The translations under genes were made by a program, and so were the position numbers. Of a stretch of DNA of 32,000 nucleotides, positions 1-32,000 are shown piece after piece. This DNA is from Halogeometricum borinquense DSM 11551. Its GTDB lineage: Archaea > Halobacteriota > Halobacteria > Halobacteriales > Haloferacaceae. The notes beneath the pieces were generated by a model. That model did not search any database, was not told where the DNA came from, and saw nothing but the letters and a program-made list of their open reading frames with translations. The first letter of the stretch is position 1, and each line of letters begins with the position of its first letter. Where the stretch lies: positions 390,001 to 422,000 of the forward strand of contig NC_014729.1 in NCBI RefSeq assembly GCF_000172995.2. The letters run 5' to 3'.

Positions 1-200
1 GATTCATTAACACCTGTTGAGACTGCGCTCTCTGCGAATACCACTTCGGTGTCTGCAGAGTGCGTCGTAAAAACGGGATGCTTCGGGGTCGTACGGAAGA
101 CAAAGCCTTCCGTGATGACGAGACATTCCGCGTCTCGAACCACTTGAACCTGAGGTGATTCACCGTACTCGACATCGTATTGGTGGCCTTGCTCAGGCAT
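1..200 (-). CDS. hypothetical protein; the C-terminal end runs off the left window edge. Visible N-terminus: MPEQGHQYDVEYGESPQVQVVRDAECLVITEGFVFRTTPKH...
   Basis: Hand translation of the minus strand from ATG (plus-strand cat at 198-200) stays open to position 1. It is absent from the ORF track because no stop lies in the window. It is on the same strand as the ankyrin gene and 122 nt downstream of it. No domain recognised. Confidence 0.3.
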   Translation of the reverse strand, partial: MPEQGHQYDVEYGESPQVQVVRDAECLVITEGFVFRTTPKHPVFTTHSADTEVVFAESAVSTGVNE

Positions 201-322
201 TTTCTCACCCCGTATTCGGTTTCCACATCGGTGTCTGTGGGTGTTCAACAGGATATGCGGTGATCGCCTTGTAGATACTGTCCGATGACTGGTATGAAGT
301 GTCTGTTTCTCAGTGGGAGCAT

Positions 323-796
323 TCAGTCAGTGAATATCTCAATGAGGGCTTGATCATCCCGGCGGCGGGCGATAGATCGGGGGGATTTTCCGGCGTCGTT
401 CTGATTCGCTGGATCTGCCCCGTGAGCAACAAGTGATTGAATTATGTCGTCTTTGGTCTCTTCGTTCACTACTGCACTCCATAACGGTTGATTACCGTAG
501 TCATCCGTTACTGTAACATCTGCTCCTTCACTAAGGAGAATCCTTACCATGTCTTCGTAACCCATCTCCAGCGCGTAATGGAGCGGTGTCTTCCCTTCTT
601 TACCTCTGTGGTTGATGTCGATATCTCGATCTATGAGTTCTTTCGCAAACTCATCTTGTCCATATGCTGCTGCGGCATGGAGCAGATTATCGCCGGACTC
701 GTCTAATGTATTTATATCGACGGTATTGATTAAATCCCGAAATTTCTCTTCATCGCCTTCTTCAATGCTGTAGAATAGGAGTGTCGTCTCATCCAT
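323..796 (-). CDS. ankyrin-repeat protein (157 aa); candidate immunity protein for the adjacent toxin
   Basis: ATG start. Clear ANK consensus repeats: GDNLLHAAAAYGQDEFAKELIDRDIDIN, GKTPLHYALEMGYEDMVRILLSEGADVT and GNQPLWSAV...IIQSLVAHGADPA. The start lies 2 nt after the stop of ORF 799..1662. Confidence 0.9.
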   Translation of the reverse strand: MDETTLLFYSIEEGDEEKFRDLINTVDINTLDESGDNLLHAAAAYGQDEFAKELIDRDIDINHRGKEGKTPLHYALEMGYEDMVRILLSEGADVTVTDDYGNQPLWSAVVNEETKDDIIQSLVAHGADPANQNDAGKSPRSIARRRDDQALIEIFTD

Positions 797-798
797 CG

Positions 799-1662
799 TT
801 ATTCATCTCCCTCGTACTTTCTACTGCGGTTGGCTTTTGGCTTTTCCGGCCGATAGTTATCCGGGTCCCGGTACCTGTTGAGAAATTCTTCTTTCGAAAT
901 TAGTCCGCTTATGTACTTTTGATGCAATTTACGGTATTCCCTCCGGGGCTTGTGTCCCATATCCCACTGTCCCTCACGTGGTTCGCCTCGATCCCATTCG
1001 AGCCGTTCACCGGTATTTGGATCATAAACGTTCCCGTCTTCGTCTTTTGCCTGTTCCCACACTGCTTCGACTTGTCCATCGGCGTAATCTGGCCGGTTGT
1101 TGGCATATGGTTTGTCCTTCTCCTCACCACTTCTCGGCTGTTTGTACCTCTCTTCTAATTCGCTGAATTTTCCCTTTTCATCACGCTTCTGCTTTTCCCA
1201 CTGTTTGATCCTTTGAACGTGTATTCCTGCATTCGCCATGCGATGCACGCCGATTTTCCCACCTTGCATCACGCGCTGGGCGGTTTCTTCGGCTTCCCGC
1301 TCTAAGCGTGGGTCAGGATCAATCTCTAACTCGCCCGCTTGGGGGAGCATCGACACCGCGCCACCCGTTTGCTGGCGCACGTGTGCTAACTCGTGGGCGA
1401 GAATATGCTGGCCTTCAGCACTCGATGGATCGTACTCGCCGTGGTTGAACGCGATGTGATTGCCGACGGTAAACGCGCGGGCGTTGATGTCTTCACAGGC
1501 TTTCGCGGCCGATGGACCCGTGTGAATACGCACGTCGCCGAGGGTGTCACCCATCCGATCTTCCATCGCGCGCTGAATTGAGGTATTGAGACGCTGGTCA
1601 GACAGCACTGAAATATTACGAGCCGTCTCGTTAGAAAAGGCTCGTCTGTTGAGTAAACGCAC
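799..1662 (-). CDS. DUF4157 (zincin-like HExxH) domain protein with a GH-E-like HNH/EndoVII nuclease C-terminus; N-terminally truncated paralogue of 7257..8510
   Basis: DUF4157 signature: IQRAMEDRMGDTLGDVRIHTGPSAAKACEDINARAFTVGNHIAFNHGEY...QHILAHELAHVRQQ. C-terminal motif: DPNTGERLEW..WDMGHKPRREYRKLHQKYISGLISKEEFLNRYRDPDNYRPEKPKANRSRKYE. The first codon at 1660-1662 is GTG, not ATG. The first ATG (1564-1566) would cut into the domain, so the start is uncertain. Confidence 0.8.
   Translation of the reverse strand: MRLLNRRAFSNETARNISVLSDQRLNTSIQRAMEDRMGDTLGDVRIHTGPSAAKACEDINARAFTVGNHIAFNHGEYDPSSAEGQHILAHELAHVRQQTGGAVSMLPQAGELEIDPDPRLEREAEETAQRVMQGGKIGVHRMANAGIHVQRIKQWEKQKRDEKGKFSELEERYKQPRSGEEKDKPYANNRPDYADGQVEAVWEQAKDEDGNVYDPNTGERLEWDRGEPREGQWDMGHKPRREYRKLHQKYISGLISKEEFLNRYRDPDNYRPEKPKANRSRKYEGDE
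1237..1576. repeat. 340-nt block homologous to 7701..8040 (copy 1)
   Basis: Hand alignment at a constant offset of 6464 nt gives 304/340 identical positions with no gaps. Identity falls to roughly half within about 30 nt beyond either end. Confidence 0.9.
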
Positions 1663-2593
1663 CGCTTTCGGGGTTGTGGAACTCCGGATAGAAGTCGATA
1701 TAGCTGTAGCAGTGGGCCGCCATGAACTGTCCTAATCCCAGCACACGGAACTCCTCGGGCGGAACGACGCCCATCTCGATAAACACATCTCGAATCTGGC
1801 ACCGAAGGTAGTGATCCATGAACGACTGGAAGTATTCCAGGCTCTCTAGCTCAATCGGGAGCAGTTCGATAACCGTATCCGGCTCTCTGGAGGTCGGTTC
1901 GAGATGGTCATCGGCGGCCACTAAGTCCGTCCCTTCGGGGTGTTTGACGTACAATTGGGACGTGTTGTCGATATAGACCGCGTCTGAGAGGTCGATCTGT
2001 TCCTCTATCGCCCGCGTGGCGAACTCACCCGTAAACTCACCCCACTGTTTGATCTCCTCCGTGGAAAGATCGGCTATCGCCACGTCAGCCGCTGACTCCG
2101 CGGTGATATCGAGGTCATGCTTGGCGGCGAGTTCGTCACCGAGGTCGGTTTCCAGCGGGTCAATCCCGAGATAGACGTTCTGCGCGTAAATCGGCGGGGT
2201 CGTTGCTTGCGGTGGGACGTCATAGACCGGCTCGGCGCTCCCGTCGGTTTCGGAGGAGAACTGCTGGTAGAGGTCACCGAAGTGCGTCTCGAACGTCTCC
2301 AAATCCATCTGGGCGATTGCCTGCCGGACCGCGTCGATTCTGACGGGATTCTCCGGAGCCGAGACCGTATCGTATCCCCGCTTCAGGTATACGTAGTACT
2401 TGGCGTACTTGCGGGCCTGATTGACGTATTCATTACCTTCGTCCGTCCGCTTTGAGGAGTCATCCGGGTACCCGTCCTGTTCGTGGTAGGTAATCTCGCC
2501 GCTCTCGTTCGTCTCGATCAAGTGCTCAACATCATTGTTATCGATGACACTGAGCCCAATCCGCTCAGATTCTCCCGTGATGATTGCGTCCAT
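1631..2593 (-). CDS. hypothetical acidic protein (320 aa), no recognised domain
   Basis: ATG start, long ORF, acidic halophile-like composition, and core-like GC (a spot count of one line gave 62%). Its 3' end overlaps the GTG-started toxin ORF by 32 nt. Confidence 0.6.
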   Translation of the reverse strand: MDAIITGESERIGLSVIDNNDVEHLIETNESGEITYHEQDGYPDDSSKRTDEGNEYVNQARKYAKYYVYLKRGYDTVSAPENPVRIDAVRQAIAQMDLETFETHFGDLYQQFSSETDGSAEPVYDVPPQATTPPIYAQNVYLGIDPLETDLGDELAAKHDLDITAESAADVAIADLSTEEIKQWGEFTGEFATRAIEEQIDLSDAVYIDNTSQLYVKHPEGTDLVAADDHLEPTSREPDTVIELLPIELESLEYFQSFMDHYLRCQIRDVFIEMGVVPPEEFRVLGLGQFMAAHCYSYIDFYPEFHNPESGAFTQQTSLF

Positions 2594-2727
2594 TTATCTC
2601 ACCTCCGACTCTTTGCGTCACCAGTTGAGTCTCCCGACCCAGTTCCAACGGTTGCATCTTTGGCGGCCTGCCTGATATCGTCGAGCTACGCGTCTGGTGA
2701 GTCCATTTTAGCGAGTTGGTTCGGGAG

Positions 2728-3138
2728 ATGATCCGACAGCAGACAGAATTCGACTGTGAGAAAAAACAAGTCCTTGGACGGTCAGGGAACCACTACGAGG
2801 TTGATGCTGTCCCGCTAATTAAGGGCCGACAGAATGAGCGATACCTTCATCTCATCAATATCAAAGACACCATCGTCGCCAATACCAACAACAGTACGTG
2901 GTACAACCGTGTTGATCGCGCCCATGCGCGGATGGACGAAGTGGTTGGGGACTTCCTCCCGAAGTCGCTCGTGTTAGGTGAATTCAGTGATGTCGGTGAC
3001 CGGTCATTCAGGGCTGAGTTTGCGTCAATTGGGGCCCGAATCATCGATATTGAGTCGTTCGGGACCTTGATCGAAGAAATCGAATTATTTGCAGACAATC
3101 CAGCCCTGTTTACTCAGCGTCCACCTATTGACAGATAG
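2728..3138 (+). CDS. hypothetical protein (136 aa); weak resemblance to a PD-(D/E)xK / restriction-endonuclease-like core
   Basis: The track ORF begins at TTG 2716 and the first ATG is at 2728. The motif GRSGNHYEVDAV ... LHLINIKD is reminiscent of nuclease-fold cores but not diagnostic. The 3' end overlaps the convergent ORF 3085..3639 by 54 nt. Confidence 0.4.
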   Translation: MIRQQTEFDCEKKQVLGRSGNHYEVDAVPLIKGRQNERYLHLINIKDTIVANTNNSTWYNRVDRAHARMDEVVGDFLPKSLVLGEFSDVGDRSFRAEFASIGARIIDIESFGTLIEEIELFADNPALFTQRPPIDR

Positions 3139-3639
3139 TCGCCCGTGAACATCCTGCACGCAGCGCGAAGTGGTTCTGAAGTCCCCGTCTGGGGCGGTCG
3201 CGAACGTGAGTGCCATATCGCGATCACACTGCATGATGTTAACCTCTAACAGCTCGTTTTGATACGTTTCGACCACGTAGACGGTCGTCTGACTTTCGTT
3301 CCAGTCGTCGACGAACTGCGTACTGTTGCCATCCGAGACTGTCGACACACGGTCCGAACATACCGGGTCGTGGAGAGTGACGTTAGTGTAGTTCGCCTCG
3401 GTCTGTAGTTCCTCTATCTCAACGAGCGTTTGATGTCCATCTCTTGTGGTAACGTCGAAGCGAAGTTTCTCAGGACTCTCTTGAGCACTTTGGAAGGCCG
3501 TGACCAAGTAGCTTGATTCTCGTTCGTTCTCGATAAGGATCTGTGTCTCATCGTCGGAGAGCAGTGTCGTGAAACCGACAACCAGTACGAGACTGGTCAA
3601 GAGACTGGTGAGAATCACTCGGCGTGAGGGCAGTTGCAT
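3085..3639 (-). CDS. secreted or membrane-anchored hypothetical protein with a Tat-like signal
   Basis: Internal ATG at 3637-3639 gives MQLPSRRVILTSLLTSLVLVVGFTTLL. This contains a twin-arginine-like SRRxxL motif followed by a hydrophobic helix. The remainder is acidic and Thr/Asn-rich. Confidence 0.55.
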   Translation of the reverse strand: MQLPSRRVILTSLLTSLVLVVGFTTLLSDDETQILIENERESSYLVTAFQSAQESPEKLRFDVTTRDGHQTLVEIEELQTEANYTNVTLHDPVCSDRVSTVSDGNSTQFVDDWNESQTTVYVVETYQNELLEVNIMQCDRDMALTFATAPDGDFRTTSRCVQDVHGRLSVNRWTLSKQGWIVCK

Positions 3640-3895
3640 CGGGTTAATTGCGTTCCCTCTCCCGGTATGCGTTTTGGGATGCAACGACGAAGCGACATAG
3701 TGAACTGAGACTCACTAGCGCACAGTTGCTGTCCTTGCACATAGGGAGAGAAACGTATATGAAATCCTGCCTAATCACGTCCAAGTCTGCTGAACGAGGG
3801 ACTCACTTACCGGCAGACTGCGTCGTCGGCCAGTGCTGAGGAGTCGTTAGCGGACGTCACTTATGTGTCAGTCTGAGTGACGGTAGGCTGGATGG

Positions 3896-4414
3896 TTAAC
3901 TACTATCATCTTCCAATACTGAGCGTGCCCGCTGGACGTAACTATTTGTGTCCCAACTTCGGGCGGTACTGATGTCGTCCAAGAGAGTACATGCCTCAGC
4001 GGGCATCAATTGTCCTGTTCGGACGAATACCGAAAGCAGTGTCGGCGTCGTCACAAGTCGTGTATCGACTAGTGACGCGTGAATCAGTCCCAGCGAGTTG
4101 AATTCATCACAGAGGAAGAGGGCGGCGTCGATATCGTTTGCGAGTGTCACGGCGGCGTTCTCGCCATCATCGAGTGGGAACTCAACATCCAAATCTACTG
4201 ACCGAACCAGCAGCTCGGCAGTCTGGTCAAGGACGACGGTTGCGGCGTGTCCATGCGCATCATCATACGAGGCAATCTCTCGGAGTTCTTCAATAACCAC
4301 CTTTGGGACGGACACATCATAGCCGGTGAGACAGCGTGAGAGGGGATTCGGGTCGGAGTCGGAAACGATGCCCAGACTCACGAGTGCGGATGTGTCTGCG
4401 ACTAGCGCTGCCAT
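3896..4414 (-). CDS. PIN-domain (VapC-like) protein, putative toxin
   Basis: N-terminal MAALVADTSALVSL (first PIN Asp), followed by VIEELRE, DDGENAAVTLA and LCDEFN acidic motifs in the usual PIN order. The ATG directly abuts the stop of the upstream RHH gene (TAG-ATG). Confidence 0.75.
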   Translation of the reverse strand: MAALVADTSALVSLGIVSDSDPNPLSRCLTGYDVSVPKVVIEELREIASYDDAHGHAATVVLDQTAELLVRSVDLDVEFPLDDGENAAVTLANDIDAALFLCDEFNSLGLIHASLVDTRLVTTPTLLSVFVRTGQLMPAEACTLLDDISTARSWDTNSYVQRARSVLEDDSS

Positions 4415-4717
4415 CTATACGTCGGCGACCTCGTCGACGAAACTGTCGTCCAACTGCTGTTTCAACACCCGGAGGTTTGCCGCCTCTTCGGCGCCGACGA
4501 GCGCTTTGAGTTGCTCGAACGTGATCTCGTCGTCGTAATAGGCGGCGGCAATCTCCTGGACGAGTGCGTCGTCGTGAGCGGCGTCTTGGAGGTATTCCCG
4601 AAGCGCGGTCACGAGGACGTCTGTTCGGTCTTCCCCGAGGACGGCGGCCAGTGCGTCGGCCCGGTCGATAAGCCGATTGGGGGCCCGAAACTGCACTCGC
4701 TTCTTATCTGTACTCAT
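4415..4717 (-). CDS. ribbon-helix-helix (CopG/VapB-like) antitoxin
   Basis: Starting at ATG 4715-4717 gives MSTDKKRVQFRAPNRLIDRADALAAVLGEDRTDVLVTALREYL, a typical RHH beta-strand plus two helices. The longer track ORF starts at a GTG (4777) and adds a non-acidic leader. Confidence 0.75.
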   Translation of the reverse strand: MSTDKKRVQFRAPNRLIDRADALAAVLGEDRTDVLVTALREYLQDAAHDDALVQEIAAAYYDDEITFEQLKALVGAEEAANLRVLKQQLDDSFVDEVADV

Positions 4718-4719
4718 GA

Positions 4720-4773
4720 TGTGTACAATGTGAGCCAGCACACTTAGTCGTTTTCGTGTGTACAATGTGAGCC
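4720..4773. promoter_or_regulatory. two exact 17-nt direct repeats (TGTGTACAATGTGAGCC), candidate operator of the RHH-PIN operon
   Basis: The copies are at 4720-4736 and 4757-4773, a 37-nt period. Each contains the palindrome TGTACA. The first copy begins 3 nt upstream of the antitoxin ATG. Confidence 0.5.
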
Positions 4774-4960
4774 TCACTAGGTCTCTATCGATTACTCGCT
4801 GCTCAACGCAGTCGATAGCGAGTCGTGTTCGTCAGCAAGGACTTCAACAAGACCAAAGAAACGGAGAGTCGGCGGTCCAATCACCGTGGAGCACTGGATG
4901 AATCACGTCCGGGTCCGCACCAGCCGAGTCGGTTTTGCACACGTCAATTCGTCGCCCGTG

Positions 4961-5000
4961 TGCAGTTTCACGGAAGCGACGATCTCTACGTGAAACTGCA
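4961..5000. repeat. perfect 12-bp inverted repeat with a 16-nt spacer (strong hairpin)
   Basis: TGCAGTTTCACG (4961-4972) pairs with CGTGAAACTGCA (4989-5000). It lies about 45 nt past the stop of the minus-strand ORF 5044..5433. Confidence 0.6.
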
Positions 5001-5043
5001 AGCATGTCAATTGCCGACAGCTACCTTCGGTGTAACCGCTTCC

Positions 5044-5433
5044 TTAGACTTCACGTGCCCACTCAAGTCCCTCGTCGAGAGTATCGAAGTCAGCAATTTC
5101 TGCCTGTGGAACCTTCATCCGAGATTTGACTGCCATTCCGGTGATTCCCTCTGCAACGAATCCAACCTTCTCAACACCAGCGTATTTGCAGTTGCCAGAC
5201 CACTCTTCAGCCATATACTCTTGTGTCTCCGCTGAGAGATTTGTCTTATCGCCAAAGATTGCTAAGGTAGCTGTAATATCTTCTTTACTCGCCCGTTCAC
5301 GATAATGCTGGCTGACTGCTTCTAGCGTTTCATCTGCGAATCCTGCCCAGCCGCGGATATCCCAGACACCGACATTATCGCGTTTTTGGAATTCCCATTC
5401 GTACTCGTCAGAATTCGGTAGTTTCGATCCCAT
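5044..5433 (-). CDS. hypothetical protein (129 aa); possibly a SpoIIAA/STAS-like fold
   Basis: Internal ATG at 5431-5433 gives MGSKLPNSDEYEWEF.... The N-terminal extension in the track ORF is Cys-rich, non-acidic and lies in AT-rich DNA. The C-terminal pattern GVEKVGFVAEG..MAVKSRMKV...IADFDTLDEGLEWA resembles DUF3478/STAS-like proteins only loosely. Confidence 0.5.
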   Translation of the reverse strand: MGSKLPNSDEYEWEFQKRDNVGVWDIRGWAGFADETLEAVSQHYRERASKEDITATLAIFGDKTNLSAETQEYMAEEWSGNCKYAGVEKVGFVAEGITGMAVKSRMKVPQAEIADFDTLDEGLEWAREV

Positions 5434-5692
5434 GATACATAGCGAGTTAATAACTAGATCCGAATATATCTGCCCGTACCTGCAGAGACAATCAGATATC
5501 GTAACCGTTCTATAATCCTTTCTGGTTATAGATTCAACATTTGTTGGGTGATTATTTACAGCGGTAGCGAGGCGAAAGCCCATCCCCTTAGGGGCAGAAG
5601 GAAGCCGACAACTGGGGACCTATCCACACTCGTAGCCACGCTGGGGTTGGATGTTTGCATAACAACACCCTCGTTGAGGGAAACCAAGCTAC

Positions 5693-6148
5693 TCAGTCAA
5701 CCTGTTCGTTGGCCCAGTTGTTTATGTAGTGTTGTTTCTTCTCCTGTCTGTGCCACAGCATTAGGATGTCCTCGTCAGCGTTCTCGTCTTCCCGGCTTGC
5801 GGCCCATTTGTTCGGGTCGAAGTCTGGTCTGTCCTGCCACCACGCATCATAGGTAGTGGTAAATGTATTACTGTTGTCATAGATTCGGAAACTGGTCTTT
5901 CCGTTCTCATAGTCATGGTTGTAGGTTACTTCTGTGCCCGGACTGTACAGGTCCCAAGTTGTCCCGTCGATTTGGACGAGTATCGTATTTTTTTCTGAAT
6001 CTGGATAGATAGCAACCCAGACACCGTCTACTTCGCTGCAAACACCCGAGATGTCTTGGTCTTCTATATCTGTGAATTCATCACCCACTCCCTCAGAGAG
6101 GTCGAACTGAGTGTATTCCACGAACCGGTCGAAGTTCCTCAGTTTCAT
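5693..6148 (-). CDS. hypothetical protein (151 aa), intact member of a tandem paralogue pair; candidate orphan immunity protein
   Basis: The track start at 6160 is TTG. The ATG at 6146-6148 gives MKLRNFDRFVEYTQFD, which aligns with MYLKQFNRRSEYTCFD of the neighbour. Shared motifs are WxAxYPD, TWDxY and TTYDAWW. Confidence 0.6.
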   Translation of the reverse strand: MKLRNFDRFVEYTQFDLSEGVGDEFTDIEDQDISGVCSEVDGVWVAIYPDSEKNTILVQIDGTTWDLYSPGTEVTYNHDYENGKTSFRIYDNSNTFTTTYDAWWQDRPDFDPNKWAASREDENADEDILMLWHRQEKKQHYINNWANEQVD

Positions 6149-6180
6149 TCTCACCGCCAACGATCACCTAGATGAATGCA

Positions 6181-6648
6181 CTACCGCTGTAGGGCTTCGG
6201 ACCACGGTTCGATCCAATTGTTCTTGTCCTCCTCATTAATCGAGAGGTATTTTATGTACCCGAAGAAGTCTTTCATCTCGTTGTCTTGTTCTTCGAAGGT
6301 GAGCCATTCACTTGGCTTTAGATGAGGGACTTCTTTCCACCAGGCATCATACGTCGTCTCGAAACTGTTGTCATTATCTTCGATTTTGAAGTAGGTCTTG
6401 TCCTGGTCGTACTTGTGCTCGTAGGTTATCTTACTGTCCTCGCCGTAGATATCCCAAGTAACTCAGTCAATGTGAACGATTAAACTCTCACCATCCGCAT
6501 CTGGGTATACAGCAATCCATCGGTTGTCTATGTTTTTACAGAACCCCGATGTCGCTTCGTCTTCGATTTCTTGAAACTCGCTAACGCTATCGTCCGAAGG
6601 ATCGAAACAGGTGTATTCCGACCGTCGGTTGAACTGTTTCAAGTACAT
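6181..6648 (-). pseudogene. paralogue of 5693..6148 interrupted by one in-frame TGA
   Basis: Hand translation continues in the same frame past TGA (plus-strand tca at 6463-6465): ...LIVHID*VTWDIYGEDSKITYEHKYDQDKTYFKIEDNDNSFETTYDAWWKEVPH...ALQR, with the final stop at 6181-6183. The stop sits where the paralogue has Gly (QIDGTTWD). Confidence 0.7.
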
Positions 6649-6737
6649 TTTATGAACTAGTCGGGTCCTGTCTGCTGTCCAGCGTCCGAACGACCATTAT
6701 AGAATATCGATCGACGCCCTCGTCGTGATCAAACTGC

Positions 6738-7250
6738 CTACTCGTCAACGTAGGGGTCCAACAGCTCCACCACGTCCGTTATCCCATGCTTTTTCACCCA
6801 CTCCAGCACAGATTCCCCGGACTCATCTGTCGCCGTCGGATCAGCACCGTGTTCAAGGAGCAGTTTCACGAACTTCCGATCACTTCGGCCCCTCGTAACC
6901 GCCACCGAGAGCGGACATCTCCCCTTGTTATCGAAGATATTCGGGTCAGCACCCGCCTCAAGCAATACCTCGGCTGTGTCATAGCTTTCAACTTCTATCG
7001 CATGAAGCAACGCTGTGTGACCTCCATTATTTTGAGCATCCAGATCGATCCCCCGATCAATCAGCTCCCTCGCTATTTCTGGACGATCTGCACCCGCGGC
7101 CTTATGCAAAAGGGTACTTCCATTGTCTGACCGATGAGTCAGGTCAGCGTCATCAATGAGCTCATCGAACTCCTCTGTATTGCCCTGGATAATCGCCGAT
7201 TCAATGTCGGTACTAATGTACAGATCGTCGGGTCCTTTGTCTTCACTCAT
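6738..7250 (-). CDS. ankyrin-repeat protein (170 aa); candidate immunity protein
   Basis: ANK repeats: GSTLLHKAAGADRPEIARELIDRGIDLD, GGHTALLHAIEVESYDTAEVLLEAGADPN, GRCPLSVAVTRGRSDRKFVKLLLEHGADPT and GESVLEW. The ATG lies 6 nt after the toxin stop. Confidence 0.9.
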   Translation of the reverse strand: MSEDKGPDDLYISTDIESAIIQGNTEEFDELIDDADLTHRSDNGSTLLHKAAGADRPEIARELIDRGIDLDAQNNGGHTALLHAIEVESYDTAEVLLEAGADPNIFDNKGRCPLSVAVTRGRSDRKFVKLLLEHGADPTATDESGESVLEWVKKHGITDVVELLDPYVDE

Positions 7251-7256
7251 AGTTTT

Positions 7257-8510
7257 TCACTCCAGTGGTCCCCATTTTTCTGCCCAGTATTCGCCTTCTT
7301 GCTCATGCTCCCCGGAACTGCTCGCGCGATGTGATTCTGGCTGATAGTGGTCCGGATTTCTGTACTCTGCTAAGAACTCTTCACGGGTAATAATTCCTCT
7401 CAGATAGTACTCGACCAGATACCAGTACTCTCGCCTGGGTTTATGCCCCATACACCATTCATCACGATCCAGCGGTACCTCATCGACGGCACAAAACACA
7501 ACACCATTAGGACCTTTCGCCCTGTTCCACACCTCTTCCCGCTGCCCTGGTTCATACCTTGGACGTTGGTCGTGTCCATAGGGCTTCTCCTCACGCTTTG
7601 TTCGCTTCTTGGCTATCTCTTCCTTCAGTGGGCCAAATTCCCCATTCGGGCGTCGTTTTTGATCCTCGTGATGACGCTGGACATGAACCTCGGAGTGCTC
7701 CATGCGATACACGCCGATTTTCCCACCTTGCATCACGCGCTGGGCGGTTTCTTCGGCTTCCCGTTCCAAGCGCGGGTCCGGGTCAATCTCTAACTCGCCC
7801 TCTTGGGGGAGCATCGACACGGTACCACCTGTTTGCTGTCTCACGTGTGCTAACTCGTGGGCGAGAATATGCTGGCCTTCCGCCGAACTTGGGTGGTACT
7901 CGCCGTGATTGAACGCAACATGATTCCCAACGGTAAACGCGCGGGCGTTGATGTCCTCACAGGCTTTCGCAGCCGATGGACCCGTGTGAATCCGGACGTC
8001 ACCGAGGTTGTCACCCATCCGGTCTTCCATCACGCGCTGAATCGAAGCGTTCAGCGACTGTCCCGGCGAGGAAATCACGTCCCGAACCGAATCCGGGACC
8101 TGTGTGTCGCCAGCTTTCGACGCCTCGTGGTGCGCGCCGCGACTACGCTGGACAGATTTAGCGTTCCGGCGTTCGATGTCCTTTGGGACTTCTGCGGGGC
8201 GTTCTTTCTGACGCTGGCGGAACGCGCGCATGTCGCGTGGCTTGCCTATCGTATCGACGGTCATTCCCTCGTCGGCCCATTCTCGGACTTGACCTGCGCC
8301 GTGTTTCTTGGCCAGTCGCTGAATCTTCGTATCCAGCCCGTCCATGTAGATCTCTACCCCGAAGCGAGATTCACACTCTTGGGGCGTTAGCGAACCACCG
8401 CCACCACGACTCCGATTCCGATTCGAGCCTCCCGTCAACTCTTGAATAGACGGAACGGACGAGGACTCTTTGCTCGGAGTCGTCCGCTCGTTCGCAGACC
8501 GAAATCTCAT
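7257..8510 (-). CDS. full-length DUF4157 (HExxH) protein with a GH-E-like HNH/EndoVII nuclease C-terminus (417 aa); candidate polymorphic toxin
   Basis: ATG start. It has a unique N-terminal region of about 165 aa with no signal peptide. The DUF4157 core is IQRVMEDRMGDNLGDVRIHTG...HILAHELAHVRQQ. The C-terminal motif is WCMGHKPRREYWYLVEYYLRGIITREEFLAEYRNPDHYQPE. Confidence 0.85.
   Translation of the reverse strand: MRFRSANERTTPSKESSSVPSIQELTGGSNRNRSRGGGGSLTPQECESRFGVEIYMDGLDTKIQRLAKKHGAGQVREWADEGMTVDTIGKPRDMRAFRQRQKERPAEVPKDIERRNAKSVQRSRGAHHEASKAGDTQVPDSVRDVISSPGQSLNASIQRVMEDRMGDNLGDVRIHTGPSAAKACEDINARAFTVGNHVAFNHGEYHPSSAEGQHILAHELAHVRQQTGGTVSMLPQEGELEIDPDPRLEREAEETAQRVMQGGKIGVYRMEHSEVHVQRHHEDQKRRPNGEFGPLKEEIAKKRTKREEKPYGHDQRPRYEPGQREEVWNRAKGPNGVVFCAVDEVPLDRDEWCMGHKPRREYWYLVEYYLRGIITREEFLAEYRNPDHYQPESHRASSSGEHEQEGEYWAEKWGPLE
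7701..8040. repeat. 340-nt block homologous to 1237..1576 (copy 2)
   Basis: Same hand alignment as copy 1: 304/340 identical, gap-free, with sharp loss of identity at both borders. Confidence 0.9.
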
Positions 8511-8525
8511 TCTTACTGCAAACTT

Positions 8526-8546
8526 GATAGCTATCCTATATAATTA
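8526..8546 (-). promoter_or_regulatory. candidate promoter of the toxin gene: 10-bp palindrome GATAGCTATC plus a TATA-like element
   Basis: GATAGCTATC is at 8526-8535. The AT-rich run TATATAATTA at 8537-8546 lies 27-36 nt upstream of the ATG at 8510, which fits a leaderless haloarchaeal transcript. Confidence 0.3.
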
Positions 8547-8623
8547 CTCGCGCCTAGACCGCGGCGGTGTGTAGAGACGGCCGTGCCAGCGGTTTCTTGC
8601 GCTTCGAGTTCCAACGATCACGT

Positions 8624-8926
8624 ATGCCCAGTACCGCCCCGTCGTTCGACCCCGAGGAGTTGATGACCTCGTTGGAAGACGAATTCGGCGGACGGGAGGC
8701 CGAACGGCGCGTTGTCGCCCGACAGGCGCGTGATCTCGCGGACTCCGGGAAGGTCGAACGCGACCGCGGGCAACCACTCACCGTCGAAGAAGTGGTACGG
8801 CAGATGCGCGACGCGCCGGACGATTCGACCATCCCTGAACGCTGGAACTGGTGGCTCGGCTCATTGGAAGCCGCGTACGGCGGCTACCGCGAATTCCAAG
8901 TGACGCGCATCCCCAACGGTGACTGA
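8624..8926 (+). CDS. hypothetical protein (100 aa)
   Basis: The ATG at 8624 gives an acidic product: MPSTAPSFDPEELMTSLEDEFGG.... The upstream part of the track ORF is basic and non-halophilic. Confidence 0.6.
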   Translation: MPSTAPSFDPEELMTSLEDEFGGREAERRVVARQARDLADSGKVERDRGQPLTVEEVVRQMRDAPDDSTIPERWNWWLGSLEAAYGGYREFQVTRIPNGD

Positions 8927-8943
8927 CTCGCTCCCGGCCCCCG

Positions 8944-9261
8944 TCACTCGGACGACAAAAGTTCCGCGACGAGTTCTCGTGCCCTCTCTACGTGTTTGTC
9001 GGCCGCGTCGTCGCCCGTCTTTTCGACGTTCGAGAGGAGGTTAGAGACGGTTTCGATGCGCGACTTCACGACCGCCGGTGCGACGTTCGGATCGTCGGCT
9101 ACGTCGCCCGCAACGGCTTCCGCCTCTCCGAGATGTGCGCTCGCGGTTCGTTCGACCGGCCGTTCGGCCGTCGCAGCGAGGTGGTCGTGCAGTTTTCGGA
9201 GTTTCGCCCGCGTCGCTTCGTCCACGCTCGTCATTGCTTCGGAAAGAGGCTCCTGCGTCAT
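8944..9261 (-). CDS. hypothetical protein (105 aa)
   Basis: The internal ATG at 9259-9261 gives an acidic helical protein: MTQEPLSEAMTSVDEATRAKLRKLHDHL.... The long N-terminal extension in the track ORF is basic and overlaps the start of the halocyanin gene. Confidence 0.55.
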   Translation of the reverse strand: MTQEPLSEAMTSVDEATRAKLRKLHDHLAATAERPVERTASAHLGEAEAVAGDVADDPNVAPAVVKSRIETVSNLLSNVEKTGDDAADKHVERARELVAELLSSE

Positions 9262-9410
9262 CAACGCAGTGGGTGCGGCGCGGTGGTACCCACTGAAGGG
9301 GGTAGTCGCGGTCCGCAAACGCTTCCCGAATACCGGCGATTTGTTGTCATAGAGACCTTTTCTGGGCCATATCCTCGGACTCTTAGTGGGTAACCGCAAG
9401 GTGCGTAACG

Positions 9411-10100
9411 ATGACTGATTCACCGCTCACGCGCCGACGGGTACTTCGAGCGACGACTGGGTTGGCTGTCGTCGGACTTGCAGGCTGTACGACAGGGGAA
9501 AACGGCGATTCAACGAACGGAACTGCCACTGGCAGCCACGAGGGAACTGCGACCGAATCGGGACACAGCGAAGGGGGAACTGCGTCCGGACACCACGATA
9601 GCGACGGTCACGAGGACAGCCACAGCCACGAAGACGACGGCCACAGCCACGACGAGACGGTTGGCGAACCGACGGACACTGCCGTCGTGAAAATGCTCTC
9701 GAAGGACGGAGGCTACCACTTTTCGCCGCACGTTGTGCGGGTAACTGTCGGGGGAACCGTGACTTTCCAGAACGAAAGTGGGAGTCACTCCACGACCGCC
9801 TACCACCCTGACAACGGACAGCCACAGCTCGTCCCCGACGGCGCGGCCGCATGGGACAGCGGAATACTCTCAGAACAGGGGGCGACGTTCGAGCACACGT
9901 TCGAGACCGAGGGCGTCTACCACTACTACTGTACGCCTCACGAATCGATGGGAATGATTTCGACTGTCATCGTCGGCGAACCCGATGCACACGGTCAACC
10001 GGCGCTCGAAACGTCACTTGCAGACAAATCCGAGACCGTGCGGACGAAGATAGCGAACCTCAACGAGCAAGTAAACGAAGCACTCGGGAACACGCACTGA
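9411..10100 (+). CDS. halocyanin (type-1 blue copper protein), Tat-lipoprotein precursor
   Basis: Twin-arginine signal TRRRVL followed by the lipobox LAGC. The cupredoxin ligand motif is YHYYCTPHESMGM (C-x2-H-x4-M), with an upstream His in SGSHSTTAYH. Confidence 0.85.
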   Translation: MTDSPLTRRRVLRATTGLAVVGLAGCTTGENGDSTNGTATGSHEGTATESGHSEGGTASGHHDSDGHEDSHSHEDDGHSHDETVGEPTDTAVVKMLSKDGGYHFSPHVVRVTVGGTVTFQNESGSHSTTAYHPDNGQPQLVPDGAAAWDSGILSEQGATFEHTFETEGVYHYYCTPHESMGMISTVIVGEPDAHGQPALETSLADKSETVRTKIANLNEQVNEALGNTH

Positions 10101-10142
10101 CGTTCCGCTTTCCGGAGCGATGATCCCGACAGCCGGGTCATC

Positions 10143-11429
10143 CTAATTCACGGTGACTTTCTCACCCAGCTCTGGTGCCGAGGCGTCGAATCCATCGTCG
10201 TTCAGTTCATCCGCGAACAACTCACAGCGGTCGCCGTGGTTGACGAGAATTGGGGCCTCTCGATACGCTGAAAGCAACTCCAGCAGGCCGTCGCGGTCTG
10301 CGTGGGCGGAGAAATCGTACCACTCGACCTGCGCGCTGACCGGCATCACCCGCTCATCGATCTCCGCTCGCCCGCGCTCCAGTAGGTCGCGGCCGGGAGT
10401 CCCTTCGACTTGATACCCAGTCAGCGTGATCTTGTTCGTCGGGTTCGACCGAATTTCTGGGACGTATGTCATCGCCGGGCCGCCGGAGAGCATCCCGCTG
10501 GTCGTGACGATAACAGTATTCTGTTTGGCGATGCGTCTTCGCTGTCCGTCACGACCGGTGACGAAGCGAGCGTTGGACTTCGCCCGTCGCAGGGCGTCTT
10601 CGTCCCGAACGAACTCGGGATGCCGACGGAGCATCTTCGTCACCTGCTTGCCCATCCCATCGACGTAGCAGTCGATATCGTTGGCCGCACAGACCAGTAG
10701 CATCTCCTGCGTTCGACCGATGGCGAACGCCGGAATGACGACCGTACCACCCTCCCAAACCGCCGTCCGGACGCTCTCGACGAAACGCTTCTCGATTCGC
10801 TGGCGACGCTCGTGTTCGACGTCGGAGTAGGTACTCTCGCAGATGATGACATCTGCATCGGGCCGCGCAGTGGAGGCAGACACAAGCCGTTGATCGTCAG
10901 TGTGGAAATCCGCAGTGTAGAAGAGTCGCGTATCGCCGTCATCGATAAGAACGTGCGCGCTTCCGGGAATATGTCCCGCGTTGTAGAAGGTAACTTCGTG
11001 CCCCGCGGCCTCGAACGTTTCTCGATAGCTGTGCGTCTCCGAGACTTGCGTGACGCGGCGGATCTCCTCCTCGGTAAACGGGCAATCGTAGGTCCCACCG
11101 CGTCGTCTTTGACCCTGTGAGCCTCCGGTCGCTCCGCGTCCGGAGATTCCCCGGAGCTTCAGCGTATCCCGTGCGAGCGTCAGTGCCAGTTCGCGCGTCG
11201 GTGGTGTCCAGTGGATTGGCGGTCGTCGGTCACCGGAGAGTAGCGAGGGGACCGCGCCGACGTGGTCGAGATGTCCGTGACTGACGACGACTGCATCTGG
11301 CTCGGGCGTGTCCACCGGAAACTGTGGCGGGTTTCCGGTCAACATCCCGTAATCGAGGAGTAAGCGGTCGTTCACGAGGATGGCACTCCGGCCGACCTCG
11401 CGCGCACCGCCGAGAAACCGAATATCCAT
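10143..11429 (-). CDS. MBL-fold beta-CASP family ribonuclease (aCPSF2-like)
   Basis: MDIRFLGGAREVGRS start, the HxHxDH motif VSHGHLDHVGAVP, and later GHIPGSA, DFSAHAD and VNHGD motifs typical of beta-CASP enzymes. The ATG is at 11427-11429. Confidence 0.85.
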   Translation of the reverse strand: MDIRFLGGAREVGRSAILVNDRLLLDYGMLTGNPPQFPVDTPEPDAVVVSHGHLDHVGAVPSLLSGDRRPPIHWTPPTRELALTLARDTLKLRGISGRGATGGSQGQRRRGGTYDCPFTEEEIRRVTQVSETHSYRETFEAAGHEVTFYNAGHIPGSAHVLIDDGDTRLFYTADFHTDDQRLVSASTARPDADVIICESTYSDVEHERRQRIEKRFVESVRTAVWEGGTVVIPAFAIGRTQEMLLVCAANDIDCYVDGMGKQVTKMLRRHPEFVRDEDALRRAKSNARFVTGRDGQRRRIAKQNTVIVTTSGMLSGGPAMTYVPEIRSNPTNKITLTGYQVEGTPGRDLLERGRAEIDERVMPVSAQVEWYDFSAHADRDGLLELLSAYREAPILVNHGDRCELFADELNDDGFDASAPELGEKVTVN

Positions 11430-11561
11430 GTTGCTCTTGATAGCGAGGCGCACCGTTTGGATTCGTCGCTTTTAACGTCAGCGCAGTTGTCGTCGGTCGG
11501 GTGTCACACACGACAAAACGAGGGGCGGAGACGACTGCCTGTCAGATACCGTTCGCAGATT

Positions 11562-12752
11562 TCAGTCGTCGGCTGTGCTCGTCGCCTCGAAATCGGAGAT
11601 TTTCTGTTGTTCGTCGTCGATTGCGCTGAGCGGATTGCGTCCGCGGGCGTCGGGTTTGAGCGGTTCGCCGGTGACGAGTTCAGGGAGAACGATTCGGACG
11701 AAGTGGACGGCGATAACGAGAAGAAGCGGGCCTAAGAACAGTCCGTACCAGCCGAACAGCGCGGGGCCGATGATGTAGGCGAACATCACCGTCCCGGTGT
11801 GGAGATTCCGTCCGGAGACGTACGGTCGAAGCAGGAAATCGGGAATCGTATCGACGACGACGAGTGAGACAGCGCCGTAGGCGAGCGCGACCCAGAAGGC
11901 ATCGGGTGCGGTCAGTGCGGCTTCCACTGCGAGCAGCACCGTTACCGGAACATAGACGATTTTCATCCCGACGACGGGAATGAGACTTGCGGCTCCCGTC
12001 AACGCGCCGAGAAGCGTCGGCGACGGGATCCACAACGAGGGTGGGGCAAACAGGTTGATGGCGTTGTAGGAGACGGCGGCGATAACGGCGATAGCGAACG
12101 CGTTCAGGATATTGCCGAAGTAGATGGTCCGAAGGTCGCGGTCAACTGCGGTCATGTAGGCGTCCATAACTCCGCCGTGTCCCGAGAGGTTCTCGCGCGT
12201 CCACGCGGAGAGTCGTCTATCGTCACGCAGAAGGTAGAACGCGAAGGCGAAGGCGATGAACAACTGAAACGCCGCATCAAGGATGAACGACGCCGTTCCC
12301 GCGATGGACGAGAGAACTGCTTCGACCGTTGCGGTGTCCGTCATGTCAACTAACTCGCTCGGATTTTCGAGGAGCGTTGCCAGCAGTTCGCTGGGTGCCT
12401 GTAACGATTCGAACGAACCGAGATACGGTTTCAGCGCCGCCAGTATCCCCTGTTGGTTCTGTCCGACGAACGCACTCAGTTCTTGAACCGCGATGAGCAC
12501 GGTGTAGTTGACGAGGAGAACCACAGGAAGCGAAAGGACGAGCAGCGCCACGGCCGCCCCGATGCTCGGTTGTCCGATTCGCCCGCGAATCCGTGAGTAC
12601 ACCGGACGTGTCGCATAGTATAGAAACAGCCCTAGCATGAACGTGCCGAGGAACGCGTCGGCAACGAACGCTAAGACGACAAATATCGCTACTCCGAGGA
12701 CCCACCATATCGCCCGTGACCGATCGATAGTTGAGGTGAAACCGAAATGCAT
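11562..12752 (-). CDS. AI-2E family transporter (PerM/UPF0118)
   Basis: Multi-TM protein with the characteristic C-terminal region IPVVG...DTIPDFLLRPYVSGRNLHTGTVMFAYIIGPALFGWYGLFLGPLL. Confidence 0.8.
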   Translation of the reverse strand: MHFGFTSTIDRSRAIWWVLGVAIFVVLAFVADAFLGTFMLGLFLYYATRPVYSRIRGRIGQPSIGAAVALLVLSLPVVLLVNYTVLIAVQELSAFVGQNQQGILAALKPYLGSFESLQAPSELLATLLENPSELVDMTDTATVEAVLSSIAGTASFILDAAFQLFIAFAFAFYLLRDDRRLSAWTRENLSGHGGVMDAYMTAVDRDLRTIYFGNILNAFAIAVIAAVSYNAINLFAPPSLWIPSPTLLGALTGAASLIPVVGMKIVYVPVTVLLAVEAALTAPDAFWVALAYGAVSLVVVDTIPDFLLRPYVSGRNLHTGTVMFAYIIGPALFGWYGLFLGPLLLVIAVHFVRIVLPELVTGEPLKPDARGRNPLSAIDDEQQKISDFEATSTADD

Positions 12753-12825
12753 CGTCGTGGATTGGTTCGACGGGGACTAAACTCCTCGCCTCACTGTCAC
12801 CAGAGCGGTCGGTTCGTCCTGTCAG

Positions 12826-13620
12826 TCACTCGTCGATGGTGTAGTCGCCCCTAAAGCGTCTATCGTGGAGGGCCGGGAACTCGGCGCGCACCTCCTCGAC
12901 GGTTTCGCGGTCGATTTCGGCCGTGACGGTACGGTCGCCGTTCCCGGCGTTCGCGCGCTGGATACCCCACGGGTCCACAACGACGCTTTGCCCGCCTAAC
13001 TCGACACCGCGGTTCGTTCCGGTGAGGTTTGCAGCGACGAGGAATAACTGATTCTCGACGGCACGCGTGCGCGTGAGGAGGTGCCAGTGGTCCGACCGAG
13101 CGGCCGGCCACGCCGACGTAACTAACAGGAGTTCGACGCCGCGTTCGACAAGTTGGCGGTACAGTTCGGGAAATCTGAGGTCGTAACAGGTTGTGAGTCC
13201 GACGGTACCGAGGTCGGTCTCGACGGCGCACACTTCTTCGCCCGGCGTCAGAACCGTGCTCTCCTCGGACTCGTACCCGAATAGGTGGATCTTCCGATAG
13301 GAGGCGATTCGCTCGCCTGCGGGGTCGAACAGCAGACTCGTGTTGTACAGGTCGTCGCCGTCGCGCTCGACGATGCTCCCTCCATGAAGGTGAATATCGA
13401 GTTCGTCGGCCAACTCGGCTAGCCGAGTTGCCGTCGGACCGTCGAGCGGTTCGGCAGCGTCGTCGTACGCGTCGAAGGCGAAATAGCCCACGTTCCACAT
13501 CTCGGGCAGGACAACTAACTCCGCTCCCCGCTTGGCGGCGTCGCGGACGCGCGAGACGGCGCGTTCGACGTTCGCTTCGACCGACTCCTCGGCCGTCAGT
13601 TGGACGGCAGCCACGTTCAT
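12826..13620 (-). CDS. carbon-nitrogen hydrolase (nitrilase superfamily)
   Basis: The E-K-C triad contexts are VVLPEMW, YRKIHLF and LTTCYDLRFPE. The track start at 13635 is GTG. The ATG at 13618-13620 gives MNVAAVQL, the usual family N-terminus. Confidence 0.85.
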   Translation of the reverse strand: MNVAAVQLTAEESVEANVERAVSRVRDAAKRGAELVVLPEMWNVGYFAFDAYDDAAEPLDGPTATRLAELADELDIHLHGGSIVERDGDDLYNTSLLFDPAGERIASYRKIHLFGYESEESTVLTPGEEVCAVETDLGTVGLTTCYDLRFPELYRQLVERGVELLLVTSAWPAARSDHWHLLTRTRAVENQLFLVAANLTGTNRGVELGGQSVVVDPWGIQRANAGNGDRTVTAEIDRETVEEVRAEFPALHDRRFRGDYTIDE

Positions 13621-13692
13621 ATCCGGATGTTCCACCCGCGTCGCTTAGGAGTTGCCGTCAGCATGTCGATGTCGTAACTGATTTACCAGTCG

Positions 13693-13708
13693 TTTAGGTA
13701 TACCTAAA
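13693..13708. promoter_or_regulatory. perfect 16-bp palindrome TTTAGGTATACCTAAA, candidate operator/promoter element of the ABC importer operon
   Basis: The sequence is exactly self-complementary and ends 6 nt before the permease ATG (13715). Its half-sites TTAGGT/ACCTAA equal the outer half-sites of the DtxR/IdeR iron box, but with a shorter spacer. Confidence 0.4.
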
Positions 13709-13714
13709 GCAAAG

Positions 13715-14857
13715 ATGTCTGGAGACACGCGAACAAATCGGGTACTGAGCAGCCGTGGAGTGCTCGCGTGGGTGGACGCGAAGCTCCTGTCGGTCTGCCT
13801 CACGAGTGTGGCGATGGTCGTTCTCGCCGGTCTCGTGCAGGTGAGCTTCGGGACGTACTCGATGACAATCGAACAGGCGTGGCGTGCAGTTCTCGACCCC
13901 ACCGTGATTTTCGACTCACGGTGGTTGCTTAACTTCCTCGTCGGTGAGGAACTGATGCGCTTTATCACGGGATTTCAGGGTGAACTGCCGGAACTGGCAA
14001 ACGAGACGCTCATCGTCTGGAGTATCCGACTGCCGCGTGTCTTCGTTGGCATCCTTGTTGGCGCAAATCTCGCAATTTCGGGGGCGATCTTTCAGGCGGT
14101 CACCCGGAACGAACTCGCAAGCCCGTACATCCTCGGTGTCAGTTCCGGTGCCGGTCTCGCTATCCTCCTGACTCTCGTTGTCTTCAGCGGCCTCGCACCG
14201 TTTCTCCCACTCATCGCGGCGGCCGGCGGTGCCATCGCATTCTTCCTCGTATACATCATCGCGTGGCAGAACGGGACCTCGCCCGTCCGTTTGGTCCTCG
14301 CTGGCGTCATCGTCTCAACCGTCTTCCAGTCGCTTCAGACGGGCATTTTCTTCTTCGCTGACGACCTGGCGGTCGTTCAGAGCGCTATCGCGTGGACGAC
14401 GGGCTCTTTGACCGGTGTCGATTGGGAACAGGTCCGACTCGCCCTTCCCTCGACAACGCTCGCCGTCATTCTTGCCGCCCTTGGCGCACGACAGTTGAAC
14501 GTCCTCTTGCTTGGCGAACAGACGGCGCGTTCGCTCGGGATGTCTGTCGAGCGGACTCGATTCTTACTCTCCGGCGTCGCCATCCTCGCGGCGAGTGCCG
14601 CAATTGCCGCCGCCGGTATCGTCGGCTTCGTCGGTCTCATCGTTCCGCACGTCGTCCGCAACCTCGTCGGGAGCGACTACAAGCGCCTGATGGTCGGGTG
14701 TTTGTTCGTCGGCCCCGCGCTGATGGTTATCGCGGACGTAGGCGCGCGATTGGCGATGGCTCCCGTGCAGGTGCCGGTCGGCATCGTCACGGGACTCATC
14801 GGCGGACCGTACTTCCTCTACCTCATGCGGAAACAACAAGACTTGGGTGATGTCTAA
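13715..14857 (+). CDS. FecCD/BtuC-family ABC transporter permease (iron-siderophore / cobalamin type)
   Basis: Protein with about 9-10 TM segments and typical FecCD motifs: RLPRVFVGILVGANLAISGAIFQAVTRNELASPYILGVSSGAGL and GIVGFVGLIVPHVVR. Confidence 0.9.
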   Translation: MSGDTRTNRVLSSRGVLAWVDAKLLSVCLTSVAMVVLAGLVQVSFGTYSMTIEQAWRAVLDPTVIFDSRWLLNFLVGEELMRFITGFQGELPELANETLIVWSIRLPRVFVGILVGANLAISGAIFQAVTRNELASPYILGVSSGAGLAILLTLVVFSGLAPFLPLIAAAGGAIAFFLVYIIAWQNGTSPVRLVLAGVIVSTVFQSLQTGIFFFADDLAVVQSAIAWTTGSLTGVDWEQVRLALPSTTLAVILAALGARQLNVLLLGEQTARSLGMSVERTRFLLSGVAILAASAAIAAAGIVGFVGLIVPHVVRNLVGSDYKRLMVGCLFVGPALMVIADVGARLAMAPVQVPVGIVTGLIGGPYFLYLMRKQQDLGDV

Positions 14858-15706
14858 ATGGCTGAAAGCGAATACGAACACATGACTGTGGAACAGACGC
14901 AAAACAAAGGCGAACAAACCGACGTAGTAAGCGCGCTTGTCGGTGACGACCTGACGCTGTCGTATGCGACGACTGACCAGCCAGTCGTCGAGTGCGACAG
15001 AATCGACATTCCGCGCGGGGAGATAACCGCGCTCGTCGGTCCGAACGGCAGTGGGAAGAGTACGCTGTTGAAGGCGCTCTCGAAGCAACTCGCCCCAGAC
15101 ACCGGGAACGTCCTGCTCGACGGACAGACGATTCAGGAGTACGGCGACAAGGAGTTCGCCCGCGAACTCGGACTGCTCTCCCAAGAAAACGACTCTCCGA
15201 ACACGATTACCGTCGAAGAGTTGGCCTACCACGGTCGCTATCCGCACCGCGGCTTCTTCGAACAGGTTAGCGAGGAAGACGAGGAGGCAGTCGAACGCGC
15301 CATCGACCTCGCCGGCGTCGATCACATTCGCGACCAGACGGTCGGCAATCTCAGTGGCGGCCAAAAGCAACTCGCGTGGATTGCGATGGTACTCGCACAG
15401 GATACCGATGTGCTTCTCCTCGACGAACCGACGACGTATCTCGACTTACACCACCAACTCCGCGTGATGGAAACGGTCCAACAACTGAACGACCGGCGCG
15501 ACGTAACCATCGCCGTTGTGCTCCACGACATCGCCCAAGCCGCCCGCTTTGCCGACTATCTCATCGCGCTGCAAGACGGTGAGGTGTACGACTGGGGACC
15601 GCCGCGCGAAGTCGTTACCGAGGAACTCCTCGCGGATGTGTTCCGTGTTGAAGCAGCCGTGTCTTACACGCCAGATCCCGAAATAATCCCCAAACATTCA
15701 CTGTAG
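14858..15706 (+). CDS. ABC transporter ATP-binding protein (FecE/BtuD type)
   Basis: Walker A GPNGSGKST, signature LSGGQKQ, Walker B VLLLDEPT and H-loop VLHD. The ATG immediately follows the permease stop. Confidence 0.9.
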   Translation: MAESEYEHMTVEQTQNKGEQTDVVSALVGDDLTLSYATTDQPVVECDRIDIPRGEITALVGPNGSGKSTLLKALSKQLAPDTGNVLLDGQTIQEYGDKEFARELGLLSQENDSPNTITVEELAYHGRYPHRGFFEQVSEEDEEAVERAIDLAGVDHIRDQTVGNLSGGQKQLAWIAMVLAQDTDVLLLDEPTTYLDLHHQLRVMETVQQLNDRRDVTIAVVLHDIAQAARFADYLIALQDGEVYDWGPPREVVTEELLADVFRVEAAVSYTPDPEIIPKHSL

Positions 15707-15864
15707 CGTTCGCGTTTTCTGACCGTCTGTCATCGCGGACGAAACGAGTTTCAAACGGTAGCCAGACCTGCGGGTGTTCTCCTCTGCCGCGGTCACGAAA
15801 GCCAGACCACAGAAAAATTCCAGCACGCCGTCGTCTCACACATACACAGCACTCACTGCCAGCG

Positions 15865-16182
15865 TTACGCAGTCGCGTTCGACCGCGTTGGCCCCGTGGC
15901 GGCCGCGGACACGAGGAGAGCGACGGCGACGGGAAGTGCGGCGAGACCGACGGTAAACTGCCAGAACCCGAAAAGAAACAGACCGATCACACCGACGAGC
16001 GCCACGCCGAGCCGATTGGTCACCACGCCGAACGCGCCGACCCAGCCCGCACCGGCCATCACCCCGAACAGGACGAAACGACTCGTGCTGTATCCGGGCC
16101 GCGGAAGCAACGCGAGGAGGGCGAACGTCAGTGCGGTGGCGGCGATGACTGCGATCGATCGCCCGAGTTCCTCATAGCCCAT
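15865..16182 (-). CDS. small membrane protein (105 aa), unknown function
   Basis: ATG start and three or four hydrophobic helices. No known motif. Confidence 0.5.
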   Translation of the reverse strand: MGYEELGRSIAVIAATALTFALLALLPRPGYSTSRFVLFGVMAGAGWVGAFGVVTNRLGVALVGVIGLFLFGFWQFTVGLAALPVAVALLVSAAATGPTRSNATA

Positions 16183-16252
16183 ACTTGTTGTTATATATCT
16201 GAACTGTTTCAGTGTTTCGACGGCTGTACTCCCGCTCTTCCGAGCAGGGAGA

Positions 16253-17419
16253 TCAGTCAGCGCCGCGTGTGAGTCGGAGGAACGCCCGCGTCGGCACGCG
16301 CGTTTCCACTCGACTCGGCGGACGACCCGCGCCGTTCGTCTCTTTGACGGGCACGCGTTCGACGATGCCCGATTCGGCGAATTCGTAGAGATAGCGCGTG
16401 ATGGTGCTCTCAGACAGAGATGCCGCGGACGCGATTGTTGACGCGGCGCGGCCGACTGACGACCGGTCCGTCGCGTCGAGTGCTACGAGACGGCGGAGGA
16501 CGGTCAGGCGGTTCTCAGAAAGCGTGAGGACGCGACCTAAAGCGATGCACGGACGCGGGACGGACTCCATCCCGGCGTCGAGGTGGTCGTCTTCGATCAC
16601 GCCGCTGTCGTCGTCGAGTGCGATGTCAACCGCGCCGAGAAGTGCCGCGAGTGCGTCGTGTGCGTCGCCGTCGGCCCATGCCGCGAGTCGTCGGAGCTGC
16701 TGATGCGTCGTCGCGTTTCTCGTTAGCCCGGTCGAAACGCGAGCGGTCAACAGGTCTGTGAGTTCAGCGCGGTGGTATGGCTCGACAGTGACCGTTCTCG
16801 TCGCTCGCGGATCGGGGAGTACCTCTTCGGGGTCCGTTCGCCCGACAGCAACCCACGAGGTTCGGTGACCGAGACTCTCTAGTTCCCCGGCGAACGATGC
16901 CAACCGGTCGGTTCCGTTCTCGTCAGCGTGGTCCATCGCCACTACGAGAATACGCCCGCCGCGGAGATGACGACTGACGCGAGTCCGGAGATCAGTCGTC
17001 GAGAGTCCACGTTGTGGGATGGATTCGCTCGTCATCGCATCAAGAATCGTATGGTAAAACTCGAACTCGCTCGTCGCTTCGCGGAGGTCCACGTACGCGA
17101 ACGACCGCGTGTCGGCACTCCCACCGCGCGTCGTCGTCACGATTGAATCTTCCGGCGACGAAAGCAGTCGGGTGAACTGCGAGAACAGCGCCGAGACGAC
17201 GGCTGACTTTCCCGATCCGGCGGGACCGTGAACGTAGACGTTCTCCGGCGTTCGGTGTTCGAAAACCGGCTCGAGTCGGTCGAGGAGTCGTTCGATGGTC
17301 GGTCCTCGCCCCGTCGGCTCCGGGGAGTGCCAGACCGGACTCAACGAGGCCTCTTCGAGGACTAACTGTCGTCTATCACCGCGTCGTTTGCGTTGAAGGA
17401 TTCGTTCTTCGAGGTTCAT
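16253..17419 (-). CDS. Orc1/Cdc6-like AAA+ ATPase paralogue with a C-terminal winged helix
   Basis: PTGRGPTIERLLDRLEPVF precedes Walker A VHGPAGSGKSA. Walker B is ILVVAMDHADE. The C-terminal wHTH is ESTITRYLYEFAESGIVERV. Confidence 0.7.
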   Translation of the reverse strand: MNLEERILQRKRRGDRRQLVLEEASLSPVWHSPEPTGRGPTIERLLDRLEPVFEHRTPENVYVHGPAGSGKSAVVSALFSQFTRLLSSPEDSIVTTTRGGSADTRSFAYVDLREATSEFEFYHTILDAMTSESIPQRGLSTTDLRTRVSRHLRGGRILVVAMDHADENGTDRLASFAGELESLGHRTSWVAVGRTDPEEVLPDPRATRTVTVEPYHRAELTDLLTARVSTGLTRNATTHQQLRRLAAWADGDAHDALAALLGAVDIALDDDSGVIEDDHLDAGMESVPRPCIALGRVLTLSENRLTVLRRLVALDATDRSSVGRAASTIASAASLSESTITRYLYEFAESGIVERVPVKETNGAGRPPSRVETRVPTRAFLRLTRGAD

Positions 17420-17492
17420 CCGAGCTGCTGTATCCGTGTGGTTGGATGGTTGGGGTGGGAGATGAAGGTACTCCCGGTCGTGCGAGAGCGAC

Positions 17493-18563
17493 TTAGAGAG
17501 GGAGATACACCGAGGTGGGAATGACGCCTGCGAAGTAGAGCACTGCGATGAGAACCGTCACGAGGACGATTGCCATCGCCGGCGGGTCCACGTGGGTTCC
17601 GGAGTGCGAGTAGAAGATGCGCTGCGTGAGTTCACCGAGGAGACCGCTGAGCGCGCCGAAGACGCCAGCAGCCAGCAGGATGGCGATGGGACTCCCGACT
17701 GTGGCGGCCGCGACGGCCGCGCCGCTTGCTCCCATCAGGGTGATGTGGTGAGTCACGGGAATCTTCTCGACGCCGAGGTTGAGGAACAGCAGGCTCATCG
17801 CCGAGATACCGTAGCCGAGGAAGAAGCTCCCCGTCTTCAGCCAGATGTAACCGCCGAGAATCCCACCGACGAGTCCGATCACGGTGACGCCGGACCACTT
17901 GTACTGGTGGGGAAGCCACGGCTCGGTCGCCGGTCTGACGGTTTCGACGCCGCCGTCAGTCGCCACGCGCTCTTCGCCACGCTCGAAGGGAGACATGTCG
18001 AGCAGACTGTTTCCGGCCGCGCTACCAATCAGTGGGTAGCTGAAGACGACGCGGGCGATCATTGCCGACAGGAACACCGTCAGCGCGATGGTGTCGGTCG
18101 GGAACCCGAGTCCGATAGCGATTTGATTGATGATCGCGCCGAGTCCGCCGAACAGGGCACCGACGGCGAGAATGTCGGGCTTCGTCCCGAAGGCGTAGGT
18201 AATCTCCTTCCCGAAGTGATAGCCCTCTTCGGGACCCATCTCGGGGTACTTTTTCCCTGCATAGGCACTCGCGGCAACACCGCCAGCGAAGGCGATGTGC
18301 GGGCCGGTGATGGCACCGAAGCCGATAACGCCAGTCAGGCCGGTGGCGACTTCGCCGCCGGGGATACCGCTGAGCGTAGCGAGGTTCCCTTCGAGAATCG
18401 CCAGTCCCTCTCCGAGGAACACCACGAAGCCGGTGAAGATGAACGCCGGGAGCGCACCGATGGCTGCCCCGAATGCCCCGCCTGCGAGGGCGGTGATGAA
18501 CAGGACCGCGAACGCTTCGGCACCCATATCGATGACCGGGAGTTGGAGCATGAGTTCGTTCAT
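17493..18563 (-). CDS. polytopic membrane protein coupled to glpK; candidate glycerol/metabolite transporter
   Basis: About 9-10 Gly/Ala-rich TM helices. The ATG lies 3 nt after the glpK stop. The position matches the putative facilitator gene that follows glpK in Haloferax volcanii (recalled from the literature). Confidence 0.7.
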   Translation of the reverse strand: MNELMLQLPVIDMGAEAFAVLFITALAGGAFGAAIGALPAFIFTGFVVFLGEGLAILEGNLATLSGIPGGEVATGLTGVIGFGAITGPHIAFAGGVAASAYAGKKYPEMGPEEGYHFGKEITYAFGTKPDILAVGALFGGLGAIINQIAIGLGFPTDTIALTVFLSAMIARVVFSYPLIGSAAGNSLLDMSPFERGEERVATDGGVETVRPATEPWLPHQYKWSGVTVIGLVGGILGGYIWLKTGSFFLGYGISAMSLLFLNLGVEKIPVTHHITLMGASGAAVAAATVGSPIAILLAAGVFGALSGLLGELTQRIFYSHSGTHVDPPAMAIVLVTVLIAVLYFAGVIPTSVYLPL

Positions 18564-18566
18564 GAA

Positions 18567-20102
18567 TTACTCCTCCCGTGCCCAATCGAGCGAGCGGTCA
18601 ACTGCTTCCTTCCAGCGGCCGTAGCGCCCATCGACGTTTTCGGCGTCGTCGTCGGGAGAGAACTCCCGGTCGACCTGCCAGTTGTTTCGGAGTTCGTCGA
18701 GATTACTCCAGTAGCCGACGGCCAGTCCGGCCGCGTAGGCGGCACCGAGCGCCGTCGTCTCGTCAACCATCGGTCGCACGATGTCCGTGCCGACGATGTT
18801 CGACTGGAGTTGGCAGAGGAAGTTGTTCTTGACTGCGCCGCCATCGACACGAAGCGTCGAGAGGTCGATGCCGCTGTCTTCCTCCATGGCTTCGGCAACG
18901 TCGCGGGTCTGGAACGCGATGGATTCGAGCGTGGCGCGAACGACGTGTTCGCGGCGGGTGCCGCGGGTCATGCCGAGGATAGTACCGCGGGCACGCTGGT
19001 CCCAGTGAGGTGCGCCGAGTCCGGTGAACGCGGGGACGAAGTAGACGCCGTCGGTCGAATCGACAGAGCGGGCGAGTTCTTCGGTTTCGGCGGCGTCGTC
19101 GATGAGGCTCACGTCTTCGAGCCACTCGATAGCCGCGCCGGTGATGAAGATGGAACCCTCAAGCGCGTACTGGACGGGTTCGCCCGAGCGCTGGAAGCCA
19201 ACGGTGGTCAGCAGGCCGTGTTCGCTCATGACGGCCTCGTCGCCGGTGTTCATGAGCATGAACGAGCCAGTGCCGTACGTGTTCTTCGCGTCGCCAGCGT
19301 CGAAACAGGTCTGACCGAACAGCGCGGCCTGTTGGTCCCCGAGCGCGCCCGCGACGGGGATTTCTGCTTCAAGGAAGCCGTCCGAGTCGGTCGTTCCGTA
19401 CAGGTCCTCGTCCGACGATGGCCGAACTTCCGGCAGCATCGCCTTCGGCACGTCGAACTCTTCGAGGAGTTCGTCGTCCCAATCCATGTCGTGGATGTTG
19501 AACAACATGGTGCGGGAGGCGTTGGTCACGTCGGTGACGTGCGCGCCCGTGAGTTTGTAGGTGACCCACGTGTCGATAGTACCGAACATGAGCTCGCCTT
19601 CCTCCGCCCGTTCGCGCACATCGTCGGGGCGCATGCGAGCGAGTTTGATGGGGTCGGCGTTGTCGAGGAGCCACTCGGCTTTCGTTGCTGAGAAGTATGC
19701 GTCGGGTTCGAGACCGGTCTTCTCGCGGACCCACTCCTCTTTACCCTCGTCTTGGAGCGTCTCGACGCGGTCGGTCGTCCGGCGGTCCTGCCACACGATG
19801 GCGTTGTACACCGGTCGTCCGCTTTCTTTGTCCCAGATAAGCGTCGTCTCACGCTGGTTGGTGATGCCGATTGCATCCAACTGCTCGGCGTCGAGGCCGG
19901 CCTCTTCGAGCGCCGTCAGCATCACAGCCTGCGTGTTCTCCCAAATCTCCTCGGGGTCGTGTTCGACCCATCCCGGTTCGGGATAAATCTGCTCGTGCTT
20001 CTGGTACGCGTTCGCTACGACTCGCCCGTCGTGGTCGAAGACCATGAAACGGGTTCCTGTGGTGCCTTGGTCGATTGCACCGACGTACGTGTCTTCGGTC
20101 AT
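18567..20102 (-). CDS. glpK: glycerol kinase
   Basis: MTEDTYVGAIDQGTTGTRF (FGGY N-terminal motif), ITNQRETT, and GALGDQQAALFGQ ... VDGGA. The ATG at 20100-20102 is preferred over the upstream track start. Confidence 0.95.
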   Translation of the reverse strand: MTEDTYVGAIDQGTTGTRFMVFDHDGRVVANAYQKHEQIYPEPGWVEHDPEEIWENTQAVMLTALEEAGLDAEQLDAIGITNQRETTLIWDKESGRPVYNAIVWQDRRTTDRVETLQDEGKEEWVREKTGLEPDAYFSATKAEWLLDNADPIKLARMRPDDVRERAEEGELMFGTIDTWVTYKLTGAHVTDVTNASRTMLFNIHDMDWDDELLEEFDVPKAMLPEVRPSSDEDLYGTTDSDGFLEAEIPVAGALGDQQAALFGQTCFDAGDAKNTYGTGSFMLMNTGDEAVMSEHGLLTTVGFQRSGEPVQYALEGSIFITGAAIEWLEDVSLIDDAAETEELARSVDSTDGVYFVPAFTGLGAPHWDQRARGTILGMTRGTRREHVVRATLESIAFQTRDVAEAMEEDSGIDLSTLRVDGGAVKNNFLCQLQSNIVGTDIVRPMVDETTALGAAYAAGLAVGYWSNLDELRNNWQVDREFSPDDDAENVDGRYGRWKEAVDRSLDWAREE

Positions 20103-20456
20103 GCTTCGTTCGGTCACGGCCCGAATTTTACTCTCGGTGCCGCCCTCTGGATAAGAATACCATATGTTCATGATAAACTTTTCCCTCTTAGTTAGGTACT
20201 ACCACATTCAGTTCCGGTTGTGTTCATCCGGGAGAGGCCGTCTAAACCTGTTTCAACCCATAATCGGTTCAAAATCTTGATTTTGGCGCAATTTCTACTG
20301 AATGTAGGATAGGCGGCTCGTAGCGGAGGATAACGGCTTTTGACTCACAGTTTGGAGTAGTGGTAGAAAAATTCGGGCATCGAGGTGCGGTTCGGCCGTG
20401 CGCAGTGTCTACCTCACCGAGCAAACTACGTAACTGGTGCCTGTAATCGAACGGGT

Positions 20457-21881
20457 ATGTCTGATCCGTTTGTCGTCGTCGGTGGCGATGCTGCCGGTCT
20501 CTCGGCGGCGAGCAAGTGCAGGCGCGAAGACCCGGAGAGAGCGGTCCTCGTGTTCGAGAAGGGCCGATGGGTCTCATACGCGCACTGCGGGACCCCGTAC
20601 TTCGTGAAAGGCGAGGTGGACTCACTCACCGACCTCCTTTCGCTCTCGCCCGCGGATATCGAAGACCGCGGCATCGACCTCCGACGCGAACACGAGGTCG
20701 TTGCTGTCGATACTGACGCACAGACGGTGACGGTTCGCGGTCCGGACAGTAAGTTCACCCAATCATACGGTGATCTTCTCGTGGCGACCGGCGGCAGTGC
20801 CGTTTCCGCCCCCATCGAAGGATTCCATCTCGACGGCGCGTTTACCATGCACGGTCTCGACCACGCCGCCGCAGTTCGGGCCTTCCTCGCGGACCCCGGG
20901 GAGTTCTCCGTCGGCGACCTCGGAGGTGCCACGGACGTAGACCGTGACATGGCTGCCCGGTACGGTGCGATGGAACCACCCGAGACGGTCGCTGTCGTCG
21001 GTGGTGGCTACGTCGGCGTCGAGATGGCTGAGGCGTTCTCCGCACACGACTTGGATGTCCACGTCTTCCAGCGACCGAACCGACTCCTCTCGCCGTTCGG
21101 TGAGGCAGTCGGAGAACGGGTGGCCGACCACCTGCGCGAGCAGGGCGTCACGCTCCATCTGGGCGAAGAAGTCGCAGCACTCCGCGGGGAAGGGCAGGTC
21201 GAAACGGTCGTCTGCGGGTCGGGAACCAAACTTGCCGTCGATGCCGCACTCGTCGGTATCGGTATCCAGCCGAACACAGCCCTCATCGAGGAGACGCCCG
21301 TCGAACTCGGTGACTCCGGCGCTATTGCCACCGACGAATTCGGACGTACGACCGTCGAGAACGTCTACGCTGCGGGGGACGTCGCAGAGATGCGGCACGT
21401 CGTTACCGACGATCCGACGTGGGACCCACTCGGTCTCCCGGCAAACCGCGCGGGTCGAGCAATCGGTTCGACGGTGGCGGGAACCCCCGAACCTGTTGGC
21501 GGCGTCGCCGGAACGGCGGTGGTGAAAGCGTTCGAGTTGGAGTGTGGACGAGCGGGAATACTCGACTACGAACGCGCCCGGACGGCCGGATTCGACCCCG
21601 TTTCCGAGACGATTACTGCGGGCTCGCGGTCCGGTTACTACCCGGGCGGGTCCGAGACGACGGTGACGCTCACTGCTGACCGGAGTTCCGGCCGACTTCT
21701 CGGTGGGAGCATTGTGGGTGCCGACCGCGCAGCTATCAGAATCGATACTATTGCTACCGCACTCGGTTCGAAGATGACGGTCGCAGAACTCGAACGACAG
21801 GATCTTGCCTATGCTCCGCCGTTTAGCCCAGTTTGGGATCCGATCCTCGTCGCCGCCAAAGTTCTCGGCGGCCGTCTATAG
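20457..21881 (+). CDS. FAD-dependent pyridine nucleotide-disulfide oxidoreductase (CoA-disulfide reductase / NADH oxidase family)
   Basis: The ATG at 20457 gives MSDPFVVVGGDAAGLSAA (FAD GxGxxG). A single redox Cys sits in the context VSYAHCGTPYF. The second Rossmann motif is VVGGGYVGVEMAE, followed by YAAGD. Confidence 0.85.
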   Translation: MSDPFVVVGGDAAGLSAASKCRREDPERAVLVFEKGRWVSYAHCGTPYFVKGEVDSLTDLLSLSPADIEDRGIDLRREHEVVAVDTDAQTVTVRGPDSKFTQSYGDLLVATGGSAVSAPIEGFHLDGAFTMHGLDHAAAVRAFLADPGEFSVGDLGGATDVDRDMAARYGAMEPPETVAVVGGGYVGVEMAEAFSAHDLDVHVFQRPNRLLSPFGEAVGERVADHLREQGVTLHLGEEVAALRGEGQVETVVCGSGTKLAVDAALVGIGIQPNTALIEETPVELGDSGAIATDEFGRTTVENVYAAGDVAEMRHVVTDDPTWDPLGLPANRAGRAIGSTVAGTPEPVGGVAGTAVVKAFELECGRAGILDYERARTAGFDPVSETITAGSRSGYYPGGSETTVTLTADRSSGRLLGGSIVGADRAAIRIDTIATALGSKMTVAELERQDLAYAPPFSPVWDPILVAAKVLGGRL

Positions 21882-21966
21882 TCTTCGCTCAGTAGCTCGT
21901 CACCCCCCATCGTTATTGATATTGAAAACCCTAGAGTAATATTATCTGAATGTATAGCTCCCGAAC

Positions 21967-22614
21967 ATGAGATTGGTCTGCCGTGAGGATTCAGTCGGTC
22001 ATACAGGTCGTCGTGGGCAGGTTGGTATCGGAACGCTCGTTGTTTTCATTGCGATGGTTCTGGTCGCCGCGCTCGCTGCTGGGGTGCTGATACATACGGC
22101 TTCCTTCCTGCAAGCCACCGCCGAAGACGCCGGGAAAGAGAGCATCGACCGCGTCGTCAACGGCGTTGAAGTCGTCACTACCGCCGGACACGTCACGGAC
22201 GGAGACGACGGGTCAGTGGACACGGTTCGTCTCTGGGTCCGACCTCGTCCCGCTGCTGGCGACATAAACGTCTCTCGGCTCACCGTCAAGTGGGTGGGCG
22301 AACAGGCTGGACAAAGTCTCACGTTCTCCGGCACAGATCCTGTTTCACCGTCCACCGCAAGTGACGCGCACACGACGTTCAACGCATCCGAGAGCATCGG
22401 TGACGGTGACAAGATACTCGAACAGGGCGAAGAATTCGTCCTCTACTTCAATGTCTCACAGATCGAGAGCGGTGACGCCGACCCGGCGAATCTGGCCCCT
22501 CTCCATCCCGGTGATCAGGCGACTACTGAGATTACCGTCGCTACGGGAAGTACTTCCGCCGCCTACCTTACGGTCCCTGACTACTCGGGTAACGCGACGT
22601 ACGTCCGACTCTAA
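21967..22614 (+). CDS. archaellin (archaeal flagellin domain) protein, isolated copy
   Basis: Class III signal and hydrophobic N-terminus: RRGQVGIGTLVVFIAMVLVAALAAGVLIHTASFLQ, followed by a beta-rich acidic domain. Confidence 0.8.
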   Translation: MRLVCREDSVGHTGRRGQVGIGTLVVFIAMVLVAALAAGVLIHTASFLQATAEDAGKESIDRVVNGVEVVTTAGHVTDGDDGSVDTVRLWVRPRPAAGDINVSRLTVKWVGEQAGQSLTFSGTDPVSPSTASDAHTTFNASESIGDGDKILEQGEEFVLYFNVSQIESGDADPANLAPLHPGDQATTEITVATGSTSAAYLTVPDYSGNATYVRL

Positions 22615-22617
22615 CGG

Positions 22618-22803
22618 TTACTCGAATTCGACACGACAGGTCGTTCCGGTCGCTAACCCCTCATGTTCGATGTGCGCCGCGAGACACCCGTACGTGCAGA
22701 ACGCACCCGTCTGCGTGCGCGTTCCGTCAACGAGTTCTTCCACGTACACTGGGGCGTGCGCCGTCACGTCGCATCCGCAGTAATCGCACGCTGTTTGACT
22801 CAT
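22618..22803 (-). CDS. small Cys-motif protein (61 aa), TRASH-like metal-binding module
   Basis: C-x2-C-x26-C-x3-C pattern (CDYC ... CTYGC). ATG start and acidic composition. It lies next to an Lrp-TRASH regulator on the same strand. Confidence 0.6.
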   Translation of the reverse strand: MSQTACDYCGCDVTAHAPVYVEELVDGTRTQTGAFCTYGCLAAHIEHEGLATGTTCRVEFE

Positions 22804-22894
22804 CGGTTCGGTCTACGGCGTCTACACTTACATCGTTGTCTCAGCAACAACCCGGTTACCGACTGATGCCGACTGCTCTTTGAATCCACCAAAA

Positions 22895-23488
22895 TTACTC
22901 CGCATCGGCGCTGAACCGCTCGTACTGTTCGCGGAACCGGGCGGCACACGACGGACAGCAAAAGTGGTACTGGTTTCCACCGATCCGGTCGCTCTCGCCT
23001 TCGCTCGTCACGGTGTTACCGCATTCGGCACAGGTGAGTGCAAACTCCGTCCCGCCAACGCTCGGCACCCACTCCATCTCCGAGACAATTGTCACGTCGT
23101 AATCAGTAACGCGTTTCAGATCAACCACCTCGTCGATACCCTCGCGGACGGCGTCCGAACGGAACCGTGCGGAGAACACCACGTCGCCCTCGACGGTGAC
23201 GAAGACGTGTTCGACTCCCTCTGACTCGCGTAGGTTGTCTGTAACTGCTGCAACTTCCGTTGACGGAAGGTCCAATCGGACGAGGACGGGGACGCCCGCA
23301 CGAAGTTGCGAGCGGTCGAGATCGAGGGTGAACCGTCTGATGACACCGGACTCGCGGAGTTTATCCACTCGGTCGGAGACCGCGGGTGGCGAGAGATCAA
23401 CTTGCTCAGCGATGTCGCTGAACGGTCGTCTCGCGTCTTCGGTGAGGAGTTCGAGTATCTGGAGGTCGGTCTCGTCCAACTCGCGCAT
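22895..23488 (-). CDS. Lrp/AsnC-family transcription regulator fused to a C-terminal TRASH metal-sensing domain
   Basis: The N-terminal HTH is LDETDLQILELLTEDARRPFSDIAEQVDLSPPAVSDRVDKLRESGVI. The C-terminus CAECGNTV...QYHFCCPSC matches C-x2-C-x20-C-x3-C. Confidence 0.85.
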   Translation of the reverse strand: MRELDETDLQILELLTEDARRPFSDIAEQVDLSPPAVSDRVDKLRESGVIRRFTLDLDRSQLRAGVPVLVRLDLPSTEVAAVTDNLRESEGVEHVFVTVEGDVVFSARFRSDAVREGIDEVVDLKRVTDYDVTIVSEMEWVPSVGGTEFALTCAECGNTVTSEGESDRIGGNQYHFCCPSCAARFREQYERFSADAE

Positions 23489-23731
23489 GCTGTCATCGTT
23501 GCCTCCTGGGTAGATGTGTTTTGCCCCTGACTAGCTCTAGATTATGCCGTTCGTTCGCTCCGAAAATTTGTTTTTGAAAGTATATCCTGGGCGGAATTAA
23601 TGTTAAACAAAAAACATATGGGTGGTAGGGATATCCGAGCGGCTGTTACACGGCTGCTACTGTCTCTATTCGGCACTCTATAACGAAGCGCATGGCTCGT
23701 CCTCGTAAGCGTAGAGGTCACCGAAACCACA

Positions 23732-25036
23732 ATGAAACGCCAACAGACAGTTATCCTCGTCGCCGTCGCCACTGTCGTCGCTGTCGGCGGTGGTGCAATC
23801 CTCTTTACCGACCAGGGCGGTGAAGCGGACGCCTCCACCGCGGCCAACGACGCGTCGGCGGCTGTCGGGGAATCGACGCCGACGGCGCAATCGAGCAATT
23901 CGAACAATCAGCAGACAGAGACATCTGGCGAGTCGGACAGTTCCGAATCGGGTGATGTAACGTCCGGTGCCGACGATAGCGATACCACGTCGTCGAGTTC
24001 CAACAGTACCGACGCCCAGTCCGTCGAACGCGCGAACGAACCACCGACGGCCGAAGCAGGGGCGAACAGAACTGTTCCCGAGTGGCTTCGCGTCCATTTC
24101 GACGCAACATCCTCTAGCGATCCCGACGGCAACGATGCCAACCTCACCTACGAGTGGACACAAATCGATGGTCCGGCGGTGGACATCGTCGATGCAGACA
24201 CTGCAAAGCCCAACATCCTCACGCCGGAGATTGTCTATCGGACCGACCTTACGTTCCAACTCACTGTCACCGACGAAGCGGGAGAGACGGCGACGGACAC
24301 AGTGACGATCACTGTCCGCCCGCCGGACCGAGACGACTCTGACGACGAGCAGACGGAATCTGACAACTCGACCGACGAGTCCGATAACTCCACCGACGAA
24401 TCGGATGACTCCGATTCAGAGCAACCGTCGGACCCGAACGACGACGCCGGTGACTCAGACGACGATTCTGATGATTCGAGCGACGACTCGGGCGATTCAG
24501 ATGACAGCGACTCCGGTGATTCGGATGACGACGCCGGTGATACGGAGACCACTCGCGACGACATCGCACAGGCGGTCTTCGACTCGAACTTCGACGGCCT
24601 AAACGCCGCGGATGCGGCCGTTGTCGAGGAATTCTACATGCGCCAACCTGACGGCGACTGGGACCTCTCGACGGTCCAGACCCGTGACGAACTCGCACAG
24701 GAGGAGTACGGGTCGGACTACGACGAACTCGGCTTCGATGCTCGCGTCGATGTACAGACGGCGTTCGACGCCCAGTTCGATGACACGGGCGGCGCACTCT
24801 CGAAAGACGAAATCTCGCAGGCCAAATGGGGCTACGACTTCGACGAGTTGAGTAACGAGTCCGCAGGTCAGATTACGGAACTGTACGACCGGCAACCGTG
24901 GGCTGACAGAGAGACCGAACACGTTCGCACCCGCGAGCAGTGGTCACAGCGCCTCTACGACTCCACGCTCTCAGATCTGACGCGCGACGCTCGACTCGAT
25001 GTCGAACGCCGGTACAACAACCAGTTCGACGACTAA
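23732..25036 (+). CDS. N-terminally anchored extracellular acidic protein with a PKD-like domain, a D/S-rich linker and four C-terminal repeats
   Basis: The N-terminal TM is VILVAVATVVAVGGGAILF. The PKD-like segment is ANRTVPEW..FDATSSSDPDGNDANLTYEWTQIDGPAV...LTFQLTVTDEAGETATDTVTITV. Residues about 198-272 are almost only D/S/E/G. The C-terminus carries repeats of about 40 aa. Confidence 0.75.
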   Translation: MKRQQTVILVAVATVVAVGGGAILFTDQGGEADASTAANDASAAVGESTPTAQSSNSNNQQTETSGESDSSESGDVTSGADDSDTTSSSSNSTDAQSVERANEPPTAEAGANRTVPEWLRVHFDATSSSDPDGNDANLTYEWTQIDGPAVDIVDADTAKPNILTPEIVYRTDLTFQLTVTDEAGETATDTVTITVRPPDRDDSDDEQTESDNSTDESDNSTDESDDSDSEQPSDPNDDAGDSDDDSDDSSDDSGDSDDSDSGDSDDDAGDTETTRDDIAQAVFDSNFDGLNAADAAVVEEFYMRQPDGDWDLSTVQTRDELAQEEYGSDYDELGFDARVDVQTAFDAQFDDTGGALSKDEISQAKWGYDFDELSNESAGQITELYDRQPWADRETEHVRTREQWSQRLYDSTLSDLTRDARLDVERRYNNQFDD

Positions 25037-25189
25037 TACGGGCGGTCGGACAAGGATTGTCTGACCGGCTGACGATGCTCCAGCCATCTTTTTCTCTGCT
25101 TGACTTTTGTTTCATCGGCTTTGACCCGGCATAGACTGTGGATTTTCAAGAGAAAATTGAATAAAACTCCAACGACAAGATCACCTGTT

Positions 25190-25387
25190 ATGAGTCAGAC
25201 GCTCACTGTTGAGGGGATGAGTTGCGGCCACTGCGAACAGACCGTCGAAGACGCGCTCTCGAACGTTGATGGAGTCGAATCCGCCGCCGCCGACCACGAG
25301 TCTGCGTCCGTAACGGTACGGGGTGATGTCTCCGTGAACAAACTCGTCACTGCCGTCGAAGACGCTGGCTACGACGCCTCGGCGTAA
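25190..25387 (+). CDS. copZ: heavy-metal-associated (HMA) domain copper chaperone
   Basis: The ATG at 25190 gives MSQTLTVEGMSCGHCEQTVEDAL, with the GMxCxxC motif and a ferredoxin-like length of 65 aa. Confidence 0.9.
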   Translation: MSQTLTVEGMSCGHCEQTVEDALSNVDGVESAAADHESASVTVRGDVSVNKLVTAVEDAGYDASA

Positions 25388-25453
25388 TCACCCAGTGCTA
25401 CGATTTTCCGGCTGACTTCCGGTGACGGGCTTTATTCACGTGCCGCTCGGAGC

Positions 25454-26140
25454 GTGACTGTGGCCCGAGACGAACGCGGTCGCGGCGTCTACGATTGGTG
25501 GAGCGGCCACCAGCGCCTGTTCGGCGTCCTTTCGACGCTTCTCCTATTCGGGAAGGGCGACGACGCCCGCGCCCGTGGCGTCACCTCGTTGGCGCTTGAT
25601 CCGGGTGATACCGTTCTTGACGTTGGGTGCGGGCCGGGTGTCAACTTTCCTGCGCTCCGCGAAGCGGTCGGCCCGGACGGCACGGTCGTCGGACTTGATT
25701 ACAGCGCTGGGATGTGTCACCGCGCCCGCAAACGGGTCCGCAAGGCGGGGTGGGAGAACGTCCATGTCGTCCGCGGTGACGCCGCACGACCTCCGTTCGA
25801 GACACCGTTCGACGCCGCTTACGCGACACTGTCGATGACGGCGATGCCCGAAGCAACGGCTGTCATCGATGCCGTTTACGATAGTCTTCGACCTGGCGGT
25901 CGGTTCGTCGTCGTGGACACGCGCCCGATTCAGGACGCTCCGTGGGACCGCCTCAATCCACTCTTTACACCGATTTCACGGCTTGCCACGAACTGGCTCC
26001 CCGACGTGGACGTAGTCGGTGCTCTCCGTGATACCTTCGAGACGTATTCGCTTACGGAGTACAACGGCGGAACCCTGTATGTTGCGACGGCGACGCGGGA
26101 GGATGGGAGGGCCGCCGACACGACACCACTGCAGGAGTAG
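25454..26140 (+). CDS. class I SAM-dependent methyltransferase
   Basis: Motif I is VLDVGCGPGVN, followed by VVGLDYS and LRPGGRFVV. The only in-frame starts near the 5' end are GTG (25454 or 25460). Confidence 0.8.
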   Translation: MTVARDERGRGVYDWWSGHQRLFGVLSTLLLFGKGDDARARGVTSLALDPGDTVLDVGCGPGVNFPALREAVGPDGTVVGLDYSAGMCHRARKRVRKAGWENVHVVRGDAARPPFETPFDAAYATLSMTAMPEATAVIDAVYDSLRPGGRFVVVDTRPIQDAPWDRLNPLFTPISRLATNWLPDVDVVGALRDTFETYSLTEYNGGTLYVATATREDGRAADTTPLQE

Positions 26141-26203
26141 TCTGTCACCAATACTTCCTCACTGCGGCGACAATGGTATGTGTAAACGTAACGTGTTCTG
26201 TGT

Positions 26204-26620
26204 ATGAGTGACGATCACGATTCACTGAGTCAACACGATCCCGATATTTCCGATGCTGAACGCGAGGCCCTTCACGAGTTACAACTCGGTATCGAACACG
26301 TGTATCGGGGTTACGGAACGTTGCTGACGTTCCATCACCAAGTTGGCCATGCGATGGATCACCTTGCGAATGCGGAGGCGTACCTCCGCGAAGCGGGTCA
26401 CAAAGAGTGGGCGAATATTCTCCGCGACCACCACCTCCCGGCGGGTGCAGTTGACGACCAGTGGACGTACGAACTGGTACAGGCGTTCCGCGAGGGACTC
26501 CTACAGGACGTCGCTGACTTCGAACATGACGTTCGAGACGACCTCGTTGATGGTCTCGATCACGTGACAGAACGGCAACAACAGTCTCAATGGCGTGAAC
26601 GTGCCGGATGGGATGAGTGA
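26204..26620 (+). CDS. hypothetical acidic protein (138 aa)
   Basis: ATG start, halophile-type composition, His-rich helical segments. No motif recognised. Confidence 0.6.
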   Translation: MSDDHDSLSQHDPDISDAEREALHELQLGIEHVYRGYGTLLTFHHQVGHAMDHLANAEAYLREAGHKEWANILRDHHLPAGAVDDQWTYELVQAFREGLLQDVADFEHDVRDDLVDGLDHVTERQQQSQWRERAGWDE

Positions 26621-26746
26621 GCGTTCTCCTCTGTATCGGGAGCAATACGGGTGAACGTGCAGAATTTGTTTCGCTTGGTTATATGTACCGTGGACCCGTA
26701 GCAAACGGTGCGCGTCGAAGTGGCACACACTATTCGCGGCGGTGTT

Positions 26747-26789
26747 CCATCTCCCCCCCGGAACTCCCCACCCACCCCCCCAACCTTCC
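26747..26789 (-). other. C-rich (plus strand) / G-rich (minus strand) tract with a canonical G-quadruplex pattern
   Basis: The minus strand reads G7-T-G3-T-G4-AGTTCC-G7 (core 26753-26781). It lies in a 280-bp convergent intergenic region and is followed by a 6-bp stem hairpin GTCGCG-AGTTCGA-CGCGAC at 26790-26808. Confidence 0.5.
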
Positions 26790-26901
26790 GTCGCGAGTTC
26801 GACGCGACACTTTCTGACGCTCGCATCCGGATTACTCGGGTGCGGGCGTTCTTCAGGCCTGAGCGATTGGTTTGTCCCTCTCCCGGAGAGTTAGCGTTCG
26901 A

Positions 26902-27198
26902 CTACTCGCCGTCGGTCTCTTGCTGTGCTTTTTCGACTCGTTCAGCGTACGATGCCAACTCCTCGGAGAGTTCGCGCGCCTCTGATGCCGAGAGCGTCAC
27001 TTTGTCGGCGTGTGCCGGCAAGTGGTCGAGTTGGGAGTTGTCGAGTTCGAGTTCGAGGCGGACGTGGTCGGGGTTCTTCCGCGGTGCGGTGACGTTCAGG
27101 ACGGCAAACGCCTCCTCGGTAAAGTCGTGGCCGACCGCTTCGGCATCCAGCATATCGAACGTCGTGTAGGCGTTCACGCGGAGTAGTCTGTTTGGCAT
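26902..27198 (-). CDS. hypothetical protein (98 aa)
   Basis: The ATG at 27196-27198 gives MPNRLLRVNAYTTFDMLDAEAV... with an acidic C-terminus. The track start further upstream adds an atypical leader. Confidence 0.5.
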   Translation of the reverse strand: MPNRLLRVNAYTTFDMLDAEAVGHDFTEEAFAVLNVTAPRKNPDHVRLELELDNSQLDHLPAHADKVTLSASEARELSEELASYAERVEKAQQETDGE

Positions 27199-27297
27199 AC
27201 ACACCTTTACCCACCGGGCGGTCATGTGCGTGACGCCTCCGATAGCCGCGGTTGTCACGTACTAGTGTTTTTAAGTAAAAACGACGCAGCGGCGAGT

Positions 27298-27960
27298 ATG
27301 CAGTTCGAAATTGCCGACGGCCACAGTTATGCGACGCTCGAAATCGACTTCGACGAGGGCGAACGAGTCGGTATCGAACCCGGGTCGATGGTGACGCGAA
27401 GCGAGAACGTTCGCGTCGAGACGACGTCGGGCGACGATGGAATCGGCGGTATGCTCAAACGCGCTGTCTCGGACGAAATCGACGTGATGACGACGTACTT
27501 CATCGCCGAATCCGACGGTGCGCACGCCCTCCTCGCACCGGACTACCTCGGCGACATCGCTCGCGTCGAACTCGACGGAACTGAGGGTGTGAAAGTCCAG
27601 TCCGGCGGACTGCTTGCATGGTCTGAGGGCGTCGAACGTGGAACGGCCCGCAACGAGGCGAGTAACTTCTTCTCGTCGGGTGAACTCACGGTGCTGAAAC
27701 TCGACGGGAAAGGGTCTGCGTTCATCTCTGCGTTCGGTGCAGTACGCAAGGAGACGGTCACGGCCGAGGACCCGCTCATCGTGGACGAAGACCATCTCCT
27801 CGCGTGGACGGACGGACTTTCGGCGTCGCGGCAGAAAGACTCGAATCTCACCTCGTCACTGCTCGGTGGCGAGGGGTTCGTGACGAAACTGTCCGGCGAA
27901 GGGTCGGCGTGGGTGCAGACGCGCGACCCGATGGTGCTGTTCGGGCCGAGCGGGAACTAA
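27298..27960 (+). CDS. AIM24 family protein (DUF124 / TIGR00266-like)
   Basis: MQFEI..YATLEIDFDEGERVGIEPGSMV at the N-terminus and LLGGEGFVTKLSGEGSAWVQTRD near the C-terminus match the family pattern. Confidence 0.75.
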   Translation: MQFEIADGHSYATLEIDFDEGERVGIEPGSMVTRSENVRVETTSGDDGIGGMLKRAVSDEIDVMTTYFIAESDGAHALLAPDYLGDIARVELDGTEGVKVQSGGLLAWSEGVERGTARNEASNFFSSGELTVLKLDGKGSAFISAFGAVRKETVTAEDPLIVDEDHLLAWTDGLSASRQKDSNLTSSLLGGEGFVTKLSGEGSAWVQTRDPMVLFGPSGN

Positions 27961-27988
27961 CATCTCCCGTCTTCCCGACTGGCGCGCC

Positions 27989-29761
27989 TCAATCGTCCGC
28001 CGACATCGGTGAGTCGTCAGGGAACGTCGGGGCTGGACTCGCGTCCATAGAGTCCTCGTCGGCGTAGGGGTACCACGTCATCTTCGTGTTGTGCATCATC
28101 GGGTCCTCGTAGTCCGTTTCCTCGGGTTCGACGAACTCGTCGAGTTCCTCGTCATCGTGCCGGGCGACGAACTCGCGGAACGACTCGCCGTCCTCACGGT
28201 TCGCTTTGAACTGATCCAGCAGATTCGAGATTGCACCCGGAACCTCGTCTACGGGAATCCGTTGGGTGACCCAGCGTGCGAACTGCGGTTCCTCGCCGAG
28301 ACCGCCGCCGAGGCCAACGTCGAGTGCTTCGACGGGTTCGCCGTTCTTTCGGGTCTTCATACCGCGGAGGCTGATGTCCGCAATCTGCGGTTGTGCGCAG
28401 GAGGCCGTACATCCGGAGAGGTGGATGTGGAACTGATCGATGTCGTCGGGAAGTTCGACGTTCTCCTTCAGCCACCGCGCGTAGCGGACTTGTCGGTTCT
28501 TCGTCTCCACGATAGAGAGCGAACAGAACTCGGTACCGGTACACGCAACCGAGCCACGCATGAACGGTGACGGGTCGGGCGAGTAGTGTTCCAGCAGGTC
28601 TTCGCCGAGGAAGTCGTCGAGGTCTTCTTCGGGTACGTCGGTGACGATGACGTTCTGCCGCTGAGAGAGACGGACTTCGCCGGACCCGTACTCGTCCGCG
28701 AGGTCGGCGAGTTCGAGTACGTCTTCGGCACCCATGCGGCCGACGAGAACGTTCAAGCCGACGAAGTAGTTGCCGTCCTTCTGTTCGTGGACGCCGATCA
28801 GGTCGTTTCGTCCGCCACTGCCGGTGTTGTACGTGTACTCCTCGCGGACGTCGCGGCCTGCGGTGTGGAGTTCGAAGTCAACGTACTCTTCCTGCAGGAC
28901 GTTGCGAACCTTCTCCGGCCCCCACTCGTCTACGAGGAACTTGATACGAGCGTTGTAGCGGTTTTCGCGGTCGCCGTTGTCGCGGAAGAGCGCAGAGAGG
29001 CCGCCCGCCACGTCGGAGACGTTCTCGGGAGCGACCCACACGTCGATGTCGCGGGCAAAGCGCTCCTCGTTGCGGGCGAGACCGCCGCCGACGCGGACGT
29101 TGAAACCGACCTTCTCTTCGACGTCAACCTCCTTGTACGCCGGTTCGAAGGCGAGGTCGTTGATGTCCCCCTGTCCGGACCCGTCCGCGGACCCCGTCAC
29201 GGAAACCTTCCACTTACGCGGGAGGTTCGAGTGATCCTCGTTGCCTTTGAACGTCTCGTTGAGTTCGCGGATAACGGGCCACGCATCGATGACTTCCTGA
29301 GCGTCCTTCCCGGCGACGGGGTTGCCGACGATGTTGCGCCACGAGTCACCACACGCTTGCTGGGCGGACAACCCGTTTTTCTCCATCTTCTCGAAGATCG
29401 CGGGCACGTCTTCGATGTTGATCCAGTGTAGTTGGATCGACTGCCGGGTCGTGAAGTCGGCATAAGCGTCACCGAAGATCGGATTCGTCCCCGGACCGGT
29501 GGCGTACTCCGCTGCGATTTCGCCGACGACGCGCAGTTGCCCCGGTTCGAGAACGCCGTTTGGCGTCCCAATCCGCATCATGAAGTACGACTCCTGCCCG
29601 TTCCGCTGGTGGTACAGTCCCCACCATTTGAATCGCTCGAACCACTCGTCGTGTTCGTCCTCGGGGATTGCGTCCCATCCTTCTTCTGCGAACTCGTACA
29701 GATGTTCGCGTATTTCGTTCCCGTACACCTCAGATTTCCAACGCTCGACGTCCGTGGGCAT
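27989..29761 (-). CDS. ferredoxin-dependent nitrite/sulfite reductase (siroheme, 4Fe-4S)
   Basis: Two NIR/SIR repeats. The cluster and siroheme Cys motifs are VACTGTEFCSLSIVETKN and LSGCTASCAQPQIADI. The ATG at 29759-29761 (MPTDVERWK) is preferred, since the track start at 29800 is GTG. Confidence 0.9.
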   Translation of the reverse strand: MPTDVERWKSEVYGNEIREHLYEFAEEGWDAIPEDEHDEWFERFKWWGLYHQRNGQESYFMMRIGTPNGVLEPGQLRVVGEIAAEYATGPGTNPIFGDAYADFTTRQSIQLHWINIEDVPAIFEKMEKNGLSAQQACGDSWRNIVGNPVAGKDAQEVIDAWPVIRELNETFKGNEDHSNLPRKWKVSVTGSADGSGQGDINDLAFEPAYKEVDVEEKVGFNVRVGGGLARNEERFARDIDVWVAPENVSDVAGGLSALFRDNGDRENRYNARIKFLVDEWGPEKVRNVLQEEYVDFELHTAGRDVREEYTYNTGSGGRNDLIGVHEQKDGNYFVGLNVLVGRMGAEDVLELADLADEYGSGEVRLSQRQNVIVTDVPEEDLDDFLGEDLLEHYSPDPSPFMRGSVACTGTEFCSLSIVETKNRQVRYARWLKENVELPDDIDQFHIHLSGCTASCAQPQIADISLRGMKTRKNGEPVEALDVGLGGGLGEEPQFARWVTQRIPVDEVPGAISNLLDQFKANREDGESFREFVARHDDEELDEFVEPEETDYEDPMMHNTKMTWYPYADEDSMDASPAPTFPDDSPMSADD

Positions 29762-29852
29762 CTTCTTACTCTCCGCTAGACCTCCATACTGATAGGCCAC
29801 CTTCTCACGTCAACCCTTCCCGGTGCTTCCATATAGCGGACATTGTTGCCTG

Positions 29853-30164
29853 TTAATTCTTTGCTACCGGTTTGAGGACGCTCTCGCGGTCGAGATGGCG
29901 GAATGTGCCGTTTACGATGCGGCCTACCGGCGTCCAATCCGTCGTCTCTGCGGCCCCGCAAGCGATACACTGGCCGTACGCTCGAACCTCGACGGTTCGA
30001 CCGTCAACGCCCACCTCGACGAACCCCTCAACGACCATATCTGTCAAGTCGCATCCGCAGAAATCCGGGTCCGGAAAGCGCCAGAGTTCACTCACGCTCA
30101 CCTTCCGGTCGTCGTTGACGGATATCCACGCGCCGTCGTCGAGGATGCGAAGCGCAACTGCCAT
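29853..30164 (-). CDS. hypothetical protein (103 aa) with C-x-C ... C-x2-C cysteines
   Basis: ATG start and acidic composition. FCGC and CIAC could form a small zinc site. No family recognised. Confidence 0.55.
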   Translation of the reverse strand: MAVALRILDDGAWISVNDDRKVSVSELWRFPDPDFCGCDLTDMVVEGFVEVGVDGRTVEVRAYGQCIACGAAETTDWTPVGRIVNGTFRHLDRESVLKPVAKN

Positions 30165-30476
30165 GCCTCTACTAGGTACTCGCGCTACCCCACTTTGACG
30201 GCGCGAGCAAAGGCAGACTCAGTCGGTGACGCAGCTTACTGGGGCAAACGGACTGCAGTCCCACGGTTTTCCTGATACTGGTGCGTCGAAGGTATCGGCA
30301 ATCGGTTCTGGTTTCCTGGAGTAAAGGTACGGATTACATCCGAAGCGTTGCTTATCCGGGTGCCGCCCATTCGGGGGAATGATGACTGACGCACACCACC
30401 GACATTCGGGTCGGCGACAACACGTCTCAGCAGACGTAGCTCCTGAACTGTATCCACCAGACATCGATGATAACGA

Positions 30477-30647
30477 ATGAACTCGGGCGACTACGACTCC
30501 GAACAAGAGACCGACACAGAGGAGGACACAGCAGACGTGAGTGAGAACGATACCACGGACGACGACTACGAGCATCTCAAATCGCTTGACGACGGCGTTG
30601 GGTGTACCGAAATTTGGGAACACCTCTCGGAAAGCCGCGACGGCTGA
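30477..30647 (+). CDS. small very acidic protein (56 aa), below the ORF-track size cutoff
   Basis: Hand translation: MNSGDYDSEQETDTEEDTADVSENDTTDDDYEHLKSLDDGVGCTEIWEHLSESRDG*. Its composition is far more halophile-like than the opposing 134-aa track ORF. Confidence 0.45.
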   Translation: MNSGDYDSEQETDTEEDTADVSENDTTDDDYEHLKSLDDGVGCTEIWEHLSESRDG

Positions 30648-30824
30648 CGCGGTGTCGAGCGAACTCTCTCCCCCTCGTCTTTCGCTTCGACGCTCGTCTT
30701 CGCCTGCCCCGGCCGCCGGTCGCCAGCTTCCATCCGCCCCGACCGTTAGTCACTCGTCTCCGCCCGCAGACGTTGCCGGGCGGGGAGATGCTTTTACCGG
30801 CCGGTCCGTTACTGAGGTGTACGA

Positions 30825-31511
30825 ATGACGGATGACGACTCGGTGACCGACGGTGGCCGCCGCAACTCCCTACCTGCGGACCGTGAGGAACCGGTCGGTG
30901 AACCGGTCGTCCGCGCGGACCCGGCGGTTACCGGCGAGCGGGCGCGTGAGGCTGTCGGCTTCGATCCGGACGACCCAGAGAGCGTCGCCGAGGCCGCCGA
31001 AACGGTTCGCGCCTTCTCGGAGAACACCATCGGCTCGGAGGACAACGTCTACATGCTCCGCGGTGCCGCGGCGTGTGCCGCGCTCGTCCGCGGCGTTGGG
31101 TCGTATAAGGCCGCCGCCGCCCGGGCCGGCGGTGACGTATCCGTCTCCTTTATCCGCAAGTGGGCGCGGGTCCACGACTTACCGCAGGCCGTCCGACGAC
31201 ACGTCGCCCGCGGCCACATCGCACCAACCGCCGCAAAGCACATCGCTCGCGTCTCCGGACCCGACCGATTCGATCTCGCGTGGGCCGTTCTTGACGGCGA
31301 CCTGACCGTCAGAGAAGTCCGTCGCGTTGCCAGCGAGGTGAACGACGGGCGACCGGTCGCGGACGCACTTACTGAGCGCGGTGTCCGACCCGGCCGTCTC
31401 GAACTCTCGATATCGACGGATCACTACCGTGAACTCCGTCGGCGCGCATCGCTCGAAAATCGGACGCCCGGAGACATCGTTGACGAAGCACTTGATGACT
31501 ATCTCGGCTGA
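30825..31511 (+). CDS. hypothetical DNA-binding protein (ParB-like HTH region plus a possible RHH-like C-terminus)
   Basis: ATG start. The segment VSFIRKWARVHDLPQAVRRHVARGHIAPTAAKHIARV resembles ParB/HTH cores. The C-terminus RLELSISTDHYRELRRRASLENRTPGDIVDEALDDYL resembles RHH. Confidence 0.6.
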   Translation: MTDDDSVTDGGRRNSLPADREEPVGEPVVRADPAVTGERAREAVGFDPDDPESVAEAAETVRAFSENTIGSEDNVYMLRGAAACAALVRGVGSYKAAAARAGGDVSVSFIRKWARVHDLPQAVRRHVARGHIAPTAAKHIARVSGPDRFDLAWAVLDGDLTVREVRRVASEVNDGRPVADALTERGVRPGRLELSISTDHYRELRRRASLENRTPGDIVDEALDDYLG

Positions 31512-31545
31512 CGAGACGACTGCCGACTATCTCGATTGACGAACG

Positions 31546-32000
31546 CTATCCCGATAGAAGAAATTCCGCCGCCGCTTCGGTATACGTTTCTCTCGCTGTC
31601 TCTACGTCGTCCCAGTTGATGGTTTCGTCGGGGAAGTGCGCCTGTTCGATAGACCCCGGCCCGTAGAGGACGGTCGGTATCCCGGCGGCGACGTAGTGCC
31701 GCGAGTCCGCACCGTACGTCGCTCCGACCGGGTCCGTCGTGTCGTGCCCAGTTACACCCATCGCTGTCTGAAGCGACCGTACTACGTCTTCGTCGGCGTC
31801 TATCTCGGCTGGTTCGAATTGGATACTGAACCGCTCGAACGTCGGCGGCTGTTCCGAGAGCCAGTCGCTCTCTGCTACTACTTCAGCCAGACGCGCCTCG
31901 TACGCTTCTTCCACTTCGTCTACTGTCTCGCCGGGCGCGACGCCGAAGCGACACTCGGCGGTGAGCGTCCCCGCGACTGACGAGGCCCACGACCCGGCGC
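31546..32000 (-). CDS. M20 family metallopeptidase (ArgE/DapE-like), C-terminal part; the N-terminus lies beyond the right window edge
   Basis: The frame stays open from 31914 (a GTG, not a true start) to position 32000 (hand translated: ...AGSWASSVAGTLTAECRFGVAPGETVDEVEEAYEARL). The C-terminal motif GADSRHY...GIPTVLYGPGSIEQAHFPDE is typical of M20 enzymes. Confidence 0.8.
   Translation of the reverse strand, partial: AGSWASSVAGTLTAECRFGVAPGETVDEVEEAYEARLAEVVAESDWLSEQPPTFERFSIQFEPAEIDADEDVVRSLQTAMGVTGHDTTDPVGATYGADSRHYVAAGIPTVLYGPGSIEQAHFPDETINWDDVETARETYTEAAAEFLLSG

Follow-up and report, generated by a model that had tools for sequence, protein, structure and literature searches.

The minus-strand interval 323..2739 of the window (the whole 32,000-nt stretch of the Halogeometricum borinquense DSM 11551 chromosome analysed here) is probably a displaced ‘orphan’ module within a low-GC polymorphic-toxin island, with the history and function proposed below. 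The island has a GC content of 48-57%, against about 60-62% in its flanks. Read in the direction of transcription, the module consists of a decayed toxin 3' stub, the DUF7958 partner of that stub, a toxin gene cut at the boundary between the N-terminal region (NTD) and the DUF4157 domain but with an intact GH-E tip, and an ankyrin-repeat gene. Upstream, on the same strand and 6.46 kb away, sits a full-length paralogue of the short toxin gene; the genes in between are unrelated, comprising a PIN-like gene with its upstream partner and an Ig-like gene. Scans of the window for tRNAs and Rfam families were empty, revealing neither a tRNA integration site nor a known RNA element. The features referred to below all lie on the minus strand.

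8061..8510 (-): NTD of the full-length paralogue, about 150 aa, absent from the short gene; presumed CIS loading/trafficking module (phmmer; analogy with AlgoCIS)
7257..8510 (-): full-length paralogue, 417 aa, with NTD, DUF4157 and a type-1 GH-E tip (same two Pfam domains as the short toxin)
6738..7250 (-): ankyrin-repeat gene Ank170 (170 aa), presumed immunity gene for the type-1 GH-E tip (Pfam; best matches in other toxin loci)
2594..2739 (-): decayed 3' end of a P0022-like toxin tip, interrupted by an in-frame stop (tblastn and alignment with L004 and L005)
1631..2593 (-): DUF7958 gene (320 aa; the identical protein P0121 carries PF25858)
1609..1630 (-): truncation breakpoint, the 22-nt junction from the DUF7958 stop to the toxin GTG, identical in the window, L004 and L005
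799..1608 (-): NTD-less DUF4157 and GH-E toxin gene Hbor_04090, 269 aa from the GTG at 1606-1608, 100% identical to P0002
1360..1590 (-): DUF4157/eCIS-core (PVC-metallopeptidase) domain with intact HExxH (AHELAHV) (Pfam PF13699, E=3.9e-31, residues 25-101 of the 287-aa ORF)
1236..1581 (-): conserved core block, present again in direct orientation at 7700..8045 (89.4% identity over 349 nt; repeat family D1)
811..1038 (-): GH-E (HNH/EndoVII-fold) nuclease tip, type 2 (Pfam PF14410, E=1.2e-28, residues 209-284)
323..796 (-): ankyrin-repeat gene Ank157 (157 aa), presumed to confer immunity to the type-2 GH-E tip (Pfam Ank_2 and related families)

The longest open reading frame of the short toxin gene, 799..1662(-), encodes 287 aa from a GTG at 1660-1662 and, in a different frame, shares 32 nt with the DUF7958 gene upstream of it. 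The initial annotation took this GTG to be the only upstream in-frame start, which is incorrect. A further in-frame GTG at 1606-1608, 22 nt past the DUF7958 stop, is the GenBank start of Hbor_04090 and keeps the entire DUF4157 domain; initiation at GTG 1662 would add at most 18 non-homologous residues ahead of it. The same annotation rightly observed that the ATG at 1564-1566 (residue 33 of the 287-aa ORF) would remove the start of DUF4157: the first eight matched domain residues would be lost and, in the AlphaFold2 model, the first predicted helix of the domain would be cut. An AT-rich TTTTCTAA is found 23-30 nt ahead of GTG 1608 and at most hints at a TATA box. In a second assembly of this strain the product, P0001, is 299 aa long and has an internal 30-aa duplication; as this differs from Hbor_04090, assemblies of the short-toxin locus do differ.

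Both domains of the short protein appear intact. H72, E73 and H76 fall in the invariant columns of the DUF4157 HExxH (alignment A3). The GH-E match spans the full PF14410 model (1-68) and the tip keeps the invariant W/M/G/H/E/Y, with G218, H219, E224 and Y225, as well as P254 and E255, invariant in the alignment. In the usual ‘NPD[HN]Y’ stretch N is replaced by D, as in the full-length protein P0011, and an N follows two residues later. Judged by these signature residues, the tip is a Tox-GH-E (HNH/EndoVII) nuclease. In the AlphaFold2 model of the short protein, the pLDDT is about 68-83 for the DUF4157 part and 87-97 for the GH-E part. A Foldseek search of this model against the PDB returned no match with E<1; the weak matches that it gave, to HNH nucleases and small metallopeptidases, carry no evidential weight.

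The short and long toxins are 63% identical over 274 aa, with about 95% identity in the core and 43% in the tips. The presence of PF13699 and PF14410 in both bears out the earlier description of a common DUF4157 core with a diverged GH-E-like tip. At the DNA level homology between the two genes starts at about 1600-1590 and ends at about 1236, with background identity outside these limits. The two core blocks lie 6464 nt apart in the same orientation, and their longest exact runs in common measure 54, 39 and 26 nt; from their sequence, 1236..1581 and 7700..8045 could serve homologous recombination as substrates. The short ORF has nothing that corresponds to the initial ~150 residues of the 417-aa paralogue, and no remnant of the NTD occurs elsewhere in the window. 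The N-terminal region reported missing from the short gene is thus indeed absent, but it measures about 150 aa and not the ~165 aa first estimated.

In the AlphaFold2 model of the 417-aa paralogue residues 1-38 are disordered and residues 43-128 form a confident helical domain. A full-length member of the family accordingly comprises an NTD (a disordered basic start and a helical domain), DUF4157, a conserved linker ending in HVQR and a variable tip, with a separate immunity gene next to it. A homologue search with the NTD alone retrieved only six fragmentary proteins and missed known full-length relatives; phmmer, run locally with the paralogue NTD on the 120 closest homologues, detected the NTD in 109 of them and in none of the short forms.

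Ank157 begins 2 nt past the stop of the short toxin, confirming the gene order first described. The Ank157 and Ank170 genes are only 33% identical. The nearest relative of the short tip is found in the full-length toxin P0003 of Haloferax sp. S1W, where the tips are 70% identical; directly after P0003 stands Ank156, to which Ank157 is 57% identical. Tip and ankyrin thus co-vary with the S1W pair, and Ank157 is presumed from sequence to be the cognate immunity gene of the type-2 GH-E tip. The best matches of Ank170 are Ank167 of S1W (52%) and Ank169 of L006 (50%), the former being an orphan in S1W. In strain L004 Ank157 is intact, with one amino-acid change.

DUF7958 has 162 homologues, mostly of about 280-350 aa. 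The assignment of the window gene to PF25858 is the precomputed annotation of P0121, which is 100% identical to its product. The gene is 93.75% identical to one that follows a 505-aa full-length toxin in L005, where DUF7958 members sit directly after toxin genes. From this positioning, the window gene is probably an orphan immunity gene whose cognate is another DUF4157 toxin, of the membrane type, and it belongs to the same displaced module as the short toxin. Ahead of it, residues 317-353 of P0022 match 2594..2739 by tblastn with 46% identity (E=4e-6) and an internal stop. A frameshift fusion of DUF7958 to the toxin was also considered and rejected, DUF7958 being a stand-alone family and the junction consisting of a stop, 22 nt and a GTG.

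Window positions 2643..1236 are 92% identical to L005 8963..10373, part of an array beside genes for a CIS sheath, tube and AAA-ATPase. In order, the L005 array holds a full-length toxin, a DUF7958 gene, the same truncated core with a different tip, another DUF7958 gene, a copy truncated at HELAHV, two DUF7958 genes and a core fragment. The same truncation junction carries an intact ORF with a different tip in L005. L004 (CP050274.1) is syntenic with the window (96.4% identity over 12 kb), but there the short toxin and the DUF7958 gene have each suffered a frameshift through the net deletion of 1 nt, at the equivalents of window positions 1230 and 2502 respectively, and neither has a called protein. 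These deletions could be sequencing errors; they sit in locally diverged stretches and not in long homopolymers. Between the window and L004 dN/dS is 0.445 for the short tip (on 16 substitutions only), 0.076 for the core of the short gene and 0.05-0.29 for neighbouring genes.

A census of 68 haloarchaeal sequences yielded 130 copies of the DUF4157 core, 75 of them full-length and 52 truncated or NTD-less. Of the 52 truncated copies, 45 are preceded on their own strand by a full-length one. Viewed from the full-length copies, 37 of the 75 have a truncated copy within 8 kb downstream, as against 3 of the 75 upstream. The truncation points of the short forms are scattered across the NTD and the core. 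Short forms found almost exclusively downstream, with scattered truncation points, are the signature of accidents and not of an architecture. In 31 of the 52 the tip ORF is still open over 100 aa or more, and 21 are clearly decayed. Among the 31 intact orphan tips, 23 have a counterpart, at least 60% identical, elsewhere on a gene that was classed as full-length, although one of these is the orphan's own annotated protein, making the count effectively 22 of 30. Tips common to truncated and full-length genes include those of P0019 and P0025 (96%) and those of the window gene and P0003 (70%).

The initial annotation had proposed an orphan or displaced cassette, and the locus agrees with this: the short gene lies downstream of the full-length paralogue, lacks the NTD, carries another tip with its own immunity gene and has the 349-nt core in common with the longer gene. 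Comparison between strains points the same way, with the type-2 tip on a full-length gene in S1W, the same junction with another tip in L005, and a frameshifted toxin beside an intact ankyrin gene in L004. We suggest that resident toxin genes took up incoming toxin-immunity cassettes by recombination in their conserved 5' part, and that older core-tip-immunity units would thereby have been displaced downstream without their NTD. Later recombination, either within the core or at the HVQR end, may then have joined the truncated core to the GH-E/ankyrin cassette. In the present-day cell, the ankyrin protein would confer protection from type-2 GH-E toxins that neighbouring cells inject. The truncated toxin has no loading region and so would not be delivered, even if translation does start at GTG 1606-1608; within the cell its own immunity protein would neutralise it, and it would be free to decay, as in the sister strain L004. 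A crossover between 8045..7700 and 1581..1236 would delete about 6.46 kb and yield a full-length toxin gene that bears the type-2 tip, with the matching ankyrin gene alongside.

It is doubtful that selection keeps the truncated toxin as a spare tip, regularly recombined onto the full-length gene. The correctly oriented 349-nt direct repeat, 89% identical and with exact runs of up to 54 nt, would suit such an exchange, and the low dN/dS of the short-gene core (0.076) would suit such selection; gene conversion by functional paralogues could, however, also explain the latter. Tips common to orphan and full-length contexts (23/31) are in keeping with a reservoir but are predicted equally by one-way displacement. 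Likewise, the open tip ORFs of at least 100 aa in 31 of the 52 truncated copies must be set against the 21 of 52 that are clearly decayed. The toxin is moreover frameshifted in the sister strain, the dN/dS of its tip is raised, and no 8045/1581 recombinant was seen among the strains compared. As to the view first put forward, that the cassette is kept as a reservoir, the L004 frameshift and the numerous decayed copies are explained no less well by passive displacement followed by decay. It is quite unlikely that Hbor_04090 is instead a stand-alone short effector that is made from GTG 1606-1608 and that the CIS delivers despite its missing NTD, for instance via DUF4157 or by riding on a full-length paralogue through the core they share. 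The ORF is undisrupted and its catalytic motifs are kept, the conserved junction is followed in L005 by an intact ORF with another tip, DUF4157 is a statistical marker of CIS cargo (PMC11297309), and the cut falls exactly at a domain boundary, so that a complete fold remains in the AlphaFold2 model. Against this, the NTD is present in 109 of 120 relatives, short forms occur almost only downstream of full-length copies with scattered truncation points, the gene is frameshifted in L004, and cargo loading in AlgoCIS needs the NTD, DUF4157 being dispensable (bioRxiv 10.64898/2026.05.27.728243).

A related idea, which we regard as very unlikely, is that NTD-less toxins are expressed from their own starts (here the conserved GTG 22 nt past the upstream immunity gene) and pair, for instance, through the near-identical DUF4157/linker core with an NTD-bearing paralogue, such that one loading module carries a cocktail of tips; if NTD-less toxins were delivered, haloarchaeal arrays of truncated copies would be functional multi-warhead operons. 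Effectively refuted is the explanation that the gene is really full-length and owes its missing N-terminus to an error of assembly or sequencing, or that it is frameshift-fused to the DUF7958 ORF. The 32-nt overlap of the longest ORF with the DUF7958 gene in another frame, and the 30-aa duplication in the 299-aa P0001 of the second same-strain assembly, could be taken as hints of an artefact, but the junction is identical across three independent assemblies and loci. Nor is there a DUF4157 fusion among the 120 DUF7958 homologues listed of the 162, or NTD-coding sequence elsewhere in the window, and identity to the long paralogue is at background upstream of about 1600. Several points count against displacement as the preferred reading, among them the possible sequencing errors in L004 and the few substitutions behind the dN/dS of the tip. 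In DSM 11551 the ORF is intact, with all conserved DUF4157 and GH-E residues kept and a plausible GTG start, and the junction leads into an intact ORF in L005 as well, so that an NTD-less protein may be expressed. The need for an NTD is, in addition, drawn from a bacterial eCIS that loads cargo in the tube lumen, whereas attachment to the spike is postulated for H. borinquense.

No new mechanism or kind of system is involved, as the toxin family, its Imm-ank pairing, the T6SS-like CIS of H. borinquense and orphan modules have all been published. Bacterial Rhs, CDI and Maf loci characteristically contain orphan toxin-immunity modules, and in Salmonella the recombination of orphan Rhs tips onto the full-length gene has reportedly been shown. 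The displaced module in the window extends the bacterial pattern to the DUF4157 toxins of a halophilic archaeon with an experimentally demonstrated T6SS-like injection system, and roughly half of the full-length toxin genes in the sampled haloarchaeal loci are followed by a truncated copy. For annotation, this accounts for many ‘short’ DUF4157 proteins and for unannotated gaps beside haloarchaeal immunity genes. Since the truncation falls exactly at the NTD/DUF4157 boundary, the copy could be used to ask which part is the archaeal loading signal.

Among the closest known systems are the DUF4157 toxins of the H. borinquense CIS. PMC3482391 lists Imm-ank as the partner of Tox-GH-E and describes the PVC-metallopeptidase as the element that stays the same across these polymorphic toxins. 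PMC11566945 reports that H. borinquense secretes DUF4157 proteins in a T6SS-dependent manner, that downstream partner genes blocked the toxicity of the toxins tested, and that attachment of the cargo to the spike is postulated. The species, the toxin family and the Tox-GH-E/Imm-ank pairing are the same here, and Hbor_04090 has, like the CIS-cargo family, a DUF4157 domain with HExxH N-terminal to a variable toxin domain. It differs in having no N-terminal region ahead of DUF4157, which other members possess. The available parts of PMC3482391 and PMC11566945 contain no description of 5'-truncated orphan copies. In the latter, neither Hbor_04090 nor its full-length neighbour is among the five DUF4157 proteins of the secretome, and the available supplementary text mentions neither Hbor_04090 nor its neighbours. 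The absence of Hbor_04090 from the published secretome says nothing, because the full-length paralogue is missing as well.

The AlgoCIS cargoes Cgo1 and Cgo2 (NTD-DUF4157-CTD) resemble the full-length haloarchaeal toxins in their three-part architecture, with a disordered N-terminus before DUF4157 and a variable C-terminal effector. Unlike them, the haloarchaeal NTD adds a predicted helical domain of about 85 aa, and loading in H. borinquense is proposed to be spike-associated and not in the tube lumen.

Orphan modules have been defined (PMC4436062) and a sequential-displacement model put forward (PMC5361080). As in effector-immunity module displacement, resident effectors appear to have been replaced here with old immunity genes kept downstream, divergence along the locus is mosaic, and orphan immunity genes resemble the pairs of other strains (Ank157 and Ank156 of S1W; the orphan Ank167 of S1W and Ank170). 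In contrast to that model, large 5'-truncated effector remnants are kept, some with intact tips, and not immunity genes alone; the effectors are DUF4157 fusion proteins, and the system is archaeal.

From the orphan modules of Rhs, CdiA and MafB the haloarchaeal module is set apart by its archaeal host, by a conserved region made of NTD, DUF4157 and linker in place of Rhs/YD or filamentous haemagglutinin repeats, by presumed delivery through a phage-tail-like CIS, and by the position of the orphan 6.46 kb off with unrelated genes between. The earlier comparison with the Rhs/CDI orphan pattern thus stands for the structure of the locus and fails for the delivery system, where an archaeal T6SS-like CIS with DUF4157 cargo takes its place. 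The structural features in common (PMC4436062) are these: the orphan lies downstream of a full-length toxin in the same orientation and lacks the N-terminal trafficking part; a conserved stretch in common with the full-length gene leads into an alternative tip and then its own immunity gene; and related haloarchaeal arrays contain nested truncation points and decayed copies.

The short toxin ORF corresponds at 100% identity to Hbor_04090 of the Halogeometricum borinquense DSM 11551 genome, which also encodes matches to the 417-aa paralogue and to the 320-aa ORF upstream. The genes concerned are as follows:

799..1662, minus strand: short toxin ORF, DUF4157 plus a C-terminal GH-E nuclease domain with the HNH fold (Pfam)
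7257..8510, minus strand: long paralogue, 417 aa, with the same two domains, DUF4157 and GH-E
1631..2593, minus strand: intact DUF7958 (PF25858) gene preceding the short toxin
2739..2594: decayed C-terminal stub of a toxin resembling the homologue P0022, with an in-frame stop inside

DUF4157 (PF13699) now goes by the name 'eCIS core'; Zhang et al. 2012 called it 'PVC-metallopeptidase'. The initial annotation had proposed that both toxins share a DUF4157 core and carry strongly diverged GH-E tips; both Pfam domains are indeed present in each, and the tips are 43% identical. The genes are mosaic, with a 349-nt block (1581..1236 versus 8045..7700) at 89% DNA identity and ~95% protein identity. 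Upstream of ~1600, identity to the long gene drops to background, so that the ~150 N-terminal residues of the long protein have no counterpart in the short gene; this N-terminal region (NTD) has left no trace elsewhere in the window. An ankyrin-repeat gene lies 3' of each toxin, after a gap of 2 nt for the short toxin and 6 nt for the long paralogue. The two ankyrin proteins are just 33% identical, bearing out the claim that the short toxin is followed at 2 nt by a different ankyrin gene.

The short ORF had been described as lacking an ATG start and as having its sole upstream in-frame start at GTG 1660-1662, inside the preceding gene. It contains a second in-frame GTG at 1606-1608, 22 nt past the stop of the upstream gene, which is the annotated start of Hbor_04090 and gives a protein of 269 aa retaining the entire DUF4157 domain. 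In an AlphaFold2 model the first DUF4157 helix spans residues 9-19 of this protein, so initiation at ATG 1564-1566 would cut it. The absence of an ATG start therefore stands, but a usable start codon that lies clear of the preceding gene is available.

Judged from its homologues, the short form is derived, not ancestral. The NTD of the long paralogue is matched by 109 of the 120 closest homologues, and all short forms fall among the 11 without an NTD match. The nearest relative of the short-gene tip (70% identical) is P0003 of Haloferax sp. S1W, a full-length protein of 419 aa whose NTD resembles that of the 417-aa paralogue; directly 3' of it lies the nearest relative (57% identical) of the 157-aa ankyrin protein encoded beside the short toxin. 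The modelled NTD runs from a disordered, basic 38-residue start through a confidently predicted helical domain (43-128) to a short helix before DUF4157.

DUF7958 is a haloarchaeal family with members of mostly ~280-350 aa. In another H. borinquense strain (GCA_040679015.1, L005), a DUF7958 gene with 93.75% identity comes immediately after a full-length DUF4157 toxin of 505 aa, which adjoins contractile injection system (CIS) genes for sheath, tube, a Pvc16-like protein and an AAA-ATPase. L005 8963..10373 is 92% identical to window 2643..1236, a match spanning the DUF7958 gene, its stop codon, the 22-nt spacer, the GTG and the truncated core up to the HVQR motif. Beyond HVQR, GH-E and ankyrin are replaced in L005 by a membrane-type tip rich in glycine and a further DUF7958 gene. 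Together with the DUF7958 gene and the decayed stub, this match indicates a larger displaced module of toxin stub, DUF7958, NTD-less toxin and ankyrin, of which the orphan cassette forms the downstream half. Further along the L005 array are a copy cut within DUF4157 (at HELAHV), a further two DUF7958 genes and a bare core fragment. In all, L005 7502..15100, beside the CIS cluster, holds four DUF7958 genes along with one full-length toxin, two progressively truncated toxins and the bare core fragment. This array illustrates in compact form how nested orphans arise and would be well suited to experiments. A 140-aa ORF on the opposite strand of the window, 2716..3138(+), partly overlaps the decayed stub (2594..2739). 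It has no Pfam match, the corresponding position in the syntenic sister strain L004 (CP050274.1) has no called gene, and it is probably not a gene.

A locus scan that took a single genome for each species found 61 haloarchaeal loci; six further loci and the window brought the total to 68 sequences. Searching these by tblastn with the 123-aa core yielded 130 unique core copies: 75 full (at least 60 aa upstream), 37 truncated inside the core, 11 with fewer than 30 aa upstream, 4 intermediate and 3 cut by the locus end. Truncation points range from the NTD to core residue ~105. Most truncated or short copies (45 of 52) lie on the same strand as, and downstream of, a full-length copy, with a median core-to-core spacing of 2052 nt (range 1522-6960); a truncated copy occurs within 8 kb downstream of 37 of the 75 full-length copies, and upstream for 3. 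In 31 of the 52, the tip ORF is still open over 100 aa or more, and 23 of these 31 tips are at least 60% identical to one on a gene classed as full-length elsewhere, effectively 22 of 30 since one matches the orphan's own annotated protein. The same pattern is seen in a brine metagenome contig (L006), where a GH-E/ankyrin cassette is truncated inside the NTD. In Haloferax sp. S1W, core fragments downstream of P0003 are interspersed with ankyrin, SUKH and colicin-immunity genes. Truncated copies look pervasive in haloarchaea.

L004 matches window 12000..1 colinearly, with 96.4% identity. Its short toxin and DUF7958 genes each carry a net 1-nt deletion, inside locally diverged stretches, and are each broken into two ORFs; 15361-17703 is devoid of called proteins. 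Noted earlier as intact in the window, the 157-aa ankyrin gene is also intact in L004, with one amino-acid change. Between the two strains, the short tip has a dN/dS of 0.445, based on 6 synonymous and 10 non-synonymous changes; the short core has 0.076, and the values of neighbouring genes lie at 0.05-0.29. These data fit relaxed constraint on the orphan tip with retained immunity, on small counts and with deletions that are possibly sequencing errors.

The toxin-immunity island has a GC content of 48-57%, against ~60-62% for the flanking chromosome (window 1..8000 versus 8500..16000), and no tRNA genes or Rfam elements were found in the window. Strains L002 and L003 carry related full-length toxin-ankyrin pairs in quite different chromosomal contexts. 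A 155-aa acidic protein without a Pfam match (5693..6160, minus strand) is accompanied by a truncated paralogue of 61 aa that lies 300 nt upstream (6463..6648, minus strand), and L003 11866..13974, directly after the toxin-ankyrin pair, holds a tandem array of four full copies and one truncated copy of this family; this looks like another orphan immunity-gene family. Inside the island, a pair of small genes (3896..4777, minus strand) comprises a 172-aa ORF, whose matches to PIN domains are weak and below threshold, and an ORF of 120 aa upstream of it. The pair is 100% identical in DSM 11551 and L004, while flanking genes differ by 2-6.6%, which suggests recent exchange or mosaic recombination. 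L004 also has, at another position (12965..13023), a second, 100% identical copy of the 59-nt stretch 3075..3133, which may be a rearrangement footprint; no repeats of at least 20 nt covering this stretch were reported within window 1..9500. In a second (draft) DSM 11551 assembly, P0001 (C499_10514) is 299 aa long and contains an internal duplication of 30 aa in DUF4157, AFNHGEYDPSSAEGQHILAHELAHVRQQTG occurring twice (window ~1390..1480). The duplication probably stems from misassembly within a repeated family, but could be real heterogeneity.

H. borinquense kills on contact through a T6SS-like CIS, and secretion of five of its DUF4157 proteins depends on cis2; among these toxins, those that were assayed were not toxic in the presence of their downstream partner genes (PMC11566945). 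In 'PVC' polymorphic toxins, of which H. borinquense provides a named example, DUF4157 is the part that stays constant, and Imm-ank is the partner of Tox-GH-E (PMC3482391). In the bacterial AlgoCIS, whose cargo has an NTD-DUF4157-CTD arrangement, loading requires the disordered NTD but neither DUF4157 nor the CTD (bioRxiv 10.64898/2026.05.27.728243). Without an NTD, Hbor_04090 would not be loadable. Under the sequential-displacement model (PMC5361080), incoming cassettes may have displaced the core-tip-immunity unit of a resident toxin, and the 157-aa ankyrin gene may have been retained because it protects against neighbours' type-2 GH-E toxins, the type of the short gene. Under the orphan-module model (PMC4436062), deletion via the 349-nt direct repeat would put the type-2 tip on the full-length gene; such transfer, which the repeat would allow, may or may not be selected for as a 'reservoir'.

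No description of truncated DUF4157 cassettes in archaea was found in the searched literature combining DUF4157 with 'orphan'. Each of the parts is already in the literature, from the toxin family and the immunity pairing to the injection system of H. borinquense itself and the orphan-module concept. The added value is modest, and lies in the apparent pervasiveness of such cassettes in haloarchaea and in the cut exactly at the NTD/DUF4157 boundary in the short gene.

Follow-up and report, generated by a model that had tools for sequence, protein, structure and literature searches.

The T1 and T2 loci

The window, i.e., the whole 32-kb stretch of Halogeometricum borinquense DNA that was analysed, contains two genes for DUF4157 proteins with a predicted nuclease tip (T1 and T2), each of which is followed after 3–7 nt by the beginning of an ankyrin-repeat gene (Ank1 and Ank2). 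The features are, in the order of their coordinates:

323..796, minus strand: Ank1, ankyrin-repeat gene downstream of T1 (Pfam Ank_2, E = 2e-23), presumed cognate immunity gene
799..1662, minus strand: T1 (Hbor_04090), 5'-truncated DUF4157 plus predicted GH-E nuclease gene, with the GTG at 1608 as annotated start (269 aa)
1210..1221, minus strand: HVQR junction codons in T1 (aa 148–151), boundary between constant region and variable tip
1237..1576, minus strand: block copy in T1 (codons 30–142), most of DUF4157 plus a helical linker, retained piece of the family constant region
1631..2593, minus strand: 320-aa gene ending at the start of T1, orphan immunity-like, with homologues that in other genomes follow DUF4157 toxins directly
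6738..7250, minus strand: Ank2, ankyrin-repeat gene downstream of T2 (Pfam match), presumed cognate immunity gene
7257..8510, minus strand: T2, full-length gene (417 aa) for disordered N-terminus, helical N-terminal domain, DUF4157, HVQR junction and predicted GH-E tip
7674..7685, minus strand: HVQR junction codons in T2 (aa 276–279), within a predicted disordered segment
7701..8040, minus strand: block copy in T2 (codons 158–270)
7709..7908, minus strand: patch inside the T2 block with 28 substitutions relative to strain CP048739, read as a gene-conversion tract
8094..8510, minus strand: N-terminal region of T2 (aa 1–139), absent from T1; aa 1–40 predicted disordered, aa 41–128 predicted helical

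Both proteins are matched by Pfam eCIS_core/DUF4157 (PF13699) with 107.5 bits (T1, E = 4e-31) and 104 bits (T2) at a curated cut-off of 22, and both contain the motif HELAH, of which H218, E219, and H222 are invariant among 50 sequences. The GH-E HNH/EndoVII family (PF14410) is matched with 99.9 and 90.9 bits at a cut-off of 25 (E = 1e-28 for T1), profile positions 1–68 of 68 being covered, and on these matches the tips of T1 and T2 qualify as predicted GH-E HNH nucleases. T2 and the H. borinquense protein P0001 have 100% identity, and T1 is 99.6% identical to P0061. The helical domain of T2 (aa 41–128) is confidently predicted in the AlphaFold model, and by analogy with cargo proteins discussed below aa 1–139 are a candidate loading or trafficking module. 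With full-length T2 no significant match was obtained, neither in a profile search against PDB sequences nor in Foldseek with the model.

The product of the 320-aa gene has no Pfam or NCBIfam match; it shows 40% and 32% aa identity to those of 5257–6222 and 7025–7951 in a Natrinema array (L004), and there are DNA matches to the gene in L002 and L005. A remnant of the toxin expected before such an immunity-like gene was not found in the window. The island genes between the T1 and T2 cassettes likewise are without a Pfam or NCBIfam match, and Rfam and tRNA scans of the window were empty. The assignment of 3896–4777 to a ribbon-helix-helix/PIN pair, which was guessed from the sequence, is supported by no profile and is not claimed here.

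The shared block

In the initial annotation a gap-free block of 340 nt with 89% identity was proposed to be common to the two toxin genes. Recomputation of the alignment of 1237–1576 with 7701–8040 gave 304 identical positions out of 340 with zero gaps, the offset being 6464 nt throughout. Self-BLASTN of the window finds the same pair (1236–1581 vs. 7700–8045, 89.4%, E = 5e-130) as the sole repeat at the DNA level. The two copies are codon-aligned direct repeats with runs of perfect identity of 54, 39, and 26 nt. An assembly artefact is ruled out by the 36 differences between the copies and by the presence of both T1 and T2 in independent assemblies.

The abrupt divergence on both sides of the block was also found again, on the tip side with the very count given before (16 of 36 positions in 1201–1236) and on the other side with 12 rather than 13 identical positions out of 21 (1577–1597). 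The description of the block as DUF4157 core plus linker agrees with the Pfam coordinates, since the block encodes most of the eCIS_core/DUF4157 match (aa 25–101 in T1, aa 153–229 in T2) together with the segment LEIDPDPRLEREAEETAQRVMQGGKIGV.

Synonymous sites and breakpoints

The block-encoded segment is the most conserved one of the family (top-residue frequency of 0.8–0.96 among 120 homologues), and between the two block copies dN is only 0.05. This is what would be seen if T1 and T2 were old paralogues, with uniform divergence at neutral sites, whose block were held together by purifying selection on the DUF4157 protein alone. The synonymous sites, however, decide against it: pS is 0.30 inside the block and ~0.9, i.e., saturated, in the homologous flanks outside. 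Codons for identical amino acids are themselves identical in 80 of 101 cases inside the block vs. 20 of 70 outside (Fisher p = 3.6e-11), 38–51 of the 101 being expected inside from codon usage. The comparison of synonymous with nonsynonymous sites, which had been named as a test that could overturn the recombination reading, thus favours it. In addition, maximum chi-square on synonymous sites alone places significant breakpoints at 1240–1578, the observed value being reached in 0 of 500 permutations. Between genera, the same block has a pS of 0.58–0.72 at ~90% aa identity, which shows that constraint on the protein does not hold the DNA. Selection at the protein level alone does not explain the similarity of the block, and the reading built on it is extremely improbable.

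A functional nucleic-acid element within the block could also account for the synonymous conservation, be it a structured RNA, an internal promoter, or a gene on the antisense strand, and antisense open reading frames (1238–1459 and 7702–7908) are indeed similar in both copies. Their similarity, however, is an automatic consequence of DNA that is 89% identical; the window contains no match to Rfam, and between genera the synonymous sites of the block vary freely, from which it follows that constraint on the DNA sequence does not explain the similarity of T1 and T2. We give this explanation practically no chance.

The PHI test detects recombination in the constant region with p < 0.001 whether all sites, only third codon positions, or only the H. 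borinquense genes are used. The signs by which gene conversion is recognised are thus found together, namely synonymous divergence that changes abruptly at significant breakpoints, and phylogenetic incongruence of neighbouring segments with an excess of homoplasy. The identity of the block is due to recent common ancestry by way of recombination or gene conversion between DUF4157 paralogues of the genome.

Variable tips and immunity-like genes

The constant region of the family comprises ~280 residues and ends in HVQR, beyond which unrelated tips follow. Dozens of alignments of paralogues to T2 stop at residue ~279, and among 120 homologues Q278 and R279 are conserved to 98% and 96%, conservation collapsing right after. 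A second VQR motif is present upstream of DUF4157. By homology, the 106 tips are sorted into 23 clusters. (The scan of genome contigs with T2 returned 5 loci, H. borinquense itself not being among them.)

Tips and ankyrin genes were earlier said to lack any obvious similarity at the nucleotide level. The two tips are nevertheless not unrelated: downstream of HVQR, T1 and T2 are 43% identical in aa sequence, and Ank1 and Ank2 share 33%. The similarities of tip and ankyrin protein co-vary, amounting to 71% and 57%, respectively, between T1 and P0005 from Haloferax and to 43% and 33% between T1 and T2. The polymorphic-toxin interpretation is therefore borne out at the level of the family by the sharp end at HVQR, by the diversity of the tips, and by the immunity-like genes that change with them; to the constant region with variable tips and the co-varying downstream gene comes an orphan module that retains the homologous segment.

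Separate histories of block and tip

The block of T1 is nearest to those of other H. borinquense paralogues, for example P0007 (92% nt identity), T2 (89%), and Hbor_28990 (112 of 113 aa). At the protein level the block of Hbor_28990, which is encoded in the same genome, differs from that of T1 in 1 of 113 residues and that of T2 in 7 of 113, and on this sequence comparison Hbor_28990 rather than T2 is the probable closest partner of the T1 block. The T1 tip, on the other hand, is nearest to that of Haloferax P0005 (71% aa identity vs. 43% to T2), and Ank1 likewise is most similar to the ankyrin gene after P0005 (57% vs. 33% to Ank2). Between the tips of T1 and P0005 pN is 0.13 and pS is 0.88, indicating purifying selection. 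Tips and ankyrin partners have separate and much older histories than the block.

The base composition changes at the same boundary. A contrast in GC had been noted before from single 60-nt lines (57% in the block, 47% and 52% in the T1 tip and its ankyrin gene), and it persists when whole segments are compared: GC is 0.61 in the T1 block and 0.59 in the T2 block vs. 0.48 in the T1 linker plus tip and 0.47 in Ank1. GC3 on the T1 side is 0.67 in the block, 0.49 in the linker plus tip, and 0.46 in the ankyrin gene; over both loci it is 0.66–0.67 in the blocks, 0.49–0.51 in the tips, and 0.46–0.56 in the ankyrin genes, two flanking chromosomal genes having ~0.71.

These data bear on the explanation that the whole cassette was duplicated recently (dS ~0.4) and that tips and ankyrin genes then evolved fast under diversifying selection, no recombination being involved. 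Both tips are predicted GH-E nucleases and both partners are ankyrin-repeat proteins, as would be the case after a duplication, and toxin-immunity interfaces evolve rapidly. But positive selection does not saturate synonymous sites, and the pS of the tips is ~0.9; identical codons at conserved tip residues are near chance (20 of 45); the T1 tip and Ank1 are far closer to the Haloferax cassette than to that of T2; and GC3 falls from 0.67 to 0.49 at the boundary. Moreover, the PHI test and a strain-specific patch in T2 show recombination directly, which leaves a recent duplication of the whole cassette very unlikely.

The patch is seen when the T2 locus is compared with that of strain CP048739. 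Besides the 28 substitutions in 7709–7908 there is a second cluster of 15 in 8340–8519, whereas elsewhere the mismatches number 0–1 per 60 nt, with Ank2 and the T2 tip being 100% identical. Most of the variant states in the two clusters occur in other paralogues. No single paralogue among those sampled accounts for the pattern of the 28-substitution patch, and it follows that its donors are unsampled or that there were multiple events. T2-like genes in two other strains (L010 and L011) are located in different chromosomal contexts; a block copy on an H. borinquense plasmid was not found in PLSDB. Altogether, the block is well supported as a real recombination or gene-conversion tract in a polymorphic toxin family.

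T1 as a probable orphan cassette

The region shared in the family is ~840 nt long, and T1 retains only ~340 nt of it because T1 is a 5'-truncated cassette of the orphan type. Such cassettes are known from the Natrinema array, in which the order is main toxin, immunity gene, truncated toxin, immunity gene, and shorter truncated toxin. The truncated toxins are 87–100% identical in nucleotide sequence to the main gene up to HVQR and ~40% beyond. The placement of T1 directly behind an immunity-like gene matches that of these orphans. Fragments of the block are also found in L009 and L011, and the retained fragments keep its tip-proximal end.

An intact open reading frame, an intact HExxH motif, and a tip under purifying selection indicate that T1 may be a working short-form effector rather than a silent spare. 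Indeed, gene conversion could be real and T1 nevertheless a functional short effector that is expressed with the upstream gene, the similarity of the block being a by-product of concerted evolution and not a handle for exchange. The GH-E motifs of T1 are intact, too, and short forms are found in other strains (P0067). The role of DUF4157 in AlgoCIS is still an open matter (bioRxiv 10.64898/2026.05.27.728243), and for the H. borinquense system it is suggested that effectors attach to the spike and are not loaded into the tube, in which case the rule that an N-terminal domain is required may not apply (PMC11566945). Against a functional short T1 speaks that it is without the ~139 N-terminal residues that the other aligned family members have, that upstream of it a TATA-like element was not detected although one (TTATAT) is present at −33 of T2, and that its position after an immunity-like gene is that of the degenerate Natrinema orphans, among which one no longer has the HExxH motif. 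We regard this possibility as unlikely, though as one to be reckoned with.

Proposed explanation

In our opinion it is likely that the block is the remnant of a polymorphic-toxin constant region that is homogenised by recombination, with T2 as the full-length gene, T1 as an orphan cassette, and the block as exchange tract. The layout of the family is N-terminal domain, DUF4157, linker ending in HVQR, variable toxin tip, and then the immunity gene; T1 would be a 5'-truncated cassette (partial constant region, GH-E tip, and ankyrin gene) that lies behind an orphan immunity-like gene. The block may then serve as homology tract for the exchange of tip-plus-immunity cassettes. A crossover between the T1 and T2 blocks, for example, would delete 6,464 bp and generate an in-frame gene of 415 aa, composed of the T2 N-terminus and the T1 tip with Ank1 downstream, by which the spare toxin would be mounted on a delivery-competent N-terminus. 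As judged from the paralogues, the contractile injection system of H. borinquense, which is T6SS-like and anchored in the membrane, would be the means of delivery. None of the strains and database matches showed a T2–T1 chimera or the 6.46-kb deletion, and tip switching at the T1–T2 locus is therefore something that we infer rather than observe.

A more far-reaching version is that T1 is a silent, delivery-incompetent cassette that can be activated via the block with a full-length paralogue and that the disordered HVQR segment is at the same time the site at which the DUF4157 metallopeptidase releases the tip. In this combination the proposal is doubtful. If true, the activation of T1 (e.g., with T2 through the 6.46-kb deletion) would be the archaeal counterpart of the activation of Rhs orphans, and the boundary of DNA recombination and that of protein processing would coincide at HVQR.

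Comparison with known systems

Contact-dependent antagonism via a T6SS-like machine was first demonstrated for archaea in 2024, in H. borinquense. The organism secretes several DUF4157 proteins in a CIS-dependent manner, and several DUF4157 effectors are toxic in Haloferax volcanii unless the downstream partner gene is co-expressed; the effectors named are Hbor_01880, 02990, 07690, 38720, 38740, and 38900 (PMC11566945). T1 and T2 resemble them in organism, family, and downstream partner gene but are absent from the secretome matches and tested proteins given there; export of the toxin and inhibition of neighbouring cells are known from their paralogues. In the passages of that paper found by term search, GH-E and ankyrin do not occur, "polymorphic" and "orphan" are only rare, and a diversification of the effector repertoire is not mentioned.

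T2 also resembles the eCIS-associated toxins with N-terminal DUF4157 (Geller et al. [quoted passage not shown] Loading into AlgoCIS requires the N-terminal domain upstream of DUF4157 (bioRxiv 10.64898/2026.05.27.728243), a region that T2 has and T1 lacks. It should be considered, however, that eCIS and AlgoCIS are bacterial extracellular particles with the cargo in the tube lumen whereas the H. borinquense system is membrane-anchored, and that in the model the N-terminal region of T2 is predicted to be helical (41–128) behind a disordered stretch (1–40) and thus not disordered throughout.

With CdiA-CT/CdiI, Rhs-CT/RhsI, and MafB-CT/MafI the locus shares a conserved N-terminal region, a toxin part that varies at the C-terminus, and an immunity gene that follows downstream. 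As in the CDI, Rhs, and Maf orphans, the cassettes in the window and in the Natrinema array without an N-terminal trafficking region keep the end of the constant region, and in the orphan-module model a spare tip can recombine onto a full-length gene via just such a retained homologous stretch (PMC4436062). The differences are that the family is DUF4157/eCIS_core, the host archaeal, and the delivery presumably by a contractile injection system; that the junction is HVQR rather than VENN, PxxxxDPxGL, or the Maf motif, only eCIS_core and GH-E being found with Pfam; and that T1 is not located immediately downstream of T2 but is separated from it by 6.4 kb with unrelated genes. The T1/T2 locus thus resembles the CDI/Rhs orphan systems in its working but is not a member of them.

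Archaeal polymorphic toxin systems with a DUF4157 signature have reportedly been described by Zhang et al. in 2012 and Makarova et al. in 2019. DUF4157 Zn-protease-like domains are named as the signature of archaeal polymorphic toxin islands (PMC6393860). To these the locus adds two candidate toxin-immunity pairs, HVQR as a candidate motif for the junction or for processing, and a prediction of toxin switching that can be tested by PCR. The principle is already well established in bacteria, and the locus extends it and overturns nothing: haloarchaeal DUF4157 effectors share the evolutionary logic of the bacterial CDI, Rhs, and Maf toxins, in that recombination homogenises their constant region, a junction motif marks its sharp end, tips can be exchanged together with their immunity genes as cassettes, and some cassettes are truncated orphans.

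The two toxin genes and their shared block

T1 and T2, the two genes for DUF4157 plus GH-E toxins, each have an ankyrin-repeat gene starting within a few bases downstream:

323-796, minus strand: Ank1, ankyrin-repeat gene downstream of T1
799-1662, minus strand: T1 (Hbor_04090), 287 aa counted from the first GTG, 269 aa in the annotation
6738-7250, minus strand: Ank2, ankyrin-repeat gene downstream of T2
7257-8510, minus strand: T2, 417 aa, 100% identical to an H. borinquense protein

Both toxins contain Pfam eCIS_core/DUF4157 (E about 1e-30) followed by a GH-E HNH/EndoVII nuclease domain (E = 1e-28 and 8e-26), and they can be aligned along their entire common length (63% overall). The tips, taken as unrelated in the initial annotation, belong to the same GH-E toxin family: after HVQR, the motif at the junction of constant region and tip, they share 43% amino-acid identity, and the ankyrin proteins share 33%. 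In the AlphaFold model of T2 (mean pLDDT 80) a disordered stretch (residues 1-40) precedes a helical domain (41-128), DUF4157 (140-235) and a helix (246-260), and a low-confidence junction including HVQR (273-281) leads to a confident GH-E domain (320-417). A TATA-like TTATAT at 8538-8543, 33 nt upstream of the T2 ATG, fits an archaeal transcript with a short leader or none; upstream of T1 nothing comparable was found, to which we give little weight.

At an offset of 6464 nt, 304 of 340 positions of 1237-1576 and 7701-8040 are identical without gaps, exactly as first counted by hand, and BLASTN of the window against itself finds 1236-1581 versus 7700-8045 (89.4%, E = 5e-130, far beyond chance) as the sole DNA-level repeat in the 32 kb. 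The reported drop in identity outside the block holds for the low-coordinate side (16/36), and the 13/21 of the opposite side becomes 12/21 on recount. The copies are codon-aligned direct repeats, codons 30-142 in T1 and 158-270 in T2, and encode most of DUF4157 together with a conserved helix. Their identity is perfect over 54 nt at the tip-proximal end (1246-1299) and over further stretches of 39 and 26 nt. It should be mentioned that in P0050, from a second, draft DSM 11551 assembly (GCA_000337855.1), T1 carries within the block (approximately 1360-1450) a 30-aa tandem duplication, AFNHGEYDPSSAEGQHILAHELAHVRQQTG, to be explained either by unequal recombination, as a true variant, or by faulty short-read assembly of a repeated region.

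Synonymous sites and the age of the block

Whether purifying selection on the protein alone could explain the block was, as set beforehand, to be judged from synonymous sites. Divergence estimated by the method of Nei and Gojobori on the T1/T2 codon alignment is pS = 0.30 (dS = 0.38) and dN = 0.05 in the block, whereas the homologous 5' flank, the linker and the GH-E tip each have a saturated pS of about 0.9 and a dN of about 0.5. Codons for the same amino acid (without Met and Trp) are identical in 80 of 101 cases in the block versus 20 of 70 outside (Fisher p = 3.6e-11), and codon usage alone predicts only 38-51 identical codons for the block. A max-chi-square scan with two breakpoints, based on synonymous states only, places the limits at T1 codons 29-141 (window 1578-1240), with a chi-square that 0 of 500 permutations reach. 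Between Halogeometricum and Haloferax genes the block segment is about 90% identical in amino acids at a pS of 0.58-0.72, which shows that there is no constraint on the DNA itself. Purifying selection on the protein is real, yet it does not account for the similarity of the block, and the explanation by such selection alone is refuted: the common ancestry of the block is more recent than that of its flanks. A nucleic-acid element within the block is unlikely, since synonymous sites vary freely between the genera and the window has no Rfam match.

Recombination among paralogues

The T1 block is closest to H. borinquense genes (92% nucleotide identity and pS 0.29 with P0007, 89% with T2, 112/113 amino acids with the further paralogue Hbor_28990) and further from P0005, a toxin of Haloferax sp. 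S1W (82%, pS 0.58). Incongruently, the T1 tip is nearest to P0005 (71% amino-acid identity versus 43% to T2), and so is Ank1 to the ankyrin partner of P0005 (57% versus 33% to Ank2). A recent duplication followed by fast divergence of the tips is refuted by this Haloferax affinity of the T1 tip and by the synonymous sites.

The constant region is itself a mosaic. For example, T2 and the homologous gene P0010 are more similar in the N-terminal part (88% nucleotide identity) than in the block (81%), and T1 codons 31-50 are 96-98% identical to P0007 and P0010, with lower values further on. For the constant region p is < 0.001 in the pairwise homoplasy (PHI) test, whether run on ten genes, on third codon positions alone or on the five genes from H. 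borinquense. Compared with its orthologue in H. borinquense strain CP048739, T2 has an identical tip and ankyrin protein, and the two differ by 0-1 mismatch per 60 nt over most of the locus, except for 28 substitutions in 7709-7908, inside the block, and 15 in 8340-8519, at the 5' end of T2. Other paralogues hold most of the variant states at these sites; the T1 allele is as in DSM 11551 at 9/9 sites in 7716-7737 and as in CP048739 at 8/9 in 7821-7908. Such clustered, templated changes are the signature of gene conversion, and the cluster at 8340-8519 (minus strand), within the N-terminal region, probably represents a further such patch.

The toxin family and the HVQR junction

The search gave 1347 homologues. 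Residues 1-279 of T2 have dozens of matches among haloarchaeal proteins (87-94% identity within H. borinquense, 75-80% in Haloferax), which then diverge completely, the majority having no GH-E domain. Across 120 aligned homologues conservation breaks down right after Q278 (98%) and R279 (96%), [HY][VI]QR is present in 107, and 106 tips analysed fall into 23 homology clusters. This constant region with divergent tips is the defining architecture of polymorphic toxins, as initially proposed, with HVQR as the junction motif. A second, nearly invariant VQR motif, KSVQRSR (T2 residues 118-124; 8139-8159, minus strand; S119 and R122 at at least 90%), lies upstream of DUF4157, which is thus flanked by VQR on both sides; one idea from these motifs is that they are candidate processing sites.

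The separate history suggested for tips and immunity genes is supported by composition: the tips have a GC3 of 0.49-0.51 and the ankyrin genes one of 0.46-0.56, compared with 0.67 in the T1 block, 0.66 in the T2 block, 0.64 in the N-terminal region of T2 and about 0.71 in two flanking chromosomal genes. With 52.7% GC in 1-8540 versus 60.9% in 8541-32000, the toxin region forms a low-GC island with an edge at about 8.6 kb, beyond which ordinary chromosomal genes follow; a halocyanin-like copper protein, a beta-CASP nuclease and an AI-2E transporter bound it. There is no tRNA gene in the window, and the T2-like genes of two other strains (L010, L011) lie in different chromosomal contexts. A 434-aa PKD-domain protein (23732-25036, plus strand) with internal repeats (many tblastx self-matches at approximately 24270-25060) is unrelated to the toxins.

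T1 as a truncated cassette

T1 aligns with the family only from about T2 residue 140, so that some 139 N-terminal residues of the other aligned members are missing; in P0005 (419 aa), its closest full-length relative, this region is present. Three further genes of the island lie between T1 and the T2 cassette:

1631-2593, minus strand: 320-aa acidic protein, immediately upstream of T1, its end meeting the T1 start
5693-6160, minus strand: 155-aa protein, between the T2 cassette and T1, no family match
6268-6675, minus strand: second copy of the 155-aa gene (approximately 43% identical by tblastx), also between them, no family match

The last is apparently broken, with only a 61-aa ORF (6463-6648) left, and both copies may be further orphan immunity genes. 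The 320-aa protein has no Pfam or NCBIfam match; homologues (40% and 32% amino-acid identity) directly follow DUF4157 toxins in Natrinema thermotolerans (L004, 5257-6222 and 7025-7951), and similar DNA lies behind toxins of Haloferax (L002) and of a metagenome-assembled genome (L005). The protein looks like a member of an uncharacterised immunity-protein family, present in the window without its toxin. The Natrinema array reads:

3959-5254: full-length toxin
second: 321-aa partner gene
6231-7028: truncated toxin, starting inside DUF4157, HExxH lost
fourth: 308-aa partner gene
8073-8687: shorter truncated toxin

As far as HVQR, each truncated gene shares 87-100% DNA identity with the main gene; beyond the motif the value is about 40%. 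In 6231-7028 four metallopeptidase-motif residues are lost (HVLAHVRQQ instead of HVLAHELAHVRQQ), and orphan copies can thus decay in the constant part while the tip is kept. Pieces of the block are also found between immunity-type genes of Haloferax (L009, 121 nt) and of H. borinquense CP048739 (L011, 95 nt), the tip-proximal end being the part kept. In Haloferax sp. S1W (L009, 7266-10484) a full-length GH-E toxin is followed by ankyrin and SUKH/SMI1_KNR4 genes, the 121-nt fragment, two ankyrin genes, DUF7957 and a colicin-immunity-like gene, a typical immunity or orphan island.

Since the order immunity-like gene, T1, ankyrin gene matches the Natrinema arrangement, T1 is best interpreted as an orphan module in the sense established for systems of the CDI, Rhs and Maf types (PMC4436062). 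A serious rival, which bears on function rather than history and which we judge less likely, is that T1 is instead a working short-form effector: its ORF and its HExxH and GH-E motifs are intact, its tip is under purifying selection and short forms are also found in another strain.

Proposed mechanism and delivery

The two copies of the block share a recent ancestry within a multigene toxin family with a recombining constant region, and T1 is truncated. The block would provide the homology for exchange of tip-plus-immunity cassettes: a crossover between its copies in T1 and T2 would delete 6,464 bp and create an in-frame 415-aa gene with the T2 N-terminus and the T1 tip, followed by Ank1. In a report on H. 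borinquense (PMC11566945), a membrane-anchored, T6SS-like contractile injection system (CIS) is described together with CIS-dependent secretion of five DUF4157 proteins, and four proteins from this family or its neighbourhood show toxicity in Haloferax volcanii unless the downstream gene is co-expressed; T1 and T2 are outside the set of proteins detected or tested there. By analogy with these paralogues, toxins of the T1/T2 type would be delivered by the CIS. In the bacterial AlgoCIS the region upstream of DUF4157 is needed for loading, and by the same rule T1 may have to be joined to a full-length gene by recombination before it can be delivered.

Comparison with known systems

The locus resembles the CDI, Rhs and Maf orphan-module systems in its working, but is outside these families because core protein and junction motif differ. 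It belongs to the DUF4157 class of polymorphic toxins already recognised in archaea (PMC6393860) and to the injection-system effector family of H. borinquense (PMC11566945). What it specifically adds, some of which may already have been described in earlier archaeal literature, are two GH-E/ankyrin pairs as candidate toxin-immunity pairs, a putative orphan cassette, the HVQR junction and direct evidence of gene conversion between paralogues.

Follow-up and report, generated by a model that had tools for sequence, protein, structure and literature searches.

A putative GH-E nuclease toxin with a predicted ankyrin immunity gene as probable contractile-injection cargo in Halogeometricum borinquense DSM 11551

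Two adjoining genes, here named toxA and ankA, in the analyzed window of the Halogeometricum borinquense DSM 11551 genome (a single stretch of DNA of 32 kb) most probably form a polymorphic toxin/immunity pair that belongs among the effectors of this organism's T6SS-like contractile injection system (CIS), the gene cluster of which lies on plasmid pHBOR03 (PMC11566945). Sequence comparisons support the reading of toxA as a GH-E nuclease toxin, of ankA as its ankyrin immunity gene, and of the toxin as a probable cargo of contractile injection. The pair is a further member of a family known from a 2012 catalogue, for which CIS-dependent secretion in the same species was demonstrated in 2024. A preliminary description of the locus had considered this combination unstudied, which does not agree with the published record: Zhang et al. 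2012 (PMC3482391) tabulated Tox-GH-E together with PVC-metallopeptidase (= DUF4157) and Imm-ank, euryarchaea included, and for the archaea gave H. borinquense as the species that has several toxins of this type; Zachs et al. 2024 (PMC11566945) then examined the family experimentally in H. borinquense itself.

The toxA gene (7257..8510, minus strand; open reading frame and Pfam) encodes a 417-aa polymorphic toxin made up of a leader, a DUF4157 domain and a GH-E nuclease tip; by identity to database entry P0001 it corresponds to ADQ66023.1/WP_013440440.1, and we infer a locus tag of about Hbor_04190. After the toxA stop and a 6-nt spacer (AAAACT) follows ankA (6738..7250, minus strand; ADQ66022.1), encoding an acidic 170-aa protein (pI 4.3) that consists of ankyrin repeats throughout (Ank_2, E 1.7e-22 by Pfam). 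Reading frame, spacer and Pfam matches, including the DUF4157 domain with its HExxH motif, are thereby as previously described, and the HMM searches proposed at that time matched DUF4157, GH-E and Ank far above the Pfam cutoffs. Also in agreement with the earlier reading, which saw no transmembrane segment, no hydrophobic segment was found in ToxA (maximum 19-residue Kyte-Doolittle score 0.38). A TATA-like element read from the sequence, TAATTATATA (8537..8546, minus strand), has its centre some 31 nt upstream of the ATG of toxA; it is a candidate archaeal promoter, from which a near-leaderless toxA transcript might start. A scan for sigma-70 promoters and terminators, a procedure unsuited to archaea, returned no matches above chance.

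Up to residue 279 the protein is conserved. The leader (residues 1-152; 8055..8510, minus strand), delimited by identity to paralogues and by AF2 secondary structure, comprises a disordered stretch rich in Ser, Gly and Asn (1-39), a small helical domain (43-102) and a disordered, basic stretch (105-137). Residues 1-165 had been called unique; residues 1-152, however, are 65-98% identical to the leaders of paralogues, among them the CIS-secreted Hbor_38900, Hbor_01880 and Hbor_02990, and a search of 1.84e9 proteins recovered this leader in 191 protein clusters, at the N-terminus in all of them. DUF4157 was present in every one of the 51 leader-carrying proteins that were sampled, and the leader is a candidate loading or recognition module. 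Next comes the DUF4157 core, also termed eCIS_core or PVC-metallopeptidase (residues 153-229; 7824..8054, minus strand; PF13699, E 4.8e-30, 104 bits versus a cutoff of 22), the HExxH motif of which (H218, E219, H222) is invariant in 16 homologues. A conserved linker (residues 230-279; 7674..7823, minus strand) ends in an invariant VHVQR junction, with Q278 and R279 invariant among the toxA homologues, and marks the boundary between the conserved and the variable part: taken by segment, residues 1-279 are 92-98% identical to Hbor_38900, 92-94% to Hbor_01880 and 65-87% to Hbor_02990 (74-94% in the linker before the boundary), whereas beyond residue 279 the identity to the same paralogues falls to 16-20%. 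Strain DSM 11551 contains at least 10 toxA paralogues with a conserved N-terminus and a variable C-terminus, and tips vary across the leader/DUF4157 family.

The variable tip of ToxA (residues 280-417; 7260..7673, minus strand) consists of a pre-toxin stretch, a GH-E His-Me-finger domain (residues 335-403; 7302-7508, minus strand) and a YWxxKWGxLE tail. Its previous assignment to the GH-E nucleases proved well founded (PF14410, E 7.9e-26, 90.9 bits versus a cutoff of 25): an analysis of invariant columns yields G355-H356, E361, H388 and E392 as candidate catalytic residues, and 16 homologues show no variation in the GH motif G355-H356 or at E361 and E392. The motif residues of the family are GH, E, N and E (Zhang et al. 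2012, PMC3482391); in the N column, ToxA has His388 and ToxB, the toxin of a second module described below, has Asn, two residues that usually alternate at the metal-ligand position of HNH folds. An AF2 model of the tip alone is rated confident (pLDDT 83.5, pTM 0.69), and its best Foldseek matches are HNH nucleases (GeoCas9 HNH, Gme HNH and Cap5), albeit below significance (best E 0.9). The tip had no match in the PDB by sequence search, and the full-length model was poor (pLDDT 61.5) and uninformative in Foldseek. As for the resemblance to Bacillus subtilis YqcG noted earlier, YqcG-CT is indeed a listed GH-E member, the only characterised one cited here, but it is tabulated as an RNase (PMC9990079). 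The DNase activity assumed at that time is unsupported, and the target of ToxA may be DNA or RNA.

A second GH-E/ankyrin module, absent from the preliminary description, spans positions 323-1662 of the window. Its toxin gene toxB (Hbor_04090; 799..1662, minus strand) is 5'-truncated and has DUF4157 (core 1360-1590) and GH-E (811-1038, 99.9 bits; both by Pfam) but no leader, and represents a displaced orphan toxin cassette; ankB (323..796, minus strand; Pfam) encodes a 157-aa ankyrin protein, 57% identical to the ankyrin protein that follows a toxB-like toxin of Haloferax sp. S1W, and is predicted to confer immunity to the ToxB tip. The sole homology of the two modules at the DNA level is a direct repeat of 349 nt covering DUF4157 core and linker (upper copy 7700..8045, lower copy 1236-1581, minus strand; 89.4% over 349 nt by blastn), a possible substrate for recombination. 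While the DUF4157 cores of ToxA and ToxB are 93.5% identical, AnkA and AnkB share only 33%. As DUF4157 stays constant while the tips vary, the specificity of immunity must map to the tip, and this bears on the idea that the activity might reside in DUF4157 as a zincin-like metallopeptidase, the GH-E domain being degenerate or a nucleic-acid-binding appendage. Such a division of labour would suit the invariance of HExxH, a weak Peptidase_M91 match on ToxA (Pfam, E 0.029), a top structural match to the minimal zincin abylysin (non-significant) and the suggestion that certain PVC-metallopeptidases might themselves be toxins (Zhang et al. 2012, PMC3482391). However, all GH-E motif residues are conserved in a confidently modelled tip, the two ankyrin proteins differ widely despite nearly identical cores, and the toxicity of the eCIS toxin Cgo1 is independent of its metalloprotease motif, as cited in PMC11297309; we consider a metallopeptidase toxin highly unlikely.

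Ankyrin genes accompany GH-E tips in archaea as well as in bacteria. In the gene-neighbourhood comparison that had been suggested for homologues, an ankyrin gene directly followed all DUF4157-GH-E genes examined (13/13). Overall, GH-E tips pair with Ank or Imm33; GH-E with Ank also occurs behind a WXG100/PT-TG (T7SS-type) leader (locus L022) and, with weaker support but probably, behind an RHS leader (locus L033). The divergence of GH-E domains is correlated with that of their ankyrin partners (rho 0.72, Mantel p ~2e-4), a co-variation that could be an effect of linkage alone. Together with the domains and the variable C-termini, the synteny supports the earlier reading as a toxin-immunity pair, with AnkA as the predicted cognate immunity protein of ToxA. 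Alternatively, AnkA might itself be an effector delivered along with ToxA, or might serve as an adaptor or chaperone in loading the toxin onto the injection machine, given that the ankyrin-repeat eCIS protein EAT2, with DUF4157 genes upstream, is itself antibacterial (Geller et al. 2021) and that chaperone-like roles near DUF4157 have been discussed (Danov et al. 2024). But the ankyrin gene stays with the GH-E tip across delivery systems (DUF4157, WXG100/T7SS and probably Rhs), which fits tip-specific immunity and does not fit machine-specific loading; moreover, leaderless orphan GH-E fragments (at locus L009, and toxB in the window) keep their own ankyrin gene, and Imm-ank is a recognised immunity class of Tox-GH-E (PMC3482391). 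We regard these alternative roles of AnkA as very improbable.

The case for delivery rests on the experimental record for H. borinquense. Zachs et al. 2024 (PMC11566945) reported that a membrane-bound CIS of this organism, attached to the cytoplasmic membrane in cryo-tomograms, is needed for contact-dependent killing, and that the DUF4157 paralogues Hbor_01880, Hbor_02990, Hbor_07690, Hbor_38720 as well as Hbor_38900 require an intact sheath for secretion. Hbor_02990 and likewise Hbor_38900 were toxic in Haloferax volcanii and were rescued by the respective downstream gene; attachment of the effectors to the spike was postulated (PMC11566945). ToxA possesses the DUF4157-containing N-terminus of these CIS-secreted proteins, but is missing from the nine proteins that were enriched in the secretome of the wild type, is not mentioned by name in the text or in two supplements of that study (PMC11566945), and may be unexpressed or unsecreted under laboratory conditions. 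Genes for sheath, tube, baseplate or spike were not found in the 32-kb window, and the toxA locus is chromosomal; this missing linkage to the CIS cluster is not disqualifying, as of the five secreted paralogues three (Hbor_01880, Hbor_02990 and Hbor_07690) are likewise encoded on the chromosome.

The absence of ToxA from the published CIS-dependent secretome (PMC11566945), its lack of an export signal and the position of toxA-ankA in a low-GC, strain-variable island would also be compatible with an intracellular toxin-antitoxin or addiction module, the toxin of which stays in the cell and which serves to stabilise the island or to abort viral infection. We regard this as very improbable: residues 1-279 are the same leader and DUF4157 as in the five CIS-secreted proteins, a conserved 279-residue N-terminus of trafficking type has no role in classical toxin-antitoxin systems, and other GH-E and Ank cassettes sit on secreted toxins of the T7SS type and probably of the Rhs type. 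Contractile-injection cargo had already been suggested by the preliminary description, and this part of the suggestion is strengthened by the leader common to the CIS-secreted paralogues. Its eCIS mode is not supported. DUF4157 is a signature of eCIS-associated toxins in bacteria (Geller et al. 2021; Danov et al. 2024), and ToxA could for this reason be imagined as cargo of a released extracellular particle; yet the H. borinquense system is membrane-anchored and T6SS-like, and killing by it needs cell contact (PMC11566945), which makes release on an extracellular particle extremely unlikely.

Assignment of ToxA to the cell-anchored CIS suggests the following course of events. Independently of Sec and Tat, the toxin would be recruited to the CIS via its leader/DUF4157 part and, when cells touch, be injected into neighbouring haloarchaea, where the GH-E tip would cut nucleic acid, either DNA or RNA; H356 would presumably act as the general base, while H388 and acidic residues would hold a metal. 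AnkA, an acidic protein, would bind and block the tip in the producer and in its kin.

Between the two modules lies strain-specific, low-GC filler (1598..6186, minus strand) without a match to either of the two loci of strain CP048739 that are compared below; the GC content of the island filler is 0.48-0.55, versus ~0.61 elsewhere. It harbours small acidic ORFs of unassigned family on the minus strand (5693-6160, 5044-5583, 4415-4777, 3896-4414 and 3085-3684, plus o1631) with pI values of 4.0-4.9 and no Pfam matches. The largest of them, o1631 (1631..2593, minus strand; 320 aa), is an orphan immunity-type gene: its homologues are found directly after DUF4157 toxins at loci L004, L005, L006, L007 (three copies) and L008, and the toxins preceding them have Gly/Ala-rich, glycine-zipper-like tips, of which no remnant was found in the window. 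The homology of toxB to toxA begins at 1629, directly after the o1631 stop. That o1631 might be the frameshifted N-terminus of toxB was considered and rejected, as it has no similarity to toxA and has homologues of its own downstream of other toxins. Closer to ankA, a pseudogene of an o5693-type small gene (6199..6660, minus strand; 41% identity to o5693 over 154 aa by tblastn) retains only a 61-aa ORF (6463-6648) and belongs to a block that is common to the toxA-type locus L039.

Comparison with strain CP048739 indicates that these modules are mobile. At the site corresponding to the window, that strain carries a full-length toxB orthologue with leader, and its toxA module is located ~73 kb away at another site; ankA is 99.8% identical in the two strains. 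The toxA-type locus of CP048739 also shows conservation in the 66 nt that precede the toxA ATG; DNA homology to the toxB-type locus of that strain stops at position 7678 of the window. A scenario in which 6.08 kb were simply inserted between copies of the DUF4157 repeat and only the tip was swapped was rejected after segment-wise comparison, because the whole of toxA, leader and 66 nt upstream included, matches a different locus. The toxA-ankA locus would then be a cassette system, the whole module of which occupies different chromosomal sites depending on the strain; in DSM 11551, toxA-ankA would have displaced toxB-ankB and left the latter behind as a 5'-truncated orphan. Similar toxin/immunity arrays are found at loci L007, L009 and L001. 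More tentatively, and with some doubt on our part, leader and DUF4157 might together be the loading determinant of the T6SS-like machine, with tip and immunity cassettes being exchanged through recombination in the DUF4157 core up to HVQR. The toxB-ankB module might then be a silent reserve for which the 349-nt repeat offers a route to reactivation, corresponding in archaea to the orphan switching of CDI/Rhs systems. If this were true, the two strain states would be natural snapshots of cassette switching.

The pair adds a nuclease-type effector and a predicted ankyrin antidote to the sole experimentally characterised archaeal system of contact-dependent killing, in which enzymatic activity has so far been assigned to no effector of the H. 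borinquense CIS. The strain comparison offers a concrete example of toxin-cassette displacement in an archaeon, and the DUF4157-coupled leader is a defined candidate for the CIS loading signal. The established picture is left unchanged by toxA-ankA, which mainly serves as a guide to the next pair for cloning.

Compared with known systems, ToxA is closest to the CIS effectors Hbor_02990, Hbor_38900, Hbor_01880, Hbor_07690 and Hbor_38720 (PMC11566945), which stem from the same organism, share the leader and DUF4157 (residues 1-279), are likewise followed directly by a small gene and also lack a Sec/Tat signal; its tip, in contrast, is unrelated to theirs (16-20% identity), and that study assigned neither a GH-E tip nor an ankyrin partner to any tested effector. 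The architecture of toxA-ankA is exactly that of the PVC-metallopeptidase/Tox-GH-E/Imm-ank toxins of Zhang et al. 2012 (PMC3482391); this work is, however, a catalogue only, in which neither the leader of the haloarchaeal toxins nor the orphan module nor the rearrangement between strains is described. With YqcG-CT/YqcF of B. subtilis (LXG, T7SS) ToxA has the tip family PF14410 in common (PMC9990079), whereas YqcG is delivered by a bacterial T7SS and is listed as an RNase. Like the orphans of CDI (CdiA-CT/CdiI) and Rhs systems, toxB is 5'-truncated, lies downstream of a full-length gene and retains a conserved stretch (349 nt, 89%) together with its own immunity gene. A sharp motif at the conserved/variable junction is found in both cases, VENN or PxxxxDPxGL in CDI/Rhs and HVQR in ToxA. 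The delivery machine and the conserved N-terminus differ, and recombinational reactivation is hypothetical for the toxA system; in H. borinquense, whole modules, leader included, also change site.

We found both ORFs exactly as the preliminary description had given them: toxA (window 7257-8510, minus strand) encodes 417 aa and ankA (6738-7250, minus strand) 170 aa, separated by the spacer AAAACT. toxA encodes the same protein, residue for residue (100% identity), as ADQ66023.1 / WP_013440440.1 from Halogeometricum borinquense DSM 11551; judged from the accession order, the locus tags are about Hbor_04190 for toxA and Hbor_04180 for ankA. The domain assignments proposed earlier also hold, as both Pfam profile scores lie well over their cutoffs: eCIS_core/DUF4157 reaches 104 bits over toxA residues 153-229 against a cutoff of 22, and GH-E reaches 90.9 bits over residues 335-403 against 25. 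The ankA product matches all ankyrin families of Pfam. No hydrophobic segment was found in toxA (top 19-residue hydropathy 0.38). About 31 nt upstream of the toxA ATG lies the TATA-like TAATTATATA, which would fit both the start codon that gives 417 aa and a haloarchaeal transcript that is nearly leaderless.

The N-terminal part of toxA had been described as unique, which does not stand: residues 1-279 share, by segment, 92-98% identity with Hbor_38900, 92-94% with Hbor_01880 and 65-87% with Hbor_02990, and identity to these paralogues falls to 16-20% immediately past an invariant VHVQR. An exhaustive search of 1.84 billion proteins with the leader (residues 1-152) returned only 191 clusters, with the leader N-terminal in all of them, and DUF4157 was also present in 51/51 sampled leader-bearing proteins. 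Given the paralogue identity and this constant partnership, the leader appears to be the part that a haloarchaeal subfamily of DUF4157 proteins has conserved for trafficking. In the AF2 model of toxA, a small helical domain (residues 43-102) lies between a disordered N-terminus (1-39) and a disordered basic stretch (105-137). Tips on the sampled proteins varied, comprising LysM, lysozyme, M23, OmpA and lipase-like domains as well as GH-E, and the roles proposed for DUF4157 in the literature are loading, release and chaperone (Geller et al. 2021; Danov et al. 2024, PMC11297309); that DUF4157 is itself the actual toxin is unlikely.

Across 16 haloarchaeal GH-E-type homologues, W352, G355, H356, E361, Y362, Y389, E392 and E403 of the toxA tip (residues 280-417) are invariant. 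The 'N' motif column is occupied by His388 in toxA and by Asn in toxB, a second DUF4157-GH-E gene of the window. AF2 models the tip by itself with confidence (pLDDT 83.5, pTM 0.69); the top Foldseek matches of this model are HNH nucleases, all below significance, and a sequence search of the PDB gave no match. Because YqcG-CT, the single GH-E toxin cited that has been characterised, is listed as an RNase (PMC9990079), both DNA and RNA are possible targets. A conserved C-terminal tail, YWxxKWGxLE (toxA residues 404-417, window 7260-7300), lies outside the Pfam GH-E model and is present in toxA-type tips but missing from toxB-type tips in the homologue alignment. In the toxA subclade, which includes the homologues P0011 and P0032, the loop directly ahead of the GH motif is shortened and two cysteines occur there (C-x13-WC; toxA residues 339-353, window about 7450-7500), whereas GH-E homologues outside the subclade have a longer loop and no cysteines.

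The gene neighbourhoods, proposed earlier as a check, bear out the ankyrin pairing: an ankyrin gene follows the DUF4157-GH-E gene in 13/13 cases examined (both window modules, L001-L003, L009, L011-L014 and L037-L039). In a wider metagenomic sample GH-E tips were partnered by Ank or Imm33. Ank-like genes also lie downstream of GH-E tips on a WXG100/PT-TG (T7SS) leader and, with weaker support, on an RHS leader at L033 (GH-E E 2.9e-6 by custom profile only, Ank-like 4.4e-5). GH-E domains and their Ank partners diverge in a correlated way (rho 0.72, Mantel p about 2e-4), to which linkage by itself could contribute. We regard it as improbable that Ank is a co-effector or adaptor rather than an immunity protein. 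At the metagenomic locus L009 (996-3965), a full-length DUF4157-GH-E gene with Ank precedes an 87-aa GH-E fragment that has a separate Ank, the same layout of full module and orphan as in the window. In Haloferax sp. S1W (L001 7266-10484), a poly-immunity array downstream of a toxB-like toxin contains Ank, SUKH/SMI1, two further Ank-like genes, DUF7957 and Colicin_immun, with short DUF4157 remnants between them.

The second module, absent from the preliminary description, comprises toxB (Hbor_04090; 799-1662, minus strand; DUF4157 and GH-E by Pfam) and the ankyrin gene ankB (323-796, minus strand; Pfam). Identity between toxA and toxB is 93.5% in the DUF4157 core and 48% in the GH-E domain, and the two ankyrins share 33%; as DNA, the modules are homologous only over 349 nt, at 89.4% identity (8045-7700 versus 1581-1236). 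toxB is without a leader, and its similarity to toxA begins at 1629, just past the stop of ORF 1631-2593 (minus strand), which encodes a 320-aa acidic protein matching no Pfam family. Relatives of this ORF lie directly 3' of DUF4157 toxins in five other loci (L004-L008; Haloferax, Natrinema) whose tips are Gly/Ala-rich and glycine-zipper-like, and in Natrinema (L007) they alternate with truncated DUF4157 fragments. ORF 1631-2593 is probably an orphan immunity gene against a membrane-active toxin class. Two paralogous small genes at 5693-6160 and 6199-6660 (both minus strand; 41% identity, upstream copy disrupted), with related short matches following the toxA-type module of strain CP048739 (L039 12034-13974), are possibly further orphan immunity genes.

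In CP048739, the site orthologous to the window locus is bordered by the same genes (halocyanin, beta-CASP and others) and contains only a leader-bearing toxB-type gene and an ankB-type gene; its toxA-ankA module lies ~73 kb away in another context. Window 8576-6187 matches this second locus (99.5% identity for the tip and 99.8% for ankA, but only 95.6% for the leader and 92.6% for the DUF4157 part), 1597-1 matches the toxB-type site, and 6186-1598 matches neither. Since toxA-ankA occupies different sites in the two strains, it is a mobile module within this species. By this comparison, which fits either direction of the event, the toxA-ankA module appears to have displaced toxB in DSM 11551 and truncated it. 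The first 8500 nt have a low GC content (0.48-0.55 versus about 0.61 elsewhere), a block that includes the ~4.6 kb (1598-6186) missing from both related CP048739 loci. There is no tRNA gene anywhere in the window and no integrase among its ORFs scanned against Pfam. Elsewhere, a 356-aa ORF (17493-18563, minus strand) with only a weak RTX N-terminal-domain match (E 1.7e-4), the counterpart of which is annotated DUF7973 in another strain, adjoins an Orc1/Cdc6-type gene (16253-17419). An archaeal flagellin/pilin-type gene (21967-22614) close to a PKD-domain protein (23732-25036) makes up a plus-strand stretch (21967-25036) of surface-structure genes without relation to toxA-ankA.

Taken together, the toxin-immunity reading is supported. 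What is observed comprises the architecture, the way conservation is distributed, the synteny, and the kinship of toxA to experimentally secreted paralogues. H. borinquense kills Haloferax volcanii through contact by a membrane-anchored, T6SS-like contractile injection system (CIS) encoded on pHBOR03; an intact sheath is needed for secretion of five DUF4157 proteins (Hbor_01880, 02990, 07690, 38720 and 38900), and in Hfx. volcanii two of the five, Hbor_02990 and Hbor_38900, show toxicity that the downstream gene rescues (Zachs et al. 2024, PMC11566945). toxA would probably be recruited to this plasmid-encoded CIS via its leader/DUF4157 part and injected on contact into other cells, where the GH-E tip may cleave nucleic acid; the acidic AnkA (pI 4.3) would neutralise the toxin in kin cells. 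That no CIS genes are linked to toxA within the 32-kb window counts against a CIS effector, as does the absence of toxA from the proteins seen in the published secretome (Zachs et al. 2024, PMC11566945). We consider it unlikely that toxA-ankA is an intracellular addiction module, and similarly unlikely that toxA is the cargo of a released particle; like the alternatives for DUF4157 and Ank, each is met by its own specific counter-evidence.

The text and examined supplements of Zachs et al. 2024 do not mention toxA/ankA, and we found no later work on the pair. Most of the interpretation was nevertheless in print already. For Tox-GH-E (motif GH, E, N, E), the table of Zhang et al. 2012 enters PVC secretion, the PVC-metallopeptidase (=DUF4157), Imm-ank and, among the taxa, euryarchaeota, and the paper credits the archaeon H. 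borinquense with several toxins of this kind (PMC3482391); archaeal GH-E members from this species also appear in a 2017 census of His-Me-finger proteins. The new elements are incremental: a leader always coupled to DUF4157, GH-E/Ank pairing across delivery systems, and a displaced orphan module with strain-level evidence. The combination had been thought unstudied, but toxA-ankA is a further predicted member of a toxin family catalogued in 2012 (Zhang et al.) and functionally established in H. borinquense in 2024 (Zachs et al.).
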